64,000 bases of DNA from contig CAWBPM010000003.1 of NCBI GenBank assembly GCA_963790825.1, positions 253,681 to 317,680 on the forward strand. Direction: 5' to 3'. Positions 1 to 64,000 of this stretch are shown here, one piece after another; position 1 is the stretch's first letter; each line of letters starts with the position of its first letter. Made by a program: the position numbers and the translations under genes. This DNA is from Candidatus Levyibacteriota bacterium (GTDB taxonomy: Bacteria > Patescibacteriota > Microgenomatia > Levybacterales > UBA12049). The notes below the pieces were generated by a model that worked only from the letters and a program-made list of their open reading frames with translations, made no database searches and was not told where the DNA came from.

Positions 1-979
1 TAAACGGGTAATCGATATAATGATCGGCGAAATTAGCGTTTTGCTCGGGATCCAGCAGTTCAATTAAAACACCCATGATATCGGCTCTGGCAGTATCGGT
101 AACACGATCCAGTTCATCCAGAAGTATGACCGGATTTTTCGTCTTACCCTGACTTAGTTGTTTAATAATTGCTCCCGGTTCTGCGTCGGGAAAGTAACGA
201 GACTGCCCGCGAAGTACCCGTGAGTCTGCCATGCCGCCAAAAGGAATTCGTTCAAATTGTCTGCCAAGTGCATCGGCGAGAGATTTGGCAAACGTCGTTT
301 TTCCCGTACCCGCAAGTCCCACCATGCATAAAATAGGTGCTTTTATAATGTGCTCTTTCTCTTTGCTATTTTTAATATCAAGCATAATTGATGCTATGTA
401 CTCAAGTACTCTTTCTTTCAGAGGTATTAAGCCATAATGATTTTTATCCATAACTTCTTTTGCTTTCGCAAGATCCAGCATATCTTCGCTCTTCTTATTC
501 CAAGGCATTCCTACTGCCCAGTTAATATAATGAGATGCTGATTCGTATTCGAGAATATAATTTGAGCTTAAAAAGCCTGCGCTTGAACGAATCATTGCAA
601 GCCGTGCAACTCTATCAATTAAAATTTGCCTCAGTCCGTCCGGAAGTCCTATACAAGTTTCGACTTTTTCTCCAAGTTTTCTGATCTGGTCGGAAGATTT
701 TCCCTGATCTGAAATACTATGTGGTCCTTTTGCGCCGATACTATTTAAAAGATTTTCGTTATTGGTATCTTCAGCATCTGAAACGAAATTAAGCTTACTC
801 ATATCTTCATTTTCCTGACCTGCAACTTTTTGAATACTATCCTGAACATTTAAGGAACTATCCCCACGCGCTGCAGCTGCTTGTTCTTCAGAGAGAGTCT
901 GTGAAGTTGATTGAGGAATAGTACCTCCTGATTGATCAGTAGGATTAAGGTTTGCTGAATCTTGGGCAGAGTTATCCAT
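1..979 (-). CDS. lon: Lon-like ATP-dependent protease, N-terminal + AAA+ part (3' end runs off window start)
   Basis: Minus-strand translation from ATG (977-979) gives ...HIIKAPILCMVGLAGTGKTTFAKSLADALGRQFERIPFGGMADSRVLRGQSRYFPDAEPGAIIKQLSQGKTKNPVILLDELDRV... (Walker A/B of the Lon AAA+ module). Not in ORF track because no stop inside the window. Confidence 0.75.
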   Translation of the reverse strand, partial: MDNSAQDSANLNPTDQSGGTIPQSTSQTLSEEQAAAARGDSSLNVQDSIQKVAGQENEDMSKLNFVSDAEDTNNENLLNSIGAKGPHSISDQGKSSDQIRKLGEKVETCIGLPDGLRQILIDRVARLAMIRSSAGFLSSNYILEYESASHYINWAVGMPWNKKSEDMLDLAKAKEVMDKNHYGLIPLKERVLEYIASIMLDIKNSKEKEHIIKAPILCMVGLAGTGKTTFAKSLADALGRQFERIPFGGMADSRVLRGQSRYFPDAEPGAIIKQLSQGKTKNPVILLDELDRVTDTARADIMGVLIELLDPEQNANFADHYIDYPF

Positions 980-1084
980 AACATAATCATACAAAACTTC
1001 TATTCCAATTGCAAAGCTGGATTATATTTTGTATGGAAAAATCTAATTTGCATATTAGATATAGGCTTGTTAGTATAAAAATAC

Positions 1085-1954
1085 GTGAAGAATATCAGCA
1101 AAAGAAAGAAAGCTTCTTGTATAAAGAAGCATAACTCTTTTTCGAAGTTACTTTTTTTATTGTTATTTATTATCATCACCCTTTTAGCCTTACTTATATC
1201 TTTCTATTCTTTTAAGCAAAAAGCAGTGATATCTAATGAGACTCCGACAATAACAGTTAAGAAATTATTCCCCACAATTACTAAGGCGCCACCAGTTTAT
1301 CAATCTACCCCAACTCCGCCAATACCCACAGGTATAGAATCGGAGGATAGGACAAAAATTCTATACGTACAGCCGCTGAATTTAGATGCTAGTCAAACTC
1401 CGACTGATCTTGCAATAAGTTTATACGATAAAGAAACAGGTAAATCAGAAATCATCGTTCCTTCAACAATAAACTCATTAACACAAGCATCCGGGCCCTT
1501 TTTGATTCTCAAATGGTCACCCAGTAACTCTTATATTTACACTGAATTCGGAAGCGCGGTGACAAAACTTGGAACAGTCTACTCATTTCCTGGTGGACAG
1601 AAAATAACAGATTATTTTCCAAGTGAAGGTTCGGCTTGGTTAGATAATCAAACCCTTGTAATTAATGAAGAATATGACGCAGCTATCAGACCATGGGAAG
1701 GAAATGGACGAGGAATTAGCGTGTTCTCGTTTCCTAACGAGGATAAACACCAACTACTAATTCCCAGCGCTACAGTAGATTATATTTTATTAGCTACTGC
1801 GAATGGATATATTTACTATAATCAAATTACAGTGAATAATAAAGATAATTGGAGTAATGAAAGTAGTCAGGACTCAACCTTCTGGCGAATGGATAAGAAT
1901 GGTAATTTAAAGGAACAAGTTACAAGAAACGATGTTCCAGCTGTCCCTAACTAA
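1085..1954 (+). CDS. hypothetical membrane-anchored protein
   Basis: 289-aa ORF; Lys-rich N-terminus then one TM helix (LLFLLLFIIITLLALLISFY), Thr/Pro-rich linker, no catalytic motif recognised. Confidence 0.45.
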   Translation: MKNISKRKKASCIKKHNSFSKLLFLLLFIIITLLALLISFYSFKQKAVISNETPTITVKKLFPTITKAPPVYQSTPTPPIPTGIESEDRTKILYVQPLNLDASQTPTDLAISLYDKETGKSEIIVPSTINSLTQASGPFLILKWSPSNSYIYTEFGSAVTKLGTVYSFPGGQKITDYFPSEGSAWLDNQTLVINEEYDAAIRPWEGNGRGISVFSFPNEDKHQLLIPSATVDYILLATANGYIYYNQITVNNKDNWSNESSQDSTFWRMDKNGNLKEQVTRNDVPAVPN

Positions 1955-2002
1955 CGAAAATGTTTTAATGAATATTTATAAAATAAGTATAATGTTTGTG
2001 GA

Positions 2003-4335
2003 TTAATAGTGGGGCTTGCGTCGTTCTCGACGTTCTCTTTCAAATTGCTGGGCTAAAGGGTGTTTGGTTACTACTCCGCCTGGCCTGTCTCCGCTTCGAT
2101 CATATCTCGGTCCGCTACTACGAGGTCCCCTTGCTTGGAAACCACCACTTCGAGGTCCACGGGGCTCATAACTTCTTGGTTCACGCGGGGCTCCTCTATC
2201 ATTTCCCTGTTCTCCTCCGGTGTCATCTTGTAAAAGCATGGTCAGATTTGTTCTGCCCTGATCATCGATTTCAGTAACACGCACCTTTACCTTATCTCCG
2301 ATATGTACGACATCTTCAGGATTTTTTACAAATCCCCGAGCCATCTTAGAGACATGAACCATACCTTCTTTACCCGGTAAGACTTCCACAAATGCGCCAA
2401 AAGGTAAAATCCGCTTTACTTCTCCTTCAAATACTTCTCCTGCATGGATTTCTCTCGTAATGCCGCGTACCCACTCCATTGCTTTCTTTACTGCTTCATC
2501 ATCCGTTCCGGATACTGTTACTGTTCCGTCATCTTCTACGTCAACTGTAGCGCCGGTTATGGCAATGATATTTTTAATTATTTTACCGCCGGGACCGATA
2601 ACTTCTCCGATCTTATCAACAGGAATCTGGAGAGTTTCAATTTTCGGCGCATATTCTGATAATGCCTTTTTTGGTTCCGGAACAACTGAGAGCATTTTCT
2701 CTAAAATCTGCAACCGTGCTGTTTTAGCACGTGTAAGAATTTCGCCAATCTGTTTATCTGTAAGGCCGGGGATTTTCACATCGAGTTGAATTGCGGTAAT
2801 ACCGCTATCCGTACCGGCTACTTTAAAATCCATATCGCCTGAAAAATCTTCAAGTCCCAGAATATCTGTTAAGAGCACATAGTCGTCTCCGTCTGACATC
2901 ATTCCAATTGAGATACCGGCAACCGGTTTCGTAATAGGCACTCCCGCATCCATCAATGCAAGCGTTGAACCGCAAGTTGATGCCATAGAACTTGAACCAT
3001 TTTGAGAAAGAATCTCCGATACTACCCGAATTGTATAGGGAAACTTGTCTTTTTCCGGAATAACTGCAAAAAGTGCCCGCTCAGCCAGCGCTCCATGCCC
3101 TATATCCCGTCTGCCGGGCGTTCCCATCCTTCCGGCTTCTCCGTTTGAAAAAGGAGCATTTGAATAATGGTGAATATAACGTTTTGCTTCTTCGCCTTCC
3201 GCAGATTCTATAAGTTGTTCCATTCTCGGCGAGCCTAAGGTAACAATTGATAATACCTGCGTGAGACCGCGCTGAAATATTGCCGATCCATGTGTGCGGG
3301 GTAAAATACCTGCTTCGATATCTAATGTTCTGATTTCATCTACTTTGCGACCGTCAATTCGTTTTTTACTTTTCAGTGTGTCGCTGCGAATCTGTTTGAA
3401 CATAACATATTCAATCGCTTTCGTGACTACTTTTTTATCCAGAACTGACTGTGGATCGGCCGCTTTATCCTGTTCAAGTATTTGACTGACCAGATCTTCT
3501 GTTTCTGATCCGCTTCCTTCTTTATTTGCCCGCGACTTCGCAAGTTCTTTTATTTCAGCAGTGTACGATTTTTGAACCAACTTAACCGCTTCTTCAAAAA
3601 CAGGATTTAAAGGAACTTCAAGTTTCTTTGTCCAACTTTTTTTACTAATTCATTAATAAATGTAATTACTTTTCTTGTTTCAGTGTGTGCCCTGACAATT
3701 GCTTCATGCATTACTTCCTCTGCCACTTGGGATGCTCCCGATTCAATCATCAAGGTTAAATCTTCGCTTTGGGATACGACGACGTCCAGTTCCGAATGTT
3801 CGGATTCAGTCGTGGTAGGATTAAAAATAAATTCCGCTGAGCCGCTTTCGGGATCTTTAACAACACCCATACGGATAGCCCCAATTGGCCCTTTCCAGGG
3901 AACTTTAGAGATAGCCAGAGCTGCAGAAACCGCATTGAGGGATAGAATATCCGGTTCATTTTCTCCATCAATCGAGAGAACGGTAATAACAACCTGTACT
4001 TCTTGTTTGAATTCTTTTGGGAATAATGGTCTGATAGAGCGATCAATAAGCCGTCCTATTAAAATAGCCTCGTCTGTCGGTCTGCCTTCGCGTTTTACCC
4101 AACGTGAGCCTTTAATTCTGCCTCCTGCATATAATTTTTCCGTATATTCAACAGTTAAGGGAAAATAATCAATATCATCCCGAAGTCTTCCGAGTACTAC
4201 AGTGACCAGCACCACGGTATCGCCAAGACGGGCAAGAATTGAAGAAGTTGCTTGAGGAGCAAGTTGTCCTGTTTCAAGGATGAGTTGCTTTCCGGCAAAA
4301 TCTACATTTACTGAAGTTTTTTCTTTCGTTTTCAT
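2003..4335 (-). CDS. pnp: polynucleotide phosphorylase, split into 3607..4335 (N-part) and 2003..3580 (C-part) by a 1-nt frame disruption in a T7/A7 run (3637..3643)
   Basis: N-part MKTKEKTSVNVDFAGKQLILETGQLA... (RNase PH-like domains); C-part carries KH and S1 domains (GEVFEGEVKRILPFGAFVEVLPGKEGMVHVSKMA). Adding one A to the 7-A run restores ...FINELVKKSWTKKLEVPLNPV..., colinear with the PNPase inter-domain linker. Confidence 0.85.
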
Positions 4336-4438
4336 ATTATTCTATTCTAATAGAAGTCTTCTTTCTCTTTGTATTAGTATACTTTATTTTTCCGAATTAC
4401 TGCAAGTTGAGATGCCTTCGATTGCAAAAATTGCGGGA

Positions 4439-4708
4439 TTAGTCTTTGAGTCCAACTTTCTTTAAAATTGTTGTCGCCCGAATCTTATCGACTTGGGTAA
4501 GAAAATTAACGAGCCTTCTTCTTTTCGCAACCATTGACAGGAGTCCCCGTCTACTGTGCGTATCATGACCATGTTCTTTTAAATGTTCAACCAGTCTGTC
4601 AATTTTACGGGTTAACAGTCCTATTTGTACTTCAGGGCTTCCCGTATCACCGTCAGCTGTCTGAAACTCTTTAATAATATCCTGTTTTTGCAGCGGATTT
4701 AATGGCAT
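4439..4708 (-). CDS. rpsO: 30S ribosomal protein S15
   Basis: MPLNPLQKQDIIKEFQTADGDTGSPEVQIGLLTRKIDRLVEHLKEHGHDTHSRRGLLSMVAKRRRLVNFL matches S15. The ORF-track start at 4744 adds 12 unlikely residues; ATG at 4706-4708 preferred. Confidence 0.9.
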   Translation of the reverse strand: MPLNPLQKQDIIKEFQTADGDTGSPEVQIGLLTRKIDRLVEHLKEHGHDTHSRRGLLSMVAKRRRLVNFLTQVDKIRATTILKKVGLKD

Positions 4709-4760
4709 GAAAGCAATTATAGCAGCTTCTTTTCTTCTGCGCAATATCTATGTAAATTCG

Positions 4761-5777
4761 TTACGAAATCGAAGATCCTTTATACACTTTCGGTGTTAGC
4801 CAATCTGCCGGCGGATTGTTAATATCTTTTTTATCCTGTTCATTCACTTGCACTTGCGGCGCTGGTTGAGGTTGAGGCGGTAATGGATTTGGCTGCCAAT
4901 CATCCCGAGACGGACTAAACCGTGGCTTACTTGGAGCTGCTGTAGTTGGCGCTATGGGAGCTGCTGAAGGAGTATAGGACGTGTCAAATGGTGATGGACG
5001 CCTATCTAACCTGGAAGCTGCTCCGCCTCCGCCTATTGGAGACAGGCGTCTTGCTCCTTTTTTCATCAAGATACTGGCGATTTCAAATGCGACATAGCTG
5101 GTTTTTGGATCCTGGAAGTTACCGGTAGCGAATGATATGCCACCCATTAAATTCTGGGCAATATCCTGATCAAAATCTAAACCAAGTGAAAGCAGTAAAT
5201 CGGAAACCTGCTCGCTAACTGAGGAAAACCTCGGCGAGACAAGCACCACATTACCAAAACCCTCATTTTCTTCTCTATTATCGATATTAATAATCGTAGC
5301 GCTCTGAACGGTTTCCGGGTTAAATAAGCCGGTGATGTCTTGGAGACGAGGTGTACCAACAACAAAAATCAGTTCAGCATTTCCCGAACTACCTTGACTG
5401 AACCGAACGTCCTGCGGTGTGAAAGAAAGACCCTGTTCGCCTGCTTTAACGACAATATTTAAAAATCCAGCATCAATCGTATAAGAAACTTTTTCGATAT
5501 CTCCTTCACGATAAGGAAAAGAAACAATTAAGTCTCCTGCCGAACTACTGCCTGAAAAGCTGGTTTGAACTTTATCAATACCTACCAGATTGGAGAGTTC
5601 TACAATTGGCTCGGTAGGAGAAACAACTGTTGTTTTCTTGTTGACTGCGTTTAGGGCAAGCGAGAGGGAAAGTCCTGCTGCCATATCATCAACAGAAGGA
5701 TTGGGTCCGACTGCTATAGCAATTTCCTGCGCTTTTCCAATAATATCTTTAATTCGCTGTAGTGACTGAGTATCCAT
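4761..5777 (-). CDS. DHH/NrnA-like phosphoesterase homolog with degenerate motifs and Pro-rich C-terminal tail
   Basis: Colinear with NrnA-type DHH-DHHA1 proteins (GPNPSVDDMAAGLSLSLAL ... IGGGGAAS in place of the GGGH motif), but the DHH catalytic residues are not conserved. Last ~90 aa are P/Q-rich low complexity. Confidence 0.4.
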   Translation of the reverse strand: MDTQSLQRIKDIIGKAQEIAIAVGPNPSVDDMAAGLSLSLALNAVNKKTTVVSPTEPIVELSNLVGIDKVQTSFSGSSSAGDLIVSFPYREGDIEKVSYTIDAGFLNIVVKAGEQGLSFTPQDVRFSQGSSGNAELIFVVGTPRLQDITGLFNPETVQSATIINIDNREENEGFGNVVLVSPRFSSVSEQVSDLLLSLGLDFDQDIAQNLMGGISFATGNFQDPKTSYVAFEIASILMKKGARRLSPIGGGGAASRLDRRPSPFDTSYTPSAAPIAPTTAAPSKPRFSPSRDDWQPNPLPPQPQPAPQVQVNEQDKKDINNPPADWLTPKVYKGSSIS

Positions 5778-5785
5778 ATTACAAC

Positions 5786-7264
5786 CTATATTATTTTACT
5801 GTGACATACTACCACATCTCCGACTTCAATGTCAAGTCCACCACCCAGAACTATTCCAGCTTCATGTCCTGATTCAACTTTAGATGTCTGTTCTTTTCCA
5901 ACCCTTAGCGAAGTAATAGTTGTCTCCCCTATAGTCTCGTCTTTTCGCATGATGCGAATTCTATCGCCCCGCGCGATTCTCCCCTCGAGCACCGTCACTC
6001 CGTAGGCAAAGGTTTTTTCAAAGGGAAATTTGGCTAAAACCCGTGCCGTACCATAAATCTCTTCCATTTGAGCCAGTCTTTTTCCTTCAAGTACATCCGA
6101 TACTTCGTCAATCATCTCGTAGATAATCTGGTAATTTTTTGCCAATACTTTTTCAGTCATTGCCAGTTTTTGCACGTTGGGACGAATTTTGGAGTTAAAA
6201 CTTAAAACAAGCGCTCCGGCAGATTTAGCAAAAAGAATATCCGCTTCTGACACCTCTCCGGTTTTTTTGTTGATTATATGAACATCTTTAGGTAGAGAAT
6301 ACTCAATCGCTTCCAAAGAGCCTTGCGTGTCTGCAATTAGGATAATCGGCAGCTTCCCTTCGTGCATATTTGGCCGATATACTATTTCACTTTCTGGTTC
6401 AAGCGCCAAAGCTTCTTCGGGGAGTTTTTCAACCTGGCGCTTATTTTTATCTGTGATAATACTCCCAACCGGAATGACTTGGGACATTCCAAATACCTCA
6501 ACTCCGTCTCCGATAGTTGCTGTTTTTACGTTTTGCCCCATATCATTTACAATATTTCTAACTCTGAAAATCGTTCCGTCAACTATTACGTCATCCCGCA
6601 CGGTTAATGTACCGTTTTTAATTACTAATGCAGCTTGCGGACCGGCTCTTTGATCCAACCTAGACTCGATAACGATAGCAACGAGCTCTCCTTTTGCCGA
6701 AACATCCGATTTTTTATGCAAATCAAAACTTAGAAGAATTAAATCAAGAAGTTCTTTTATATTTGTGTTGGTTTTAGCGGAAATCTCAATAACCGGAATA
6801 TTTCCACCGAGCCCTTCAAGCAGAACTCCTTCTTTTACCAACTGCTGTTTAATTTTTTCCGGATTTTTTCCTTCTAAATCTGCTTTTGTCAAAACAACGA
6901 TATAGGGAATTTTCGCATCCAGGAGAACCTGGATACTCTCTTTGGTCTGAGGCATAACCCCATCTACCGAGGAAATTACCAGTAAGCCGATATCCGCAAC
7001 TTGAGCTCCGCGTGAACGCATTTGGGAAAATACCTGGTGTCCCGGTGTATCAATAAAAGTAATTCTCCGTTTTACTTTTTCATGAACAATTTCAATCGAT
7101 GAGACCCCGATTTTTTGCGTAATGCCACCAAATTCACGGTCAGCAATTGAGGTCTTCCGGATTGAATCGAGAAGGGTTGTTTTTCCATGATCAACATGGC
7201 CGAGAACTGCTACGACCGGCGGAAAATTTTCTGGCTGTGTATTCGCTGTTTTTTGTATATCCAT
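5786..7264 (-). CDS. infB: translation initiation factor IF-2 (short form, starts at G domain)
   Basis: VVAVLGHVDHGKTTLLDSIRKTS...DTPGH...TKADL GTP-binding motifs followed by IF2 C-terminal beta-barrel domains; 492 aa. Confidence 0.9.
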   Translation of the reverse strand: MDIQKTANTQPENFPPVVAVLGHVDHGKTTLLDSIRKTSIADREFGGITQKIGVSSIEIVHEKVKRRITFIDTPGHQVFSQMRSRGAQVADIGLLVISSVDGVMPQTKESIQVLLDAKIPYIVVLTKADLEGKNPEKIKQQLVKEGVLLEGLGGNIPVIEISAKTNTNIKELLDLILLSFDLHKKSDVSAKGELVAIVIESRLDQRAGPQAALVIKNGTLTVRDDVIVDGTIFRVRNIVNDMGQNVKTATIGDGVEVFGMSQVIPVGSIITDKNKRQVEKLPEEALALEPESEIVYRPNMHEGKLPIILIADTQGSLEAIEYSLPKDVHIINKKTGEVSEADILFAKSAGALVLSFNSKIRPNVQKLAMTEKVLAKNYQIIYEMIDEVSDVLEGKRLAQMEEIYGTARVLAKFPFEKTFAYGVTVLEGRIARGDRIRIMRKDETIGETTITSLRVGKEQTSKVESGHEAGIVLGGGLDIEVGDVVVCHSKII

Positions 7265-7304
7265 ATATAATCCCCTTTCAATATAGTGAGCAAGTTAATC
7301 AGTG

Positions 7305-8432
7305 TCATATTAAGCTTGTTCTTTTAGTCGCTTTTTTAGTTTTACTCGGTTTTTCAACTTTATCGGTTTTTTTAGGCTGTGCACTTGCCGCAACTGTAAG
7401 ACCCTCAACAACTGACTGCTCTTCGGGTGTAGATTTCACTTTTTCCTCTTTAACTTTCTCAGCTACTTCTTCGCTACCTGCCTCTTCTTTTCCTTCAATT
7501 TCTATTCTGTAGCCGGTAAGCCTGGATGCAAGCCTTACATTTTGACCCTCTTTCCCGATCGCCAAAGACAGTTCTTCTTTCGGCACAAAGACGTGTGCAA
7601 TTTTTTCTTCTTCGTCCACTTCGACACGGACATTTTTAGCAGGGGAGAGCGATTGGATAATATACTGCTTCGAATCTACGACCCACTGGATAATATCGAT
7701 TTTTTCAATGCCGGCAAATTCCTGTATGATTGCTTGTACCCTGACACCTTTCTGTCCGACACATGATCCGACAGGATCAATTCCCTGCTGATCGGAATAT
7801 ACCGCTACTTTTGACCGATTACCGGCTTCCCGAACAATTGCTTTAATTTGCACGCTGCCTTGAGCTACTTCCGGCACTTCCCGTTTGAAAAGCCCCTCCA
7901 AAAGCCCGGTGCTAGCCCTGGAGACGATAATTTCTTCACCTCTTGGTCCTTCTTTAATTTCTGAAAGATATACGGTTAAGCGCTGATTCAGATGGTACCT
8001 TTCATTCGGAATCTGCTCGGAAACCGGCATAATTGCCTCGGTTTTACCGATATCAACAATAACGTTTGGTCCGGCAAAGCGAAGCACCATGCCATTAATA
8101 ATAGTCCCCATCTTTACTTTATAGTCGGTTAAAATTGCTTCTTTTTCTTTCTCGCGGATTTTCTGCAGGATTACTTGTTTGGCAGTTTGTGCGGCAATCC
8201 GGCCAAATCCGGGAGGTGTAACATTTTCTTCGTTGTGCAATATTTTCGCTTCTCCCGTATTGCCATTCAACTCCGCCGTGTATTCTTCAATTTCAATTCC
8301 CGGATGATCTTTACGATAAGCAGCTAAGATAGCGTTTTTTACCGTATCTAAAACTACAGAAACATCTACACCCCGTTCAGAGGCTACTTGATTCAGCGCT
8401 AAGGCAAATTCAGATCGTTGTACTGCCGGCAT
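7305..8432 (-). CDS. nusA: transcription termination/antitermination factor NusA
   Basis: MPAVQRSEFALALNQVASERGVDVSVVLDTVKNAILAAYRK... NusA N-domain, S1 and KH-like regions; lies upstream of infB as in the canonical nusA-infB operon. Confidence 0.9.
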   Translation of the reverse strand: MPAVQRSEFALALNQVASERGVDVSVVLDTVKNAILAAYRKDHPGIEIEEYTAELNGNTGEAKILHNEENVTPPGFGRIAAQTAKQVILQKIREKEKEAILTDYKVKMGTIINGMVLRFAGPNVIVDIGKTEAIMPVSEQIPNERYHLNQRLTVYLSEIKEGPRGEEIIVSRASTGLLEGLFKREVPEVAQGSVQIKAIVREAGNRSKVAVYSDQQGIDPVGSCVGQKGVRVQAIIQEFAGIEKIDIIQWVVDSKQYIIQSLSPAKNVRVEVDEEEKIAHVFVPKEELSLAIGKEGQNVRLASRLTGYRIEIEGKEEAGSEEVAEKVKEEKVKSTPEEQSVVEGLTVAASAQPKKTDKVEKPSKTKKATKRTSLI

Positions 8433-8529
8433 AGTGAATCCTAGTATACCAGATCATGCGTGTCCGATCAACACGCATAAGTATCCTATCTCGCTTGTAT
8501 TATTTACTATTTTTTTCTAAGATAGATTT

Positions 8530-10293
8530 ATGGGTGCAGAACAAGCAAAACCGGAAGGTGAAGGAAAACCGGAATATCAAACCCCATTAACCTATGAAGT
8601 AAGAGATTTTCCCAGTATATGGAAGGCTGTTACGGAAGAAACAGGGAAGTATTTAAGGGTCGGTCCTGTTGTCGGTACAGTAGCAAATGCGCCAACTCTT
8701 TTTCTTGGAGATGGCAACGATTTATCTTTCGGACTTAATCTAAAACCATCATTTGCTGGTAATTTGGTTGAATCTACGTTAAGGGACAATGATAAAATAA
8801 GACATCTTTCAGAAACACTTCAAAAGTATCTCGGGGAGGAGTTGCGGGTTAAACCCCGTGAAAGAAAAGCTCAATATAATCTGCTCGGACTTGTTATTTC
8901 AAAAGTTACTACAACAAATGGAAAAGAGGAAGAAAGAGAAGTCGCAACATTTAATCAGGATAATCAGGAATTTAGATTTATAGAACATTTCGATGAGCCA
9001 GTAAATGAAGAACAAGGCAGAGACGCTCTGGAGCAAGCTTTAAAACTCTTCCAGATAACTACAAGCGAATTGTATCGGCTTAATGGTCTTGAAGTACCGG
9101 AAGAAAAAGTAATCATAGAACCGCCTGAGAGAGATAAAAAAATAAATGCAACAGATTTAAAAGAATTAATGAAATTTTTTAGAGAAGATAAGTTGAAAAA
9201 TCATGAGAAAATTTATTTCTCCCCAACAAGAGAAATTATTCCACTGCCTACACCCACACCTGACCATCCTGCTTCTACGGAGACTCCAAGGCCAGGCGAT
9301 AAGTTGGACGAAATAAGACAAAGTTATGCAAAAAATCAGTTTAATGAGATTAAGAAATTATTCGGTACGGGTGGAAGTAGTGATCTGGAAACACTTCGCC
9401 AATCAATAATCGTTGAAGGAGTTCCGGATATTACATTTGATAGCATTGGTGGACAGGCAGCAGCTGTGGAACAAGCACGCCTGCTTGCAGAACAACTAAA
9501 ACACCCTGAAGCTTTCGCAAGATGGGGATCTGAACCGCCCCGTGGAATTATTTTTATCGGTGATCCAGGGAACGGCAAAACATTGATAGCGAAAGCACTA
9601 GCACATGAAGCGGAAGTACCATTTATCATGGTCAAATCGTCTGACCTGGCATCGAAATGGTACGGCGATGCAGAAAAACTGGCAAAGGGTGTATTTCAAA
9701 TTGCCCGTGAAGAAGCTATGCAGCACGGAGGACACGCAATAATATATTTCGATGAGGTTGATTCGCTGATGCCTTCTCGAAAAGGAAACGTACATGAGGC
9801 AACTAGACGGGTCATCGGAACGGTTCTCCAGGAAATTGACGGACTACAAACACAAGAACAGGAAGGAAAACTGATAGTTATCGCCTCCACAAATACACCC
9901 GAAACTGTCGATGATGCTTTTCTGTCACGAATGACAGAATGGGTTGAAGTTCCAAGTCCTGATGCCCAGGGTATCTCTGAAATTCTGGCTATTCAATTTC
10001 AAGCGCAAACTGTAAAGGCTGGACGTGAGTTATTGCAAGAAGGAATTGATTTCAGCCAAGTTGCTTCGGAAATGGTCGGAGTCAGCGGTAGAGATATTGC
10101 CGATGTGGTGCAACGAGTATTATCTTTAAAAGGACAGCAGGAGGCACGTGGTCTAAGTCCCACTGTTGTTACCAAGGAAGATATCCAGAGCGCTATCGTC
10201 TCTTCTGCCAAAGTCCGTCAGGCGAAACTAAATCACAGAAAGGCAACAAGTGGACAAATTGGATTTAGGAATAACTCAGAAAAACCAAGCTAG
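8530..10293 (+). CDS. AAA+ ATPase (classical-clade single AAA module) with ~320-aa N-terminal domain of unknown function
   Basis: GIIFIGDPGNGKTLIAKALAHE (Walker A), IIYFDEVDSL (Walker B), STNTPETVDDAFLSRMTEWVEVPSPD (sensor/arginine-finger region). Confidence 0.75.
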   Translation: MGAEQAKPEGEGKPEYQTPLTYEVRDFPSIWKAVTEETGKYLRVGPVVGTVANAPTLFLGDGNDLSFGLNLKPSFAGNLVESTLRDNDKIRHLSETLQKYLGEELRVKPRERKAQYNLLGLVISKVTTTNGKEEEREVATFNQDNQEFRFIEHFDEPVNEEQGRDALEQALKLFQITTSELYRLNGLEVPEEKVIIEPPERDKKINATDLKELMKFFREDKLKNHEKIYFSPTREIIPLPTPTPDHPASTETPRPGDKLDEIRQSYAKNQFNEIKKLFGTGGSSDLETLRQSIIVEGVPDITFDSIGGQAAAVEQARLLAEQLKHPEAFARWGSEPPRGIIFIGDPGNGKTLIAKALAHEAEVPFIMVKSSDLASKWYGDAEKLAKGVFQIAREEAMQHGGHAIIYFDEVDSLMPSRKGNVHEATRRVIGTVLQEIDGLQTQEQEGKLIVIASTNTPETVDDAFLSRMTEWVEVPSPDAQGISEILAIQFQAQTVKAGRELLQEGIDFSQVASEMVGVSGRDIADVVQRVLSLKGQQEARGLSPTVVTKEDIQSAIVSSAKVRQAKLNHRKATSGQIGFRNNSEKPS

Positions 10294-10327
10294 ACACGAA
10301 AACAACTCACAGAATTCTTTAATCTCT

Positions 10328-12730
10328 TTACGATACTACTGTCTGTATATTGCCTGAGTCGTCGAGGGTCATTACGACATTATTTCCCCGCTTTATTTCG
10401 TCCCGCAATTCTTTTTGCGCGATAAGATCTTCTATTTTATCCTGTAAATAACGTCTCAAGGGACGGGCTCCAAACTCCGGATCATAACCTTCCTGAGAAA
10501 TTTTAGTAATAATTTTATCATCAAATGTAACTGCAATATCCTGCTCTTTCAGTTTTTCGGTTAAACTCTTAAGCATAAGACGGGCAATTGTCGCTACCTG
10601 ATCTTGGGATAATGATTTAAAAGTTACGACATCATCAAAACGGTTTAACAATTCCGGTTTAAAGATTCTGTTGCTTTGCAGATACTCCATCAGCCGGTGT
10701 TGAAATATTTTATCAATCTGAGTCCCTTTTTCGACTTCTTCCCGGATAAACTCAGCACCGGCATTAGAGGTAGCAATTATAATGGCATTAACAAATGAGA
10801 CTGTATGTCCCTTATTATCGGTAAGACGACCATCTTCAAGTACCTGAAGAAACAAATCTAAAATTCTGGGGTTTGCTTTTTCAAATTCATCCAGAAGAAC
10901 CAGGGAATCCGGATGGTCATGAATTTTATCGGTCAATTCGCCCCGTTCTTCTCCTTCACCGGGTGCCGCACCGAGAAGCCTTTTTACGCCTTCACTGTCC
11001 GAATATTCACTCATATCGAGGCGCACAATATGTTCCTGTCCGCCAAAATAGAGATCCGAGAGTACACGGGCTGTTTCGGTTTTACCAACTCCTGTCGGAC
11101 CTAAGAATAGAAATGAGACGGGTTTATTCGCACTTGCCAGCCCGGACCGAACACGGCGCATTGCCTCGGAGATTGCCGTGATGGCATCATCCTGACCAAT
11201 GATGCGCTCATGTAATTTTTCTTCAAGGTGGAGTAAGAGTTCTTTTTCCTGCGCCTTTGGAGCTGCGACATTCGCATGTGTTTTTTCTTCAAGAGTGCTT
11301 ATTACATCATCATCCGTTACAATATTCGACCTTTTCATTTTGTTCATAGTAACTGCAACTCGATTGGCCGAATCGGTAAGAAGCAGCACTGCGCTCCCGG
11401 GAAGATTCGCATCCTGTTCGTATCTGTCGGCAAAGTTAGCTGCCGCAATAACGCTTCGATATGTAAGGGAAACGCCATTTTTTTCTTCAATTTCCCCTGC
11501 TTTTTCAAAAAGCATCTGCAATGCTACGTCCTTTTCGGGCTCAAGAACTTGTATTATTTCGAATACTGATTTCATGGGGCTGCGCTCTAAATACGCTTTA
11601 TATGCACCGGGCGTCATTGTGGCAATAATCGGCATTCCTCCGTTTTTAAGGTAGGGAAGAAGTGCGCCTGAAAGATCCAGATTATACGATCCGGCTCCCA
11701 TGATGTTTTCAAACTGCGGAATATATAGAATAACGTTTCCGGCATGGGAAATTTCAGCAATAATATTTTGTAAGCGTACCTCCATATTTCCCCTATCTCC
11801 TGCTCCGGCAATAAGCGGTCCTACCATCAGCTCAAGTATTTTTTTATGATTTAAAGTGGAAGAAAGATAGTCGCCAAAACTGTCATACGCTAATGCTTCT
11901 ACCAGACTTTCTTTTCCCGCACCGATTTCGCCAACCAGAATAATATTATTATTTTCTTTTTTTGCCAGTGCCTCACAAATTTCCTGATATTCTCTGCTGC
12001 GTCCCACAATAAGAGCGCGTTTGTTTAGCGAATGGTAGGTAAAATCATCGGTGTATTGTTTGGTTTCAGGCGTCCAGCCGGACATTAACGATTCACCGAT
12101 TCCGTCGCCAAAAAAATGTACACGATAATCTTTTGCATGCTCTTCCTCCGGGTATTCCATTTGTGCCCAAAAGAGAATTTGCATCAGTTCTACGTCTTTT
12201 ATTTTTTTCCTAAAAAGCAATTTTGTTTTTTCTTCCGAAAGCAAAAGGTAGGAGACGAGACAGTCCATAGTCGTTATGTATTCCCCGTTTACACTTTTAG
12301 CAAGTTCGAAGCTATACTGAAGAATATCTTTTTTAGGAATATCAACAAGAGACAGTTCCCCTTTATCCAGACCGATTTTTTCCAGGATAAATAGTATTTG
12401 AGGATAGCGAAGAAGAGCCAGGAGAAATTTCTCAGATGTTGTTTCAGACAAATAAGCAGTCAAAACCGGCATTGTCGCAGAGCTGCCGACATCGGGTGAG
12501 TTGTTTTTCCCAACCGGAGTTTTCGGATGATACCTGTTAATTTTATAGCGGAAAAATGTTTCCGCCATGGCAAGAAGACATAGAAAAAAGATTGAAAATC
12601 TGGGGTATGAATGATTAGTAAGTCCATACAGAGTAAGTGAAGCAAAGAAAAATATTGCCAACAGCCTCACCGTTTTACCAATAGCCGAGTGGATTAACAA
12701 ATAAACATGAACGTACTCGTTAGAATTCAT
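10328..12730 (-). CDS. membrane-tethered Hsp100/Clp-family ATPase paralog; D1 module degenerate, D2 intact
   Basis: Two N-terminal hydrophobic helices; D1 Walker A is GEIGAGKES and Walker B position reads IPQFEN (no DE); D2 is canonical: FLGPTGVGKTETARVLS, LVLLDEFEKA, ATSNAG, GARPLRR. Confidence 0.75.
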   Translation of the reverse strand: MNSNEYVHVYLLIHSAIGKTVRLLAIFFFASLTLYGLTNHSYPRFSIFFLCLLAMAETFFRYKINRYHPKTPVGKNNSPDVGSSATMPVLTAYLSETTSEKFLLALLRYPQILFILEKIGLDKGELSLVDIPKKDILQYSFELAKSVNGEYITTMDCLVSYLLLSEEKTKLLFRKKIKDVELMQILFWAQMEYPEEEHAKDYRVHFFGDGIGESLMSGWTPETKQYTDDFTYHSLNKRALIVGRSREYQEICEALAKKENNNIILVGEIGAGKESLVEALAYDSFGDYLSSTLNHKKILELMVGPLIAGAGDRGNMEVRLQNIIAEISHAGNVILYIPQFENIMGAGSYNLDLSGALLPYLKNGGMPIIATMTPGAYKAYLERSPMKSVFEIIQVLEPEKDVALQMLFEKAGEIEEKNGVSLTYRSVIAAANFADRYEQDANLPGSAVLLLTDSANRVAVTMNKMKRSNIVTDDDVISTLEEKTHANVAAPKAQEKELLLHLEEKLHERIIGQDDAITAISEAMRRVRSGLASANKPVSFLFLGPTGVGKTETARVLSDLYFGGQEHIVRLDMSEYSDSEGVKRLLGAAPGEGEERGELTDKIHDHPDSLVLLDEFEKANPRILDLFLQVLEDGRLTDNKGHTVSFVNAIIIATSNAGAEFIREEVEKGTQIDKIFQHRLMEYLQSNRIFKPELLNRFDDVVTFKSLSQDQVATIARLMLKSLTEKLKEQDIAVTFDDKIITKISQEGYDPEFGARPLRRYLQDKIEDLIAQKELRDEIKRGNNVVMTLDDSGNIQTVVS

Positions 12731-12731
12731 A

Positions 12732-13124
12732 CTATTTAAATAATAGAAATATTGCCAATGCCGGCATTAATACAAACAAACTAATTACTAGAAATTCGCT
12801 AATCAACATTACTAAAAAAATAGTCAGTGTAAAGAGAATAAGTATTGTTTTTGCAAAAATTCCCATACCGATTGAGAAACCGACCAAACCTTTTCTATAT
12901 TCATTTTTTAGTGGCTTAAAAAAAGTGACAACCATCAGCTTTAGAGAGAATAGCTGGAGAAACGCACTGTTGAGCGACTGGAAATATGACAGCATCGTAA
13001 GCGGTGCTTCAATATACCAGAATTGTACGAGAATAAAAGGCAGGGTCGTATAATAGAAATTCATGAGCAGTATCTCTAGTCTAAAAACTTTTCCTCTAAA
13101 TTGCAAATGAGTATTATTTAGCAA
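12732..13124 (-). CDS. small polytopic membrane protein (3-4 TM), hypothetical
   Basis: 130-aa ORF almost entirely hydrophobic; 7-bp gap to upstream clpC-like gene and 1-bp gap to downstream Clp paralog. Confidence 0.4.
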   Translation of the reverse strand: MLNNTHLQFRGKVFRLEILLMNFYYTTLPFILVQFWYIEAPLTMLSYFQSLNSAFLQLFSLKLMVVTFFKPLKNEYRKGLVGFSIGMGIFAKTILILFTLTIFLVMLISEFLVISLFVLMPALAIFLLFK

Positions 13125-13131
13125 GCAAATA

Positions 13132-16041
13132 TTATTCCTGGGTTTCGTTTGGTAAACCGGCGGAAGAAGAAGTAAAGGTTGTGCCTGTTCCCGGAGGAGA
13201 CATTGGATAATTGGGAGTGGGCATGTTATTCATCGGATTTAGCATTCCCGACTCCTGTCCCATATCCTGACCAAACTGAGACATTGGCTGTGGAGTAACC
13301 CCATTTGGTATCTGAGGACTCCCATACGGAGGTAAAGGAGCTTGCGGGAACTCTTGGGACGGGCCGTATTGGTTATTTATTTCTGCGGGAGCGGAGTTCA
13401 TATACGGATTATTTACCGCCTGTGGATTTAGACCACTTGGGAACTGTTGATTAGGATTATACGGCTGATTAAAACCGGCCTGAGGAGGTAATACAGATGG
13501 AGAACCGGGCTGAGGTGGCTGAGTCATATTTGACGAGGGTGCGAATTGATTCTGCGAAGACATTGGTTCGCCCGCTTGCTGATTAGGTTCTGCTGCTTTT
13601 TCTTGACTACCAACCGCATCTGTATGGTTGGATTTAGTAAAGAAATATCCGCCCTTCGCCCCGTCAAAATCAATAAGTATCGCATCTCCGGGAAGAAACT
13701 TTTTTCCAATTATTTCAAGTGCAATTGGGTTTTCTATTCTCGTCTGAACCAGACGGCGAAGCGGTCTTGCACCGTACATAGGATCATACCCTTCATTTGC
13801 GAGTTCACGAAGAGCTGCATCTGTAATATCGACACTAAGTTGCTGCTCTGTAAGTAAACCGCTCGTTTTTTTAATGGCAAGTTTGGTAATACCTACCATA
13901 TCTTCTCTTCGTAAGGGCTTAAAAATAACGATGTCGTCAAAACGATTGAGAAGTTCCGGCCGGAAGAATTTATGCAGTTCCCCGCTTACCACTTCTGAAA
14001 GGTCCTTAAAATCTTTTGCGAGTTGTTCCGCTGTTTTCGGCGTAGGATTAGTTGTATCCTCCTCGCCTAATTTTTCAGTAATCAGGCTGCTGCCAATATT
14101 TGATGTACAGATGATAATCGTATTTTTAAATGAGATCGTATTGCCCTTGTTATCGGTCAGCCGGCCATCCTCTAAAATCTGCAGGAGAATGTTAAAGACA
14201 TCAGGATGCGCCTTTTCAACTTCGTCCAAAAGAACAATCGAGTACGGTTTTATTCTTACGGCTTCGGTTAATTGTCCACCTTCTTCATAGCCGACATACC
14301 CGGGGGGCGCACCAATCAGCTTGGCGACCTCATGCTTTTCCATGTATTCTGACATGTCGAGCCGAATCATTGCGCTTTCCTGACCGAAAAGAATCTCTGC
14401 TATAGTTTTGGCAAGTTCTGTTTTTCCCGTACCCGACGGACCTAAAAAGATGAATGACGCAATCGGCCTCTGTCCGCTTGCCAGTCCAATTCTCCCTCTC
14501 CTGACTGCCTCTGCCACTGCTTTTACTGCTTCCTCCTGATCGATAAGCCGCTCATGGATGCGATCTTCCAGTTTTAACAATTTTTGACTTTCATCCTCTG
14601 TCAATTTCGTGATCGGAATACCGGTCCAATTACTGACTACCTGTTCTATTTGCGATTTTTTTACCTCGTTTCCTGTTGTTTGCCCCTTTGCCTGCATCAT
14701 CTTCACATCTGCAGCAGCTTCGTCAATTAAATCAATTGCTTTATCGGGGAGAAAGCGTTCTCCAATATATTTTTTTGATAATTTAACCGCCTGAACCAAC
14801 GCGTCGTCGGGAATAGTTACCTTGTGAAAGTCTTCGTATTTCGACTTTAATACCTTAAGCATTTCGACTGCTACTTCTTCACTCGGCTCTTCACAAATTA
14901 TCGGCTGGAATCTTCTGGAAAATGCTTTATCTTTCTCAAAATATTTTCGGTATTCTGCTGTCGTCGTCGTACCGATTATCTGCAAGTGTCCTCTTGCCAA
15001 ATGCGGCTTAATAATATTTGATGCATCCATCGCGCCTCCCGTATCACCCGCTCCCATCACCGTGTGTATTTCGTCGATAAAAAGCAGTGTTTGTCCGCTG
15101 CTTGCCATGGCTTCACGAATAACAGAGCGCAACCGTTCCTCAAATTCTCCCCTGTGACTTGCGCCGGCTACCAAAGATGCTACGTCAAGCTGAATAATCC
15201 GCTTTCCCAATAGTTCCTTCGGCACTAATCCTTTCACAATATTTTGCGCCAGACCTTCAATAATTGCCGTTTTGCCAACTCCTGCTTCACCTATTATGAT
15301 CGGGTTATTTTTCGTTCTGCGGAGTAAGATATGAGCAAGTCTATCAATTTCCTTGTCCCGTCCGGCAATCGGATCAAGTTTACCCTCCCGAGCCTGTTGT
15401 GTCAGGTCTACCCCATATTCCTCAAGAACACTTTTTTTGGCCATTGTATAGGATTTATCTTTCGTTAATTTTTCTTCCACCTGCATTTTCCTAACACCTT
15501 GCTCTGCAAGTGAATTAACGCCGATACTCTGAGTTCCGGCAGAAAAAATTGCCAGCAGGACGTCCTCAGGAGCGATGAATCCGGCTCCGCGTTTTTTCGC
15601 TTCCAGATATGCACCTTCAAACACTTGTTTGGTATTTTGACTAAGCAGCGGTATACCGGGAAATCCGTCCGGAATTTCCCGACTTTGAATTTCCCGGGTA
15701 AGCTTCGCGACATCGACATTAAACTCTTCAAGAAGCTTATAGATTTCTTCATCAAAAAGTAATCCCAGAAGTATTTGGTCAACATCAATAAGCTGCTGGT
15801 GAATCCGCACCGATTCCTGCTGGGCGTGGGTTAGTACTTTTTGCGTACGGGAATCCAGATGCGACAGAGCGGACAAGTCTTCTCTTCGCGCCGGATCCAT
15901 GGCTGAATCAGCTATATTATTGTTATCAATAGGAGTCGCCTGCGGAGGCGGAGGTGTCCCCATATTTTGTGTATTTGTATTTTGTTGTGCTGGTGGGTTC
16001 TGATTTCCAGAACTCCTCTGATTGAATAAATTTCCAAGCAT
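13132..16041 (-). CDS. clpC: ClpC/ClpB-type Hsp100 chaperone with Q/N/P-rich N- and C-terminal extensions
   Basis: Clp N-domain repeats; D1 [15 protein letters not shown] / LLFIDEIHT; D2 [17 protein letters not shown] / [29 protein letters not shown] / GARPLRR; short D1-D2 linker (ClpC-like). About 160 aa Q/N/P-rich low-complexity C-tail. Confidence 0.85.
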
Positions 16042-16098
16042 ACTATTTCCTTATTTTATTCTGTATGGTTTTTACTGATTAGTCAAGCTCTCCAATTA

Positions 16099-19000
16099 TT
16101 ATTTTTTTGTTTCAGGCTCGTCTTCCGCTGACATCTCAAGAGAAGGCTTTGTTATTTTTTGTATAGTTATTAGTTCTTCTGTTTCATATCCTTCTTTCTT
16201 CAGGTTTTCCAGCACGTCTTTGGCTGCTTGTTCTTTTGCTTTCAAATACGCAATAATCTCATTTTGCGAGAATCCGCCAAGCAGCAGGAAAGGCAGGATA
16301 TTTGAAACTGCTTCCATGCCTGCTTTTACTTTTTCAGGTGCTGAGGCTGTCAATAACAGGATTATTTGCTCAATATTTTCGATTTCTTTTACCAACCAGG
16401 TTATTCTGTTTTGTATTACTCCGCCTGGTGCCTCAGGTATATCCATTTTGCTATAGTTTTCCTGCCATAGTTTTTTCACTGTTTCATAATCAGCGACATT
16501 TATTTGTTGCAGTTTATTAACAGAGGGGAAAGACCCTGCAATGTAGCTAAGCAAATACTTCTTTTCTTCTTCCACTTGTAGCCAAACTTCTTCCGCCAAC
16601 TGGTTCTTTTTTTCTTTTTCTGAAAATATTTGATTTTTTATTTTCAGCAAGGCATCTTTTCCTAATTTTTCCGGAAATTCGACTAAAATTGCCTGAGCAA
16701 GCAGATTGCCATTTTCTTTTTCAGCCTGCAGTCTGTTTTTGAGAGATATATATTTCTCTTTTCTTAAAGGATCACTTATTTCCTCAAGATACGTAATATG
16801 CATCAGAACTGTCTTAAGTGCTGAAAGCAGTAGTTCTTCGTCATCAGCGGTTCTTCCGGAAACCGTATGGGCTGCTGTTAAGAGAGAAGTCGCGAGCGGA
16901 TCGAAGGACTTACTTGCCTCAAGGAGTTGCTGTTTTAGATTGCCATACTTACTGCGAAGTTCGGACGAGGTCAAATTATCCGGACGCGATATTCGCTCTA
17001 ATACCTCCCGTACTTTGGCTATGTCTTCTTCTTTCCCGGATACTTGAGCAGGTTGGGATTCGTACCGGACAATATCTCGAAGCGTAGGAAGCGGTAGGTT
17101 GGTAAGCTCCAGCAGTTTTGTATTTACTTGAGGATATGTTAATGCTTTAAGGTTTGTGCCAACCGGAATAGAAGCACGCGCTATTTCTTGATCCGGACTT
17201 TCTATTTCCGAAGCGGTTGTCATATGCCCTACTTCAGAGGTGGTCGCTGTTTTTTCTTTTGCTTCGATTAATGTTTCTTCCTCGTTTGCGTTCTGTTCTA
17301 GATCTTCCAAAACCGTCTTTCCTGCCTGTTCTTTTGCCTTCAAATACGCGACAATTTCTGACTGGGAGAAGCCACCCATCAGAAGGAACGGCAGGACGTT
17401 TGCTACTTCCTGCATGCCGGCTGCTACCTTCTGCTGGTCGGTCGAAGAAAGTAGATCAATGGCTCTAGTTACTTTCTCCAAATCTGATTTTACCCAAGTT
17501 TTCCGATCCATTTGTCCTGTTTCTGCAGTTTGTGGAATAGACATATTCTTGTAGTTATCAGTCCACATAGACTTTACTGCTTCGTAGTCTTCAAGGCTTA
17601 CCTGCTGGATACGATTACTAGTTGGGAGATTGACAGAGGAGGAAGTTACCTGCTTTCCGGTTGTTTGTACGCCGCTTTGCGACATCAGAGAAAGAATATT
17701 TCCTGCCAGTTGGTCTCCTTTTGCCTGTGCATCCATGAGTTTCTGTTTCACTTTTTGTAGATCTGTTTTCTCGGTTTTACTGTTGACACCCAAGAGAGAC
17801 GTGGCAAGTTGATTGCCTTTCTTGCTTTCTTCTTCAAGTTTGGCTTTTATCCTGACATATTGCTGTCTATCTGCAACTGCAGGGATTGAGGATAGGGCAG
17901 AATTTACGATTTGAGAGAGAACTTGAGATATGACTTGTGTCTCTTTGGATACAGTTTGCTTATCTACCTCAGAAAGCAACGTAGTTGCCAACTCATTTCC
18001 TTTCGTACTTTCCTGCATTAACTGGTCTTTCAGTTTTTGTATATCTGAGGCATTCGTTGTTTTCTCAGTTGCAGAGAGAATAGTTGTTGCAAGCGTATTT
18101 CCCTGCCTGCTCTCTTTGAGAAGGGTTTCTTTCAGTATGTTTATCCGCTCCCGATCGGTTGTAGAGGTTACTACTTCTTGTGGATTAGCAATTTGCGTCA
18201 GTACGTTTTGCAAAGATGAGACGCTTGGCTGGGATAGGATATTTTGGCTAGTTGTTGCAGACTGCAGTGCAGTGAGTATTGATGTTGCCAGGACGTCTCC
18301 TGTCTGGCTTTGTTTAGTGAGTTCACTTCGCATCTTGGTATACTGGTCACGCTCCTGCGCATTACTCAATGCCTCGGGATTTTGCAGATTTCGCATTGCT
18401 TCTTGTAATTTGACTAACTCTGTGGACTTTTCTCGGGAGGAAGAATTCATCGATGTTTCAAATTTCGCAATATCCCGAAGTGTCGGAAGCGACAAGTTGG
18501 TAAGTGTCAGTATTTTCGTATCAACTAGAACAGGAGTCGAAGCTGTGGTTATGGTAGGCGTTTGGTACGCCTCTTCCTCGTCCGCTGTTCTTGAAATTGT
18601 CAAATGCTGAGGGACTGTGGTTGTTTCACGTTTTACCTCAACAGTTGTATCCTCTTCCTCATTCGTTGAGGAAATTAACTCTTCCAGTACTACTTTTCCT
18701 GCTTGTTCTTTTGCTTTAAGATAGGCAACAATCTCCGACTGGGAGAAGCCACCCATCATCAGGAACGGGAGAATATTTGATACTTCCCGCATACCCGCTG
18801 CTACCTTCTGCTGCTCGGTTGAGGAGAGGAGATCAATCGTTCGGGAAATATTCTCTAGGTCATTCTTAATCCAGGTTTTTCGATCTGTTTGTCCAGTCTC
18901 GATACTTTGTGGTACATCCATGTTTTTATAATTCTCGGTCCACATGGATTTAACTGCTTCATAATCCTCAAGATTTACTTGCTGTACCCGATTCGCAGTG

Positions 19001-22000
19001 GGCAGTGGAGTCGTAAGAGTACCGGCTTGTGTCTGTGTTTGGTATTGCTGTTGAAGCATAAGGCCTAGGATTTGGGCAGCATTCTTATCCCCTTTATCGC
19101 GGGCGTCCATGAGTCTTTGCTTTAACTTCTGCACATCGCTGGTTTGAGTTTTAGAATCAGTAGTTAAAGCTTGTCTATTAATTTCTGATAAGACAGAGGT
19201 CGCTAACCCATTTCCTTGTTTACTCTCTTTTGTTAATGTGTCTTTCAATTGTTGTATTCCTGCTGCACTTGTCGTTTCTTTAGTGGCTGAAAGAATTGAT
19301 GTAGCAAGTGTATTGCCTTGTTGACTTTCTTTTACCAAGGTTTCTTTTAGTGTTGATATTCGCTCGCGATCAACAGTTGAGGTAGTGACAGAGGCAGGAT
19401 TCGCAAGATGCTCCATTACTTGAGACATTACTTGCATATCTCTCGATGCGCTTTGTTTATCTACCTCAGACAGAAGAGATGTAGCAAGTGTATTGCCTTG
19501 TTTACTCTCTTTCACCAATTGATCTCGTACCTTCTCCATCTCTGAAGTACTGGTCGTCCTCTCCGTCGCTGAAAGAATTGATGTAGCAAGTGTATTGCCT
19601 TGTTTACTCTCTCTGACTAATGTCTCTTTCAAAGCCGTAATTCGCTGCCGATCGGTCGTTGAAGTTGTGATAGACTGGGGATTGGCTAATTGTTCAAGGA
19701 CGCTTGACATAACTTGCGTATCTTTGGATATACTTTGTCTATCCATCTCGGAGAGTAAGGTTGTGGCAAGCGTATTCCCTTTTTCGCTTTCTTTGATTAA
19801 TTGTTCTTTGACTTTTTGAATTTCAGTATTGTTAAGTGTTTTTTCTGACGAGGAGAGTAAAGTGGTTGCCAATGTATTATTTTTCTCTTTACTTTCCGAT
19901 ACTAATTTTTCTTTAAGAGTCGTTATCCTTTCCCGTTCCGTTCTCTCTGTTATTTTTTCAGGGGAGGCAAGCTCTGTAAGAAGCTGTGACAACTCTGTAT
20001 TTTGGACTTGCGTCGTGCTTGTAGCAGTTGAGAGAATAGTCGTTGCAAGCGTATTTCCTTTTTGGCTTTCTGATACTAATTCACCTCTGAGATTACTGTA
20101 TACTTCTTGATCTTTTGCAGTTTGGACTGCGGCAGGATTGGCAATTTGCCCAAGGACCTGTGAGAAGGCTTTCGTATCTGTTGAGACAGATTGCCTGTCC
20201 ATTTCAGACAGTATTGTTGTTGCAAGCGTATTGCTCTGTCTACTTTCTTTAACCAACTGGTCTCTTACTTTATCCATTTCAGATGTATTTGTTGTTTTCT
20301 CAGCTGCAGAGAGAATAGTTGTTGCAAGCGTATTTCCTTTTTCGCTTTCTTTGAGAAGCGTTTCTTTAAGCGCTGTAATCCGCTCCCGATCGGTTGTAGA
20401 CACAACTGCTGGATTGGCAATTTGCCCAAGGATCCGGGATAACTGCTGTGACTCCCGAGCCGACGTGTTATTTGAGGCAGTAAATGTATTATTTGCAGCA
20501 TTAAGAATAGTCGTCGCCAATACATTTCCCTTTTCACTTTCTTTGACTAAGTGTTCCCGAATTTCTTTATAATGCTCACGATCTCTCGTATTTGTCAGAA
20601 TTTCGGGATGGGCAATCTGCTCCAGAGACTGCTGCATAGTAGAAACTTCTTGTTGTTTCTCTTTGTTGGTCGATAATATGCTTGTTTCAAAACGTGCAAT
20701 ATCCTGCATTTTTGGCACACTCAGATTTGTTAAGCCTAACAGAACTATATCTGCTGGCAGTGGCTTTGCCAGTCCGGCAGTCGATGATTTTGTAATGTTA
20801 TTTTCTGTATTTATTGCTTCATTGGAACTGGCAGGTATTGCTTTTGCTAATCCCGCTCCCCGACCGGGCAAATTGAATTTCGGCGTAAAAGGCAACACGC
20901 GTCCCAGACCAAATGACGGAGCAGGACCGGGAGGAGCCGCCGGATTGACGGGAACAGGCGGGGCACCACCCAGGAAGGCACTACTTCTATTTCGGATATT
21001 TTTAATGACTGAATTTTCAGCATAGTTATAATTGGTCGCATAATCCAGGAAAATTTGTAAGAGAATCCATGGTACAATAATCACCATCCAGAGCATTAAA
21101 AGAGCAACTAAATATAAGGCAAATGTTTCGGGTAAATTAAGACTATTATTACAGGGCGTGGTAGCTGTATTATTGTAACAGACAGTTTGTCCCGGGCCAC
21201 CAAGAAGAATATTAATGGCAGTCGGAAAAATGTCATTAGTTGGATCCCAAATGTTTCCTGCAAGCGGCTTTAGTGGTTGGTCTAATGTGGCATAATTGCT
21301 GTAATCATGAGGAATAAAGTTTAGAGGTACACCAGCTCGCCATACTTGAACCAACCCTGCCAGGAAAATAGCAAAAAGCGGAGCATAGAGAGCCCAGCGG
21401 AAAAATTCGCCTATCCAGATTTTGGCTGTATTTCGCACAGGATAATATAGTAAAAGCAGAGGGAAAATAGGAGAAACAATAATAAAAAACCATAGAATAA
21501 TTCTGCGGATTATCAGAATAATCACCATCACGTAGTAAGTAAGTGCGGTTAATTTTACAAACAGTAATGAAACAAATGCGGATTCATTGTTCATGTCTCC
21601 CGTTAAGCGAAGTCCGATAAACTGTGTGTAATCCCATCCGACGTAAAGCAAATTTCCCTGCCATATTTCAGGATGCGCGATGTTCGTAGCGGTATCGGGG
21701 TTTTTGAGAAAAAATCCCTGGATAATATCGGTTATCTGGTAAATAAATTGAATGAGCGCATAAGAAAAAGTCACCAAAAGTATGACAGCGATAAAACGCG
21801 GAATAAAACGACGAACTCCTATACTTCTTCCCCGGGTAGAAATAATAATAAAAGCTGTAATTAAGACAAAGAGAACAAAAAACGCATAGACAATGTTACG
21901 AATTGTTACCCAGAAAGGAAGCAATGGATCGGTTCCGCTGGTGACGGAATTCAATTGTTCCCAGTCATAGTTCTGAAGCGACCAGTCAAGAAGAAGTCCG

Positions 22001-22542
22001 GACCTGGCAGCATTTTTTCCATCAAAAGTTACTTCCGAATCGGGGATAAAGATATTATCGGGAACAACATCTGTAGCGGCAGTGGCAACCGGTGCAGGAG
22101 CTACTGCGGCAGCTACGGTAAATAATAATCCACTTACTACATTTCCATTTCCGCCCGCATCACAGGGACTTACTGCAGGATTTGGGGTTAGCGCACATGC
22201 AGCTCCTACTGGAGAACCAACTGTAACTGAATAGGAGCAACTTGCAGATGCTACGCCTGCAATTGTCGTACAAGTATAACCAGCCGGCGGCGTGTAATTG
22301 ACAGCATACGTACCGGCATTAAGATTTGTTATTGTAAAACTAGCCTGTATAGCAGTGCCGGATTGAATTGGAGCAGGACCTGGAGGTAAAGTAGTAATAT
22401 TCCAGGTTCCTCCGACATTGGCTGCAGAGAAGTTTACCTGGATAGAACAATTATTCGTACAAAGAGCAGCAAATACGGAATGCGGAGAGAAATAAAGAAA
22501 AAATGCCAAGAAAAAGAAAAAAACGGACAGAAATTTTTTCAT
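16099..22542 (-). CDS. giant (2147 aa) secreted/polytopic membrane protein: signal peptide + Cys-containing ectodomain + ~6 TM helices (VirB6/TrbL-like topology) + ~1500-aa repetitive hydrophilic tail
   Basis: MKKFLSVFFFFLAFFLYFSPHSVFA signal. TM block VYAFFVLFVLITAFIIIS ... IILWFFIIVSPIFPLLLLYY ... LYLVALLMLWMVIIVPWILL. Tail has three ~350-450-aa super-repeats, each ending in ...DYE(A/T)VK..W..NY..M.IP......R.TW...........LL..........AGM.EV.N.LPFL..GGFSQ.EI.AYLKAKEQA.K, plus many ~50-90-aa GNTLAT(T/S)ILS units. Confidence 0.7.
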   Translation of the reverse strand: MKKFLSVFFFFLAFFLYFSPHSVFAALCTNNCSIQVNFSAANVGGTWNITTLPPGPAPIQSGTAIQASFTITNLNAGTYAVNYTPPAGYTCTTIAGVASASCSYSVTVGSPVGAACALTPNPAVSPCDAGGNGNVVSGLLFTVAAAVAPAPVATAATDVVPDNIFIPDSEVTFDGKNAARSGLLLDWSLQNYDWEQLNSVTSGTDPLLPFWVTIRNIVYAFFVLFVLITAFIIISTRGRSIGVRRFIPRFIAVILLVTFSYALIQFIYQITDIIQGFFLKNPDTATNIAHPEIWQGNLLYVGWDYTQFIGLRLTGDMNNESAFVSLLFVKLTALTYYVMVIILIIRRIILWFFIIVSPIFPLLLLYYPVRNTAKIWIGEFFRWALYAPLFAIFLAGLVQVWRAGVPLNFIPHDYSNYATLDQPLKPLAGNIWDPTNDIFPTAINILLGGPGQTVCYNNTATTPCNNSLNLPETFALYLVALLMLWMVIIVPWILLQIFLDYATNYNYAENSVIKNIRNRSSAFLGGAPPVPVNPAAPPGPAPSFGLGRVLPFTPKFNLPGRGAGLAKAIPASSNEAINTENNITKSSTAGLAKPLPADIVLLGLTNLSVPKMQDIARFETSILSTNKEKQQEVSTMQQSLEQIAHPEILTNTRDREHYKEIREHLVKESEKGNVLATTILNAANNTFTASNNTSARESQQLSRILGQIANPAVVSTTDRERITALKETLLKESEKGNTLATTILSAAEKTTNTSEMDKVRDQLVKESRQSNTLATTILSEMDRQSVSTDTKAFSQVLGQIANPAAVQTAKDQEVYSNLRGELVSESQKGNTLATTILSTATSTTQVQNTELSQLLTELASPEKITERTERERITTLKEKLVSESKEKNNTLATTLLSSSEKTLNNTEIQKVKEQLIKESEKGNTLATTLLSEMDRQSISKDTQVMSSVLEQLANPQSITTSTTDRQRITALKETLVRESKQGNTLATSILSATERTTSTSEMEKVRDQLVKESKQGNTLATSLLSEVDKQSASRDMQVMSQVMEHLANPASVTTSTVDRERISTLKETLVKESQQGNTLATSILSATKETTSAAGIQQLKDTLTKESKQGNGLATSVLSEINRQALTTDSKTQTSDVQKLKQRLMDARDKGDKNAAQILGLMLQQQYQTQTQAGTLTTPLPTANRVQQVNLEDYEAVKSMWTENYKNMDVPQSIETGQTDRKTWIKNDLENISRTIDLLSSTEQQKVAAGMREVSNILPFLMMGGFSQSEIVAYLKAKEQAGKVVLEELISSTNEEEDTTVEVKRETTTVPQHLTISRTADEEEAYQTPTITTASTPVLVDTKILTLTNLSLPTLRDIAKFETSMNSSSREKSTELVKLQEAMRNLQNPEALSNAQERDQYTKMRSELTKQSQTGDVLATSILTALQSATTSQNILSQPSVSSLQNVLTQIANPQEVVTSTTDRERINILKETLLKESRQGNTLATTILSATEKTTNASDIQKLKDQLMQESTKGNELATTLLSEVDKQTVSKETQVISQVLSQIVNSALSSIPAVADRQQYVRIKAKLEEESKKGNQLATSLLGVNSKTEKTDLQKVKQKLMDAQAKGDQLAGNILSLMSQSGVQTTGKQVTSSSVNLPTSNRIQQVSLEDYEAVKSMWTDNYKNMSIPQTAETGQMDRKTWVKSDLEKVTRAIDLLSSTDQQKVAAGMQEVANVLPFLLMGGFSQSEIVAYLKAKEQAGKTVLEDLEQNANEEETLIEAKEKTATTSEVGHMTTASEIESPDQEIARASIPVGTNLKALTYPQVNTKLLELTNLPLPTLRDIVRYESQPAQVSGKEEDIAKVREVLERISRPDNLTSSELRSKYGNLKQQLLEASKSFDPLATSLLTAAHTVSGRTADDEELLLSALKTVLMHITYLEEISDPLRKEKYISLKNRLQAEKENGNLLAQAILVEFPEKLGKDALLKIKNQIFSEKEKKNQLAEEVWLQVEEEKKYLLSYIAGSFPSVNKLQQINVADYETVKKLWQENYSKMDIPEAPGGVIQNRITWLVKEIENIEQIILLLTASAPEKVKAGMEAVSNILPFLLLGGFSQNEIIAYLKAKEQAAKDVLENLKKEGYETEELITIQKITKPSLEMSAEDEPETKK
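16240..20600 (-). repeat. intragenic tandem repeat region (protein-coding): three ~1.1-1.4-kb super-repeats plus ~150-280-bp sub-repeats
   Basis: DNA-level near-repeats: GGFSQ-module coding sequence at ~16245-16300, ~17330-17400, ~18705-18775; gcaagcgtatt(c/g)cc(t/c)t... units at ~18100, 19300, 19480, 19585, 19760, 20040, 20220, 20320. Confidence 0.7.
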
Positions 22543-22556
22543 AAGTTTTGCGTATA

Positions 22557-22856
22557 TTACGCACTAAATCCGGGAACATGTAAAATATCAACCAGTACAA
22601 CTTGTACGAAAACGTAACCTAAAATTGCAAATAATATGCCGATTACCGCGTATTTAATGTAGCTTTTCCCTTTATCCAAGGCTTCATGATCTCCTTGAGA
22701 ACTTAGAACAATGTATCCGCCATAAATTAAAAATAAGATTGCCAGACCGCCGATCATACTTAAGCCTATACCGTAAAATTTCTCTACCAGCTGAACCGGG
22801 TCTGTCGGTAAACAACCAAGATCGGTACTAACCGTATTAGGAGCACAAGTATCCAT
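22557..22856 (-). CDS. VirB2/TrbC-like (pilin-like) two-TM hairpin mini-protein, hypothetical
   Basis: 99 aa; ~25-aa hydrophilic N-terminus with 2 Cys, TM1 GIGLSMIGGLAILFLIYGGYIVL, short charged loop, TM2 YAVIGILFAILGYVFVQVVLV; 14 bp upstream of the giant gene. Confidence 0.45.
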   Translation of the reverse strand: MDTCAPNTVSTDLGCLPTDPVQLVEKFYGIGLSMIGGLAILFLIYGGYIVLSSQGDHEALDKGKSYIKYAVIGILFAILGYVFVQVVLVDILHVPGFSA

Positions 22857-22955
22857 ATACTAAGCCTAGCATAAAAATGAGACAAAAAACAACTCTATAA
22901 GACAGGTTAGATTTTAGCTTTATTTGAGGACTTAAAACAGAAGAATTTTATATTT

Positions 22956-24740
22956 TTAGTTAAATTTATACTTTTTGCCGTCTATATTCATAATAAAAGA
23001 TTGATTGGCAAGTATATGAGAATAAACAAAAACTATCTCCTGATTAGTCGGATCCAGTTGATAGGCTTTTTTTATTGCATCCAGAGCAGCTTGTTTGTCA
23101 TGCAGTTTAAGTTTAGTAAGTGCCAGAAGTTTCCACAGATCGGAAGAATCCGGTGAATCCGGATAATCCTTTACCGCTTCTTCCAAAAAGTCATTCGCTT
23201 TATTTGGGTCATCGTAATAAACCAAAATCGGTGCGTAATTACGATAAGTTAACAAATAATGCTTATGTTGTAAAACCAGCTGGTACTGCTTTGCATGAAG
23301 CGCCAATTCATAATACTTCTCTGCTTTTTGGAAATCTCCCATTCTCCCATATGTAGCTCCCATATTTTGCAAATTCAGCTCGTTTGGTCTTTGGGAAATA
23401 GATATAGTAAGATGTTTTAGCGCATCACTATATTTATTTATATTTAAATACTCAACTCCGAGGTCATTCTCAATATCAAAATTATCACTAATTAAAATAT
23501 CATAGTTATAAAGAGTAAAAACATCATGCCAATCATTATTTCTGATTATTGTTCTCACTGATAATGAGAGGACAATAATAATTGCAATAAAAACAATGAC
23601 TGACGCATTCATCTTTAGCTTATGAATAATTATCTGGCAAATGATCCCGAATATTCCCAGCAGTCCTACCAGCGGAAAGTAAAACCAGCGGTCTGCAACA
23701 GTCATATCGAGAGGGAAAATCTGAGCTATCATTAAAAATCCCAGGACGAGCCAGGCGGAGAAAAAAAAGAAAGGCTTGGAGAATTGTTTATGATGCTTTG
23801 CGGTATATATACCTACTAAAGTAATAAAAGCAATAAATGACAGATCTATGATGAGCGGGAGATAAAGGGTTGAAAAATGCAGAGAGGTTATTACCCATTG
23901 CTGATCAGTGGCAAGCGTTTTAGGAAAAAAGGACGTTTTGAGATAGTAAAACATGATCATTGGCATATTAAGCAAACGTTCAAACAAAGAGAGACTGGCT
24001 ATGGGAGTTACCGGTCGCGCTGATATATCCACTTGTCCAATAAAAATACGGATAAAAGCGTAGAGACTAATGGTAATAAAACTGCCAATTGAGAGTTTAC
24101 TTAGGTTATTTTTCAAAAAAAGAAAACTATAAATCAGAATCATGCAAACAAAAAGTATCCCTGTTTCTTTTGTGAGTAACGAAAGAAGTGCTAAAGAAAA
24201 AATAATTACAAGTTTTTTACCAGACAGGTTTTCGTTCATAGAAAGCAAGAGTGACAATGCTCCAAAGAGAAAGAAAAGAGGGTTGATCGTCTGTGCAATG
24301 TAAGATACCGCTTCGATGTTGATTGGATGAACCAGAAATACAATTGATAAAAAAAGGGTAATTCCCTTAGAAAAATACTTTTGAAAAAAAATAAAGATAA
24401 TAATTGTACAGATAATATGTAATACCAACTGAAGAAAATGGTAGATAAAAGGTGCATTAGCAAAAGCTGTACAGAGAATAGAGAAGTATAATTCGGGTAT
24501 TGGTCGATATTGTCCGCCGTTATTAAATAGATTATTCCCAAAAGCATAGAACAGATTTATATGATACGTATATAAATTTCTGATTATATACGTATAATCG
24601 TCCCAGACAAATCCGTTGAAAAGCATATTGAAGTAGACGATAAATCCGACGATTGCAATAATATGGATCGCTTTCTTTGTGGTTAGAGGAATAAAGAAAC
24701 GCTTTAGAGAAAACTCCTGTTGGTTGGGCGTATCCTGCAT
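22956..24740 (-). CDS. TMTC-like GT-C family glycosyltransferase (DUF1736-type polytopic N-domain) with C-terminal TPR repeats
   Basis: N-terminal FNMLFNGFVWDD motif and ~10 TM helices; C-terminal TPR-like repeats (ALKHLTISISQRPNELNLQNMGATYGRMGDFQKAEKYYELAL...). Confidence 0.6.
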   Translation of the reverse strand: MQDTPNQQEFSLKRFFIPLTTKKAIHIIAIVGFIVYFNMLFNGFVWDDYTYIIRNLYTYHINLFYAFGNNLFNNGGQYRPIPELYFSILCTAFANAPFIYHFLQLVLHIICTIIIFIFFQKYFSKGITLFLSIVFLVHPINIEAVSYIAQTINPLFFLFGALSLLLSMNENLSGKKLVIIFSLALLSLLTKETGILFVCMILIYSFLFLKNNLSKLSIGSFITISLYAFIRIFIGQVDISARPVTPIASLSLFERLLNMPMIMFYYLKTSFFPKTLATDQQWVITSLHFSTLYLPLIIDLSFIAFITLVGIYTAKHHKQFSKPFFFFSAWLVLGFLMIAQIFPLDMTVADRWFYFPLVGLLGIFGIICQIIIHKLKMNASVIVFIAIIIVLSLSVRTIIRNNDWHDVFTLYNYDILISDNFDIENDLGVEYLNINKYSDALKHLTISISQRPNELNLQNMGATYGRMGDFQKAEKYYELALHAKQYQLVLQHKHYLLTYRNYAPILVYYDDPNKANDFLEEAVKDYPDSPDSSDLWKLLALTKLKLHDKQAALDAIKKAYQLDPTNQEIVFVYSHILANQSFIMNIDGKKYKFN

Positions 24741-24809
24741 GTCATTATGCTAACATTAAAGATAAAGTTATTTCAATTACAATTTGCTTCTTAGAACCAG
24801 CCTCTTTTT

Positions 24810-26602
24810 TTAGTTAAATTTATACTTTTTGCCGTCTATATTCATAATAAAAGATTGATTGGCAAGTATATGAGAATAAACAAAAACTATCTCCTGATTA
24901 GTCGGATCCAGTTGATAGGCTTTTTTTATTGCGTCCAGGGCAGCTTGTTTGTCATGTAATTTAAGTTTAGTAAGCGCCAGAAATTCCCATAGATTCGAAG
25001 AACCTGGTGAATCCGGATAATCTTTTACCGCTTCTTCCAAAAAGTCATTTGCTTTATTTGGATTATCATAATAAACCAAAATCGGTGCGTAGTTACGATA
25101 AGTTAACATAGCATGTTTATGTGGTAAATATGCCCCATAATCATCCGCGTGAAGAGCCAGTTCATAGTATTTCTTTGCATTTTGTATATCTCCCAGCCGT
25201 GTATATACAATCCCAATATTTTGTAAATCTAGTTCATTCGATCTTTGGGAAACAGATAAAGTAAGATGCTTAAGCGCATCATTATATTTATTTATATATA
25301 AATACTCAATTCCAAGGTCATTCTCAATTTCGAAATTATCCTCTACCCTACTATCATGAGCAAAAAGCGTCATGCCGTTATACCAATTGGCGTTACGTAT
25401 TATTGTTCTGACAGAAAAAACAAGAAGAAGCACAATTATGCAGACTACAGCAATCTTAGTAAGCTTTCTGTTAGGAAAAATTGCCTCTTGTACTCCAATA
25501 CCAAGTACTCCAAGTAGTCCAACCATAGGGAAATAGAAATACCGATCGGCTACCGTCATATCCAAAGAAAAGAGTTGCGAATGCATAGTAAGTCCCGACA
25601 AAAACCAGAGGGAAAAGAAAAGAAAAATAGGGAAAGTCTTGCGATTCGATCTAAATGTGTATATTCCCAGAAGAATGAGAAGTACGAAAAAAAGCATATC
25701 GATGAGAAGCGGGATGTAAAAGGTTGATAAAGCAATATTTGTAATAACCCATTTTTGATCAATGGCCAGTTTTAAAGGAAAGAAGAAAGTTTTGAGATAA
25801 TAGAATACAACCATGGGGATATTGATCAGCCGCTGGGTAAACGTTAGGTTACTGATTGGATTATCGAATGTTACCTTTGCAAAGAAGACATGTCCTATGC
25901 CAAAACGCATCAGGAAATACAGGAGAGAGATTATTATTCCGAAAATTACGAAGGTAGACAATTTTTGTCTTTGAAACAAGACTCCATAGACTAAGATGAT
26001 AAATAGAAATAGAATACCGGTTTCTTTTGTCAGAAGACTGCATAATAATAGAAGCGGTATTAATAAGATGTATGATTTTTTATAGTGTATTTTCTACTTA
26101 ACAACAATGCTGAGATTCCGAAAAGAAAAAATAGAACGCTGTTAGCACCAATTATATATGAAACTGACTCAACTTGAATAGGATGAATAAGAAAAAGTAA
26201 GGAGAGAAACAACGCAAGATACCTGGAGAAGAACCTCTTAAATAGAAAATACACCAGTATCGTGTTTACGATATGCAGAAGGAGCTGCGTTATATGGTAG
26301 ATGAAAGAAGTGTCTTGGAATACTGAATACAATAGAGAAGTGTACAGGAAGTATATTGGGCGGTAAAACCCGGCAAAAGAACTATTAAACAAACTTGGGC
26401 CAAATATTGTTGAAAGATTAATTGAATGAACTTGCGGGTTGTTAAGAATATAAGTTATATCGTCCCAGACAAATCCGTTGAAAAGCATATTGAAGTAGAC
26501 GATAAATCCGACGATTGCAATAATATGGATCGCTTTCTTTGTGGTTAGAGGAATAAAGAAACGCTTTAGAGAAAATTCCTGTTGGTTAGACGTATCCTGC
26601 AT
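24810..26602 (-). CDS. second TMTC-like GT-C/TPR paralog, split into 26060..26602 and 24810..25979 by a 1-nt frame disruption in a T6/A6 run (26076..26081)
   Basis: N-terminal 50 aa and C-terminal ~95 aa nearly identical to the upstream paralog (DNA near-identical at 24598-24770 vs 26458-26630 and 22950-23075 vs 24812-24937). Adding one A restores ...TIKKSYILLIPLLLLCSLLTKETGILF..., colinear with copy 1. Confidence 0.55.
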
Positions 26603-26652
26603 GTCATTATGCTAGCATTAAAGATGGGGTTATTTCAATTACAATTTGCTTC

Positions 26653-27561
26653 TTAGAACCAGCCTCTTCCTTTTTTCCCTTCCTCAGAAAATTCTTCAAG
26701 CAGTTCTCTTTGTCTCCTGGTTAAATTTTTTGGTACTGTTACTTTTAGCTTAACGTACTGGTCTCCCCGTCCCGATCCCCGGACGTGAGGAACACCTTTT
26801 CCGCTTAAGCGAACGAGTGTGTTTGGCTGAGTCCCTGCGGGAATTTTAATCTTTACTTCGCCGTCGATAGTCGGAATGTTTGTTTCCCCGCCTAGCGCCG
26901 CATCAACGAAGGCAATGTCTTTTTCAACAACAATATCCGATCCCTCGCGGTGGAAAAGGGGATCCAAAGTAACCTCGACAACAATATCATATTCACCAAA
27001 ACGAATTCTTGAACCGCTATCAACTCCTGCCGGGATTTTTATTCTTTGTTTTTTGCCACTAATCGTAACTTCTTTTTCTACTCCATGTACCGCATCGGAG
27101 AAACTGAGTCTGATTTGGTAAGCTGTCCTCCTTGCAGCTCTGCCGAAAGGTGATGCGCCGCCGAAAAACTGTTCAAAAATATCGAAAGGATCCGAGAATC
27201 CGCCGAAATCAAAATCCGCACCGCCGCCATTCGTAGAATAGGTATAGGTAAACGGTCCGTATCTGCCTCCCTGCTGACCAAAACCGCCAAACGGCCCGCC
27301 CTGAGCTCCGCCGAAGGGCCCCTGACCTCCTGCGCCTTCAAATGCAGTGTGTCCCAGCTGGTCATATTGCTGCCTTTTTTGTTCACTGCCCAGCACCTCG
27401 TAGGCCTTATTAATTTCTTTAAATTTTTCCTCGGCTTCTTTGCTTTTATTCCGGTCCGGATGATACTCTAAAGCCAGCTTTCGATACGCCTTTTTGATTT
27501 CGTCAACCGATGCAGTTTTCGAAACACCTAAAATGTCATAATAATCACGTGATTGCGGCAT
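26653..27561 (-). CDS. dnaJ: DnaJ-class co-chaperone without zinc-finger domain (CbpA/type II-like)
   Basis: J domain [32 protein letters not shown] with HPD; G/F-rich region; two C-terminal beta domains; 302 aa. Confidence 0.85.
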
Positions 27562-27607
27562 AATTGTTTTCTATTATAGCAAAAGAAGATAGTAGGTGCT
27601 TAGGATT

Positions 27608-27916
27608 TCATTTAATTCTACCTAGAGGCACTATTAAAACCGGCTTCTTATTTTTATCTTGCTTATCTTCGTTGTGGTAGTATGCTCTATAACGGCGCCC
27701 TTCAGGATCATCTCTATATGGAATATCTTCATGCCAAAAACTACCGGTTGTTTCAATTTCTTCTCTTGCTATAAAATGGTCCCTGTTTAAAATACCCAGA
27801 TCTGCAGGAACTTTAATTACTTTTTCTCTAATTCCAATATTAAATACCGGCGTATTTTCTGTGGGGAGAGATTCTATTTTGAATTGTAATATTTGCGGAG
27901 AATCGACTTCCGTCAT
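27608..27916 (-). CDS. hypothetical protein between dnaK and dnaJ
   Basis: 102-aa ORF; start ATG (27914-27916) sits 3 nt from the corrected dnaK stop; no recognisable domain. Confidence 0.4.
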
Positions 27917-29874
27917 GTTTTACTCGACGACCTCTCCTTCGACCGGTTCGTCGGGCTTTTTATCGCCCTGTTTTGAGTCTGCTGAAGAATCCTGTCCTGA
28001 GCTTGCCGAAGGATCTTTTCCTTCTTCTGTACTGGCAGTACTTTCTGATTTTTGACCATCTGCTCCGTTTGCTCCGGCTTGCTGGTTTTGGTACATTGCC
28101 TGACCGACTTTCTGCAGTGAATCCGAAAGGCTTTCGTCTTTGCTTCCAGGTCTTCTTTGCTTCCGCTTTCCAGAATTGCTTTCACTGCCGATATTTTATC
28201 TTCGACTTCTTTTTTAAGATCAGCTGTTACTTTATCTTTCGCATCGCTTAGTGACCTTTCAGCCGTGAAAATAAGCGAGTCGGCTGCATTTCGAGATTCG
28301 ACTTTTCCTTTTTTCTCTTCGTCTTCTTTCGCATGCATCTCTGCTTCCTTGGTCATCTTCTCAACTTCGTCTTTGGAAAGACCGGTTGAGCCGGTTATTT
28401 TAATACTCTGTTCTTTTCCGCTGGCTTTATCTTGTGCCTTAACATTTAGAATTCCGTTGGCATCGATATCAAAAGTCACTTCAACTTGCGGAACACCACG
28501 AGGGGATGGTGGAATACCTGAGAGAATAAACCGTCCTAATGACTTATTATCTCCTGCCATCGGACGCTCTCCCTGAAGCACATTAATTTCAACCTGGGTC
28601 TGATTATCGGCTGCAGTTGAGAAAACCTGCGATTTGGAAGAAGGAATAGTAGTATTACGCGTAATGAGCGGAGTTGATACGCCGCCGAGAGTTTCGATAC
28701 CTAAGGTTAATGGTGTCACGTCCAAAAGCAAAACGTCTTTCACTTCGCCTCCAAGCACTCCGCCCTGGATCGCAGCGCCAACTGCGACGACTTCATCAGG
28801 ATTGACGGATTTATTCGGCTCTTTGCCGAAATAAGACGTAACAGTCTCAATAACTTTCGGCATTCTCGTCATACCGCCGACGAGTACTACTTCATCAATA
28901 TCAGACGGCTTAATGCCGGCATCTTTAAGCGCCAACTCAACCGGTTTGAGAGTTTTTTGCACCAGATCACCCACTAATTGTTCAAGTTTCGCCCGGGTTA
29001 GTGTCATTGTCAAATGCAGCGGTCCGTCTTTTCCCTGCGTGATAAACGGCTGATTAATTGATGCTTCCTGACTGGAAGACAGTTCGATTTTGGCTTTTTC
29101 GGCTGATTCCCGAAGACGCTGGAGTGCTTGCGAGTCTTTGCGAAGATCAATGTTGTTGTCTTTTTTAAATTCATCAGCGATATAATCGACAATTTTTTGA
29201 TCGAAATCATCGCCGCCCAGATGCGTATCACCGTTGGTTGATTTTACTTCCGTAACCCCTTCGCCAAGTTCTAAAATAGAGATATCGAATGTGCCGCCTC
29301 CCAAATCGTAAATTGCAATTGTATGTGTATTTTTCTTATCAAGTCCGTACGCGAGTGCTGCTGCCGTCGGTTCATTAATAATTCGCAAGACTTCAAGCCC
29401 GGCAATTTCTCCGGCTTGTTTCGTAGCCTGGCGTTGTGAATCGTCAAAGTATGCGGGCACCGTGATAACTGCTTGTGTTACTTTATCCCCCAAATAACTT
29501 TCCGCATCTGCTTTAATTTTTTGCAGAATTTGGGCTGAAATTTCCTGCGGCGTATAGGTCTTTCCGTCAACTTCGACCACAGCCATATCGTCACGCCCGG
29601 CTTTCACGTTATAGGGAAGCCACTTCATATCAAACTGCACTGATTGGTCGTGGAACTTTTTCCCCATTAGGCGTTTGATTGAGAAAATCGTTTCTTTCGG
29701 CTTAAGAACCATTTGCCGTTTTGCGACGTCTCCGACAACATGTGTTTTCGGATCGACGACGGACGGGATAGTATTTCTTCCCTCTGCCGAATGAATGACT
29801 TTAGGCGTTCCGCCCTCCATCACTGCAACACATGAATTTGTTGTTCCTAAATCAATACCAATTATTTTTCCCAT
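27913..29874 (-). CDS. dnaK: molecular chaperone DnaK (Hsp70); 3'-terminal ~80 codons in wrong frame due to 1-nt indel near 28123..28136; corrected stop at 27920
   Basis: [18 protein letters not shown]..., DLGGGTFD and other Hsp70 signatures. Alternative frame after ...EAKTKA gives [26 protein letters not shown]...[14 protein letters not shown], a typical DnaK C-terminus. Confidence 0.95.
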
Positions 29875-29878
29875 AATT

Positions 29879-30379
29879 TTAATTTGTCTCCTGCTTTTTT
29901 CCTCCGACGATTACTTGCGCCGGACGAAGTAATTTTTCAAGCATCATATATCCAGTTCTTACTTCTTCTATTACTTTTCCCTCTTCTCCCGATGCAATTC
30001 CGATTGCTTCCATCGTCATCGGATCAAACTTCTTACCAACGGTTTCAACCTGTTTAACTCCTTCGCTTTTCAATATATCCTGAAACATGCCCGTACTTAC
30101 CGTTAGACTTTGATCCTTCGAATGCTTACTTGCTAAAATTAGTGTATCTAAAACCGGAAGAATTCGCAATAGGAGCTCTCTGTTTGACACTCTAATCCAG
30201 TCTTTTCGTTCCTCATCAACCCGTTTTACCAGATTTTGGTAATCAGCCAGAACCCGTTTTACCTGATTTTCCAAATCGCTAACTTTTTCTTCCAGTTTTG
30301 CTGTTACTTTATCGATCCGATCCGTGTCCTCTGTTTCTTCTCCAACTTCTTCCTCCGGTTTTTTTACGTCGTCTGTCAT
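29879..30379 (-). CDS. grpE: nucleotide exchange factor GrpE
   Basis: Coiled-coil N-region ([25 protein letters not shown]) and GrpE C-terminal beta-domain ([11 protein letters not shown]...[20 protein letters not shown]). Confidence 0.9.
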
Positions 30380-30395
30380 ATTTATTATATAATTT

Positions 30396-31127
30396 TTACC
30401 ATCCTTTTGCCACTTCTTCTATTAAGCCACCAAAGTAGCGGACAGTCGGTACAATTGCCATATAATTAAGCCGTACCGGACCGATTACGCCGATTTCTCC
30501 GCCCTGATGAAGCGGTGTTTCATAATGGATAAAGACGAATCCATATGGACCTTTGAGTCTTGTTCCAAGCTCATCCCCCAAAACTATGTGAATCTTTTCG
30601 TCGCTACCGGCATTTTCAAAAATAGATGCAAAACAATCCGATTCGTCAAGCGCTGCCAAAAGGTTTTTCGTAATATCAATATCGAAAAACTCCGGCATTT
30701 CCAAAATATTTGCATAACCGGAACTATACAGATCCCCCTCACCCGACGTAGCAATTGCTAGGGCTCCTGTTTTTTCAGCCAGAGAACGGGTAACTGCTTT
30801 CAGAAATCGTTGCGTGCGCTCGCGAAAGTCCCATACTTTTTCTTTTAATGCCACTTCCTCAACTGTTGAAAGCTGTCTCTCCTTCATCAGTTCGGTGACA
30901 TAAAACTTCATCCCTGCGGGAGTCGGAATTCTGCCTGCCGATGAATGGGGTTTTCTAAGATAGCCAAATTCGGAAAGCCGGACCATTTCGTTGCGGATCG
31001 TTGCCGGAGAGGCGCTTAAATTATGTTTTTTCTCAAGCGTTTCCGATCCTACCGGTTCCGCAGTATCAATATACTCCTCAATGACTGCTTTAACGATTTC
31101 TATTTGCCGCTGCGTTAAATTATGCAT
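30396..31127 (-). CDS. hrcA: heat-inducible transcriptional repressor HrcA
   Basis: LTQRQIEIVKAVIEEYIDTAEPVGSETL...IRNEMVRLSEFGYLRKPHSSAGRIPT wHTH N-domain typical of HrcA; heads the grpE-dnaK operon. Confidence 0.85.
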   Translation of the reverse strand: MHNLTQRQIEIVKAVIEEYIDTAEPVGSETLEKKHNLSASPATIRNEMVRLSEFGYLRKPHSSAGRIPTPAGMKFYVTELMKERQLSTVEEVALKEKVWDFRERTQRFLKAVTRSLAEKTGALAIATSGEGDLYSSGYANILEMPEFFDIDITKNLLAALDESDCFASIFENAGSDEKIHIVLGDELGTRLKGPYGFVFIHYETPLHQGGEIGVIGPVRLNYMAIVPTVRYFGGLIEEVAKGW

Positions 31128-31164
31128 ATTTTTGCTTTTTATACTTCAGGACTAATTAGCAATA

Positions 31165-31193
31165 TATATATCACGACTGCCAAGTGTTGTCAA
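31165..31193 (-). promoter_or_regulatory. sigma-70-like promoter for hrcA operon (TTGACA-17-TATATA on minus strand)
   Basis: Minus-strand -35 TTGACA (31188-31193), 17-nt spacer, -10 TATATA (31165-31170), ~38 nt upstream of hrcA ATG. A 6-2-6 palindrome TTGTCAAGTGACAA (31187-31200) overlaps the -35. Confidence 0.45.
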
Positions 31194-31261
31194 GTGACAA
31201 TTCTACAAGAAGTTTCATTTGACATTTCTTACTCAGTCATGCATGATAAAAAAGAATAATT

Positions 31262-31768
31262 ATGGATCAAAATAACACGCAAGCAAATTCTCAAGCAGCA
31301 CCGGTTGCAACTACTGCGTTTGCGTTAGCAACAGATATGCAGCAAGACAGGAATCAGTACTGGGACAAAGATGCGCTCATGAATGAGCTGCAGCAGAAAC
31401 AGCTTGAAGAAGAAAAGCAAAAACCAAACCTCAGTCCGACGGATAAGCTTACAGATGATGTCGAGCGGGAACTTCTTTTTCATATTATCTGGAATATGCA
31501 CGAAAGTAAACTCTCTCCCGAGGAGGGAGCACGTCTTGCGGAGGAATTCTTAGCTATTCTTCCTGCCAAAGATAAAGAAGAGTTACTGGAAAAGCTAAAT
31601 ATTTTGTCGCAAAAATATAAAGAAGCACAATCGGTCTATCTGAAATATGCAGATGAACAAAATAAAGAGAAGCGGGACGATGCACTACGTCTGATGTCAG
31701 AGCATATTCAAAACGGTAACTTGGAAGAGGCAATACGAGTAGCGAAAGGAGCAACAGCACAATCATGA
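31262..31768 (+). CDS. hypothetical coiled-coil protein
   Basis: 168-aa ORF with an RBS-like GAATAATTATGG context; overlaps next gene by 4 nt (ATGA). Confidence 0.4.
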   Translation: MDQNNTQANSQAAPVATTAFALATDMQQDRNQYWDKDALMNELQQKQLEEEKQKPNLSPTDKLTDDVERELLFHIIWNMHESKLSPEEGARLAEEFLAILPAKDKEELLEKLNILSQKYKEAQSVYLKYADEQNKEKRDDALRLMSEHIQNGNLEEAIRVAKGATAQS

Positions 31769-33987
31769 GCGATGCACTAGCACCAGCAGAAATTGGAGCT
31801 GTTCCAAGACCTGAGGCAGTTAATCCGCCAGTAGCAGGTGAGGTAAAAACCGACGCCGGATCAGTTGCCGCAGCAAACCAGGCAAGATTGGGAATTGGAC
31901 AGGTTAGTGGCATACGCGAAGCATTTTGGAAAATACCCGGTGTTCTACGAAGAGTATCGCGGAGAGAACAAACTCAACCTGGAAATTCTGCAAGTTCTGA
32001 TATGGAGCCGACATCTACTTCTGAACTTCATTTACCTATTCAGCAGACAACGCAACTTGCACAAGAGCGTTTAGCAGAATTGCGGCAGCAAAAAGTAGCA
32101 GAATATGGAGATTATGGCGCACCAAAGCCGAACAATAGTGAAACATCGGAAGTCGCTTCTCCTGACAGCGCCGGGCAGGATCAAGAACAAATTGAACCAG
32201 CCGATTCTTCAGCAGAACCACCTGTTGCAGGAGATGCTGCACCGTCGGATCAAGAACATGTTGAACTAGCAGGCTCCCCAAGTGAACCACTTGTGGCAGA
32301 ATCACCTGCATCAGGGGAACCGGCCCAAGCACATGGAGAACCGAGCGCTCCGGTAGTAGAGCCAGCCGTTATTCCGGATCAACAAACTGCTCGTCAATCT
32401 CGCTTCGGAAAACTTGCTACAAATATTAGGGGTGTATTTAGAGGATCACATAAAAACAATACATATAATTCTGACAAACCCCCTCTTCCGCCTTCTCATG
32501 AAGGACAAACCATTAACGCAAGAATGGATCATGCTCGGGATAATCCGAGTGGAACTGATATTTCAAATGAAGGGTTACTTATTAATAAGGGTATGCCAGA
32601 GTTCACAGACGAGCAGAGAGCAAAATGGGAAGGAGAACTGGTCGATGCGCCGCAACCGAAATACAAAGTACAGATGAAAGATGGAGAGCCGGTTAAGGAT
32701 GAAGATGGCACCCTTGTTTTGGAGAAAGATGAGAATGGTAATTTTGTTATGGAAACGGACGAGCGGGGTAATCCGGTTTGGCGAAGAGATGAAAGTGGTA
32801 ATGTAATCATGGAAAAAGTATCGCCTCTTGTCAGGTTACAAAGAATGTCCCCTGTCTTAAAAACGGAACCACCAGCTGGAGCAGTAGCTACTGAAGCAGC
32901 AGCAGCCCCAAGAGGAGTTCAAGAACCTCCTGCAGTCGGCGAACAAACAGATATAACTCCACAACCAAGTTCTGAAGAAGCAGATGTTTCATCAACCGTA
33001 GAGCCGGTACAACCGGTAAGTCCAGAGGTTGCCGCTCAGCCTTTAGCAGCAAGCGATGAAGAGCATCCAGAAGATCCTGCTATTACAACTCCTGTAGTTT
33101 CAGCGCCCGGTGAGCAAGATGTCGCTCAACAACCAGTTGCTGGTGCTCCTGAAACAGGAGATATTCATGTTGATGATCAAGATGTTGTTGGAACAAATCA
33201 AAATCTTACTGCTGATATGGGTGAAGCTGCTGGCCAAGGACTTGCAGAGGATGAATCTCCAGGACTTGGGGATGTAAATCAAGCGGATAGAGACAGAGCG
33301 CAAGAAGCAGCTGATAACAGTCAGCAACCAGAACAAGATTCTCGTGCGCAAGAGATCCAGGCTTTACATGACAGAATCTTAAGTCTCGAGCAAACATTAC
33401 AGCAGGCGTCAAATCAGTTTGGAGAACTAAAAGTTGGAATCGCTCAAAGAGATGAGGCAATTACCGCGTTGCATAATCGGATATCTGCATTGGAGAAACA
33501 AATGAAGCCACAAGACGGAGAGCCAACCACCACCGAATCATCAGAGCCCGAAGCTGCATCTTCTTCTAATGGTCACACAGTTACCACATTAGAAGATCTT
33601 GGCCCCGTAGTTACAGTAAGTGGAACTACTGAGCCTTCTGCTCCCGCTGCTGCAAGAGAAAATGGTGCTGTTTCAGGTAGAGAAAGTGAAACGCCGGCAG
33701 AAATGACTGTCGGGCAGCAACTTGATTCGGAACTTGGGAAGTATCCTGACATGGCGAAAGCATTGGCAGAAGCGATGAAGAATCCGACAGAAGAAAATAT
33801 GAAAAAGTTTAGTGAAGAACTTATGAAGGCATTAGGCGGAACCAAAACTGAAGGTGGAACAAGTGAGGAAGCATTAAATGCTAAAAAGGATTCAAGATTC
33901 CTTTTCCTTCTCAAACTTCTGATGGAAGGAGCTGCAGTCGGATTATTTGGCGCAATAACATCTACAGCTCAGCAAAAACAGAGATGA
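31765..33987 (+). CDS. hypothetical acidic, Pro/Glu/Ala-rich largely disordered protein with coiled-coil segment and C-terminal hydrophobic helix
   Basis: 740 aa; GC-richer than surroundings; short DxxGxxV tandem units (KDGEPVKDEDGTLVLEKDENGNFVMETDERGNPVWRRDESGNVIMEK); coiled coil QALHDRILSLEQTLQQ...ALHNRISALEKQ; C-terminal LLMEGAAVGLFGAITS. Confidence 0.45.
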   Translation: MSDALAPAEIGAVPRPEAVNPPVAGEVKTDAGSVAAANQARLGIGQVSGIREAFWKIPGVLRRVSRREQTQPGNSASSDMEPTSTSELHLPIQQTTQLAQERLAELRQQKVAEYGDYGAPKPNNSETSEVASPDSAGQDQEQIEPADSSAEPPVAGDAAPSDQEHVELAGSPSEPLVAESPASGEPAQAHGEPSAPVVEPAVIPDQQTARQSRFGKLATNIRGVFRGSHKNNTYNSDKPPLPPSHEGQTINARMDHARDNPSGTDISNEGLLINKGMPEFTDEQRAKWEGELVDAPQPKYKVQMKDGEPVKDEDGTLVLEKDENGNFVMETDERGNPVWRRDESGNVIMEKVSPLVRLQRMSPVLKTEPPAGAVATEAAAAPRGVQEPPAVGEQTDITPQPSSEEADVSSTVEPVQPVSPEVAAQPLAASDEEHPEDPAITTPVVSAPGEQDVAQQPVAGAPETGDIHVDDQDVVGTNQNLTADMGEAAGQGLAEDESPGLGDVNQADRDRAQEAADNSQQPEQDSRAQEIQALHDRILSLEQTLQQASNQFGELKVGIAQRDEAITALHNRISALEKQMKPQDGEPTTTESSEPEAASSSNGHTVTTLEDLGPVVTVSGTTEPSAPAAARENGAVSGRESETPAEMTVGQQLDSELGKYPDMAKALAEAMKNPTEENMKKFSEELMKALGGTKTEGGTSEEALNAKKDSRFLFLLKLLMEGAAVGLFGAITSTAQQKQR

Positions 33988-34033
33988 GAGTAAAGGCAAG
34001 AATTTTTAGATTTAATTTCCCGTAACTTCTCTT

Positions 34034-34441
34034 ATGCCACCTGAATCTAAAAATATATTGATTAGATCAAAAAGACAAGATAATTATGTGACGAAAAAGC
34101 GGTCGATTGTATCTCTTTTTTTTAGCATCATTATACTGGGACTTTTTCTTTTTTTGGTTTTTTTATTTCCTCCCGACCAAAAGCTTTCTCTGCCTTTTCA
34201 ATCTATTTATATTCCATCACTTCCCGTATTTTTTCTTCTCATATTTTTATTTCTCGCGACACTGATTATCTATCTTTTTCGAAGTTTGATACATGGTGTG
34301 TTAATAGGTCTTTTTGTTGTTTCTTATCTACTTCTTCGTTTAAATAATTTAACCCAGCCGTTTTTTCTTTTAATTTTAGCTTTAATGTTTTTGCTTCTTG
34401 AATTTTTGTTCTATCAGAAAAAGAAACAAACACCCAGGTAG
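34034..34441 (+). CDS. small polytopic membrane protein, hypothetical
   Basis: 135-aa ORF, 3-4 predicted TM helices, immediately upstream of metG. Confidence 0.35.
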   Translation: MPPESKNILIRSKRQDNYVTKKRSIVSLFFSIIILGLFLFLVFLFPPDQKLSLPFQSIYIPSLPVFFLLIFLFLATLIIYLFRSLIHGVLIGLFVVSYLLLRLNNLTQPFFLLILALMFLLLEFLFYQKKKQTPR

Positions 34442-34477
34442 CTTGGAAGAAGTTCTACTCTCTGCTACAATTGCTGC

Positions 34478-35938
34478 ATGGCAAATAAATTTTATATCAC
34501 GACAGCTATTCCCTATGTAAATGCCAAACCGCATATCGGTCATGCACTGGAATTTGTCCAGGGAGATGTCATTGCCCGGTACCAGAAGTTACTTGGCAAT
34601 GATGTTTTGTTTCTTTCAGGGGGAGACGAAAATGCACTCAAAAATGTTCAGGCAGCAGGAAACGCAGGTATGCCCGTCCAAGAATTTATCGATCAAAATA
34701 CGCAGCTGTTTGTGGATTTAGCAAAAAAACTTAACGTGCAATTTGATGTTTTTCAAAAAGGCAGTGATAGGGAACATCATTTTCCCTCGTCGCAAAAACT
34801 TTGGGAATTATGCATTCAAAACGGCGATATTTATAAAAAGAAATACAAGGGATTGTATTGTGTCGGTTGTGAACTTTTCTATACGAAAGGTGAACTGGAT
34901 GAAAACGGAGAATGCTTTGAACATTCCGGCAAGCCGCTTGAAGAAGTTGAAGAAGAAAATTATTTTTTCCGTCTTTCAAAATATACGGATCAAATTCTTA
35001 AGCTACTAGAAACAAATATGCTGGAAATTGTCCCTGATTTTCGCAGAAACGAAGTGTTGGCGTTTGTAAAAAAAGGACTTTCGGATATCAGTATTTCGCG
35101 TTCGAATGAAAGGGCGAAGAATTGGGGAGTTCCGGTTCCAGGTGATGACTCACAACGGCTTTATGTTTGGTTTGATGCGCTAAATATTTACCAAAGCGGT
35201 GTTGGATTTGGCTGGAACGGAGAAAAATATAAAAAATGGTGGCCTGCAGATTTACATGTGATTGGAAAAGGCATCATCAGGTTTCATGCAGTGTATTGGC
35301 CTGCATTTTTACTTTCTGCTCATTTGGAACTGCCGAAAAAACTTTTCGTGCATGAATATTTCACTGTGAACGGTCAAAAAATGTCCAAAACACTGGGAAA
35401 TGTTTTTGATCCGTTACCTCTTCTTGAGAAATATGGCGCTGATCCCCTGCGTTATTACTGTTTAGCTAAGATTTCCCCTTTTCAGGACGGCGATTTCTCA
35501 GAAGAAAAATTTATTGAGAGCTATAATGCCGACCTGGCAAATGGGCTGGGTAATTTGGTTGCCCGCGTTGCCAAACTGTGCGAAAAGTATGATATAGATA
35601 CGACTGGTATTATGAGCCATGCTACAAAAACAAAATTATTTGATGAAAAAATAAAACCACTGCTTGAAGACTTTCGTTTTAATTACGCATTAGATATTAT
35701 TTGGGATTCTATTAAAACTTTGGATCAATATATCAATCAGGAGAAACCCTGGCAGCAGGAATTAGATACAGCAACAAAAACATTGAGTAATATTATTATT
35801 GGAACCGGTTCAGTTGCTTCATTACTTGAAATTGCTTATGGCTTGCAACCATTTATGCCGGAGACTGCAGAAAAAATCTTAGAGCAATTTAAAGGAGCGA
35901 AAATTAAAGCTGAAAAACCGTTATTCCCCAGAATTTAA
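34478..35938 (+). CDS. metG: methionyl-tRNA synthetase (short form)
   Basis: AIPYVNAKPHIGHALE (HIGH), CVGCELFY...ECFEHSG zinc knuckle, KMSKTLGNV (KMSKS). Confidence 0.9.
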   Translation: MANKFYITTAIPYVNAKPHIGHALEFVQGDVIARYQKLLGNDVLFLSGGDENALKNVQAAGNAGMPVQEFIDQNTQLFVDLAKKLNVQFDVFQKGSDREHHFPSSQKLWELCIQNGDIYKKKYKGLYCVGCELFYTKGELDENGECFEHSGKPLEEVEEENYFFRLSKYTDQILKLLETNMLEIVPDFRRNEVLAFVKKGLSDISISRSNERAKNWGVPVPGDDSQRLYVWFDALNIYQSGVGFGWNGEKYKKWWPADLHVIGKGIIRFHAVYWPAFLLSAHLELPKKLFVHEYFTVNGQKMSKTLGNVFDPLPLLEKYGADPLRYYCLAKISPFQDGDFSEEKFIESYNADLANGLGNLVARVAKLCEKYDIDTTGIMSHATKTKLFDEKIKPLLEDFRFNYALDIIWDSIKTLDQYINQEKPWQQELDTATKTLSNIIIGTGSVASLLEIAYGLQPFMPETAEKILEQFKGAKIKAEKPLFPRI

Positions 35939-35955
35939 GAGAATATAATACGTTT

Positions 35956-36774
35956 ATGATTGATGTGCATTGTCATTTGAATTTCCAGGCGTTTGAAAAA
36001 GATGTAGACGTCGTAATCAAACGCGCATTCGCAAAAGGAGTAACAAAAATTGTTAATGTCGGGACCAAATTGGATTCGAGTAGAGCTGCTGTGGATTTGG
36101 CTGACAAATATGAAAATTTGTATGCAATTGTCGGTGTGCATCCGCATCATGCCGACAAGATAACACTCGAAAGTGATTGGCTGAAAGAACTGGAAGAAAT
36201 CGCCAAGCATGCGAAAGTCTTAGGGATCGGCGAAATCGGTATGGATTACTACAGTTACTCTTCTAACGGCATTGTTAACCCAAAGCTGCAAAGAGAAACA
36301 TTTGAAGCGCAAATCGAACTGGCGCACCGGCTCGGCCTTCCGTTGCAAATTCATCATCGACAGGTAGGGCAGGAACTTATAGATATTCTAAGTCAGCACA
36401 AAAATCTTTTACAAACTATTCCTGGTATGTTTCATTGCTTCGCGGGCAGTAAAGATTTTCTAAAACAGGCATTAAACCTGGGATTTTATATCGGTTTTGA
36501 CGGCAACAGTACCTATCCGGGACTTGCCAAAGGCGAGACAACCGAGCTTAAGGAAATCGTCAAATATACGCCGCTTGATAGGATACTGGTTGAGACGGAC
36601 AGCCCGTACCTTGCACCGATTCCTCACCGCGGAGAGAGAAATGAACCTGGTTATGTTATAATCACAGGACAATTTCTAGCAGAGTTAAAAGAAGTGCCGT
36701 TTGAAAATTTGCTAGAAGAAACTAGCAAGAACGTCTATACTGTCTTTAGCAGGATAAATAGAAACAAACTATGA
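35956..36774 (+). CDS. tatD: TatD-family metal-dependent hydrolase/DNase
   Basis: MIDVHCHLNF...VGVHPHHA...GEIGMDYY...LQIHHRQ...ETDSPYLAP TatD signature histidines/aspartates; typical metG-tatD linkage. Confidence 0.85.
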   Translation: MIDVHCHLNFQAFEKDVDVVIKRAFAKGVTKIVNVGTKLDSSRAAVDLADKYENLYAIVGVHPHHADKITLESDWLKELEEIAKHAKVLGIGEIGMDYYSYSSNGIVNPKLQRETFEAQIELAHRLGLPLQIHHRQVGQELIDILSQHKNLLQTIPGMFHCFAGSKDFLKQALNLGFYIGFDGNSTYPGLAKGETTELKEIVKYTPLDRILVETDSPYLAPIPHRGERNEPGYVIITGQFLAELKEVPFENLLEETSKNVYTVFSRINRNKL

Positions 36775-38264
36775 CAGAGTTTTTTGATCGTTTGTTTAGC
36801 AAATATCCGCGTAGAACCCGCCGCACCCTGGAACTCCTGCCGGGCATTTTGTCGTGGACACTTATTCTCTTTCCTCTTTGGGGTTCATTTTTTATACCTA
36901 CGGTACTCGCTTACTTTATTCTTTTCTTTGATGTTTATTGGTTTTATAAATCATTTTCTCTCGTCATTTTTACTTCCATTGCTACCAAAAAAATAAAAAG
37001 CGCGGAATCATTAAGTTGGTACGATAAAGCGCAAAAATTACCAGGGGTTGATAAAGTTAATCATGTTATTATTCTGCCAAACTACAATGAAAATCTTTAT
37101 AAACTGCACGCGACACTTTTTCAATTGACGAAACAAACTTTTCCCACAAAAAAGATTCATATTGTTTTAGCAATGGAAGGCAGGGAAAAAGAAGCTAAGG
37201 AAAAAGCAGAAGCATTAATTGCGGAGTTTAAGCCATTTTTCGCCAATATTTTTGCCACGTTTCACCCTGATGTCGTTGGTGAGGTAAAAGGTAAATCGTC
37301 AAATGAAGCGCATGCCGGACGGATTGTCTATGAGAAGCTGGTTGAACACGGACCGCTTGATATTAATTTTACAACTATTTCTGCAGTTGATGCCGATTCG
37401 CTTTTTGACAAACAGTATTTTTCCTATTTAACCTACTCGTTTTTAACTGATGAGAAGCGCTATAACAAATTTTGGCAGTCCGCAATCGTCTTCTATAATA
37501 ATATCTGGTCTGTTCCGGCTCCGACCCGAATTATTTCTTTCTTCGGTAGTCTTTGGCGGATCGCGCTTCTGGTCCAGGGAGACAGACTCCTCACTCATGC
37601 CACGTATTCTCTTTCGTTTAAGCTATTGAAAGACACTAATTTTTGGGATATTGACGTTATTCCTGAAGATTACCGCATCTTTTTTAAAGCATTTTATTCT
37701 CATAAAGGGCAAATCTGGGTTGAGCCGATTTTTCTTAAAACTTCTGTCGATGCCGCACTTTCTTCAGGCTACATTAATAGTTTAAAAAATAAGTATCAGC
37801 AGGAAAGACGTTGGAGCTGGGGTGTATCGGATCAGCCGCTTTTCATTAAGTGGTGGCTTACAGTTCCTGAGATGCCGTTTGTCAGAAAAACGATTCTGCT
37901 TTATGAAGTTTTCCTGGATCATCTGCTTTGGCCTGTCAACTGGTTTATTATTACCGTGGCAGCCAATGCAATGCCTATTATTAATCCTGTCTATTCGCGA
38001 ACAGCTTTGGGCTATAGTCTTCCCCGCCTGGCGGGACTCATTCTCACAACTACCGTCCTGGCTATTTTTGCTATGCTGTATCTTGACGGTAAAAATCGGG
38101 CGCAAAAAATTCCTTTACCCTGGTATCGAAAAATGCTTTTCCCGTTTGAATTTATTCTTATGCCGATCATCGGTTTTTTCCTTTCCGCGCTGCCGTCTCT
38201 CATTTCTCATACACAATTGATGTTTGGGAAACGGATGGAATATAAAGTTACCGAAAAAGTATGA
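36771..38264 (+). CDS. processive family-2 glycosyltransferase (cellulose/chitin-synthase-like membrane GT2)
   Basis: ILPNYNE, SAVDADSLF (DxD), IPEDYRIFF (ED), YQQERRWSWG (QxxRW) plus N- and C-terminal TM helices. Confidence 0.6.
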   Translation: MTEFFDRLFSKYPRRTRRTLELLPGILSWTLILFPLWGSFFIPTVLAYFILFFDVYWFYKSFSLVIFTSIATKKIKSAESLSWYDKAQKLPGVDKVNHVIILPNYNENLYKLHATLFQLTKQTFPTKKIHIVLAMEGREKEAKEKAEALIAEFKPFFANIFATFHPDVVGEVKGKSSNEAHAGRIVYEKLVEHGPLDINFTTISAVDADSLFDKQYFSYLTYSFLTDEKRYNKFWQSAIVFYNNIWSVPAPTRIISFFGSLWRIALLVQGDRLLTHATYSLSFKLLKDTNFWDIDVIPEDYRIFFKAFYSHKGQIWVEPIFLKTSVDAALSSGYINSLKNKYQQERRWSWGVSDQPLFIKWWLTVPEMPFVRKTILLYEVFLDHLLWPVNWFIITVAANAMPIINPVYSRTALGYSLPRLAGLILTTTVLAIFAMLYLDGKNRAQKIPLPWYRKMLFPFEFILMPIIGFFLSALPSLISHTQLMFGKRMEYKVTEKV

Positions 38265-39757
38265 AAATTCTAGCCAAGCTTGAGAAACGAATTGATGTAT
38301 GGTTTTTACTGATTGCTTCTTTTTTATTTTTTCTTCTCCGCTTTCCCTCGCTTTTTGAACCCTATTGGTATGGAGATGAGGGAATTTATGAAGTTATCGG
38401 GCAGGCCATAAGAGCAGGACGATTACTTTACGCGGGGATTTGGGACAACAAACCTCCTATGCTTTATATTTTCTATGCGCTTTTTGCAAGTTCCCAATTT
38501 GGCATCAGATTAGTATCTCTTCTTTTCGGAATTGGGGCAATGATTGTTTTTTTCTATTTGTCAAAAAAACTATTTTTGAGCCAGAGAATCAGCATGATAA
38601 CGACATCTGTTTTTGCTCTTCTTTTCGCACTCCCCGTTCTTGAAGGCAATATAGCCAACGCGGAAAATTTTATGCTCCTGCCGATTATTCTGGCAGCATT
38701 ACTTATTTGCACACAACAATTTAAGAATAAAAGCGAAAAATTCTCAATTCTTTTATCTGCCGGTTTTCTGGTAGGAATCGCATTTTTATTTAAAATTGTT
38801 GCAATTTTTGATTTTAGCGCTTTTTTCATCTTTCTTTTCTTTCTCAGTATTCCGGAAAAACTGTCTTTTTCGGATATAAAGCGGCACGGATTTACTTATT
38901 TGCTTTCTTTTATCGCCAGGGTCTTGCCTTTCGTTCTCGGATTTTTTCTGCCCATTCTGATAACGGTACTCTTTTTTGTCGCAAAAGGAGCTTTTTCCGA
39001 TTTTTTCCGTGCAACTTTTTCCAGTAATGTCGGTTATGTCGGTTATGGCAATAACTTTCTCTTTCCCCAAGGTCTCTTGGTATTGAAGCTTATCGCGCTG
39101 TCCGGTTTTGTATTATTCTTGTTCTACAGAAGGTCCGCTCTTTCCAAAGGAACGATATTTATTCTGCTCTGGAGTGCATTTTCACTTTTTAATCTCTTTT
39201 TTTCTCAACGACCGTATACCCATTACATGCTGGTTTTTCTCCCCTGCTTCAGCTTATCGGTTGGCTTCTTATTTCTGAGGCAAAGAATGCGTTTGATTCT
39301 AATTTTTATCCTTATTATAGTCGTTTGGCTTATCGCTACGCATTTTGATTTTTACGGAAATAAAAAGGCTGTCATGTATTATCAAAATTTTGTATCTTTC
39401 GTAACGGGTCAAAAAAGCACAGAAAAATACCAAGCGTTTTTTGATCAAAAAACGCCCCGGGATTATGAAATCGCAAGTTATCTTAAACTGTATACCCATC
39501 CTCTTGAGACGATTTTTATCTGGGGAAACAGCGCACAAATTTATGTACTCTCGGATACGTTGCCGGTGGGACGCTATACTGTGGCGTATCATATTTCGGA
39601 TCAGAAATCACGAGCAGAAACAGCAAATGATCTAATGACAAAAAAAGCAAAATATATTGTTCTACTGCCTGACGTTGGTCCGTTTCCCTTTTCTCTCAGC
39701 GGGTATACGCTAAAAACCATACTTTCGGGCAGCACTATTTATGAACGGATTTATTAG
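38261..39757 (+). CDS. GT-C fold glycosyltransferase (ArnT/PMT-like, polyprenyl-phospho-sugar dependent)
   Basis: ~12 TM helices; first extracytoplasmic loop YWYGDEGIYEVIGQ...WDNKPPMLY resembles the DE-containing loop of ArnT/PMT (GT83/GT39). Confidence 0.55.
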   Translation: MKILAKLEKRIDVWFLLIASFLFFLLRFPSLFEPYWYGDEGIYEVIGQAIRAGRLLYAGIWDNKPPMLYIFYALFASSQFGIRLVSLLFGIGAMIVFFYLSKKLFLSQRISMITTSVFALLFALPVLEGNIANAENFMLLPIILAALLICTQQFKNKSEKFSILLSAGFLVGIAFLFKIVAIFDFSAFFIFLFFLSIPEKLSFSDIKRHGFTYLLSFIARVLPFVLGFFLPILITVLFFVAKGAFSDFFRATFSSNVGYVGYGNNFLFPQGLLVLKLIALSGFVLFLFYRRSALSKGTIFILLWSAFSLFNLFFSQRPYTHYMLVFLPCFSLSVGFLFLRQRMRLILIFILIIVVWLIATHFDFYGNKKAVMYYQNFVSFVTGQKSTEKYQAFFDQKTPRDYEIASYLKLYTHPLETIFIWGNSAQIYVLSDTLPVGRYTVAYHISDQKSRAETANDLMTKKAKYIVLLPDVGPFPFSLSGYTLKTILSGSTIYERIY

Positions 39758-40094
39758 AACGATTGCCTCTGATAGAATTCTAAGACTTGCCAATAGTATG
39801 GCGATGTTTTTCTTGCTTGTCATGTTCGGGTTGCTATTATTTTTTTATCCGAAGCTTCCTCCCTTCGTACCTCTGTTTAACCAACTACCCTGGGGAGAAG
39901 CACGGCTTGGCAGGCAATATGAAATACTACTTCCGATTCTTATCACTGCTGTTCTTCTGCTTTTTAACATGATTGTGTCGGGTCTGACGCATGAAAAAAT
40001 GCCTTTGGTATCGCGAATTATCGCGATCACCTCTTTTCTGGTTAGTTTTCTTATGCTTATTTTTATTATCAGGACATTGCTGTTAATTCTATAA
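39741..40094 (+). CDS. small membrane protein (possible GtrA-like accessory), hypothetical
   Basis: 117-aa ORF with 3-4 TM helices; overlaps upstream GT-C gene end and ends 1 nt before the WecA-family gene. Confidence 0.35.
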   Translation: MNGFIRTIASDRILRLANSMAMFFLLVMFGLLLFFYPKLPPFVPLFNQLPWGEARLGRQYEILLPILITAVLLLFNMIVSGLTHEKMPLVSRIIAITSFLVSFLMLIFIIRTLLLIL

Positions 40095-40095
40095 T

Positions 40096-41184
40096 ATGAC
40101 CATACCATTTTTTAGCATTCCGGTACTGTTGCCATTTTTTATTTCATTTATTATTACTACGGCGTTAACATATTTTTTAATTCCGCTGCTTAAAAAATAT
40201 GGTTTGATGGATGATCCAAAACTTCATCATCATCCGAATGTCATTCATACCATTCCCGTACCCCGGGGAGGCAGTATTCCGTTTTTCTTGGGTGCATTTA
40301 TTACTGCATTGTTTTTTTTACCGGTGAATCAAATCACTATTGCCGTATTTCTTGCCGGATTTTTAGCTCTTGCTGTCGGGGTGGTTGATGATAAATTAAA
40401 TGCACGGTCTCGAGACGTTTCTCCATATCTTCGTTTTTTTATTAATATTTTATGCGCTGTTATCGTTGTTGGAAGCGGAGTCAGTATTACCTTTATCACT
40501 AATCCATTTGGGGGAATTCTTCACTTGGATAAAATCATACTGCCTTTTCTTCCTATTCCGTTCTCGGTAATTATTTCCATAATATGGATTATCGGGGTTA
40601 TGAATATACTAAATTGGAGTAAGGGGGTAGATGGCCAGATGCCGGGAATTGTCGCAATTTCCGCAATAGTGGTCGGCATTCTAGCACTTCGCTTTACGAA
40701 TATAAACCATCTCGCTCCGATTGATGTAACGTTGTCTTTTATTATTGCAGGTTGCAGTCTGGGATTTTTAATCTTCAATTTTTATCCGCAGAAAATCATG
40801 CCGGGGTACGGCGCGACCGCAATTTATTTACTTCTGGCTGTTGTTTCTATGCTATCCAGTTCAAAATTAGCAACTGCAATTTTGGTGATGGGCGTTCCGA
40901 CAGTAGACGCATTGTTTACCATTGTCAGACGGATTTTTGCCGGAAAATCAATATTTTTTGGCGACAATAAACATCTGCATCATATTCTTCTGCGTTTGGG
41001 TTTCTCCAAAAGACAAGTAGCTGTATTTTACTGGATACTTTCAGGAATTTTAGGTATACTCTCCTTAACATTACAAAGCAAAAGTAAACTGTTCGCACTG
41101 GTCATGTTAATTGTCATAGTTTTCGGTATGTTACTTTTCTTACATTTTGTAGTAAAATATACTTGTGAAGAAACAAATACGTGA
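40096..41184 (+). CDS. polyprenyl-phosphate N-acetylhexosamine-1-phosphate transferase (WecA/TagO/MraY family, GT4)
   Basis: VGVVDDKLNARSRD (DDxxD), GVMNILNWSKGVDGQMPGI (NxxNxxDGxDG), VPTVDALFTIVRRIFAG (VFxxD-like) on a ~10-TM scaffold. Confidence 0.75.
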   Translation: MTIPFFSIPVLLPFFISFIITTALTYFLIPLLKKYGLMDDPKLHHHPNVIHTIPVPRGGSIPFFLGAFITALFFLPVNQITIAVFLAGFLALAVGVVDDKLNARSRDVSPYLRFFINILCAVIVVGSGVSITFITNPFGGILHLDKIILPFLPIPFSVIISIIWIIGVMNILNWSKGVDGQMPGIVAISAIVVGILALRFTNINHLAPIDVTLSFIIAGCSLGFLIFNFYPQKIMPGYGATAIYLLLAVVSMLSSSKLATAILVMGVPTVDALFTIVRRIFAGKSIFFGDNKHLHHILLRLGFSKRQVAVFYWILSGILGILSLTLQSKSKLFALVMLIVIVFGMLLFLHFVVKYTCEETNT

Positions 41185-42118
41185 TATACTCAGACTCCTT
41201 CGCCCCAGACAGTGGGTGAAAAATTTTGCTGTTTTCGCAACAATTATATTCAATGGCGGATTAACCGATATTACTGTCGTCCTCAATGTGTTCTATGGAT
41301 TTCTTATTTTTTGTGCAATATCAAGTGCAATTTACATTATCAACGATATTTTTGACATCGAGAAAGACAGACTGCATCCGTTTAAAAGATTTCGACCTTT
41401 GGCTCATAAAGATATAACAATATATTTCGCAGTGTCTCTGGCTTGCGTTTTGGGAATTGGCTCTTTATTAGGAAGCCTTGCTATTACACCGGCATTTTTT
41501 GCCATAACACTGGTATATCTTCTTTTACAATTGTCTTACTCCATGTTTCTTAAACACATTGCCGTTATTGATATTTTAGCGCTTGCCTCCGGATATATTC
41601 TCAGAGTCTATGCGGGAGAAGTAATCGGAGGGATAAAGTTCCATACGTCTGTTTGGCTTTTACTTACGGTTATCTCTCTTTCTCTCTTCTTAGCGGTCGG
41701 AAAAAGGAGACGGGAATTAACACTCGTTTCATCATCTATTGCGAATATCGCGGCAATCAGAAAAACATTATCCCATTATTCGGAGCGGTTACTGGATGTT
41801 TATTTATCTATTTTTGCAACATCTACGTTTATCTCCTATAGCCTCTTCACATTTTTAGGAAATTCCAGAAGTCTGACTGTTACAAATGATCTGTTATTAC
41901 CGGATTATCTTCCGGCTTACTTACAAAAAAAATGGCTTATGATTACCATAGTTCCTGTTGTATACGGGCTTATGCGCTATCTGCAGGATATTTATGAGAA
42001 ACATGAGGGCGAAAGTCCGGAGAGGGTGCTTTTTTCTGATAAATCGCTTCTCACGGCTATAGTGTTGTGGTTTATTTTAGTTATTTTTATTATCTACTTT
42101 ATCCAATCTGCAGTATAA
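41165..42118 (+). CDS. UbiA-family prenyltransferase, decaprenyl-phosphate 5-phosphoribosyltransferase-like
   Basis: AIYIINDIFDIEKDRLHPFKRFRPLA (NDxxDxxxD...RPLA signature of DPPR synthase-type UbiA enzymes), 8-9 TM helices. Confidence 0.65.
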   Translation: MKKQIRDILRLLRPRQWVKNFAVFATIIFNGGLTDITVVLNVFYGFLIFCAISSAIYIINDIFDIEKDRLHPFKRFRPLAHKDITIYFAVSLACVLGIGSLLGSLAITPAFFAITLVYLLLQLSYSMFLKHIAVIDILALASGYILRVYAGEVIGGIKFHTSVWLLLTVISLSLFLAVGKRRRELTLVSSSIANIAAIRKTLSHYSERLLDVYLSIFATSTFISYSLFTFLGNSRSLTVTNDLLLPDYLPAYLQKKWLMITIVPVVYGLMRYLQDIYEKHEGESPERVLFSDKSLLTAIVLWFILVIFIIYFIQSAV

Positions 42119-42119
42119 T

Positions 42120-43001
42120 TTACTGAATCTTTGCATACTGCGAACTGATCCAGCCGGTTTGTCCGTTCTGAAGTTTTATTTCAAACCAATCAGTAGTCTG
42201 CGAAATTAAAGGGTACGTCTCTCCCGGATGCACCCGGCCTATTTCACTTGACACAATACTACTATCAGAATGCACTCGTAAAAATCCAGTCGGAGTATCT
42301 AAAATAGTTACTTTCGCAGTCGGTGTCGGTGTAGGAGTTGCGGAAGATCCTGCTGTAGGAGTAGGGGTAATATCGACATTGCTGACTGCCAGATATACCA
42401 CTGCCTGCAGTTTGTAGCCGGCAGGAGTACGAATTCTGACAATTTTTTCACTATAACCGTTTTTCTTAAGTAGGAGTACATGGTCGGATGCAGTTGTGCT
42501 TTTTAAAAAATAGGGGGTTGTTCCTACATCATTTGAATCAAGCGTAACGTCTGCTTTATCCGGAAAAGATGAGACCATAAGCTCAGACGCATTCGGATCT
42601 GTCAGCGGAGTAAGTGAAATGACGCTTCCTTCTGAATATCCTGGTTTTCCAAATTCTCTATCAACAACGGTTAAAACAGATTTACTAATGGTTATTTTTT
42701 CAACGTAAGGTAAAAAGTTTTTATCGTTTGGCTCTAAACGCACGGTATAATCTCCCGAAGTCAGCATATTTTGACCGTCGCATTCACAAAGCGGTGTAAG
42801 ACCTATGTACTTATCGTTCAGATATACTTTACTGGCAGGCACAGACGTTACCTGCAATGCTCCTTTGTCGGAATTTCTCTCAATTATAAGCTGGAACAGG
42901 AGATAAATGATAACAGCAATAATAAGAGACGGAATAAGAATAAAAATAATTTTCTTCATTGGAATAGAAGTAATATAACACAGAACGAATAACCTTGACA
43001 A
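42120..43001 (-). CDS. membrane-anchored protein with PEGA-like and C-terminal SH3b-like domains
   Basis: N-terminal TM helix; VTSVPASKVYLNDKYIGLTP (PEGA-like); Thr/Pro linker TPTPTAGSSATPTPTPT; C-terminal GFLRVHSDSS...VHPGETYPLISQTTDWFEIKLQNGQTGWISSQY (SH3b-like). Confidence 0.5.
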   Translation of the reverse strand: MSRLFVLCYITSIPMKKIIFILIPSLIIAVIIYLLFQLIIERNSDKGALQVTSVPASKVYLNDKYIGLTPLCECDGQNMLTSGDYTVRLEPNDKNFLPYVEKITISKSVLTVVDREFGKPGYSEGSVISLTPLTDPNASELMVSSFPDKADVTLDSNDVGTTPYFLKSTTASDHVLLLKKNGYSEKIVRIRTPAGYKLQAVVYLAVSNVDITPTPTAGSSATPTPTPTAKVTILDTPTGFLRVHSDSSIVSSEIGRVHPGETYPLISQTTDWFEIKLQNGQTGWISSQYAKIQ

Positions 43002-43013
43002 TTATAAAGGGTT

Positions 43014-44549
43014 TTAATTTGCAGCGCCAGAAGCTTCTAAAAACCTTTTTTTTACAAATTCTTTATCGAGAGATAATAGTAGCCAGGCAGCTTTTGGTCC
43101 ATGGTTTTTGCCAAGCAAAACCGTATAAATTGCAGCGAATGTATCTTTTCCGCTAAGTTGTAACTGCTTGCCAATTTCATAAATACGTGCTTGAAATAAC
43201 TCCGCATCTTGCGTGTTGTTGAGTTCCGAGGCAAGTTTAGCTAGTAATTCTTTTTGTTTATCCGTCAGATTTTTTGCTGCAGCAGGCAATTCTTTTTGCA
43301 CGAAAAATTTCTCAGACTCCGGTGCATATTTCTCAAGCCAAATTCTGGCATATTTTGCCCACTCCCCAAGCCCCTCTTTTTTTATTTCCTCTTCCATGTT
43401 GGGCATCTGGATCCATTGGGCTAGAACTGAAAAACGGATTTTAGGCGGTTTTTTTATCTCATTAATTTGCGAAAGTTCAAAAATGCGGGCAAGATCATCA
43501 TTTGTTTTATTAAAATATGCGTCGGCTGCTTTTTGATAATCATCAAAAAGGCTTGGTATTGTGTCTTTTTCGCTCGGATCAAAATTAATTTGCGTATTCA
43601 CTTTAATCCGAACCATGAGAAAACGAATTAACTCAGGTGGTAGAATTTCCAGCATATCATTCGCAGCCGTTCCGACCCCACGGGAAGAAGACATTTTGCG
43701 CCCGCCGATTAAAAGCCACTCATAAGCAACCGCGTAAGGAACCGGATAATCAATAACTCTCTCGCAAACAAGTTTTGCCAGATCATGCGAGCCGCCTGAG
43801 GACATATGATCTTTCCCTGCCCCCTCAACCGTAACGCCGATCACCTTCCATTTTGCAGGCCATTCAACTTTCCAGGGAAGTTTTCCCGCCATGATCGATT
43901 TGCTGCTAAACGGTGAGGCACTCCCTTTTTTCCCGCAGCCTTTGGTCCATTTAACTCTGTCTACTTTGCATTCGTATGTAACTTCCTTTCCATCCCAATC
44001 TGTTATTTCGGATGTTGAAACTTTTCCGCAATTTGGACAATACAGCTGAAATGGATACCAATTGTTGGGAAGTTTTTTATCATACATTTCCTCATAAATT
44101 TTTCTGATTTCCGCAGCTTTATCTAAAACTTCTTTAATAACCGGGTTCATGCGTCCGCTGGTATACAGATCTTTCGTCCAAATTATTTCTGGTGTGCAGC
44201 CAATTACTCTAAAAACTTTTTCAAATTCTCCTGCATAAAATCTGGCGTAATTTTCAAATCCTTCCTCGGGAGATGGAATTCTAAAGAGAGGCATTCCTAA
44301 ATACTGTTCAAATTTTTCCCGAGGTAAATACGAGGGTATATCATCCATCGGGTCATGGTCTTCAAAAACATAGGTGAATTTTGCGGGAACTTTTATATCT
44401 TTGAGTGCTTTATAAAGCAGATCATGCACTATTACGCCGCGGAGTGCGCCGACATGAATTCTTCCCGATGGCGTTTTCATGTCATCGACCCATTCAAGCG
44501 GCAGTTTTCGTTCTTTTAATTTTTCCGCTACTTCATCCGCCCAAAACAT
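43014..44549 (-). CDS. lysK: class I lysyl-tRNA synthetase (archaeal-type LysRS-I)
   Basis: TPSGRIHVGALRG (HIGH-like), CPNCGK zinc motif, KMSSSRGVG (KMSKS-like); overall colinear with class I LysRS. Confidence 0.85.
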   Translation of the reverse strand: MFWADEVAEKLKERKLPLEWVDDMKTPSGRIHVGALRGVIVHDLLYKALKDIKVPAKFTYVFEDHDPMDDIPSYLPREKFEQYLGMPLFRIPSPEEGFENYARFYAGEFEKVFRVIGCTPEIIWTKDLYTSGRMNPVIKEVLDKAAEIRKIYEEMYDKKLPNNWYPFQLYCPNCGKVSTSEITDWDGKEVTYECKVDRVKWTKGCGKKGSASPFSSKSIMAGKLPWKVEWPAKWKVIGVTVEGAGKDHMSSGGSHDLAKLVCERVIDYPVPYAVAYEWLLIGGRKMSSSRGVGTAANDMLEILPPELIRFLMVRIKVNTQINFDPSEKDTIPSLFDDYQKAADAYFNKTNDDLARIFELSQINEIKKPPKIRFSVLAQWIQMPNMEEEIKKEGLGEWAKYARIWLEKYAPESEKFFVQKELPAAAKNLTDKQKELLAKLASELNNTQDAELFQARIYEIGKQLQLSGKDTFAAIYTVLLGKNHGPKAAWLLLSLDKEFVKKRFLEASGAAN

Positions 44550-44591
44550 AAGTGTATTATAAAGTAAAAGATGCTAATTAAAAATAGCTAA

Positions 44592-44942
44592 TTAGCTTTT
44601 CTCAAGAGTTACTGCTGTACCTCCGCCCAAAGAAATTGTTTGACTTTGCATAGGTCCGGATATACAAGTCGCTATGCCCACTCTATTTCGAGGTTGTCTC
44701 ACTGGTGTCTCAATTCTTTTAATTCTAACTGCGAAACTGCCCTGATTTGCTGTGTAAACAGTTACTGCTAAAGGCAGTTCTCTGGTTTTTATAACTACGT
44801 GTCCTTTTCGATTTATTCCTGATATTTCTTCAGTTGGTAACTGTACATTAGCAAGTTTAATCACTGATTTTCCATCAGGTCGATACCTCGGTGTATGATC
44901 AATATCTCTATAGTGCACGTTTTGTCGTTCCATATTTTCCAT
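44592..44942 (-). CDS. hypothetical protein
   Basis: 116-aa ORF; start lies 2 nt after the murB terminator T-tract, so the true start may be M4 (44933). Confidence 0.35.
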   Translation of the reverse strand: MENMERQNVHYRDIDHTPRYRPDGKSVIKLANVQLPTEEISGINRKGHVVIKTRELPLAVTVYTANQGSFAVRIKRIETPVRQPRNRVGIATCISGPMQSQTISLGGGTAVTLEKS

Positions 44943-44943
44943 T

Positions 44944-44964
44944 AAAAAACCCCTCCTGGAGGGG
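44944..44964 (-). terminator. rho-independent terminator downstream of murB
   Basis: Minus-strand hairpin CCCCTCC-AGG-AGGGG followed by TTTTTT (plus-strand AAAAAA 44944-44949 + CCCCTCCTGGAGGGG 44950-44964). Confidence 0.6.
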
Positions 44965-45094
44965 TTATATAAACTATTGATTATGTATTTTTACACGATC
45001 AATAACCCCTCCGAAGAGAGGTACTTCTTACTAAAATTAATTACTAAATTTCTTTGCATATGAAACAGTATAGCAAACAAAAGTTTTTTTGCAA

Positions 45095-46054
45095 CTACTG
45101 CACAATCTCTACTTCTGTTTCGGGAGTAAAGCCGAATGTTTCCTGGAATATTTCTTGGATCGTTGAAATAATTTGCTTCACGTCGGATGCTTTCGCACCT
45201 CCCAAATTATTTATAAAGTTTGCATGTTTCGTGGAAACTTCCGCATTGCCGATTCTGAAACCTGAAAATCCTAAACGATTATTCACGTATCCCATGGCTA
45301 TTTTCCCATGCCATTTGCCATCCACCATCTCTTTTATATCCGGCCAGACTGTAAGAATTTTTTCAATATTTTCTTTTCCGCTGATATTTTTAAATGTTGA
45401 GCCGGAATTGGGATAATCATGTGGATGATTTTTCTCCCGATACGCGATGTTTTTAAGGTAGGTTTGTTTTGCCTGTTCCAATTCCTGAGGCGAAGCGTTT
45501 TTAAGCTGCAGCGTAACTGAAACGATAAGCAAATTTTTATTCTCCTTTATCAAACTATGTCGGTAAGCAAAATGCAATTCATCTCTAAAATAGATTTTCT
45601 TTTTAAGAGTTTCCTTATCAATCGCCATAACCTGAACGATACTGTTTTTTATTTCTCCACTAAATGCTCCGACATTTCCCCGCACTGCAGCTCCAACTGT
45701 TCCCGGTAATCCTCCTGCCCATTCAAGACCGGTCAAGTGGTGAGAGAAGCCAAATTGAATTACGCTGTCAAGCGTTTCTCCGGCAAAAGATTTGATAAGG
45801 TTATCTTTTTCTAAAGTAATGTCTTTACCTTTCGGGTCTATCATTTGAATAACTACACCATCGAAATACGAATCCGTAAATAATAAGTTGGCGCCAATTC
45901 CGACGACAAAGATTTTGCTAATATTGTTTTTTTTAACAAAAGATACCGCGTCCAGAGCGTCCTGTTCGCCAGAACAAGCCAAAAGATATTTTGCTTTTCC
46001 TCCGATTTTATACCAAAGAATTTGGGAAAGATCAAAATCCCGATAGATTTGCAT
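45095..46054 (-). CDS. murB: UDP-N-acetylenolpyruvoylglucosamine reductase
   Basis: MQIYRDFDLSQILWYKIGGKAKYLL...VVGIGANLL FAD-binding N-domain and MurB C-terminal domain (GGLPGTVGAAVRGNVGAFSGEI). Confidence 0.85.
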   Translation of the reverse strand: MQIYRDFDLSQILWYKIGGKAKYLLACSGEQDALDAVSFVKKNNISKIFVVGIGANLLFTDSYFDGVVIQMIDPKGKDITLEKDNLIKSFAGETLDSVIQFGFSHHLTGLEWAGGLPGTVGAAVRGNVGAFSGEIKNSIVQVMAIDKETLKKKIYFRDELHFAYRHSLIKENKNLLIVSVTLQLKNASPQELEQAKQTYLKNIAYREKNHPHDYPNSGSTFKNISGKENIEKILTVWPDIKEMVDGKWHGKIAMGYVNNRLGFSGFRIGNAEVSTKHANFINNLGGAKASDVKQIISTIQEIFQETFGFTPETEVEIVQ

Positions 46055-46078
46055 AATAAGTGAGGTTATTGTATACCA

Positions 46079-46110
46079 CCTAGCCAGGTGCTGTACAGCA
46101 CCTGGCTAGG
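46079..46110. other. perfect 32-bp GC-rich palindrome CCTAGCCAGGTGCTGT|ACAGCACCTGGCTAGG in murB upstream/divergent intergenic region
   Basis: Read directly; 16+16 perfect inverted repeat, 25 bp upstream of murB start, in otherwise AT-rich spacer. Confidence 0.6.
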
Positions 46111-46273
46111 TTAGGCATTATATTTATTGTATTTTATTTGCAGAGAGGTATAGAGAATTTTTACAGAATTAGCAATTATATAGCCAAAAAACTGAAATCA
46201 ATTATAACTTAGACTCACCATTGTTAAGTCTCATAGTTGATTAAACCTATATTTTCTGATAGAATTCCTCAGT

Positions 46274-46666
46274 ATGGCAGAGAAAGAACCAAAAATTGAT
46301 CCCGACCAGGAAATGTATAGATCAGTAGATATCCTACAATCTTTGCAGGATTGTTATCGTTTTGAGCAGGATAAAGATCAAGTCCGCTTAATCTATCGAA
46401 TGGACCAAGGCAGAACAGCTGAAAAACATTTTGAGGTCGAGGATTTCTATAAAGCAGTTGACTATTATTATGAAAATCGCGAGCCTGAATCGCGCGTTGA
46501 CGCTGCAATGCAAAGACCAGATGGATTCGTAGATGTTTATTCTCCTATGAAAAGTCCTGGAGAAACAAGGGTCGTTGCAAGAATTAGAAATTATATGGTA
46601 CCTCAAATCTTAGAATTCGCTTATCTAATGCTGCGTCAAGATCAATTAAACAGCAGACAAAAATAG
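46274..46666 (+). CDS. hypothetical protein
   Basis: 130-aa ORF, acidic, no recognised motif. Confidence 0.35.
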   Translation: MAEKEPKIDPDQEMYRSVDILQSLQDCYRFEQDKDQVRLIYRMDQGRTAEKHFEVEDFYKAVDYYYENREPESRVDAAMQRPDGFVDVYSPMKSPGETRVVARIRNYMVPQILEFAYLMLRQDQLNSRQK

Positions 46667-46694
46667 TTTCTCCATATTTATTAGAGAAATTCTC

Positions 46695-48488
46695 TTATTC
46701 AGGTATTTCCGCTTCTGCGACGAGGTTTTCGGGAAGGCGGAACAGTCCTTCATCCAGTCTTTTTTGATCCAGGAAATGACTGATAAATCCAACTGAACGT
46801 GAGAGAACAAAAAGTGCGTTAAAGAACTCAGTTTCAACCAATTCCTGAAGTTTCGCATCGGAAAACCCTTCTTTTTCCGATAAAATATCCAGGAGAACTG
46901 CTGCGATCGCGCCGTCAACATTGAGAATTAAACTGCCTTTTTTCTCGGTGGTTATTTTTTCGACAGATTTTGCAAATGTCGTAAATCTTTTTTTCGGATA
47001 TTTCTCAACAAATTTAAGAACTGCAACTACACGGGGATCCGGTAAATCTATCCTGTATTTCCTGTGTCCAATTCCTGAGATGTATTGTTTTTTCAGAGCA
47101 AATTCTTCCACAAAATCACCTGGGAGGGTTCCTGATACTACACCGGTCAACCAATTTTCCGCTGCCTGATTAATCGCTCCGCCAAAACGGGGACCAATTG
47201 TTAACAACCCGGAAGCCAAAGAAGAAACCAAGTCCCGACCGGCTCTTGCAGTAATAATCGTATTTACCGCTCCTGAGACATACGGTCCGTGATCAACCAA
47301 GAGACGTAAGATAAAATCGACAAATGTTTCAAGTTCCCGTGAAACTTTTTTCTGGCCTAAAAACATCGAGATAGTAACTCCGGCAAAGGAGCGTGAATCA
47401 ACAAACGATAATAAATCTTCACCCAAAAGTGTTGCTTTTCCATCTTTATCACCTGAAATACTCGTGGTTATAAGTCCAGGCTGCCGATTTTGAAATTCTC
47501 TCAATATTGGTTCATAATTTTTTTCATCTGTTATCTCTTTCCCTTGGCAATTTTTTATCAGTGTTATAAATTCGCTAAACGTTTCCGCTACCTTTGCTCC
47601 GGCATTTTTCAAAGCAATGCGCTTGGCAGAGGCTGTTTCTCTGTCAGATTTTGCCATGGCTTTGGCGTGTCCAAATTGCGGCGGCTCTGAAAAAAGCTCG
47701 GCAATCGATCCGGCAATGTAACAAATTACTTCTTTCGTTACTTTTTTTTCTTTAAGTAGTGTCGCAAGTTCATATTCATCGGCTCCTCCTAATTCGCCGA
47801 AATAGATAATTGTTTTCGTTTTCGGATCTCTCTCAGCTTCTAAAAATGCCTCTCTGGGCGAAGTTATGGGAAAGCGGTCTCCGCCAAAAGAAAGAGCAAA
47901 TGATATGCGTCTACCCTGCTGAGTGACAATTCTGAGAAGCTCTCCTGTCATACCGCCGGAAGCGGAAAATACTGCCACATCACCCGGGGTAAATAAATGA
48001 GAAGCAATCAGCTGCCGGTAATCCACTCCGCCAATTGCACCAAGTTTTAAATGCCCTGGAAGAAGCAGGCCGACACTTGCAGGACCAATTAGAAATTTTT
48101 TTAGTTGTTTTGCCTTGTGATATAAACTAATTGCATGTTTTTCAGGAACATTTTCAGCAAAAATTACGCCGCCCAGTATATTCGGGCAGGAATCTAAGAT
48201 CTCTTCTGTACTTGTCAAAACCCGGCGCGGCGATAAGAGATTAAGAAAAAATGCTTTTTGACCGCGCAAATCCGTAGGAACATCCTGAATTGTCTTATAC
48301 ATCGGGAGCAGGATTTCCTGTTTTCCCCAAAAAAATCGCGCGAATCGTCTACCTGAAGCTATCAAATACAAAATACTCGGACTTCTGCCCGAAAGATAAT
48401 CAAAATCCAATATCGACTGGATGATCGGATAATTGCCTAAGACAACAATTTTTGTTTCTTTTTTTCGAATTTCTTCAAGATTAATCAT
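46695..48488 (-). CDS. aclA: ATP-citrate lyase large subunit (CoA-binding + CoA-ligase + citrate-synthase-like domains)
   Basis: SCS-alpha-like region with phosphohistidine motif QFGHAKAMA; C-terminal citrate-synthase-like GIGHRKYRIDLPDPRV; 597 aa. Confidence 0.7.
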   Translation of the reverse strand: MINLEEIRKKETKIVVLGNYPIIQSILDFDYLSGRSPSILYLIASGRRFARFFWGKQEILLPMYKTIQDVPTDLRGQKAFFLNLLSPRRVLTSTEEILDSCPNILGGVIFAENVPEKHAISLYHKAKQLKKFLIGPASVGLLLPGHLKLGAIGGVDYRQLIASHLFTPGDVAVFSASGGMTGELLRIVTQQGRRISFALSFGGDRFPITSPREAFLEAERDPKTKTIIYFGELGGADEYELATLLKEKKVTKEVICYIAGSIAELFSEPPQFGHAKAMAKSDRETASAKRIALKNAGAKVAETFSEFITLIKNCQGKEITDEKNYEPILREFQNRQPGLITTSISGDKDGKATLLGEDLLSFVDSRSFAGVTISMFLGQKKVSRELETFVDFILRLLVDHGPYVSGAVNTIITARAGRDLVSSLASGLLTIGPRFGGAINQAAENWLTGVVSGTLPGDFVEEFALKKQYISGIGHRKYRIDLPDPRVVAVLKFVEKYPKKRFTTFAKSVEKITTEKKGSLILNVDGAIAAVLLDILSEKEGFSDAKLQELVETEFFNALFVLSRSVGFISHFLDQKRLDEGLFRLPENLVAEAEIPE

Positions 48489-48499
48489 ATTTTTATTCG

Positions 48500-49675
48500 T
48501 TATCGCAAATACTGTAGTGCTTCCAGTACAACGTCAGTCAACACTTTTTCAGGTCCCCACACAACACCAAGTAACTCTTCTCTACCCAGAAAATCCCGCA
48601 TCAGAGATAATCCTTCTTCCTGGTTCGGGCCGCCGCGGCGAACGAAAATTTTTACGTTTTGTTTTTGAAGCATATTTTTTACCTCTTCAAGCGCTTTTAG
48701 AATTCCCCGAAAGGTAATTCGAACATCGGTAAAATTAGCAACTCCGCCGCCTATTACTAATGCCTTCTTTTTCGCAGAAGAAACTAAGAGAAGATCGAGC
48801 AAATTTTTAGCATAGATATATGATTCTTCTTCAGTCGGGTTTCCGCTATATTCGCCGTAATTGGCAACTTCCCGTCCAAGCCCTTGGTTATATGCTTCGT
48901 CTGCCAGGGCAATACTAGCGCCTCCTCCTGAGAGTATCATAAAAAGACTGCCGTTTGGATTTAGAACAGTAAGGTTGAATGCCGACTGGCTGTTTTCTGC
49001 CAATTTCAGGATGTTTTCTTCCTGAGTAGTTTTCGGCTTGCTTTCCCTGAAGTCTGCACTTGTCCATGCACCTTTAACCATAGATTCAGCTGCGCTATCA
49101 ACTTCCACCGCAGCATCAAGAAAAAATAAAGAATCCTTGCGGACCAAAAGAGGATTTATCTCGAGAAAAGAAAAATAATACTGATCAAATAGATCAATGA
49201 GTTTTGCTAACAAATTCTTAGGTAAAGAAGGAATTTCAATTTGCTGCAACCTTTCCTTCCTGCTTATAATTTTCTTTACAATTTTTTCGGGGTGTTGTTC
49301 TATGTCTACTCCACCTTGTTCTGAGAAAAGCAGCATGTAGCCCTCCCGCACTCTTTCAAGTGAAAGGTATTTTTCTTGTTTATTTTCATGTGCGATATAC
49401 GGTTCAATAAAAAATTGCCTGTAGCCTTTTTTTTGCCAATCTTCTATATTACGCTCTATCTCTTTAGCCATTTTGTTAATAGCCACCAATCCTTTTTTAA
49501 ACCTGCCTTTTACGCCTTGATCAACTTTTACAACGTAAAACGCAGTTTTATCAAGACTTTGTATCATTATTTGTAGATTTTCACTGGCCAAATAACATAA
49601 GCCTGGTTTTGGATCCTTAACAAGTGGCGAAAGCAATTGTTTGGCTTTGTATTCGCTGATCTTTTTTCTTGCCAT
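48500..49675 (-). CDS. aclB: ATP-citrate lyase small subunit (ATP-grasp, SucC-like)
   Basis: MARKKISEYKAKQLL... ATP-grasp succinyl-CoA-synthetase-beta-like fold, 391 aa, 12 bp upstream of aclA. Confidence 0.7.
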   Translation of the reverse strand: MARKKISEYKAKQLLSPLVKDPKPGLCYLASENLQIMIQSLDKTAFYVVKVDQGVKGRFKKGLVAINKMAKEIERNIEDWQKKGYRQFFIEPYIAHENKQEKYLSLERVREGYMLLFSEQGGVDIEQHPEKIVKKIISRKERLQQIEIPSLPKNLLAKLIDLFDQYYFSFLEINPLLVRKDSLFFLDAAVEVDSAAESMVKGAWTSADFRESKPKTTQEENILKLAENSQSAFNLTVLNPNGSLFMILSGGGASIALADEAYNQGLGREVANYGEYSGNPTEEESYIYAKNLLDLLLVSSAKKKALVIGGGVANFTDVRITFRGILKALEEVKNMLQKQNVKIFVRRGGPNQEEGLSLMRDFLGREELLGVVWGPEKVLTDVVLEALQYLR

Positions 49676-49702
49676 AATTGGAGTTTATTGAAGTATTAGA
49701 TG

Positions 49703-50182
49703 TTATGAAATAGCGACAATTTTATAGACAATTTTTCCGGCGGGTGCTTCGACCTCTATACTTTCTCCGACTTTCTTGCCTAAGAGTGCTTTCCCCAGCG
49801 GTGACTCATGAGAAATTTTTCTTTCATTCGGATCTGCCTCCCATTCTCCGACTACCGTGTAATTTTCTTGTTTACCGTCAACACGAAGTTTAACCGTCGA
49901 ACCAAGTTGAATCGATCGTTTTGCTGATACTTTGGATTTTTTGCCGTCTTTAATAACGACAACTTCTTTTAATAGTATTTCAATCTCATCTATTCTGCCG
50001 TCAATAAAGGACAACTCTTCGCGCGCCGCGTGATACTCGGCGTTTTCGGACAGATCTCCCATGTCACGAGCTTCGGATACGCGCGTTACGACCCGTGGCC
50101 GTTTAATACGCTTTAACTCGTCATATTCTTTTTTTAACTCGCTCAAACCCTCCCGGGTAAGATATATCTTTTTTGTGTCCAT
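49703..50182 (-). CDS. greA: transcription elongation factor GreA
   Basis: IYLTREGLSELKKEYDELKRIKRPRVVTRVSEARDMGDLSENAEYHAAREE coiled-coil plus FKBP-like C-domain; start taken at MDTKK (50180-50182) rather than ORF-track 50260. Confidence 0.85.
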   Translation of the reverse strand: MDTKKIYLTREGLSELKKEYDELKRIKRPRVVTRVSEARDMGDLSENAEYHAAREELSFIDGRIDEIEILLKEVVVIKDGKKSKVSAKRSIQLGSTVKLRVDGKQENYTVVGEWEADPNERKISHESPLGKALLGKKVGESIEVEAPAGKIVYKIVAIS

Positions 50183-50505
50183 ATATACTATTTTAACAAT
50201 AAACTCCCAGCGACATTGCAAGGGAGAGTAAATAACCTGGGTGATAAAATCTTTCACCAAGTATAGGAAAAATTAGTGGATTTGTCAATGTATCGTTTTG
50301 CCGGAGATGTTTTTTGCCGGAGATCTCTGAGGTCACGAGATGGGCAATAATGATTTCATCCTGATCCCGCCCGGAGAAGCTACAGTCACTCCGGAGCCGA
50401 ACTGTGAATTTTTAATCCGTTTGACTTATCGATTAGCCTGATTTGACGACGATTCAGCATAAATGTGGTCTATCTCTTGAATTGCTTTCATTATTCCCTA
50501 ATTTT

Positions 50506-51597
50506 TCAGCTTGATTTACTTACCGGTTTCTTTATCCGTTTAAGTCTTCGTTGTCTATAATCATCTATCGGACTTTCAAAGAAAATAAAAATAAGATAAG
50601 AAAATAATAAAGTGATAATTATTGTTATGATGGGAAAAATGTTCTTATCTATCTTGGCAAAAGGCATATTCAGCAGTAGTAATATTATTAATGAATGAGA
50701 AATATACACCGGATATGAAAGATTACCTAAAAGGTTATCCAGTTTACTGTTTTTTAAGTAGACGAAAATATATGGAATCGTTATTATCAGTAAAAAGTAA
50801 TATATCCATTCAACCGGATTGAGAATAAAATGATTTAATTTTGCTAAAAAAGTGTATCCCAAAGTGAATACAATAATTAAGAGAAATAAAATCCTGCTTA
50901 ATCCAATATTTGCCTTTCTTTTCTGTAGCCGGGCATATAATTTATATGAGAGAGTTCCTGAAAGAAAAAACATTATTATGCCTGGAAAAAAACGCATAGT
51001 ATACAATACTACTCCACTTGTCTGTGTCTCGTCATACTTAAAAACTAATACTCTCAGAAGAAAACTTAATAGAATACAACTCGTAACCAGGAGTACTTTT
51101 CTTCGGACAAGAAAAGGTGCTATAAAATAAAATAATAACTCTATCCCCAGTGTCCATGATTGTCCGATCAATAATGGACTGCTGCTGGTCGGGTTAATGG
51201 TGAAATAAGCCGGTGAGGTAAAAATAAAAATATTTCCACTGAGATCGCTGAATGATTGATAAATCAGTGGAATCCCGTGAATATTCTTATAATTTTGCAA
51301 TATGCCCACAAGCGGATTCAGACTGAAGTGACCTAGTCCAAACAATACAAATGAAACAATGCCGGTTAATAATAAAATGAGCCAGTAAGTGGGATAAATA
51401 CGTAATAATCTATTTGAGATAAATAACCTGTATGGTACTTTTGCATATTTATTATTGAGAATAAGAGACATGTAAAAACCTGAGAGTATGTAGAAAGATT
51501 GCACCGCTGTTTTTGCATCTATTAGCTGATATTTATATATTGATCCGGCATGGGCCATGATGATACTTATCGCCAAAAACAGCCTTAATAATCCCAT
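50506..51597 (-). CDS. acyltransferase family 3 membrane protein (OafA/YrhL-like O-acyltransferase)
   Basis: MGLLRLFLAISIIMAHAGS... with ~10 TM helices, typical acyl_transf_3 N-terminus. Confidence 0.7.
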   Translation of the reverse strand: MGLLRLFLAISIIMAHAGSIYKYQLIDAKTAVQSFYILSGFYMSLILNNKYAKVPYRLFISNRLLRIYPTYWLILLLTGIVSFVLFGLGHFSLNPLVGILQNYKNIHGIPLIYQSFSDLSGNIFIFTSPAYFTINPTSSSPLLIGQSWTLGIELLFYFIAPFLVRRKVLLVTSCILLSFLLRVLVFKYDETQTSGVVLYTMRFFPGIIMFFLSGTLSYKLYARLQKRKANIGLSRILFLLIIVFTLGYTFLAKLNHFILNPVEWIYYFLLIITIPYIFVYLKNSKLDNLLGNLSYPVYISHSLIILLLLNMPFAKIDKNIFPIITIIITLLFSYLIFIFFESPIDDYRQRRLKRIKKPVSKSS

Positions 51598-51634
51598 ATG
51601 TTAATGATACTATATGTAAAGTAGGGAAGTGACA

Positions 51635-52540
51635 TTAATCCGGGTTCAGTGTATAGTTTTGAGTTCCCAAACCCAGTTTTTCAGCATAGGCAAATATATC
51701 AGATCCGGGGAAGGCAGTTCTGCCTTCACGTTTTGTAATCAAATCAAAACAGGCTTTATCAATTGCTACCGGGTCGAGAGATGCAAATATACCTAAATCC
51801 CTGTAAACTGGTTTCATCTCTTCTCCGTCGCAATCGCAGTTTTCCGTCATATTTATAGCAAATGTCAAATAAATATACTGCTTTTTATTAACCGCCGATA
51901 ATGCATATTCCGCCAATCTCTCCCGGAAAACGTCACCATGATATTGCTTCTCCCAATCCGACCAGTCAATCGTCTTTTGACCGGGTGTGTAATTTTTACA
52001 ATGAACTTCCATTTTCCCCTGTCCCGAGGCAAACCCAATCCCCAACATTTTCAGTGCAGAACCGAATCCGCCGTCTATATGTCCTTTAAAATGACTAAAC
52101 ACGATCACCTGCGATTTATTCGCCAGTTCACTGGCAATACGACAGGCTTTAAAATATTTTCCCTTGCTAATTGGTATCAGTTTATGATCATCTCCGTTTT
52201 CCCCGTCCGCTATGACGACAGGCAGAGTGGTAAATCCGTGAAGTCTTGCAACTTTTAAGTGACTTTCCCGCCTGGAGCGCACACCGGTCGCGCTATTTGT
52301 CTCAATAAAAAACGGTTTCAGCCCTTTTGCGACCATATACCCGATTAGGTCCTGATAGATAACAGGTTTAATAAATGTTACATTCCCGGGTTCGCCGGTA
52401 TGAATCTTCAGGGGAAGGTCGTGTTCTAAAATAATATTATTCTCTTCAACGATTGCCGCAAATAACTTTTTAGCAATTTTAGCAATGTCTCTTGTGTTTT
52501 CGTCGGTTATGGGATAATAATATACCTTTGCTTTTTTCAT
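51635..52540 (-). CDS. DUF362-like protein, hypothetical
   Basis: 301-aa soluble ORF; VIVFSHFKGHIDGGFGSALKMLGIG and Cys cluster CDCDGEE resemble DUF362 family members (weak, from memory). Confidence 0.4.
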   Translation of the reverse strand: MKKAKVYYYPITDENTRDIAKIAKKLFAAIVEENNIILEHDLPLKIHTGEPGNVTFIKPVIYQDLIGYMVAKGLKPFFIETNSATGVRSRRESHLKVARLHGFTTLPVVIADGENGDDHKLIPISKGKYFKACRIASELANKSQVIVFSHFKGHIDGGFGSALKMLGIGFASGQGKMEVHCKNYTPGQKTIDWSDWEKQYHGDVFRERLAEYALSAVNKKQYIYLTFAINMTENCDCDGEEMKPVYRDLGIFASLDPVAIDKACFDLITKREGRTAFPGSDIFAYAEKLGLGTQNYTLNPD

Positions 52541-52668
52541 ATAATTAAACGCGGTGCTAATGATTATATAATAATAAACATAAACCCGTCCATCTTTGTT
52601 TTAAAAGCCGGGAAACATAAAATATAGTTAGAAAATATTTTATCTGTGTCAAGCCTTTTTTATAACTG

Positions 52669-53400
52669 TTGACAAGGAGTAACTCGACTGTTACACTTAC
52701 TTTTATTGTTATGCGAACGGAGCGTCAACTCAATCTAATCAGGCAATCCGCAGAAGGAAGTAAAATACGAAATCCGAAGCCCGTTATCCATACGTTCTTT
52801 CCTGTAGAACAATCCGACGCCGAAAAAGCCATTGCTAAAGTGTATACGGCGGAAGTGATGAGTGATAACGAGACCAAACAACACCTCTTCGATTGTATGC
52901 GACAGGAAAATCCTGTGCTTAGCAGACAGATAGTATTTTCTTTCCGGGATTTTAGCGTGACCGATCCGGAATTTTCGACATACTACCTCATCGGTGCACT
53001 CGGAGGATACCACACGCTGCGTGAATCGGCTAAGAGACAAAACGGAAGATTGCCGAAGGTTAAACATTCTATGATAGAAGGAACGAGAACAGAGCAGATA
53101 GGTGGAGAAGATGCCCTTCGCGAAATAGAAGAAGCCGTTAATCAATTGGGCATAGTGGAAAAGAATACGCCGGTTGTTGTCTATTCCGCAGAGCTGGACC
53201 GGCGCCGTGAAGCTTTTTACGAAAACGAACAGGGAATATCACAGGCGATAGAGAAGGTTTTAGGAGTTCCGGAAGATAACGGAGACAGCGAAGATGACGG
53301 AGAAGAGCAAGCTCTTACTGCGTTTCGAGAAGGAGTACTTGCTGTCGCATCGGTTTTCCAAAGATATCAGGAAGTGCATGCTCTGGAAAAATTCTATTAA
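52669..53400 (+). CDS. hypothetical protein in GC-richer segment
   Basis: 243-aa ORF (start may be MRTERQ at ~52714); acidic C-terminus; composition differs from flanks. Confidence 0.35.
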   Translation: MTRSNSTVTLTFIVMRTERQLNLIRQSAEGSKIRNPKPVIHTFFPVEQSDAEKAIAKVYTAEVMSDNETKQHLFDCMRQENPVLSRQIVFSFRDFSVTDPEFSTYYLIGALGGYHTLRESAKRQNGRLPKVKHSMIEGTRTEQIGGEDALREIEEAVNQLGIVEKNTPVVVYSAELDRRREAFYENEQGISQAIEKVLGVPEDNGDSEDDGEEQALTAFREGVLAVASVFQRYQEVHALEKFY

Positions 53401-53480
53401 CCCTAATCCCGCTCCAAAGCCAATTTCTTTTCAGAAATTGGCTTCAAATAGATTTGTTAAGAGAATAAATAAAATAATCT

Positions 53481-53756
53481 TTATCCCTTAATAATATTGA
53501 GTACTTCATGTATCTCAGGTTGTCCGGGATCAATATTATATTTATGCATGATAGGCATCAGGGTTTCCCCGAACTTATTAAATAAGTCCTGAGACTGCCA
53601 AACATCTATCACGGTAAAACCCTCCTGCGTAGTAAACCCCATGTGGTACTGACGCCCTTCGGGCATTCCTGCTCCGGCACTTTCGAGTTCTTTAATAGAC
53701 TGGTTGTAATTGGTCGGATTCATCCCTTTCAGGCGGAAAATCATTACAAGTGACAT
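53481..53756 (-). CDS. hypothetical small protein
   Basis: 91-aa ORF with RBS-like GGAGGTG upstream (minus strand). Confidence 0.35.
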   Translation of the reverse strand: MSLVMIFRLKGMNPTNYNQSIKELESAGAGMPEGRQYHMGFTTQEGFTVIDVWQSQDLFNKFGETLMPIMHKYNIDPGQPEIHEVLNIIKG

Positions 53757-54060
53757 TGGTTAATCACCTCCTTTCTTATTTTAAGTATCTAAGTACACTT
53801 ACGCACTTGTTGTCATCCTGAGGATAAATGCCGGAGGATCTAGATTCTTCGCTACGCTCAGAATGACAATTTTTGCGTAAGTCGTATAAGTATCTTTTAA
53901 AACTAAGAGATATACATTATAGATGTGTAAGAAATAGGGATGTAAATCCGGACTGCGTTTTTACTTCGAGGAATTGAAAATCGAAGATTCCAAATAAACC
54001 AATGCCTGCCTTTCCAACTTGTCCCTCGTAGCTTTAGCGGCGGAGCAAGGAGGGTCCAGA

Positions 54061-54141
54061 ATCCGCAATTCAACAATCTAACACTTTATAAATTGCACAT
54101 TATACATTTTTCATTTTTCTTAATACCTAATTGACAATGCT
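54061..54141 (+). repeat. direct repeat copy A (~80 bp; 39-bp core 54099..54137 identical to 59570..59608), ends in TTGACAA
   Basis: Core ATTATACATTTTTCATTTTTCTTAATACCTAATTGACAA identical in both copies; upstream ~40 bp similar (TCCGCAATT...TTTATAAATTG.ACATT). Confidence 0.7.
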
Positions 54142-54150
54142 TTAGTCTGC

Positions 54151-54519
54151 GTGGCATCATTTAATTATATGAAGGTTATCAATTTTATCACGGGGTTTAT
54201 TATCGTTATGCTTCCGGTGTTTTGGGTAAGTATTGCACTCGTTGGATCGATCGGACTACTTATACTTCGGGGCAATACATTTCTTCTGTCCATTATTACT
54301 TTTGCGATTGCACTCATTTTTACTGTTATCTTGTCAACAATTCTCGGGATGGCACTCGGTAATTCATTGGTCAAAGGTGGTGGCAATGCTCTCGTAGCCA
54401 GAATTCTCGCTCTTGTCATTGTGGTCGGTATATTCTGTTTTATCTTCTTTTTTGCTGTGCATTTATCAGTGGCGAGCCAAGCTCTGCCGACTACTTCGCT
54501 GCTAAATCCGGGCAAATGA
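54151..54519 (+). CDS. small membrane protein (3 TM), hypothetical
   Basis: 122-aa hydrophobic ORF directly downstream of repeat copy A. Confidence 0.35.
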   Translation: MASFNYMKVINFITGFIIVMLPVFWVSIALVGSIGLLILRGNTFLLSIITFAIALIFTVILSTILGMALGNSLVKGGGNALVARILALVIVVGIFCFIFFFAVHLSVASQALPTTSLLNPGK

Positions 54520-54670
54520 GTTTGTCGCTGAGCAGAATTTCTTGTCAAATCCACATCGTCATCATCTTTGTCATTGCAAGGATGACCACTTTAGTAGACA
54601 GACCAAAGAGAAATTAAAACTGCCGAAACAAGGCTTCAAGAATATGACTCAAAGAAAAAATAGGAAGATA

Positions 54671-54699
54671 TTGACAAATATCGCAAAATTGCTATAATA
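54671..54699 (+). promoter_or_regulatory. consensus sigma-70 promoter TTGACA-N17-TATAAT upstream of XRE regulator
   Basis: TTGACA 54671-54676, TATAAT 54694-54699, then GGAAGGG RBS and ATG 54729. Confidence 0.55.
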
Positions 54700-54728
54700 T
54701 AGTGGAATTTAATAGGAAGGGTATCTAT

Positions 54729-55001
54729 ATGGACTGGAGTACACATAAAAAACAATTATTAAAAGATCCGAAAGTAAGACAAGCCTTAAAAGAGACTGAA
54801 TTAGAATATCAGGTAGCTCGTGCTGTAATTGAAGCGAGAATTAATAAGGGATTAACTCAACAAGATTTAGCACAAAAACTCAATACAACTCAATCTGTTA
54901 TTTCTCGTGTAGAAAATGCGAAAACTACACCTACACTTGGTTTTCTTAAAAGGTTAGCGACTGCACTGAATGCATCTCTACAAGTTCAGTTTAAAGCTTA
55001 A
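54729..55001 (+). CDS. XRE-family helix-turn-helix transcriptional regulator (HigA/antitoxin-like)
   Basis: LTQQDLAQKLNTTQSVISRVENAKTTPTLGFLKRLATAL HTH_XRE signature; start taken at ATG 54729 (MDWSTHKK) instead of ORF-track 54702. Confidence 0.7.
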   Translation: MDWSTHKKQLLKDPKVRQALKETELEYQVARAVIEARINKGLTQQDLAQKLNTTQSVISRVENAKTTPTLGFLKRLATALNASLQVQFKA

Positions 55002-55264
55002 CCTACTCTCCGCAATTTTATCTTTAATTGTCTGCTCAGATAAATAATCTGAATTACTCAAGTATTAGGTGTAGAAAGCCGGTCATATCGGCGGGAAAGG
55101 AAGAAGAAAATAATACCGGCTGCCCCGAAACCTTTTTAGGATCCATATCCCCTTCTCTATTTAGGACATGCAGATTGTCTACCTGGCTGGAAATGGCTTT
55201 GTTTAAGATCGAGCCAAGCTGCAGAAAGTCCTCATTCGTGCGTGATATTCGTTAATTTGGGTAC

Positions 55265-55291
55265 TTGACAACTCCTGTTATTAGGTATAAT
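55265..55291 (+). promoter_or_regulatory. near-consensus sigma-70 promoter TTGACA-N15-TATAAT immediately upstream of ATPase gene
   Basis: TTGACA 55265-55270, TATAAT 55286-55291; ATG at 55301 only ~9 nt downstream (short or leaderless mRNA). Confidence 0.4.
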
Positions 55292-55300
55292 AATGGGAGT

Positions 55301-56440
55301 ATGGATCCCAATATTAAGTATATTAAGCGTGATTTGGAAGCTACTCTCCATACTTACCTTAACAAAGGTAAGGTTATTGTGTTATATGGAGCTCGACAAG
55401 TTGGGAAAACAACTCTTACTCAAAATCTTTTCAATGATAAAAATAACGTATTATATCTCTCATGTGACCAATCCCGTATTCAAGAACAGATAGTCCCTGA
55501 TGCATTAGCGCTTAGTAGGGTAATTACTGATTATAAAAATGTTATTTTCGATGAAGCGCAATATCTTAGTGACCCTGGATTAATTTTAAAAATCTTTACA
55601 GACAATTTTCCGGATAAAAATGTAATTGCTTCGGGATCATCCTCATTCGATCTTGCTCATAAATTAACGGAGCCATTAACAGGACGGCACTATAAATTTT
55701 TACTTTTCCCATTAGTACTATCTGAAATGGCACATTCAGTATCTCCGATAGATATAAAGTTCCAACTTGAACAAGCTCTTATTTATGGAACTTATCCTGA
55801 AGTTTTTAAACAAAAAACTAATGAGGACAAAATATTAATTTTACAAACATTAACTGACGCTTATCTCTATAAAGATATACTGACTTTTAATCTTGTAAAA
55901 AACAGTCAAAAAGTAAAAGAACTATTGATTGCGCTTGCACTACAAGTCGGTAACGAAGTTTCTTATTCTGAACTTGCTAATACTGTAGGCATTGATAGAA
56001 AAACCATTGAATATTACATCGACCTGTTGGAAAAATCCTTTGTGATTTTCAGATTGTTCGGATTTAGTCGAAACTTAAGAAGCGAGATAAACAGAAAAGT
56101 TAAAATATATTTCTACGATACAGGTGTTAGAAATACGCTCATTAATAATTTTAATGACTTGACACTTCGTAATGACGGCGGTGCAATATTTGAAAATTTT
56201 GCCGTAGCAGAAATGGTTAAAAAAGAAGCAAATAAACCACAGAAAGCAAACTTTTATTTTTGGAGAACATATGAACAGAAAGAGATCGACTTAATATCTG
56301 AAAAAAACGGGGTTATTACTGCATATGAAATGAAACTACATAAACCTAAGAAGATAAACAGCTTTACATCATTTCAAGAATTATATCCGGGAAGCAAATT
56401 GAACATTATCACGCTTGATAAACTTCTCGAAGAGATATAA
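55301..56440 (+). CDS. AAA+ superfamily ATPase of the COG1373 / AAA_14-DUF4143 type
   Basis: VIVLYGARQVGKTTL P-loop close to N-terminus, DEAQ Walker B, C-terminal DUF4143-like region; ORF-track start 55265 is a TTG inside the promoter, ATG 55301 preferred. Confidence 0.65.
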   Translation: MDPNIKYIKRDLEATLHTYLNKGKVIVLYGARQVGKTTLTQNLFNDKNNVLYLSCDQSRIQEQIVPDALALSRVITDYKNVIFDEAQYLSDPGLILKIFTDNFPDKNVIASGSSSFDLAHKLTEPLTGRHYKFLLFPLVLSEMAHSVSPIDIKFQLEQALIYGTYPEVFKQKTNEDKILILQTLTDAYLYKDILTFNLVKNSQKVKELLIALALQVGNEVSYSELANTVGIDRKTIEYYIDLLEKSFVIFRLFGFSRNLRSEINRKVKIYFYDTGVRNTLINNFNDLTLRNDGGAIFENFAVAEMVKKEANKPQKANFYFWRTYEQKEIDLISEKNGVITAYEMKLHKPKKINSFTSFQELYPGSKLNIITLDKLLEEI

Positions 56441-56747
56441 TTCTTTTTTTTTGTTTGGGGGTGCACTACTCTCTTAAGTTACTACTCATGCCTACTCCTC
56501 CCCGTTTGGGACTACGCGAATTTCCTATTTTGGATATTTACCGCTTCCACGTGTTCAACTACTGATTGAGAATAAAGAATGTTTGATCCTTGCTTAGAGA
56601 AACCAAAGAGGTTCCCGGTAGATCTAAGAAAAAGTAAAAAACAGTGTTTTATTGACAAACCTACGCCCAAATGATTACGATTAAAAATCCTTTCGCAGCC
56701 CAAAAATACGTCGCCAATTCCAAATAACCCCGATAAGAAATCTGTAA

Positions 56748-57506
56748 TTACTCTTTTGTAGCATTTAAGCTTTTTTCTGAAAGTAAAAATGTATAAATTA
56801 TTTCAATTTCTTCTGGAATAAGAGTGGCATTTGGTTTATGAAGAATAAGCCAATTATGAAATTTATGTTCTCCGATCCAAATTCCCGGTTCTATTTCTCC
56901 TTTAATGGTATTTTTATCTATATTTCCATTAACAAATTCCAGCACACTTGTTACGTTATACAGTTTATTGAATTGTTGTTGTAAATTAGTACTTAACCAA
57001 TTTTTCTCCGCCCAAGTTTGCTTAATATAATCTTTTTCTGGAAGTCTATTGTTAATAAAAAGCTGTCCATTTCTGAAACTTATGATGCCTCTATGCGCTT
57101 TTACTTCAATTGTGAAAATTCCCGTCGGTCCGATAATTATATTATCTATGTTTCCTCTACCTGTACTAAAATCGTTAATCCATTTATATCCCGTAGGTAA
57201 TTCTTCAAGAGATTTATCTACTTTCCATTCTGCTCCGGCGCCTTTTCCCCAGGTTTGATAATTCCTCTTTATATCTCGCCAATTTTGTTTATCCCATCGT
57301 TTTATAATATTAAAGATTATGTATACAATTATTGAAGCAATAATAACACCCGTAGATGTATAAGCAACATCTTGCGCCATCTTGAGATACATAAATGCCA
57401 CAAATAATGCAAAAACTCCGAGAATTATTCCAATCCAGCGGAAAATCTTTTTGTTCTTAATATATGTTTTGTATGTATATGAATCTTTATTATCAGCCAT
57501 GAACAA
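56748..57506 (-). CDS. membrane-anchored NERD (nuclease-related domain) protein
   Basis: Two N-terminal TM helices, then GRGNIDNIIIGPTGIFTIEVKAHRGII, characteristic of NERD domains. Confidence 0.6.
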   Translation of the reverse strand: MFMADNKDSYTYKTYIKNKKIFRWIGIILGVFALFVAFMYLKMAQDVAYTSTGVIIASIIVYIIFNIIKRWDKQNWRDIKRNYQTWGKGAGAEWKVDKSLEELPTGYKWINDFSTGRGNIDNIIIGPTGIFTIEVKAHRGIISFRNGQLFINNRLPEKDYIKQTWAEKNWLSTNLQQQFNKLYNVTSVLEFVNGNIDKNTIKGEIEPGIWIGEHKFHNWLILHKPNATLIPEEIEIIYTFLLSEKSLNATKE

Positions 57507-57638
57507 TAGTATTTCTACTTAACCTGTGCACCTTCATTATTCCGCCCATCGAAGAGCTTTGTCAAACAGAAAGAGGTTGTCTTGGGAATGCGGGATATCG
57601 CATTCGTCTTTTGTATCTAGCTTCATCACAAAGAAAAC

Positions 57639-58070
57639 TTAAGGTAAATATAATTTGACGAACTTCTTCTGTTCGTTAACTTCAATTAGGGGAAATTTAT
57701 CCATAAATCCCTCTCTCCCTAGGATAGGCATATTTTGATCAAATGAGAAATCTATTTCTGTTACAAAATTAATTCCTCCAACAAATAGTTTTACTGTATG
57801 TGTATATGCATCTATTGGTTTGCTTACTCCTATTCCTCCAATTTTTTTATTTATACCTTTTTTCACATCGATTCCTAAATTAGCTGCTATAATTGCAGGA
57901 AATAAATTCCTATCCGATCCTGTATCAAATAATGCTTCGATTTTATGCAAGAACATCTTATGGTTCATCGATAGCATCAATGGTATTCTTGGACGAAGCA
58001 CAGTTACCTGCTTACCGGTAACGTTGTTTATATTGGCATCAGGAACATAATAAAATGTCACATTTTTCAT
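57639..58070 (-). CDS. retropepsin-like (clan AA) aspartic protease
   Basis: EALFDTGSDRNLFPAIIAANLGI with DTGS active-site motif in a 143-aa protein; start overlaps transposase stop by 1 nt. Confidence 0.55.
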   Translation of the reverse strand: MKNVTFYYVPDANINNVTGKQVTVLRPRIPLMLSMNHKMFLHKIEALFDTGSDRNLFPAIIAANLGIDVKKGINKKIGGIGVSKPIDAYTHTVKLFVGGINFVTEIDFSFDQNMPILGREGFMDKFPLIEVNEQKKFVKLYLP

Positions 58071-59338
58071 TATGGAGACAAATATTGATTTGCAGGAGGA
58101 AGGAATGAAATAGTTAAACCCTTTTCATTTTTAATTAGCTTCAATAACTCATCTAATTTTTTAGCAGACTTAACGATTTTTTTTCTATCTTCAGTAAAAG
58201 CCACCCATTTATTTTGATATTTAATTAATTGTTTTATATCCATACTTACATTATAATCACCATTAATAAAATTGCAAGTTGATGTAGAGGTTACGGAGTT
58301 ATTAGACATACCTCCTTGTTGTTGCAGATATCCCAGTGGAGTTTTAAGTCCCAAGGATTTATGTACCCGCTTTGTATTGTAGAATAGCAGATATTCAATG
58401 AGTTTTGAAGAGAAGAGTTTCGGGTCATGGAATAAATGAAGATTTTCATCAATGAATTCTTCCTGAATTGTTCTGTTGAATCGCTCAATAGTTCCATTGA
58501 TCTTGCAGCATCTTGGATAGATAAATACCTGATGGATATGTTGTTGTTTCAAGTATGCTTCAAAATCCCCCAGAAACTCCAGTCCATTGTCTGTTTGTAT
58601 GGTGGTAATTTGAATGGGATAAACAAACTGCAGTTTCTTGAAGAAGTCTACAGTTACACCGCTCGTCAGTTTTGTATAAGGCAGGCTAAATGCAAACCTT
58701 AACTTCACATCAATTGCTGTTAAAAAGAATACTCTTACTCCATCAACAAATTTAATCACTGTATCCATTTCCATATAGCCAAAGCTTTCCGGTCTGGGTG
58801 GTCTTTTAATCCTGTCTCGCTTCTTTCGTTTGGCCTGGGCAAACTTATGGGAGGGATTATGATAGATCTTGCCACTCTTTTGAAAAAAGTAATTGTTACG
58901 CTTGATGACTTTCCCAATGGTTGATTCCTGAATAATAGGCAGGTCTTCCTTTAGACAGTACTCATCGAGCAATGGTTTAATTTTCTCTTTCCCCAGTCTC
59001 ACATGCTCTTCTCTTAAGAGCTTGATATATGCAACTACTTTAGGATGGGTTTCCATGACTCTTTTTGTTTTCGGAGTTGTTGGAGTGGGAATAAGTGAAG
59101 AAATGGAATTCCTACTCATCCGTAATCGTTTCTTCCATACAAAGATAGTGTTTCTTCCAACACCAAATGCTTTCTTAGTAGTTTTCTCTCCATACTCATC
59201 ATAAAACTCTATTATCTTTAGTCTCTCTTTAGCTACTTCATCTTTAGAGAATCTTTTTAGACTCCTCAGCATTGTTTTCACCTCCTCAATGCCTTTGATT
59301 CTACTAAAGATTGGATATGCTTTTGCGTAATGATCCAT
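58070..59338 (-). CDS. IS481-family-like DDE transposase/integrase (HTH + rve core) with ~90-aa C-terminal extension
   Basis: N-terminal HTH; rve core ...IQTDNGLEFLGDF...IYPRCCKINGTIERFNRTIQEEF...YNTKRVHKSLGLKTPLGYL. Confidence 0.75.
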   Translation of the reverse strand: MDHYAKAYPIFSRIKGIEEVKTMLRSLKRFSKDEVAKERLKIIEFYDEYGEKTTKKAFGVGRNTIFVWKKRLRMSRNSISSLIPTPTTPKTKRVMETHPKVVAYIKLLREEHVRLGKEKIKPLLDEYCLKEDLPIIQESTIGKVIKRNNYFFQKSGKIYHNPSHKFAQAKRKKRDRIKRPPRPESFGYMEMDTVIKFVDGVRVFFLTAIDVKLRFAFSLPYTKLTSGVTVDFFKKLQFVYPIQITTIQTDNGLEFLGDFEAYLKQQHIHQVFIYPRCCKINGTIERFNRTIQEEFIDENLHLFHDPKLFSSKLIEYLLFYNTKRVHKSLGLKTPLGYLQQQGGMSNNSVTSTSTCNFINGDYNVSMDIKQLIKYQNKWVAFTEDRKKIVKSAKKLDELLKLIKNEKGLTISFLPPANQYLSP

Positions 59339-59523
59339 AGTTACGAATTGTCTAATATGTTTCGTAACTTATACAGTTGAACTGTTTACGTCGTACAACA
59401 CGTTATCAGAATTAGTACCGCACTGGGACGCCGGCGTGGTAGGAGCAGATGCTGCTGTGATTTTGCGGCGGTTACAAAAAGAAAAAGTTGTCCGGTCTAG
59501 CTCTTAACTTTTATCTCCCCACA

Positions 59524-59616
59524 CCTCCGCAATTTAATAATCCAGCAATTTATAAATTGTACATTCTGCATTATACATTTTTCATTTTTCTTAATACCTA
59601 ATTGACAAAGCCTTTA
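59524..59616 (+). repeat. direct repeat copy B (see 54061..54141); ends TTGACA-N17-TTTAAT
   Basis: 39-bp core 59570..59608 identical to copy A; followed by plausible -10 TTTAAT (59626-59631). Confidence 0.7.
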
Positions 59617-59815
59617 AAAAGTTATTTAATAGGCTTAACAATTAATCAAGAGCGGTGGCGAGAGTTCTGGCTCAGTGACCCACCCGGCAACCGGTAATTA
59701 TTAAGCGGTGCCAAACCCAGCCCTTGGAAAGGGACGGATTTGACCAAGAAAATTTGGTAAACAATTTTTTTGTATTATACCTCTCTTTCAGGAGAGGTTT
59801 TTTGTTGGAAAGGAG
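59617..59815 (+). promoter_or_regulatory. ~200-nt GC-rich structured leader (riboswitch/attenuator-like) ending in an intrinsic terminator just before the RBS of 59816 gene
   Basis: GAGCGGTGGCGAGAGTTCTGGCTCAGTGACCCACCCGGCAACCGG...AGCGGTGCCAAACCCAGCCCTTGGAAAGGGACGGATTTGACC, then hairpin + T7, then GGAAAGGAGGTGGG-ATG. Confidence 0.5.
59779..59804 (+). terminator. intrinsic terminator hairpin ACCTCTC-TTTCA-GGAGAGGT followed by TTTTTTG
   Basis: Read directly from sequence; 11 nt upstream of start codon 59816. Confidence 0.65.
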
Positions 59816-60238
59816 GTGGGTATGATAAGTATCGATAAAGATTCTTTGTTTGTTTTTTTGCCAACCCGTTTAGAGATAAAAGAAAGACCTGAGCTTAATG
59901 TTTTCCCTTTTAATGTATTTGTTTCATCTCACGGATTAAATGAGGAAGGAAAAATGGTTGTGTGTTCAGTCTTTTACGATCCCGACTTATCTACTTATAA
60001 AGATAACGGTGATATTAAAAGTTTAAGTTATAAAAATATTTTCAATCAGGACTATAAACTTATTATTTCTTTTAATGCCGTTAAGAATACTTACAGTTGC
60101 GCTAAATACAATAAGGATAAAATTGTAGGCTGTGCTGACGGGGAGAATGATTGGAAACGATTTTTTCTACATGTCGGGTTACTGGGTTTTGCAAAAGGAG
60201 AAACCTATTTGTTTGATGAAATTAAACAAACAAACTAA
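59816..60238 (+). CDS. hypothetical protein, paralog 1 of tandem pair
   Basis: 140 aa; shares ERPELNVF..NVFV, DYKL(I/V)IS(F/Y)N, W(K/R)(R/Q)FF(L/I)HVG(L/I)LG(F/L)A(K/N)GET(Y/C)LF with the next ORF. Confidence 0.5.
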   Translation: MGMISIDKDSLFVFLPTRLEIKERPELNVFPFNVFVSSHGLNEEGKMVVCSVFYDPDLSTYKDNGDIKSLSYKNIFNQDYKLIISFNAVKNTYSCAKYNKDKIVGCADGENDWKRFFLHVGLLGFAKGETYLFDEIKQTN

Positions 60239-60276
60239 AGGTCTTAAATCTTTAAGGTGGAGGGGGATGAAATATT

Positions 60277-60678
60277 ATGGATATAAAAAATGGTTCCCTA
60301 TATTCTTTTATACCAAGACCCTTGGCTATAGAAGACAGACCGGAACTAAACGTATTTTCCTACAATGTTTTCGTTGCAATGTACAGAATAAACCAGGAAG
60401 GAAAAAGAGAAATGGGGTCAGTAGTGTATGAACCAGATTTAACAACTTACAAAAGAGACGGAGATATACAAACTTTAAGTTATTTAAATAAATATAATCA
60501 CGATTATAAGCTTGTTATTTCGTATAATAGCGAAATAAAAACTTACCGCTGTGATAAATTCAAGGGAGAAGAAAACTTAGGAATTGCCTTAGGAAATAAT
60601 TGGAAACAATTTTTTATTCATGTCGGGATACTTGGTCTTGCCAACGGAGAAACTTGTCTATTTCAAGAAATTAATTAA
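60277..60678 (+). CDS. hypothetical protein, paralog 2 of tandem pair
   Basis: 133 aa; ~45% identical to 59816..60238; RBS GGTGGAGGGGGATG upstream. Confidence 0.5.
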   Translation: MDIKNGSLYSFIPRPLAIEDRPELNVFSYNVFVAMYRINQEGKREMGSVVYEPDLTTYKRDGDIQTLSYLNKYNHDYKLVISYNSEIKTYRCDKFKGEENLGIALGNNWKQFFIHVGILGLANGETCLFQEIN

Positions 60679-60762
60679 TAAACTTTTCTTATAACTAGTT
60701 TCGCATTTTGCAACTTGTACTTGAAATATAGGATTTACGAGTTTATCTTGATCCTTGCGCAG

Positions 60763-60788
60763 AGGAGCCGAAGAGGCTCCTAATTATT
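60763..60788 (+). terminator. hairpin AGGAGCC-GAAGA-GGCTCCT followed by AATTATT between convergent genes
   Basis: 7-bp perfect stem read directly from sequence; weak T-tract. Confidence 0.4.
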
Positions 60789-60816
60789 GGATAGATTTTT
60801 AATGAAATGCAGTGGT

Positions 60817-61725
60817 TTAAATCTGTTGTTTAATAATATCAACTGAGCCCAAATTGTGCGCCGAAGATATAGCTTGAAGAGTCTTTATAGCTTTTAATAG
60901 CACAATAACCTTACTTTTATAAATACCACTTCCCGCACCTCCACAATATTCATTTATTGATGGATATTTTTTATATATTTCATTTAACGTTAAATTATTC
61001 TGATCTTTGGCAGTATCAATTATCCCCTGGGAACAGCCAGTATTATTAACGTCAGTATATTTAGTTAATAAATTGTTGAAATAATCCAGATGTGAAATAT
61101 TATCAAGCAAGAATGCCTGCGTAGATGCGTTCCATATATAATAATCCTTCCACTCCATCGCGCAACCGGCGCATCCTATTGCTCCTAAACTGCGTGTTTC
61201 GGTAAAAGAAGATTCTGTATTTGAAAATTGATAATTTAAATACCTGCCGTAGATATCTCCTTCTTCGTTTTCAGGTGAATATACTCTTTTGGGGATACCA
61301 TTCTGCATATGATATATTCCTATTGTTTCAATTGTGCCTGTGGGATGCTCATCATACGCAGTTATGACAAAAAACTGAGGCACATCATCTGGGAATACTT
61401 TTATATCTTTCACCTGTGTAAACAAATTAGGTACCGTATATTTATTTTCTAAAACTCTGCTACCTAAAGTTAAATACCCTAACGTATTAAAGTCTATATG
61501 ATCTCCGCAAAAGATTATGTTTGCCGATAGCCCTTTTAGATTTGAATATGAATCACAAGTTTGATTATTGCTATCAACTGACCCAATGAGAGCAACTTTA
61601 TTAATTTTTGCTGGACCGCTGCTTTGGATCACCATGTGCTGTTGCGCACGAGGTCGTGCAAAAAAATAGTATGTATATAAATTTGTAGTAATAAGAATTA
61701 ATATGAATAATAAAATTTTCTTCAT
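60817..61725 (-). CDS. hypothetical secreted/membrane-anchored protein with multiple Cys
   Basis: 302 aa; N-terminal MKKILLFILILITTNLYTYYFFA hydrophobic segment; Asn/Tyr-rich. Confidence 0.45.
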   Translation of the reverse strand: MKKILLFILILITTNLYTYYFFARPRAQQHMVIQSSGPAKINKVALIGSVDSNNQTCDSYSNLKGLSANIIFCGDHIDFNTLGYLTLGSRVLENKYTVPNLFTQVKDIKVFPDDVPQFFVITAYDEHPTGTIETIGIYHMQNGIPKRVYSPENEEGDIYGRYLNYQFSNTESSFTETRSLGAIGCAGCAMEWKDYYIWNASTQAFLLDNISHLDYFNNLLTKYTDVNNTGCSQGIIDTAKDQNNLTLNEIYKKYPSINEYCGGAGSGIYKSKVIVLLKAIKTLQAISSAHNLGSVDIIKQQI

Positions 61726-61734
61726 GAATAGGTA

Positions 61735-62544
61735 TTACTGGCCCATATAGGCCGGGATTGGATCAAGAGGAGCTACTTTTTTACCATCCCAGTGAAATCG
61801 GACAATCGAAGCCCCTAAAGTTGAGCAGCATAGAGGATCATCCTTCCGATACAGTGTATATTCAACTGCTATCGTATCCTCCGTTGTCCATTTAACCATT
61901 ATATCTGTGCCGGCGAACGCTTCATCTGTCCCAACTGGCTTCCAGTTATAAAAGAAAAATGGTTTTTGGCAGTGTCCGTCTGCAGAACCTGTACATGTCC
62001 CGATTAAAACGGCGAATGGAGATAAATTCAAAGAAGTGTTTTTACTCGGATCATAGATTGTATAACCGTCTTTCTTAATTAATTCAACGGCAGCATCAAT
62101 TGTATTCGGGGCCGGGTTACTTTTGACCTGTACAAAGCTACCATTTTTATAAAGATAACGTATCTCTTTTAATTTATCTGATGAGTTTACCTCATCGCTA
62201 TAAGTTAATACGAATCCATTTCCGGTCCCTGTCTCCCTTACCCCTATCTGCATCATTTCAGGCGATTGGAAGATTACTTTACCCTTCTTTATTATCAATA
62301 ACTTTCCTGCCCCCTGAGTCATGGCTGTAGGAACAATAACTTCACTCTCATCATTTTTATAATCACCATCTACTGAGAAACTATAGTATTCAGGGCATCT
62401 GTAGGAATTACATTCCGGAATTTCCTGACTAACTGATGCCGCTTTCTCTTTAATCACATTAGTGTGTATAAATAAATAAGTCACAGCGGAGCCAAGAAGG
62501 AGAGAAACGGCAGCGATTAGCAACCCGAGCTTCAATTTCATCAT
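61735..62544 (-). CDS. hypothetical secreted protein
   Basis: 269 aa; signal-like MMKLKLGLLIAAVSLLLGSAVTYLF; 9-bp gap to downstream gene. Confidence 0.45.
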   Translation of the reverse strand: MMKLKLGLLIAAVSLLLGSAVTYLFIHTNVIKEKAASVSQEIPECNSYRCPEYYSFSVDGDYKNDESEVIVPTAMTQGAGKLLIIKKGKVIFQSPEMMQIGVRETGTGNGFVLTYSDEVNSSDKLKEIRYLYKNGSFVQVKSNPAPNTIDAAVELIKKDGYTIYDPSKNTSLNLSPFAVLIGTCTGSADGHCQKPFFFYNWKPVGTDEAFAGTDIMVKWTTEDTIAVEYTLYRKDDPLCCSTLGASIVRFHWDGKKVAPLDPIPAYMGQ

Positions 62545-62699
62545 ATACTCAACTGTAGTATATTCTGAACTAGCAGTATTGGCAATATTTATGCGTTAGA
62601 GTGCTTGAAGCTATATAGCTACTATAGGTGAGATGTCTGGCGCATTATTCCTGAAGATGCTCAGTTACTAGCTTTTTCGTAATTTCTTCTTAAATATAT

Positions 62700-63584
62700 T
62701 TATATCTCATTCGCAGAAACTATGGTTTTTAATTCTAATCCAAGTGCTTTGAAATGCTCCTCACCACATCTGATTTTTGCTGCTTCGTTATTTCTTAACT
62801 TGTCAAAGTCTTTTGTACTTTTTGTTTCACGAACCAGATAAAGTGTAGAATCTTCATGCTTTACAATAGCCCAATCAGGATTGTAAGTACCAAGTGGTGT
62901 TGATACTTTGAACCAAGCAGGTAATTTAACAAAAAGTTTAATATATTCTTTTCTTTCTAAATCTTCTGCAAACCTTCGCTCAACTTCAGATTCAAATTCG
63001 ATACAGTCATAAACGGATTTTTTGACAGATACGAGATTGTTTAAATATGAAATGATCTCCTCTTCTTCAAATAACCTCATTTCATATTCTTCTCCCGCAA
63101 TTTTTTCATATTTGATTCCACTTAAAATTAGCTTTTGCAGTTCTCTTTTTATAATTTCAACAACAATATCCATAAATTTTTGAGGATTAATTAGAAACTC
63201 CTCTAGTCTGCTTGAGCGTATAAGTATTTGAGCAATGGTATGTCTTGTTAATTCTGTCTCCTTTTGTATATAGCTAATAATGTCGGGCAATAGAAATGAC
63301 GATTCAATCGTTGTAACTTGATTCTTAACCTCAGTAGATTCAACCCCCCTTTCATCAATATCAACAAGTGCTTTAATATACTGAATCTTTATTGGGTTAA
63401 TTCTATCCATTAATTTCAAATCTGACACACAATTCCCAATTAAGTCATCTGTAGTATATACAACTGAATACGTAGTTTTTTTATTGATTTTTTCCCAAAG
63501 AATTTTAAAAGTTATATTGAAAGCCATCAGCCCCGTTTTTTGTTTATTAATGGTCATGGTAATGACAGTGAAATTACTGGACAC
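62700..63584 (-). CDS. PD-(D/E)xK nuclease-fold protein resembling the C-terminal endonuclease domain of type III restriction Res subunits (stand-alone or fragment)
   Basis: KLPAWFKVSTPLGTYNPDWAIVKHEDSTLYLVRETKSTK contains the PD...E.K motif arrangement. No helicase domain upstream. N-terminus overlaps the plus-strand ORF, so the real start may be M10 or M20. Confidence 0.45.
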   Translation of the reverse strand: MSSNFTVITMTINKQKTGLMAFNITFKILWEKINKKTTYSVVYTTDDLIGNCVSDLKLMDRINPIKIQYIKALVDIDERGVESTEVKNQVTTIESSFLLPDIISYIQKETELTRHTIAQILIRSSRLEEFLINPQKFMDIVVEIIKRELQKLILSGIKYEKIAGEEYEMRLFEEEEIISYLNNLVSVKKSVYDCIEFESEVERRFAEDLERKEYIKLFVKLPAWFKVSTPLGTYNPDWAIVKHEDSTLYLVRETKSTKDFDKLRNNEAAKIRCGEEHFKALGLELKTIVSANEI

Positions 63585-64000
63585 GATTATGAGACACTAG
63601 TAAAAATTGGCGAAAATGAATATCTATTAGCAGGGAGAATTACGTATGCACGTAGTTGTTCCGCGGCAAAAGTTTTAGGTGAAAATGTAGCGGAGAATAA
63701 TTCAACAACATTCATAGGCTATAACCGAAGCTATATTTTAGGAAGAAATCCATTAAAAGTGGCTAGTCCTTTAGATGATGAAGTTGCGAAATTATTTCTT
63801 GAACCTTCAAATCTAATCCCAATATCAATAATAAAAGGACGAACAGCTGAAGAGGCGTATAATAAGTCGCAAGAAGCAATGAGAAAGAATTTTTCCTTTA
63901 TGCTTTCTTCAAAAGCTACATCTAACCAAAGAGATGCTGCTGTATATCTTTGGTCAAATTTGAGCAGTCAAGTATTACTCGGAGATAAACTGGCCCATCT
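63540..64000 (+). CDS. CHAT/caspase-like (clan CD) peptidase homolog, 5'-truncated and running off window end
   Basis: In-frame stop at 63411-63413, no ATG (first possible TTG at 63540). FINGHGNDSEITGHDYE (His-Gly dyad) and ITYARSCSAAK (Cys) spaced as in CHAT/caspase folds, followed by the conserved downstream helix (AEEAYNKSQEAM). The His lies only ~15 aa from the earliest possible start, so the N-terminal half of the domain is missing. Confidence 0.35.
   Translation, partial: MFINGHGNDSEITGHDYETLVKIGENEYLLAGRITYARSCSAAKVLGENVAENNSTTFIGYNRSYILGRNPLKVASPLDDEVAKLFLEPSNLIPISIIKGRTAEEAYNKSQEAMRKNFSFMLSSKATSNQRDAAVYLWSNLSSQVLLGDKLAH

Follow-up and report, generated by a model that had tools for sequence, protein, structure and literature searches.

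Two probable copies of one promoter-upstream sequence in an accessory, defence-rich region of a Patescibacteria genome

Introduction

Promoter reuse, in which highly similar promoter-upstream sequences (putative mobile promoters) stand before unrelated genes of one genome, is documented, and riboswitch-linked promoter copies have been mentioned explicitly (Matus-Garcia, Nijveen and van Passel, 2012; PMC3575422). A second described arrangement with direct repeats is that of integrative genomic islands, whose attL and attR sites share an identical core and enclose several kilobases of accessory genes. Here we analyse a locus from a Patescibacteria genome that resembles both. It lies in a 64-kb stretch of DNA (the window), and an initial annotation had described it as an island of about 5.5 kb bracketed by direct repeats, which could be att-like scars or a duplicated promoter cassette.

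As in promoter reuse, similar upstream sequence precedes unrelated genes and a riboswitch is tied to one of the copies; the locus differs in that just two copies were found in the window, in that the join to the cassette falls inside the -35 box, and in that its promoters are predicted from sequence. As in an att-bounded island, direct repeats with an identical core flank several kilobases of accessory genes, but a site-specific recombinase and a tRNA-type target are absent, the DNA between the repeats is a mosaic, and the right-hand repeat adjoins another mobile unit.

Results and discussion

The repeat pair and its promoters

The direct repeats of about 80 bp are real, and their identical core is, at 40 bp, one base longer than the 39 bp originally given. 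In a gapped alignment, copy A (54,062–54,144, forward strand; core 54,098–54,137) and copy B (59,526–59,616, forward strand; core 59,569–59,608) share this core, are 85% identical over the 34 bp upstream of it, and differ by a 7-bp indel. Mismatches are unevenly spread (0 of 40 positions in the core versus 5 of 34 upstream; Fisher p = 0.017). Within copy A lie an imperfect palindrome, CACTTTATAAATTG, a tract rich in A/T, and a -35 box; copy B carries a perfect 14-bp palindrome, CAATTTATAAATTG, at 59,546–59,559. The likeness ends at the repeat borders, since A-versus-B similarity over the 200 nt outside each repeat end is within the shuffle range, and the repeat has neither terminal inverted repeats nor a target duplication of its own. 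Allowing up to three mismatches, a search for further copies of the core found two occurrences of the 39-mer in the window and none in 100 shuffles; GTDB representative genomes (185,579), JGI metagenomes and IMG/VR yielded no exact match. Each unit that begins at a repeat has at its 3' end one member of another short repeat pair, D5 (33 nt, 82% identity, hairpin-containing); taken alone, D5 is not significant, its score being reached by 1 of 25 shuffles.

Both copies end in TTGACA, the -35-like box of the initial annotation, with a -10-like hexamer 17–18 nt further on. Copy A completes a promoter-like site at 54,131–54,160 on the forward strand (TTGACA, 18 nt, CATCAT, with the upstream TG of an extended -10). 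The riboswitch operon promoter (59,602–59,630, forward strand; TTGACA, 17 nt, TTTAAT, as read from the sequence) is split, its -35 box lying within copy B and its -10 box within the adjoining cassette. The same promoter-upstream sequence is thus found before non-homologous genes, in both cases with correct -35/-10 geometry. Eight of the 19 TTGACAA boxes of the window fall in the 5.5-kb stretch, each module of which has a separate predicted promoter.

Modules between the repeats

The first reading frame after copy A is an orphan hydrophobic ORF (54,169–54,519, forward strand; 116 aa from ATG), previously listed as a small 3-TM protein. The ORF is present and its status as a gene is uncertain: a search of 1.84 billion representative proteins found no homologue, neither of the tested starts occurs in the protein collection, and on one Logan contig with readable gene calls an ORF antisense to it was called instead. 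The codon score of the orphan ORF is 0.116 and that of the antisense ORF 0.045. Copy A may not feed a real gene.

Searches of Pfam, NCBIfam and PADLOC bore out the XRE, ATPase and NERD genes of the initial annotation, and the consensus promoters that it had assigned to the first two are found as described. The XRE-family HTH regulator (54,729–55,001, forward strand; 90 aa; Pfam HTH_3, E = 4e-15) is matched in PADLOC and NCBIfam by generic HTH models only, and is preceded by a promoter at 54,671–54,698 on the same strand that matches the consensus at 12 of 12 positions (TTGACA, 16 nt, TATAAT). The ATPase (55,301–56,440, forward strand; Pfam E = 8e-41), with a promoter predicted from sequence at 55,265–55,294 on the same strand, combines AAA_14 with DUF4143, which is counted among the PD-(D/E)XK families (PMC3424549). 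The membrane-anchored NERD-domain protein (56,748–57,500, reverse strand; 250 aa; Pfam NERD, E = 3.8e-13) has no match in PADLOC, and its predicted promoter lies at 57,565–57,536 on the reverse strand, the gene being convergent with that of the ATPase.

The ATPase is a full-length match to PDC-S01 of PADLOC (PDLC04789, E = 4.5e-134, profile positions 2–371 of 375), a candidate single-gene defence family whose validation is pending (PMC12988326) and of which the one tested representative did not protect against T4, T5 or T7 (bioRxiv 10.1101/2024.09.26.614923). It also resembles PDC-S01 in its AAA_14 plus DUF4143 architecture, in standing alone, and in its defence-rich neighbourhood. Three plasmid contexts of ATPase homologues offered unrelated neighbourhoods with neither a NERD gene nor an XRE-like partner; HTH-type genes occurred near the homologue in two of the three, though not as XRE-like partners. 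A defence module of HTH, ATPase and NERD genes, to which the initial annotation had seen a resemblance, is not supported: the three are not conserved neighbours in the contexts examined, and the ATPase and NERD genes are separately promoted. The ATPase matches a common but as yet unvalidated single-gene defence candidate that is solitary in other contexts.

Beyond the NERD gene, a predicted promoter on the reverse strand (58,277–58,250; TTGCAA-16-TATAAT) precedes two genes. The first (58,070–58,243, reverse strand; 57 aa) encodes a small protein recognized by Pfam as DUF5678 at the C-terminus of a 422-aa ORF, and its stop overlaps the start of the second by 1 nt. The latter (57,639–58,070, reverse strand; 143 aa) encodes a putative retropepsin-like aspartic protease, for which the earlier claim holds at the level of motifs (DTGS, IGGIG and ILGRE are visible in the translation), its Asp_protease_2 match being just under the cut-off (22.7 versus 24.3 bits). 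Homologues of the protease comprise 49 cluster representatives other than its own. Six genomic contexts were obtained, for two homologues; in every one a gene of 57–62 aa precedes the protease and no integrase is present; the DUF5678 protein is 52–53% identical to the products of these small upstream genes. By this comparison the partner of the protease is the small DUF5678 gene, not the integrase, in what appears to be a conserved two-gene operon.

The integrase in question belongs to a complete insertion sequence (IS) of 1,093 bp (58,283–59,375, reverse strand). Its terminal inverted repeats, of 26/27 nt, start with TGTA (their score is reached by 1.2% of shuffles), and a perfect 5-bp target-site duplication, GTTGA, flanks it at 58,278–58,282 and 59,376–59,380. 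A DDE (rve) transposase, a length of about 1.1 kb, inverted repeats beginning with TGT and a short (5 bp) target duplication are all as in the IS481 family; the element differs in that its transposase is divergent and the ORF, without a stop inside the element, continues into the neighbouring gene. From its ATG at 59,338 this ORF runs for 352 codons within the IS before entering the DUF5678 gene. NF033577 (IS481) is the best NCBIfam family (E = 1e-42, model positions 2–281 of 284), with a score of 146.6 bits that is under the curated cut-off of 224, and Pfam finds rve/rve_3 domains, rve_3 above threshold. The initial annotation was hence right in seeing an IS481-like DDE enzyme, but the 422-aa integrase frame is the transposase read through into a separate small gene. 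The break of a Logan unitig (L003) falls within the IS, at exactly 30 nt (k-1) from its end. The IS would be a recent simple insertion, 5 bp upstream of the -35 box of the DUF5678-protease operon.

A mobile SAM-I riboswitch cassette

Directly 3' of copy B lies a SAM-I riboswitch that the initial annotation had missed. Starting no more than 32 nt after copy B there is a full-length aptamer (S-box; 59,640–59,744, forward strand; Rfam RF00162, 49.7 bits versus a gathering threshold of 44.4), followed by an intrinsic terminator as expression platform (59,779–59,798, forward strand; an 8-bp stem, then a T-run). The first gene under its control, p138 (59,822–60,238, forward strand), belongs to a Patescibacteria-specific family without assigned function and has a confident all-beta structure model; p133 (60,277–60,678, forward strand) is its tandem paralogue (53–55% identity). 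Aptamer family and terminator-type OFF switch are those of the S-box regulons of Firmicutes and other bacteria. In contrast to those regulons, the genes here are not for methionine, cysteine or SAM biosynthesis or transport; they encode small beta-barrel-like proteins from an unannotated family found only in Patescibacteria, and are carried on a cassette that moves from genome to genome.

The cassette spans 1,084 bp (59,601–60,684, forward strand), which is exactly the extent of one Logan unitig (L002) with k-1 overlaps onto its neighbours, and a 751-kb contig from a different genome encodes proteins 100% identical to p138 and p133. These two alone recur there; sixteen other window proteins present in the collection are each confined to one contig, and none of them has a relative at ≥ 90% identity. 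The cassette is therefore mobile between genomes by horizontal exchange. A SAM-I family element is upstream of the homologous genes in all 21 loci examined, and the repeat is absent from all 20 related cassette loci. Homology to the two closest relatives (L030 and L031) begins only at about the -35 box, and that to L030 covers 59,615–60,682 only. The junction of cassette and repeat lies within the 8-bp -35 box ATTGACAA, by which the cassette overlaps the core.

Surroundings

To the left of the 5.5-kb stretch are core genes, and to its right SoFic, a type III REase-like nuclease, an AbiO/Nhi-like helicase and a Cas4-like nuclease, in keeping, together with the PDC-S01 match, with the defence-type content proposed earlier. 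The interior has a G+C content of 0.30–0.35, versus 0.40–0.46 in the left flank. The stretch appears to be part of a larger accessory, defence-rich region that would extend from about 53.8 kb to past the window end. Rfam finds no tRNA in the window, and no conserved target gene lies at the repeats. The island proteins are all singletons at 90% identity, and the nearest relatives of the flanks reach only 55% amino-acid identity and do not share the synteny.

Origin of the repeat pair

Copy B is joined to the riboswitch cassette inside a shared 8-bp -35 box, which therefore points to promoter reuse or capture at the cassette junction. Taking this with the promoter geometry and repeat anatomy, we think it probable that each repeat is a copy of the same promoter region, set in a patchwork of independently acquired accessory genes, rather than one end of a mobile island; of the options first put forward, it is the duplicated promoter cassette that fits the evidence. 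The reused unit would have three parts: a palindrome at about -80, a UP-like tract rich in A/T, and the -35 box ATTGACAA. The two copies would be completed by different -10 boxes and would drive different units. Copy A would drive the orphan ORF, possibly reading on towards the XRE gene, and copy B the SAM-I riboswitch, at which transcription would end at the terminator when SAM is bound, p138 and p133 being expressed otherwise. The orphan ORF, the XRE gene, the solitary PDC-S01-type ATPase-nuclease, the membrane NERD gene, the DUF5678-protease operon and the IS would each be a module with its own promoter. We infer that the two copies arose by duplication or by recombination at the -35 microhomology, and the perfect 40-bp block presumably reflects recent conversion or selection on promoter function.

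It is unlikely, by comparison, that the interior (54,138–59,525) entered as one circular element by recombination at the repeats, either site-specifically in trans or through RecA at the 40-bp identical block, leaving the copies as attL- and attR-like scars. Circle integration does leave a direct repeat, here 5.4 kb of DNA, and a second direct repeat; the identical core beside an 85% arm, on one side only, resembles an att core; and the interior is accessory in content and lower in G+C than the left flank. However, neither a tyrosine nor a serine recombinase was detected in or beside the stretch (Pfam, NCBIfam and PADLOC, all ORFs from 54 to 60 kb), the DDE transposase being part of an IS that is self-contained and flanked by a 5-bp duplication of its own. 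The right repeat ends at the border of another mobile unit, the riboswitch cassette, not of stable chromosome, and this route would still require that another repeat copy was there beforehand. Nor does the interior hold together as a single unit, an idea that finds no support, like the att-bounded island first suggested: it is a mosaic of separately promoted modules, both modules with examined relatives (the ATPase and the protease pair) are found singly elsewhere without the other genes of the stretch, and the IS is a separate insertion.

Rather improbable, too, is that the repeats are a pair from a dispersed family of short mobile promoters (Correia- or ERIC-like) with more copies in the 418-kb genome, their adjacency being coincidental. 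Short promoter-bearing repeats are documented (PMC3575422), and the D5 pair, with one copy at the 3' end of each repeat-initiated unit, would suit such a family, but D5 is not significant alone, the window has only two copies, 5.5 kb apart, the core has no exact match in the three collections searched, and the repeat is without the termini or target duplication of a mobile element. As for a chance likeness of A/T-rich intergenic DNA, the region does have recurring short promoter-like words, but the probability is next to nil and we consider the idea refuted: 40 identical bases stand in register with 29 of 34 more, ungapped scores are 40–44 versus a shuffle maximum of 22, and no window shuffle contained the 39-mer.

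Implications

The mobile SAM-riboswitch gene cassette is, in our view, the most interesting thing near the repeats. In its more sober reading, p138 may have a new, Patescibacteria-specific function related to SAM or methionine. A bolder and decidedly improbable version is that the p138/p133 cassette is self-contained and reports falling SAM (caused, for example, by a phage SAM lyase) by expressing a new small beta-barrel effector, with the repeat as a promoter 'landing pad'. If this were true, the cassette would be on only when SAM drops, as in a SAM lyase attack on methylation-dependent defences, and cassettes would be captured at a resident promoter by recombination in the -35 box, with no need for a dedicated integrase.

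Anatomy of the direct repeats

The two direct repeats that bracket the ~5.5-kb stretch, copy A (54062-54144) and copy B (59526-59616), proved to be real, and their alignment extends the identical core to 40 bp (54098-54137 and 59569-59608). Upstream of a 7-bp indel, a further 34 bp are 85% identical, such that identity is uneven along the repeat, with 0 of 40 positions mismatched in the core and 5 of 34 upstream (Fisher p = 0.017). The 39-mer, allowing up to three mismatches, was found exactly twice in the window and in none of 100 shuffles, and without gaps the repeats score 40-44, against at most 22 for shuffled sequence. No homology was detected past the repeat ends, where the 200 nt on each side score inside the shuffle range.

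Both copies end in ATTGACAA. The initial annotation took this end for a -35 box, as is borne out by the -10-like hexamers that follow: TGgCATCAT completes copy A at a distance of 18 nt downstream, and TTTAAT completes copy B at 17 nt. In addition, CAATTTATAAATTG forms a perfect 14-bp palindrome in copy B and an imperfect one in copy A. Because of this palindrome, the A/T-rich tract, the -35 end and the -10 hexamers downstream, the repeat reads as a putative promoter-upstream cassette (possible operator, A/T-rich tract, -35 box), and the earlier option of a duplicated promoter cassette thus holds.

A second short direct repeat pair, D5 (33 nt, 27 of 33 identical; 56583-56615 and 60748-60780), occupies intergenic DNA at the 3' side of both units that the repeats initiate, and one pair of its hairpin is A-T in one case and G-C in the other, changed on both sides. 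We considered D5 as a second frame element and rejected it, as by itself it lacks significance (its score was reached in 1 of 25 shuffles).

A riboswitch cassette apparently joined at the -35 box

Ten bases after the TTTAAT of copy B starts a SAM-I aptamer (59640-59744, + strand; full-length, 49.7 bits), followed by a terminator (59779-59798, + strand) and then by two tandem paralogous genes, p138 (59822-60238) and p133 (60277-60678). This riboswitch cassette, 1,084 bp in length (59601-60684, + strand), begins at the -35 box and extends 6 nt beyond the stop codon of the second gene. The p138 and p133 products were the only window proteins to recur on another large contig, one of 751 kb that derives from a different organism, both at 100% identity; 16 other window proteins that the collection contains, among them all five of the island proteins tested, occurred on one contig only and had no relative at ≥ 90% identity. 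The Logan unitig L002 corresponds exactly to 59601-60684 and shares exactly 30 nt with its neighbour on the right. Its start is 59601, and not 59579, the position at which a k = 31 graph would be expected to break on account of the 40-bp repeat alone; unlike L002, the copy A unitig begins precisely with the final 30-mer of the core. In L030, a locus from a related organism (81% nucleotide identity), homology is limited to 59615-60682, and both the upstream gene and the right flank differ from those of the window. L030 and the locus L031 have the promoter in common from the -35 box onward, without the ~52 bp that form most of the repeat.

The complete identity of both proteins on the 751-kb contig, along with a unitig of its own with exact k-1 overlaps, points to a recent horizontal exchange of the 1,084-bp cassette. 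Further, the contig recurrence, the unitig bounds and the homology limits in L030 and L031 argue that the repeat is probably local sequence of this genome and the cassette the incoming part, with the two apparently joined within the 8-bp ATTGACAA. L030 also contains a ~27-bp direct repeat, CTTTTTGTGGCTAAGAAGTCAAATTAA (3-30 and 2507-2535 of that locus), which brackets a Trypsin_2 gene and the riboswitch cassette.

An insertion sequence and a DUF5678-protease operon

The call of an IS481-like integrase was correct as to family, IS481 being the best NCBIfam match to this rve-type DDE transposase, but the gene belongs to a separate, complete IS with its own inverted repeats and 5-bp duplication. 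The IS481 model covers only residues 39-335 of the 422-aa ‘integrase’ ORF, whose C-terminus matches DUF5678. The best inverted repeat around the transposase (58283-58308 versus 59349-59375, 26/27 nt) starts with TGTA on both arms, has a score reached by just 1.2% of shuffles, and carries a perfect GTTGA duplication (5 bp) at its flanks. The Logan unitig L003 breaks off at 58312, a point exactly 30 nt (k-1) within the IS end, as is expected of an IS that occupies two or more contexts in that sample. On the basis of the TGTA inverted repeats, the GTTGA duplication and the L003 break, we delimit a complete IS481-family IS of 1,093 bp at 58283-59375. A first pair of candidate ends (58331 and 59428) was dropped, since 58283 and 59375 have the TGTA ends, the perfect duplication and the agreement with the unitig break.

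The promoter shared by DUF5678 and the protease (58277-58250) has its -35 box 5 bp downstream of the IS. The transposase frame (58070-59338, - strand) has no stop codon inside the IS and runs through 13 flank codons into the DUF5678 gene, and the annotation therefore displays a spurious fusion of integrase and DUF5678. Over its final 57 codons this ORF is 52-53% identical to small genes upstream of homologues of the neighbouring DTGS aspartic protease, a probable call that scores just below the Asp_protease_2 cut-off. Besides the window protease, the homologues comprise 49 cluster representatives (full-length ones 141-144 aa). In all six contexts, retrieved for two homologues, a 57-62-aa gene precedes the protease gene with an identical 1-nt stop/start overlap, and in none of the six is there an integrase nearby. 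The DUF5678 (57-62 aa) and retropepsin-like protease genes form an operon (57639-58243, - strand) conserved in six loci (L050-L055). Alignment to these relatives replaced a small-gene start at 58309 with one at 58243. RelB/ParE- and YafQ-type toxin-antitoxin genes were seen near relatives of the operon.

Interior genes

Pfam, NCBIfam and PADLOC profiles upheld the XRE (HTH_3), ATPase (AAA_14 + DUF4143) and NERD gene calls, the NERD protein having hydrophobic segments at its N-terminus. Defence-type content had been proposed for these genes, and this stood for the ATPase, a full-length PADLOC match to PDC-S01 (E = 4.5e-134). NERD has no match in PADLOC. PDC-S01 is a very common, unvalidated single-gene candidate with ATPase and PD-(D/E)XK parts, one representative of which was assayed and gave no protection (PMC12988326; bioRxiv 10.1101/2024.09.26.614923); DUF4143 is counted among the PD-(D/E)XK families (PMC3424549). 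Three plasmid-borne ATPase homologues (39-44% identity) lie in unrelated contexts, with a NERD gene absent from all three and HTH-type genes, not XRE-like partners, near two. These contexts, together with the lack of a PADLOC match for NERD, speak against HTH, ATPase and NERD as a module.

The remaining candidate gene, a 3-TM ORF, has no homologues among 1.84 billion representatives and is absent from the protein collection with either tested start; Logan contig gene calls carry an antisense ORF in its place, over which its codon usage scores only modestly higher. Interior genes have promoter-like sites of their own (54671, 55265, and on the - strand 57565 and 58277), and eight of the 19 TTGACAA boxes in the window fall within these 5.5 kb. 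In three cases (54155-54171, 55286-55303, 58243-58255) a promoter-like -10 box stops just 6-9 nt short of an ATG, namely those of the orphan 3-TM ORF, the ATPase and DUF5678, a spacing that suggests leaderless transcripts. Between the convergent ATPase and NERD genes lies a fourth ATTGACAA box with a -10-like TACGAT (56651-56681, + strand) which, directed antisense into the NERD 3' end, could mark a putative antisense RNA. Between the XRE and ATPase genes (55110-55127), the Logan contigs L049 and L003 overlap by just 18 nt, compared with 30 nt at other junctions.

Setting of the region

Genes of the left flank (class I LysRS, MurB, GreA, DUF362) are ordinary core genome. For the DUF362 protein of this flank, Roizmanbacteria and other Patescibacteria supply the closest representative genomes (only ~55% amino-acid identity), and the best relatives, used for an empty-site test, showed neither synteny nor a riboswitch. 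The right side continues past the window end on a Logan contig from the same organism, and this neighbourhood (60817-64000, then L001 1-7421) is defence-rich: it encodes an RE_endonuc/type III REase-like domain, an SLFN-type AbiO/Nhi/PDC-S41-like helicase with a MazG-like gene, RadC, a full-length SoFic (E = 1e-104) and a Cas4-like PD-(D/E)XK nuclease. With core genes to the left and defence genes to the right, the 5.5 kb is therefore part of a longer accessory, defence-rich region that starts at ~53.8 kb.

The divergent intergenic region left of copy A contains a 26-nt inverted repeat (53797-53882; 81% complementary, 34-nt loop) that has no Rfam match and inside which Logan contig L004 ends. 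Further left, two adjacent genes (46695-49675, - strand) with ATP-citrate lyase/citryl-CoA-type domains (Citrate_bind, ATP-grasp, CoA-ligase, Citrate_synt) appear unexpected in an apparently reduced Patescibacteria genome.

Origin of the repeats

How might one genome come to contain both copies? That the repeats are att-like ends of an inserted island would fit the direct-repeat layout and the lower G+C of the interior. However, the interior is a mosaic, contains no tyrosine or serine recombinase, and includes an IS that is unrelated to the 80-bp repeats; a discrete island with att-like scars, one of the two options of the initial annotation, is thus unlikely. Membership of a dispersed mobile-promoter family, judged from 64 kb of genome, seems quite improbable; exact 33-mer scans with the repeat core returned no matches in GTDB representative genomes, JGI metagenomes or IMG/VR.

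The best-supported reading, and in our view the probable one, is that a promoter was reused or captured within an accessory region of patchwork make-up. Promoter reuse has been catalogued (Matus-Garcia, Nijveen and van Passel; PMC3575422). The second copy could plausibly have arisen via recombination at the -35 microhomology, and the perfect 40-bp block beside 85% identity may reflect either a recent conversion patch or selection on promoter function. Taken as an island, the finding is unremarkable, since it amounts to a variable region with an IS, a reused promoter and a candidate defence gene of a common type.

The p138/p133 family

A SAM-I riboswitch precedes the p138-family gene in 21 of 21 loci examined (window 59640-60678; L026, L029-L048). 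SAM-I riboswitch regulons are normally those of methionine/SAM metabolism. Among 10 loci we found no conserved cassette partner and no Met/SAM genes, only a mix of housekeeping and defence genes, with neighbours varying from housekeeping to R-M and AbiE systems. The family, unannotated and apparently specific to Patescibacteria, comprises 113 cluster representatives, those named by source being hypothetical proteins of Patescibacteria; it has no Pfam matches except in two fusion proteins and is absent from IMG/VR. Our literature searches found nothing on the family, nor on SAM riboswitches in Patescibacteria or CPR. A confident AlphaFold model of p138 (pLDDT 89.9, pTM 0.83) is all-beta with a C-terminal helix and has no significant match in the PDB, the weak ones being lipocalin-like barrels.

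Four loci (L033, L036, L040, L042) have a further gene between riboswitch and p138 gene, for an 82-97-aa protein with the motif G.S.G.C..LA.KH..NF..RV, and in four others (L026, L029, L034, L039) the motif-bearing domain is fused N-terminally to the p138 domain (222-aa forms); the window cassette lacks this protein and has two p138 domains instead. LOOT RNA and DUF3800-IX RNA motifs also occur near p138 cassettes (L044 4849-4962, - strand; L045 4416-4544, + strand; L026 2210-2280, - strand).

The region offers a worked example of the way in which modules, each separately promoted, build up the accessory region of an ultra-small genome, and it illustrates that an incoming cassette can be joined to a promoter already in place, exactly at its -35 box. 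The riboswitch cassette may matter more than the island and merits separate follow-up; the linked riboswitch and protein family may provide a concrete handle on the SAM economy, or on SAM-linked conflict, in organisms not yet grown alone.

Follow-up and report, generated by a model that had tools for sequence, protein, structure and literature searches.

We found a SAM-I (S-box) riboswitch aptamer at 59640..59744 on the forward strand of the window (the whole 64-kb stretch of DNA that we analysed), in the leader of two paralogous genes for small proteins. We propose that this leader is a SAM-I riboswitch that turns the two-gene operon OFF at the level of transcription, and we put the probability of this at about 0.88. 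The aptamer belongs to the Rfam family, its structure covaries, its 3' side is complementary to the 5' side of a terminator, and this arrangement is conserved in relatives. What speaks against this reading is that neither of the downstream genes is recognized as a methionine or SAM gene.

A SAM-I aptamer in the leader

The earlier note on this DNA had read the leader as a riboswitch with a transcription-attenuation platform, placed ahead of two paralogous genes, and had proposed a comparison with Rfam. This general reading is correct, and the search was positive: when we compared the whole 64-kb window to all 4227 families of Rfam 15 (using cmscan), 59640-59744 matched RF00162 at 49.7 bits, above the gathering score of 44.4, with E = 2e-8. 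The match covers the full model (positions 1-108), and its margin over the Rfam threshold is only 5 bits. SAM-I was the sole Rfam match in the window at gathering thresholds, and it was also the top match (E = 1.8e-10) in a permissive local search of 59350-59900, for which we accepted any match with E ≤ 10. SAM-IV and SAM-I/IV, which are in the same clan (CL00012), gave overlapping matches with lower scores than SAM-I. A covariance model that is specific to this group of aptamers (R1, described below) gives the window aptamer 75.9 bits, and this is that model's sole match in the window. We rejected the sub-threshold cmscan matches to Plasmid RNAIII, PyrR and Phe leader, which were driven by the terminator hairpin.

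The cmscan alignment accounts for all four helices of the aptamer. P1 pairs 59644-47 with 59737-40 (AAUC/GAUU), beyond which the helix offers just U.U and U.G. P2 (59652..59685) includes G59652-C59685, GUGG 59655-58/CCAC 59680-83, and GAG 59662-64/CUC 59671-73. P3 (59686..59712) runs from GGCAACC to GGUGCC, with 59686-89 paired to 59709-12 and 59691-92 paired to 59707-08. P4 (59716..59736) includes C59716-G59736 and CCCUU 59721-25/AAGGG 59729-33. The pseudoknot joins CUGG in the P2 loop (59667-70) to CCAG at 59717-20 (cmscan alignment, with a check of the pairs). The GA dinucleotides of P2, at 59660-61 and 59677-78, are in the places that are expected for a kink-turn and are kept in relatives; the kink-turn geometry is a prediction.

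The conserved core of SAM-I is all present in the cmscan alignment: AAGAG in J1/2, GGCAACC, GGUGCC, and, at the top of P1, an A-U pair and a U-A pair. Going by the structure of the riboswitch from T. tengcongensis, we take the bases that contact SAM to be A59645, U59646, G59650, GGCAACC, GGUGCC, A59738 and U59739; within the motifs, the contacts are presumably made by the G of AAGAG, by C, A and C of GGCAACC, and by U and G of GGUGCC. The weak points of the window aptamer are P1, with only four Watson-Crick pairs, and the distal part of P3, which is irregular. An unconstrained minimum-energy fold of the full leader did not recover the aptamer, and its energy was marginal relative to shuffled sequences (z = -1.9). 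Minimum-energy folding commonly misses RNAs that have multi-way junctions and pseudoknots.

Promoter, terminator, and translation start

Upstream of the aptamer, on the same strand, lies a putative sigma-70-type promoter (59602..59630), which we read from the sequence as TTGACA (59602-59607) and TTTAAT (59625-59630) with 17 nt between them. The -35 hexamer is at the 3' end of an AT-rich upstream element on the forward strand, repeat copy B of family D10 (59557..59614), which is 88% identical to copy A (54086-54143); in a gapped alignment, the similarity of copy B begins at around 59526. The closest relative (locus L017) has TTGACT-17-TTTAAT in the same place. TTGACA-17-TTTAAT was absent from the output of our consensus promoter scan because the scan demands A at position 2 of the -10 hexamer. 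Transcription would start at about 59637-59638.

The GC content rises to 0.57 at 59650-59749, compared to 0.21-0.34 in the flanks. On the forward strand, the aptamer is followed by a small spacer hairpin (ACCAA/UUGGU, 59743..59758), which appears in both the minimum-energy and centroid folds, lies between the aptamer and the terminator, and is kept in L017. Then comes the intrinsic terminator (59779..59803, forward strand). Its hairpin, ACCTCTCT/TTCA/GGAGAGGT, has an 8-bp stem at 59779-59798 with the loop UUCA (8 pairs, -11.2 kcal/mol), and TTTTT G TT is directly after it, with the U-run extending to 59803. The region has two terminator-like hairpins where 1.1 are expected by chance, so the hairpin alone is not significant. 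Unlike the hairpin, the aptamer is significant, since its E of 2e-8 already covers the window and the 4227 families.

The Shine-Dalgarno sequence, also read from the sequence, is GGAGG at 59812..59816 (forward strand), which is 5 nt ahead of the ATG at 59822. This ATG is likely to be the start codon of gene 1, rather than the GTG at 59816 that was chosen by the ORF finder, because the ATG is better spaced from GGAGG. Of what the earlier note had said about the layout, the promoter with repeat copy B, the GC-rich segment, the hairpin with its T-run, the paralogous gene pair, and the strong ribosome-binding site are all there, and only the gene start at 59816 should probably be moved. On neither strand does an ORF of at least 40 amino acids overlap the leader. 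Another GC-rich patch, at 59400-59499, had no significant fold and no match in Rfam.

Predicted switching mechanism

Judging from the sequence, we expect the RNA to bind SAM itself and to reduce expression when it does so. RNA polymerase would start at around 59637, directed by TTGACA-17-TTTAAT, and the first ~105 nucleotides of the transcript would form the four-helix SAM-I aptamer along with the pseudoknot between the P2 loop and P4. If SAM is bound, then P1 and P4 would stay closed, the hairpin at 59779-59798 and its U-run would form, and transcription would terminate ahead of the genes. If SAM is scarce, then 59727-59737 would pair with 59780-59789, the terminator would be blocked, and the operon (59822-60678) would be transcribed.

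Alternative-structure prediction, another check that the earlier note had proposed, did find mutually exclusive terminator and antiterminator folds. The 5' arm of the antiterminator (GAAAGGGA-C-GG, 59727..59737, forward strand) draws on P4 (its 3' strand), on J4/1, and on P1, from whose 3' strand it takes the first base. The 3' arm (59780..59789, forward strand) doubles as the 5' arm and the loop of the terminator. In the pairing, G59727-A59734, G59736 and G59737 are matched with C59780, C59781 and U59782-C59789. The antiterminator forms in the minimum-energy fold of the nascent transcript from 59640 to 59790, a segment that ends before the 3' arm of the terminator. For the full leader, the energy is -44.7 kcal/mol if the antiterminator is enforced and -41.0 kcal/mol if P1, P4 and the terminator are enforced, and both values exclude the energy of the ligand. 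In these models, a few kcal/mol of SAM-binding energy would shift the balance to termination, which is consistent with the classical OFF logic of the S-box.

A conserved leader in relatives, including Patescibacteria

We found similar leaders upstream of homologs of the downstream genes. After removing duplicates, there are 23 distinct loci with the riboswitch, including one 3' fragment that is cut by the end of a contig and one aptamer that was found by our own model only. Our scan of GTDB species genomes gave seven loci, all in metagenome-assembled genomes (MAGs) of Patescibacteria (Staskawiczbacteria, Paceibacterota, two from Saccharibacteria, "Patescibacteria group", Portnoybacteria, and Kuenenbacteria). 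In six of the seven, Rfam identifies a SAM-I aptamer just upstream and on the coding strand. The contig of the seventh (L005) starts with the last bases of the aptamer, followed by the terminator. A scan of metagenomes gave 18 further loci, and all 18 have the aptamer.

We also sampled more distant cluster representatives of the protein family. Three of these have a SAM-I aptamer at the Rfam threshold (P0004, P0013 and P0060, from loci L036, L038 and L040), and P0100 (L041) has one by our own model only (63.6 bits). There was no riboswitch upstream of P0129 (L042). P0148 and P0157 (with loci L012, L013 and L035) have a tRNA gene upstream instead, in an ordinary, heterotroph-like gene context. 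P0038 (L037) is at the end of a contig and is outside of the riboswitch tally. Every tested relative with at least about 32% identity has the riboswitch ahead of the gene. The Rfam scores of the aptamers in this group are modest (48-76 bits).

A terminator hairpin with a U-run is present in 16 of 18 distinct leaders from relatives. The 5' arm of these terminators (consensus CUUUCC) is complementary to GGGAAAG in the aptamer or sometimes to the AAGAG region. L018 and L030 have no terminator, and their start codons are just 17-30 nt past the aptamer, so in these two loci control is probably translational, with the purine-rich P4/J4-1 segment serving as the ribosome-binding site. In L017, whose leader is 86% identical to that of the window, G-C is replaced by A-U in P2, which is a compensatory change, and there are compensatory changes in the stem of the terminator as well.

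To compare the structures, we wrote out a SAM-I structure by hand, built a covariance model (R1) on it from 16 aptamers, and used R1 to realign 18 distinct aptamers. The earlier note had also proposed to compare the leaders of protein homologs, and this comparison came out in favor of a riboswitch, with a conserved and covarying SAM-I structure upstream of the homologs. The following figures lean towards the structure because the alignment was fitted to it: across the 18 aptamers, 89.2% of 547 pair cells are paired, compared to 35-44% if the 3' partners are slid by 1-3 columns; in 16 of the 31 pairs, both sides have changed in a compensatory way; and all of 500 shuffles stayed below the observed values. 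The P3 helix (helix 4) is 94% paired across the group and has six pairs with a compensatory change. The pseudoknot is a fairer test of the structure, as it was left out of the model used for aligning. Its four pairs are 100% paired across relatives and three of the four covary, with the variants CUGG/CCAG, UCGG/CCGA, CUAG/CUAG and UUGG/CCAA. We had also tried RNAalifold on a plain MAFFT alignment; the consensus was poor, as MAFFT had placed P2 one column off, and we replaced that alignment with the covariance-model one. The outer three pairs of P1 are poorly conserved throughout the 18 aptamers, so we view the short P1 of the window as a trait of the group and not as decay.

Alternative explanations

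The earlier note had tentatively assigned the leader to the c-di-GMP-I (GEMM) riboswitches (RF01051), based on a by-eye likeness of GGUGCCAAACC...GAAAGGGAC to the core motifs of GEMM. This class does not hold up, as RF01051 is absent from the sensitive local cmscan of 59350-59900 even at E ≤ 10, while SAM-I scores E = 1.8e-10 on the same bases. The segment that was quoted, GGTGCCAAACCCAGCCCTTGGAAAGGGACGGATTTGAC, is SAM-I sequence, running from the 3' strand of P3 (GGUGCC) through J3/4 (AAA) and P4 with its CCAG bulge to the 3' strand of P1. The GEMM-like motifs fall on P3, J3/4 and P4, and we consider a GEMM riboswitch to be extremely unlikely. We give just as little credence to an attenuator that depends on a protein or a tRNA (PyrR-type, T-box, or leader peptide). 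It is hinted at by the matches to the PyrR site (23 bits vs. 54) and the Phe leader (18 bits vs. 55), but these are far below threshold and overlap the terminator only, and 59339-59815 does not contain a leader-peptide ORF of at least 40 amino acids.

Two other alternatives accept the SAM-I ancestry of the aptamer, and we view each of them as improbable, if less so than the ones above. One is that the ligand has changed, to SAH, methionine, or another adenosyl compound. Variant ligand specificities do occur in other classes of riboswitches, and a changed ligand would account for the control of genes that have no other link to SAM; also, all members of the group control one unusual gene family, and their Rfam scores are modest. 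However, AAGAG, GGCAACC, GGUGCC, and the A-U/U-A pairs of P1, which we take to be the positions that contact SAM in the solved SAM-I structures, are retained by the window aptamer and by nearly all of the relatives, and there is no systematic substitution in the core. The other is that a SAM riboswitch is decaying here and has left a non-functional remnant, next to an IS element in a variable region. The short P1 and the near-threshold score would fit with decay, as would the rve transposase gene that ends 300 nt upstream and the abundance of mobile and defence genes nearby. But the promoter, aptamer, antiterminator, terminator and ribosome-binding site are all intact; the leader is 86% conserved in L017, with changes that are compensatory instead of disruptive; and a weak outer P1 is common to the 18 aligned aptamers. 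We therefore prefer a functional SAM-I riboswitch over any of these four explanations.

The regulated proteins

Gene 1 (59822..60238, forward strand) encodes a protein of 138 amino acids, and gene 2 (60277..60678, forward strand) encodes its paralog of 133 amino acids. The two proteins are 53% identical and belong to an unnamed, beta-rich family (the C domain). Gene 2 is the ortholog of the single gene in L017, whose protein is 77% identical to that of gene 2 and 47% identical to that of gene 1. Because L017's gene is closer to gene 2, we believe that gene 1 is the extra, diverged duplicate.

A word-indexed search with the 138-aa protein found few close relatives. Against 1.84 billion cluster representatives, a profile search brought up 267 clusters at E ≤ 1e-3 (187 at E ≤ 1e-10), so the family is real though unnamed. 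For the C-domain proteins, searches of Pfam, NCBIfam and PADLOC gave no family with a meaningful E-value; there were just four matches in PHROGs (E = 0.003-0.03); and neither a profile search of PDB nor tblastn against collections of phages and plasmids found a match. Thirteen positions are nearly invariant (in the numbering of the 138-aa protein: P14, L17, P23, Y52, P54, Y70, N72, K95, G107, W111, F114, F115, and G122).

AlphaFold2 gave a confident model of the 138-aa protein from an alignment of 80 sequences (pLDDT 93.7, pTM 0.86). The model starts with a short strand and a helix at the N terminus, then has six antiparallel strands in a row, a further helix (111-120), and one final strand. 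By reading the sequence, we saw no signal peptide or membrane segment. We predict the products to be cytoplasmic proteins of ~130 amino acids that are mostly beta. Foldseek searches with this model found nothing in PDB or BFVD with E < 0.05; the best PDB hit had E = 0.12, with TM scores of 0.33-0.35. The nearest, weak structural neighbors are lipocalin-like or calycin barrels (Tp0751 pallilysin or 5jk2, GID4, and retinol-binding protein). The likeness consists of the antiparallel meander, after which come a short helix and one more strand, and the best Foldseek matches are small barrels that bind ligands or peptides. However, with E ≥ 0.12, TM ≤ 0.35, an rmsd of 7-11 Å, and no sequence similarity, the C domain differs from these barrels. 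The likeness does not argue for homology to lipocalins or calycins, as the superposition is not significant (E = 0.12) and there is no sequence match in PDB.

Roughly half of the relatives also have another small protein (the N domain), which is encoded between the riboswitch and the C gene, or is fused to the N terminus of the C domain. The N domain is about 85 amino acids long; its G-x3-G-x5-C is invariant, one H is nearly so, and the C terminus carries an FYE motif. This family has 64 clusters, all of which are labelled as hypothetical. Its model is also confident (pLDDT 94.4) and is alpha/beta, and it has no match in PDB by profile search and no PDB neighbor by Foldseek. The N domain is not encoded anywhere in the 64-kb window. 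Other partners are occasional: L038 has a gene for an HD_4 protein (a RelA/SpoT-type HD hydrolase) in the same operon (57.4 bits); L040 has an HD_4 gene directly upstream of the riboswitch (42.8 bits); P0038 has a weakly HD-like N terminus fused to the C domain; and L041 has an SNase nuclease gene 12 nt downstream. Elsewhere in the C-domain family, there are fusions to CpXC (a zinc ribbon), TPR, and dual-specificity phosphatase domains.

Genomic setting

The last 10 kb of the window has the look of a variable defence region. It encodes an XRE-type regulator, a candidate defence ATPase (PDC-S01, 445 bits), a NERD protein, an aspartyl-protease-like ORF that abuts an rve integrase/transposase, and a type III restriction enzyme, of which the C-terminal part is present. 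The rve transposase gene ends 300 nt upstream of the leader. The rest of the window has housekeeping genes of a bacterial kind, for PNPase, IF-2, NusA, two ClpB-like ATPases, DnaK, MetRS, a class-I LysRS, and ATP-citrate lyase. Several of the relatives are near restriction, CBASS, or toxin-antitoxin genes. Small Patescibacteria genomes have abundant genes of these types, so this neighborhood is suggestive only.

A GC-rich hairpin (GGAGCC-GAAGA-GGCUCC, 60764..60780) separates the operon from the convergent gene at 60817-61725 and may be the terminator at the end of the operon. It is inside a repeat of family D3 that recurs at 56583-56615 with 82% identity, and our terminator scan did not pick it up.

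What the regulated proteins might do

Because the switch would be OFF with SAM, the products should be made when SAM is scarce. An OFF-type sensor of SAM ahead of one gene family in 23 loci suggests that the proteins are wanted at low SAM. Most likely, the C-domain family is needed when SAM or methionine is low, as the gene lies behind a SAM-I aptamer in every tested relative at or above ~32% identity. Our preferred guess, which comes from the regulatory logic alone, is that the proteins help to acquire, salvage, or buffer methionine or SAM, or to respond to a shortage of them.

More broadly, we tentatively suggest, at a little under even odds, that the SAM-I riboswitches of Patescibacteria are tied to an undescribed system that is induced by SAM depletion. 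It would comprise the C protein, the N protein in about half of the loci, and occasionally HD_4, nuclease, or CpXC proteins. Patescibacteria have minimal metabolism, and their supply and economy of methionine and SAM are poorly understood. If the C family has a direct biochemical role, then organisms that lack the known pathways could be acquiring, salvaging, or sparing methionine or SAM by a route that is new. In a bolder variant, the riboswitch would sense the depletion of SAM, for instance by the SAM-degrading enzymes of phages, and would trigger a stress or conflict response. This variant is motivated by the frequent defence-island context and by the toxin-type fusion partners elsewhere in the family.

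What makes these loci of interest is the conserved link between a well-understood sensor and two uncharacterised protein families. The assignment of genes by their riboswitches has previously revealed transporters and enzymes. Since both the N and C families have confident models and no relatives that we found in Pfam or PDB, they are well-defined targets for biochemistry. Within a limited collection of papers, our literature search found nothing that links SAM riboswitches to Patescibacteria, CPR, Parcubacteria, or Saccharibacteria, or to the C-domain family, which does not prove novelty.

Comparison with known systems

In our computational tests of SAM-I membership, this RNA passed on the model score, the covarying junction, the pseudoknot, the ligand-pocket nucleotides, and the mutually exclusive terminator and antiterminator, and it adds no new riboswitch mechanism. 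An expression platform of this kind is typical of SAM-I, as is control over methionine, cysteine, or SAM metabolism or transport genes, though neither strictly defines the family. With the S-box leaders of B. subtilis (yitJ and metI) and of Thermoanaerobacter tengcongensis (metF), it shares the four-way junction of P1-P4, GA bulges of P2 at the places expected for a kink-turn, the pseudoknot between the P2 loop and P4/J3-4, and the core motifs (AAGAG, GGCAACC, and GGUGCC). It also shares their intrinsic terminator, an antiterminator that is drawn from the 3' side of the aptamer, and, as we predict, their action as an OFF switch. c-di-GMP-I riboswitches (RF01051) resemble it only in having an aptamer in the 5' leader followed by a terminator, and their architecture is different. 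SAM-IV and SAM-I/IV, from clan CL00012, share the architecture of the ligand-binding core with SAM-I, but the window element has the P4 helix and the P2-loop pseudoknot that are typical of SAM-I.

The element also departs from the textbook S-box in several ways. Its P1 is short, with four Watson-Crick pairs. Its antiterminator uses mainly the 3' strand of P4 along with J4/1, whereas the textbook antiterminator uses mainly the 3' strand of P1. Its relatives come from MAGs of Patescibacteria, while S-box regulons were defined in Firmicutes and other phyla. Above all, its cargo is an unnamed protein family, instead of met, cys, metK, or transporter genes.

Repeated elements near the riboswitch operon

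An AT-rich repeat of ~90 nt occurs twice in the window, at 54063-54143 and 59526-59614, with 88% identity over 58 nt. The 3' end of both copies is TTGACA, and the genes behind them are unrelated: the first copy precedes a 122-amino-acid membrane-protein ORF (54151-54519), and the second precedes the riboswitch operon, which consists of the SAM-I aptamer, a terminator, and two paralogous genes. The spacing to TTTAAT is 17 nt in the copy at the riboswitch operon, as compared to 23 nt in the other copy. This repeat resembles a portable promoter module that supplies the upstream/-35 part.

A second repeat, of 33 nt (56583-56615 and 60748-60780; 82% identity), is intergenic at both sites. It includes a GC-rich hairpin (GGAGCC-GAAGA-GGCUCC) and is possibly a terminator-like element present in two copies. 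There is also a second GC-rich patch (59400-59499; GC content 0.50 vs. ~0.3) between the transposase gene and the AT-rich repeat. This patch had no match in Rfam, and its predicted fold was no better than those of shuffled sequences (z = -0.5).

Leaders of related operons

In most of the related loci (L002-L008, L019, L024, L031, and L034), the aptamer is directly preceded by a conserved ACAAYTGAATA; in many of these loci, it is also directly followed by a conserved TCGATTTTTTATTTG. The aptamers from our window and from its closest relative (L017) have neither flank. We considered whether the two flanks could pair to extend P1, but this is not convincing because they are only ~65-75% complementary.

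Two of the leaders have no terminator (L018 1373-1500 and L030 1372-1500), and in both, the start codon lies 17-30 nt downstream of the aptamer. It seems that in these two loci, the same riboswitch-gene pair is under translational, not transcriptional, control.

In three relatives, a LOOT RNA (RF03000; 80-87 bits) occurs near the riboswitch operon, at distances ranging from a few hundred bases up to 6 kb: L007 (12050-12168), L030 (1151-1264, - strand), and L031 (2238-2366). In L030, the LOOT RNA is on the opposite strand from the aptamer and ends 108 nt upstream of it.

Partners and variants of the regulated family

Partner genes or domains of the regulated family, which are unnamed beta-rich proteins of ~130 amino acids, were found at L038 2439-3206, L040 1091-1735, and L041 775-1431, and with the cluster representative P0038. 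HD_4 (a RelA/SpoT-type hydrolase) was tied to the family repeatedly, whether as an operon partner, as a neighbouring gene, or through a weak fusion. A gene for an SNase nuclease lies 12 nt downstream of a family member once, and other members have TPR, dual-specificity phosphatase, or CpXC domains as fusion partners.

In a Kuenenbacteria GW2011 MAG, the first gene behind the riboswitch is broken by a frameshift (L008 2235-2623). Metagenome contigs that are otherwise identical contain an intact counterpart (L014 5001-5393). Either the assembly contains an error here, or the split gene is a pseudogene.

Other genes in the window

The operon is flanked by defence-island-like genes (54702-57506 and 62700-63584): an XRE-type HTH regulator, a candidate defence ATPase (PDC-S01, 445 bits), and a NERD-domain protein. 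The same neighbourhood has a possibly truncated gene, whose ORF matches just the C-terminal third of a type III restriction endonuclease.

Farther from the operon, two adjacent genes (46695-49675, - strand) have matches to ATP-citrate lyase subunits, through Citrate_bind, Citrate_synth_N, CoA-ligase, and citrate-synthase domains. If the whole genome is in the small size range that the 751-kb contig points to, such a pair would be noteworthy. A 2,147-amino-acid ORF (16099-22542, - strand) has many internal repeats (periods of ~102, 180, and 1,377 nt) and is adjoined by near-duplicate segments of TPR-protein genes (22953-26673; 94% identity).

Finally, 57639-59338 (- strand) encodes an rve-type integrase/transposase of 422 amino acids, whose C-terminus is weakly similar to DUF5678, and, directly after it, a 143-amino-acid ORF with weak matches to retropepsin-like aspartyl proteases (Asp_protease_2, E = 1.6e-4). 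This is an odd combination for a bacterial IS element.
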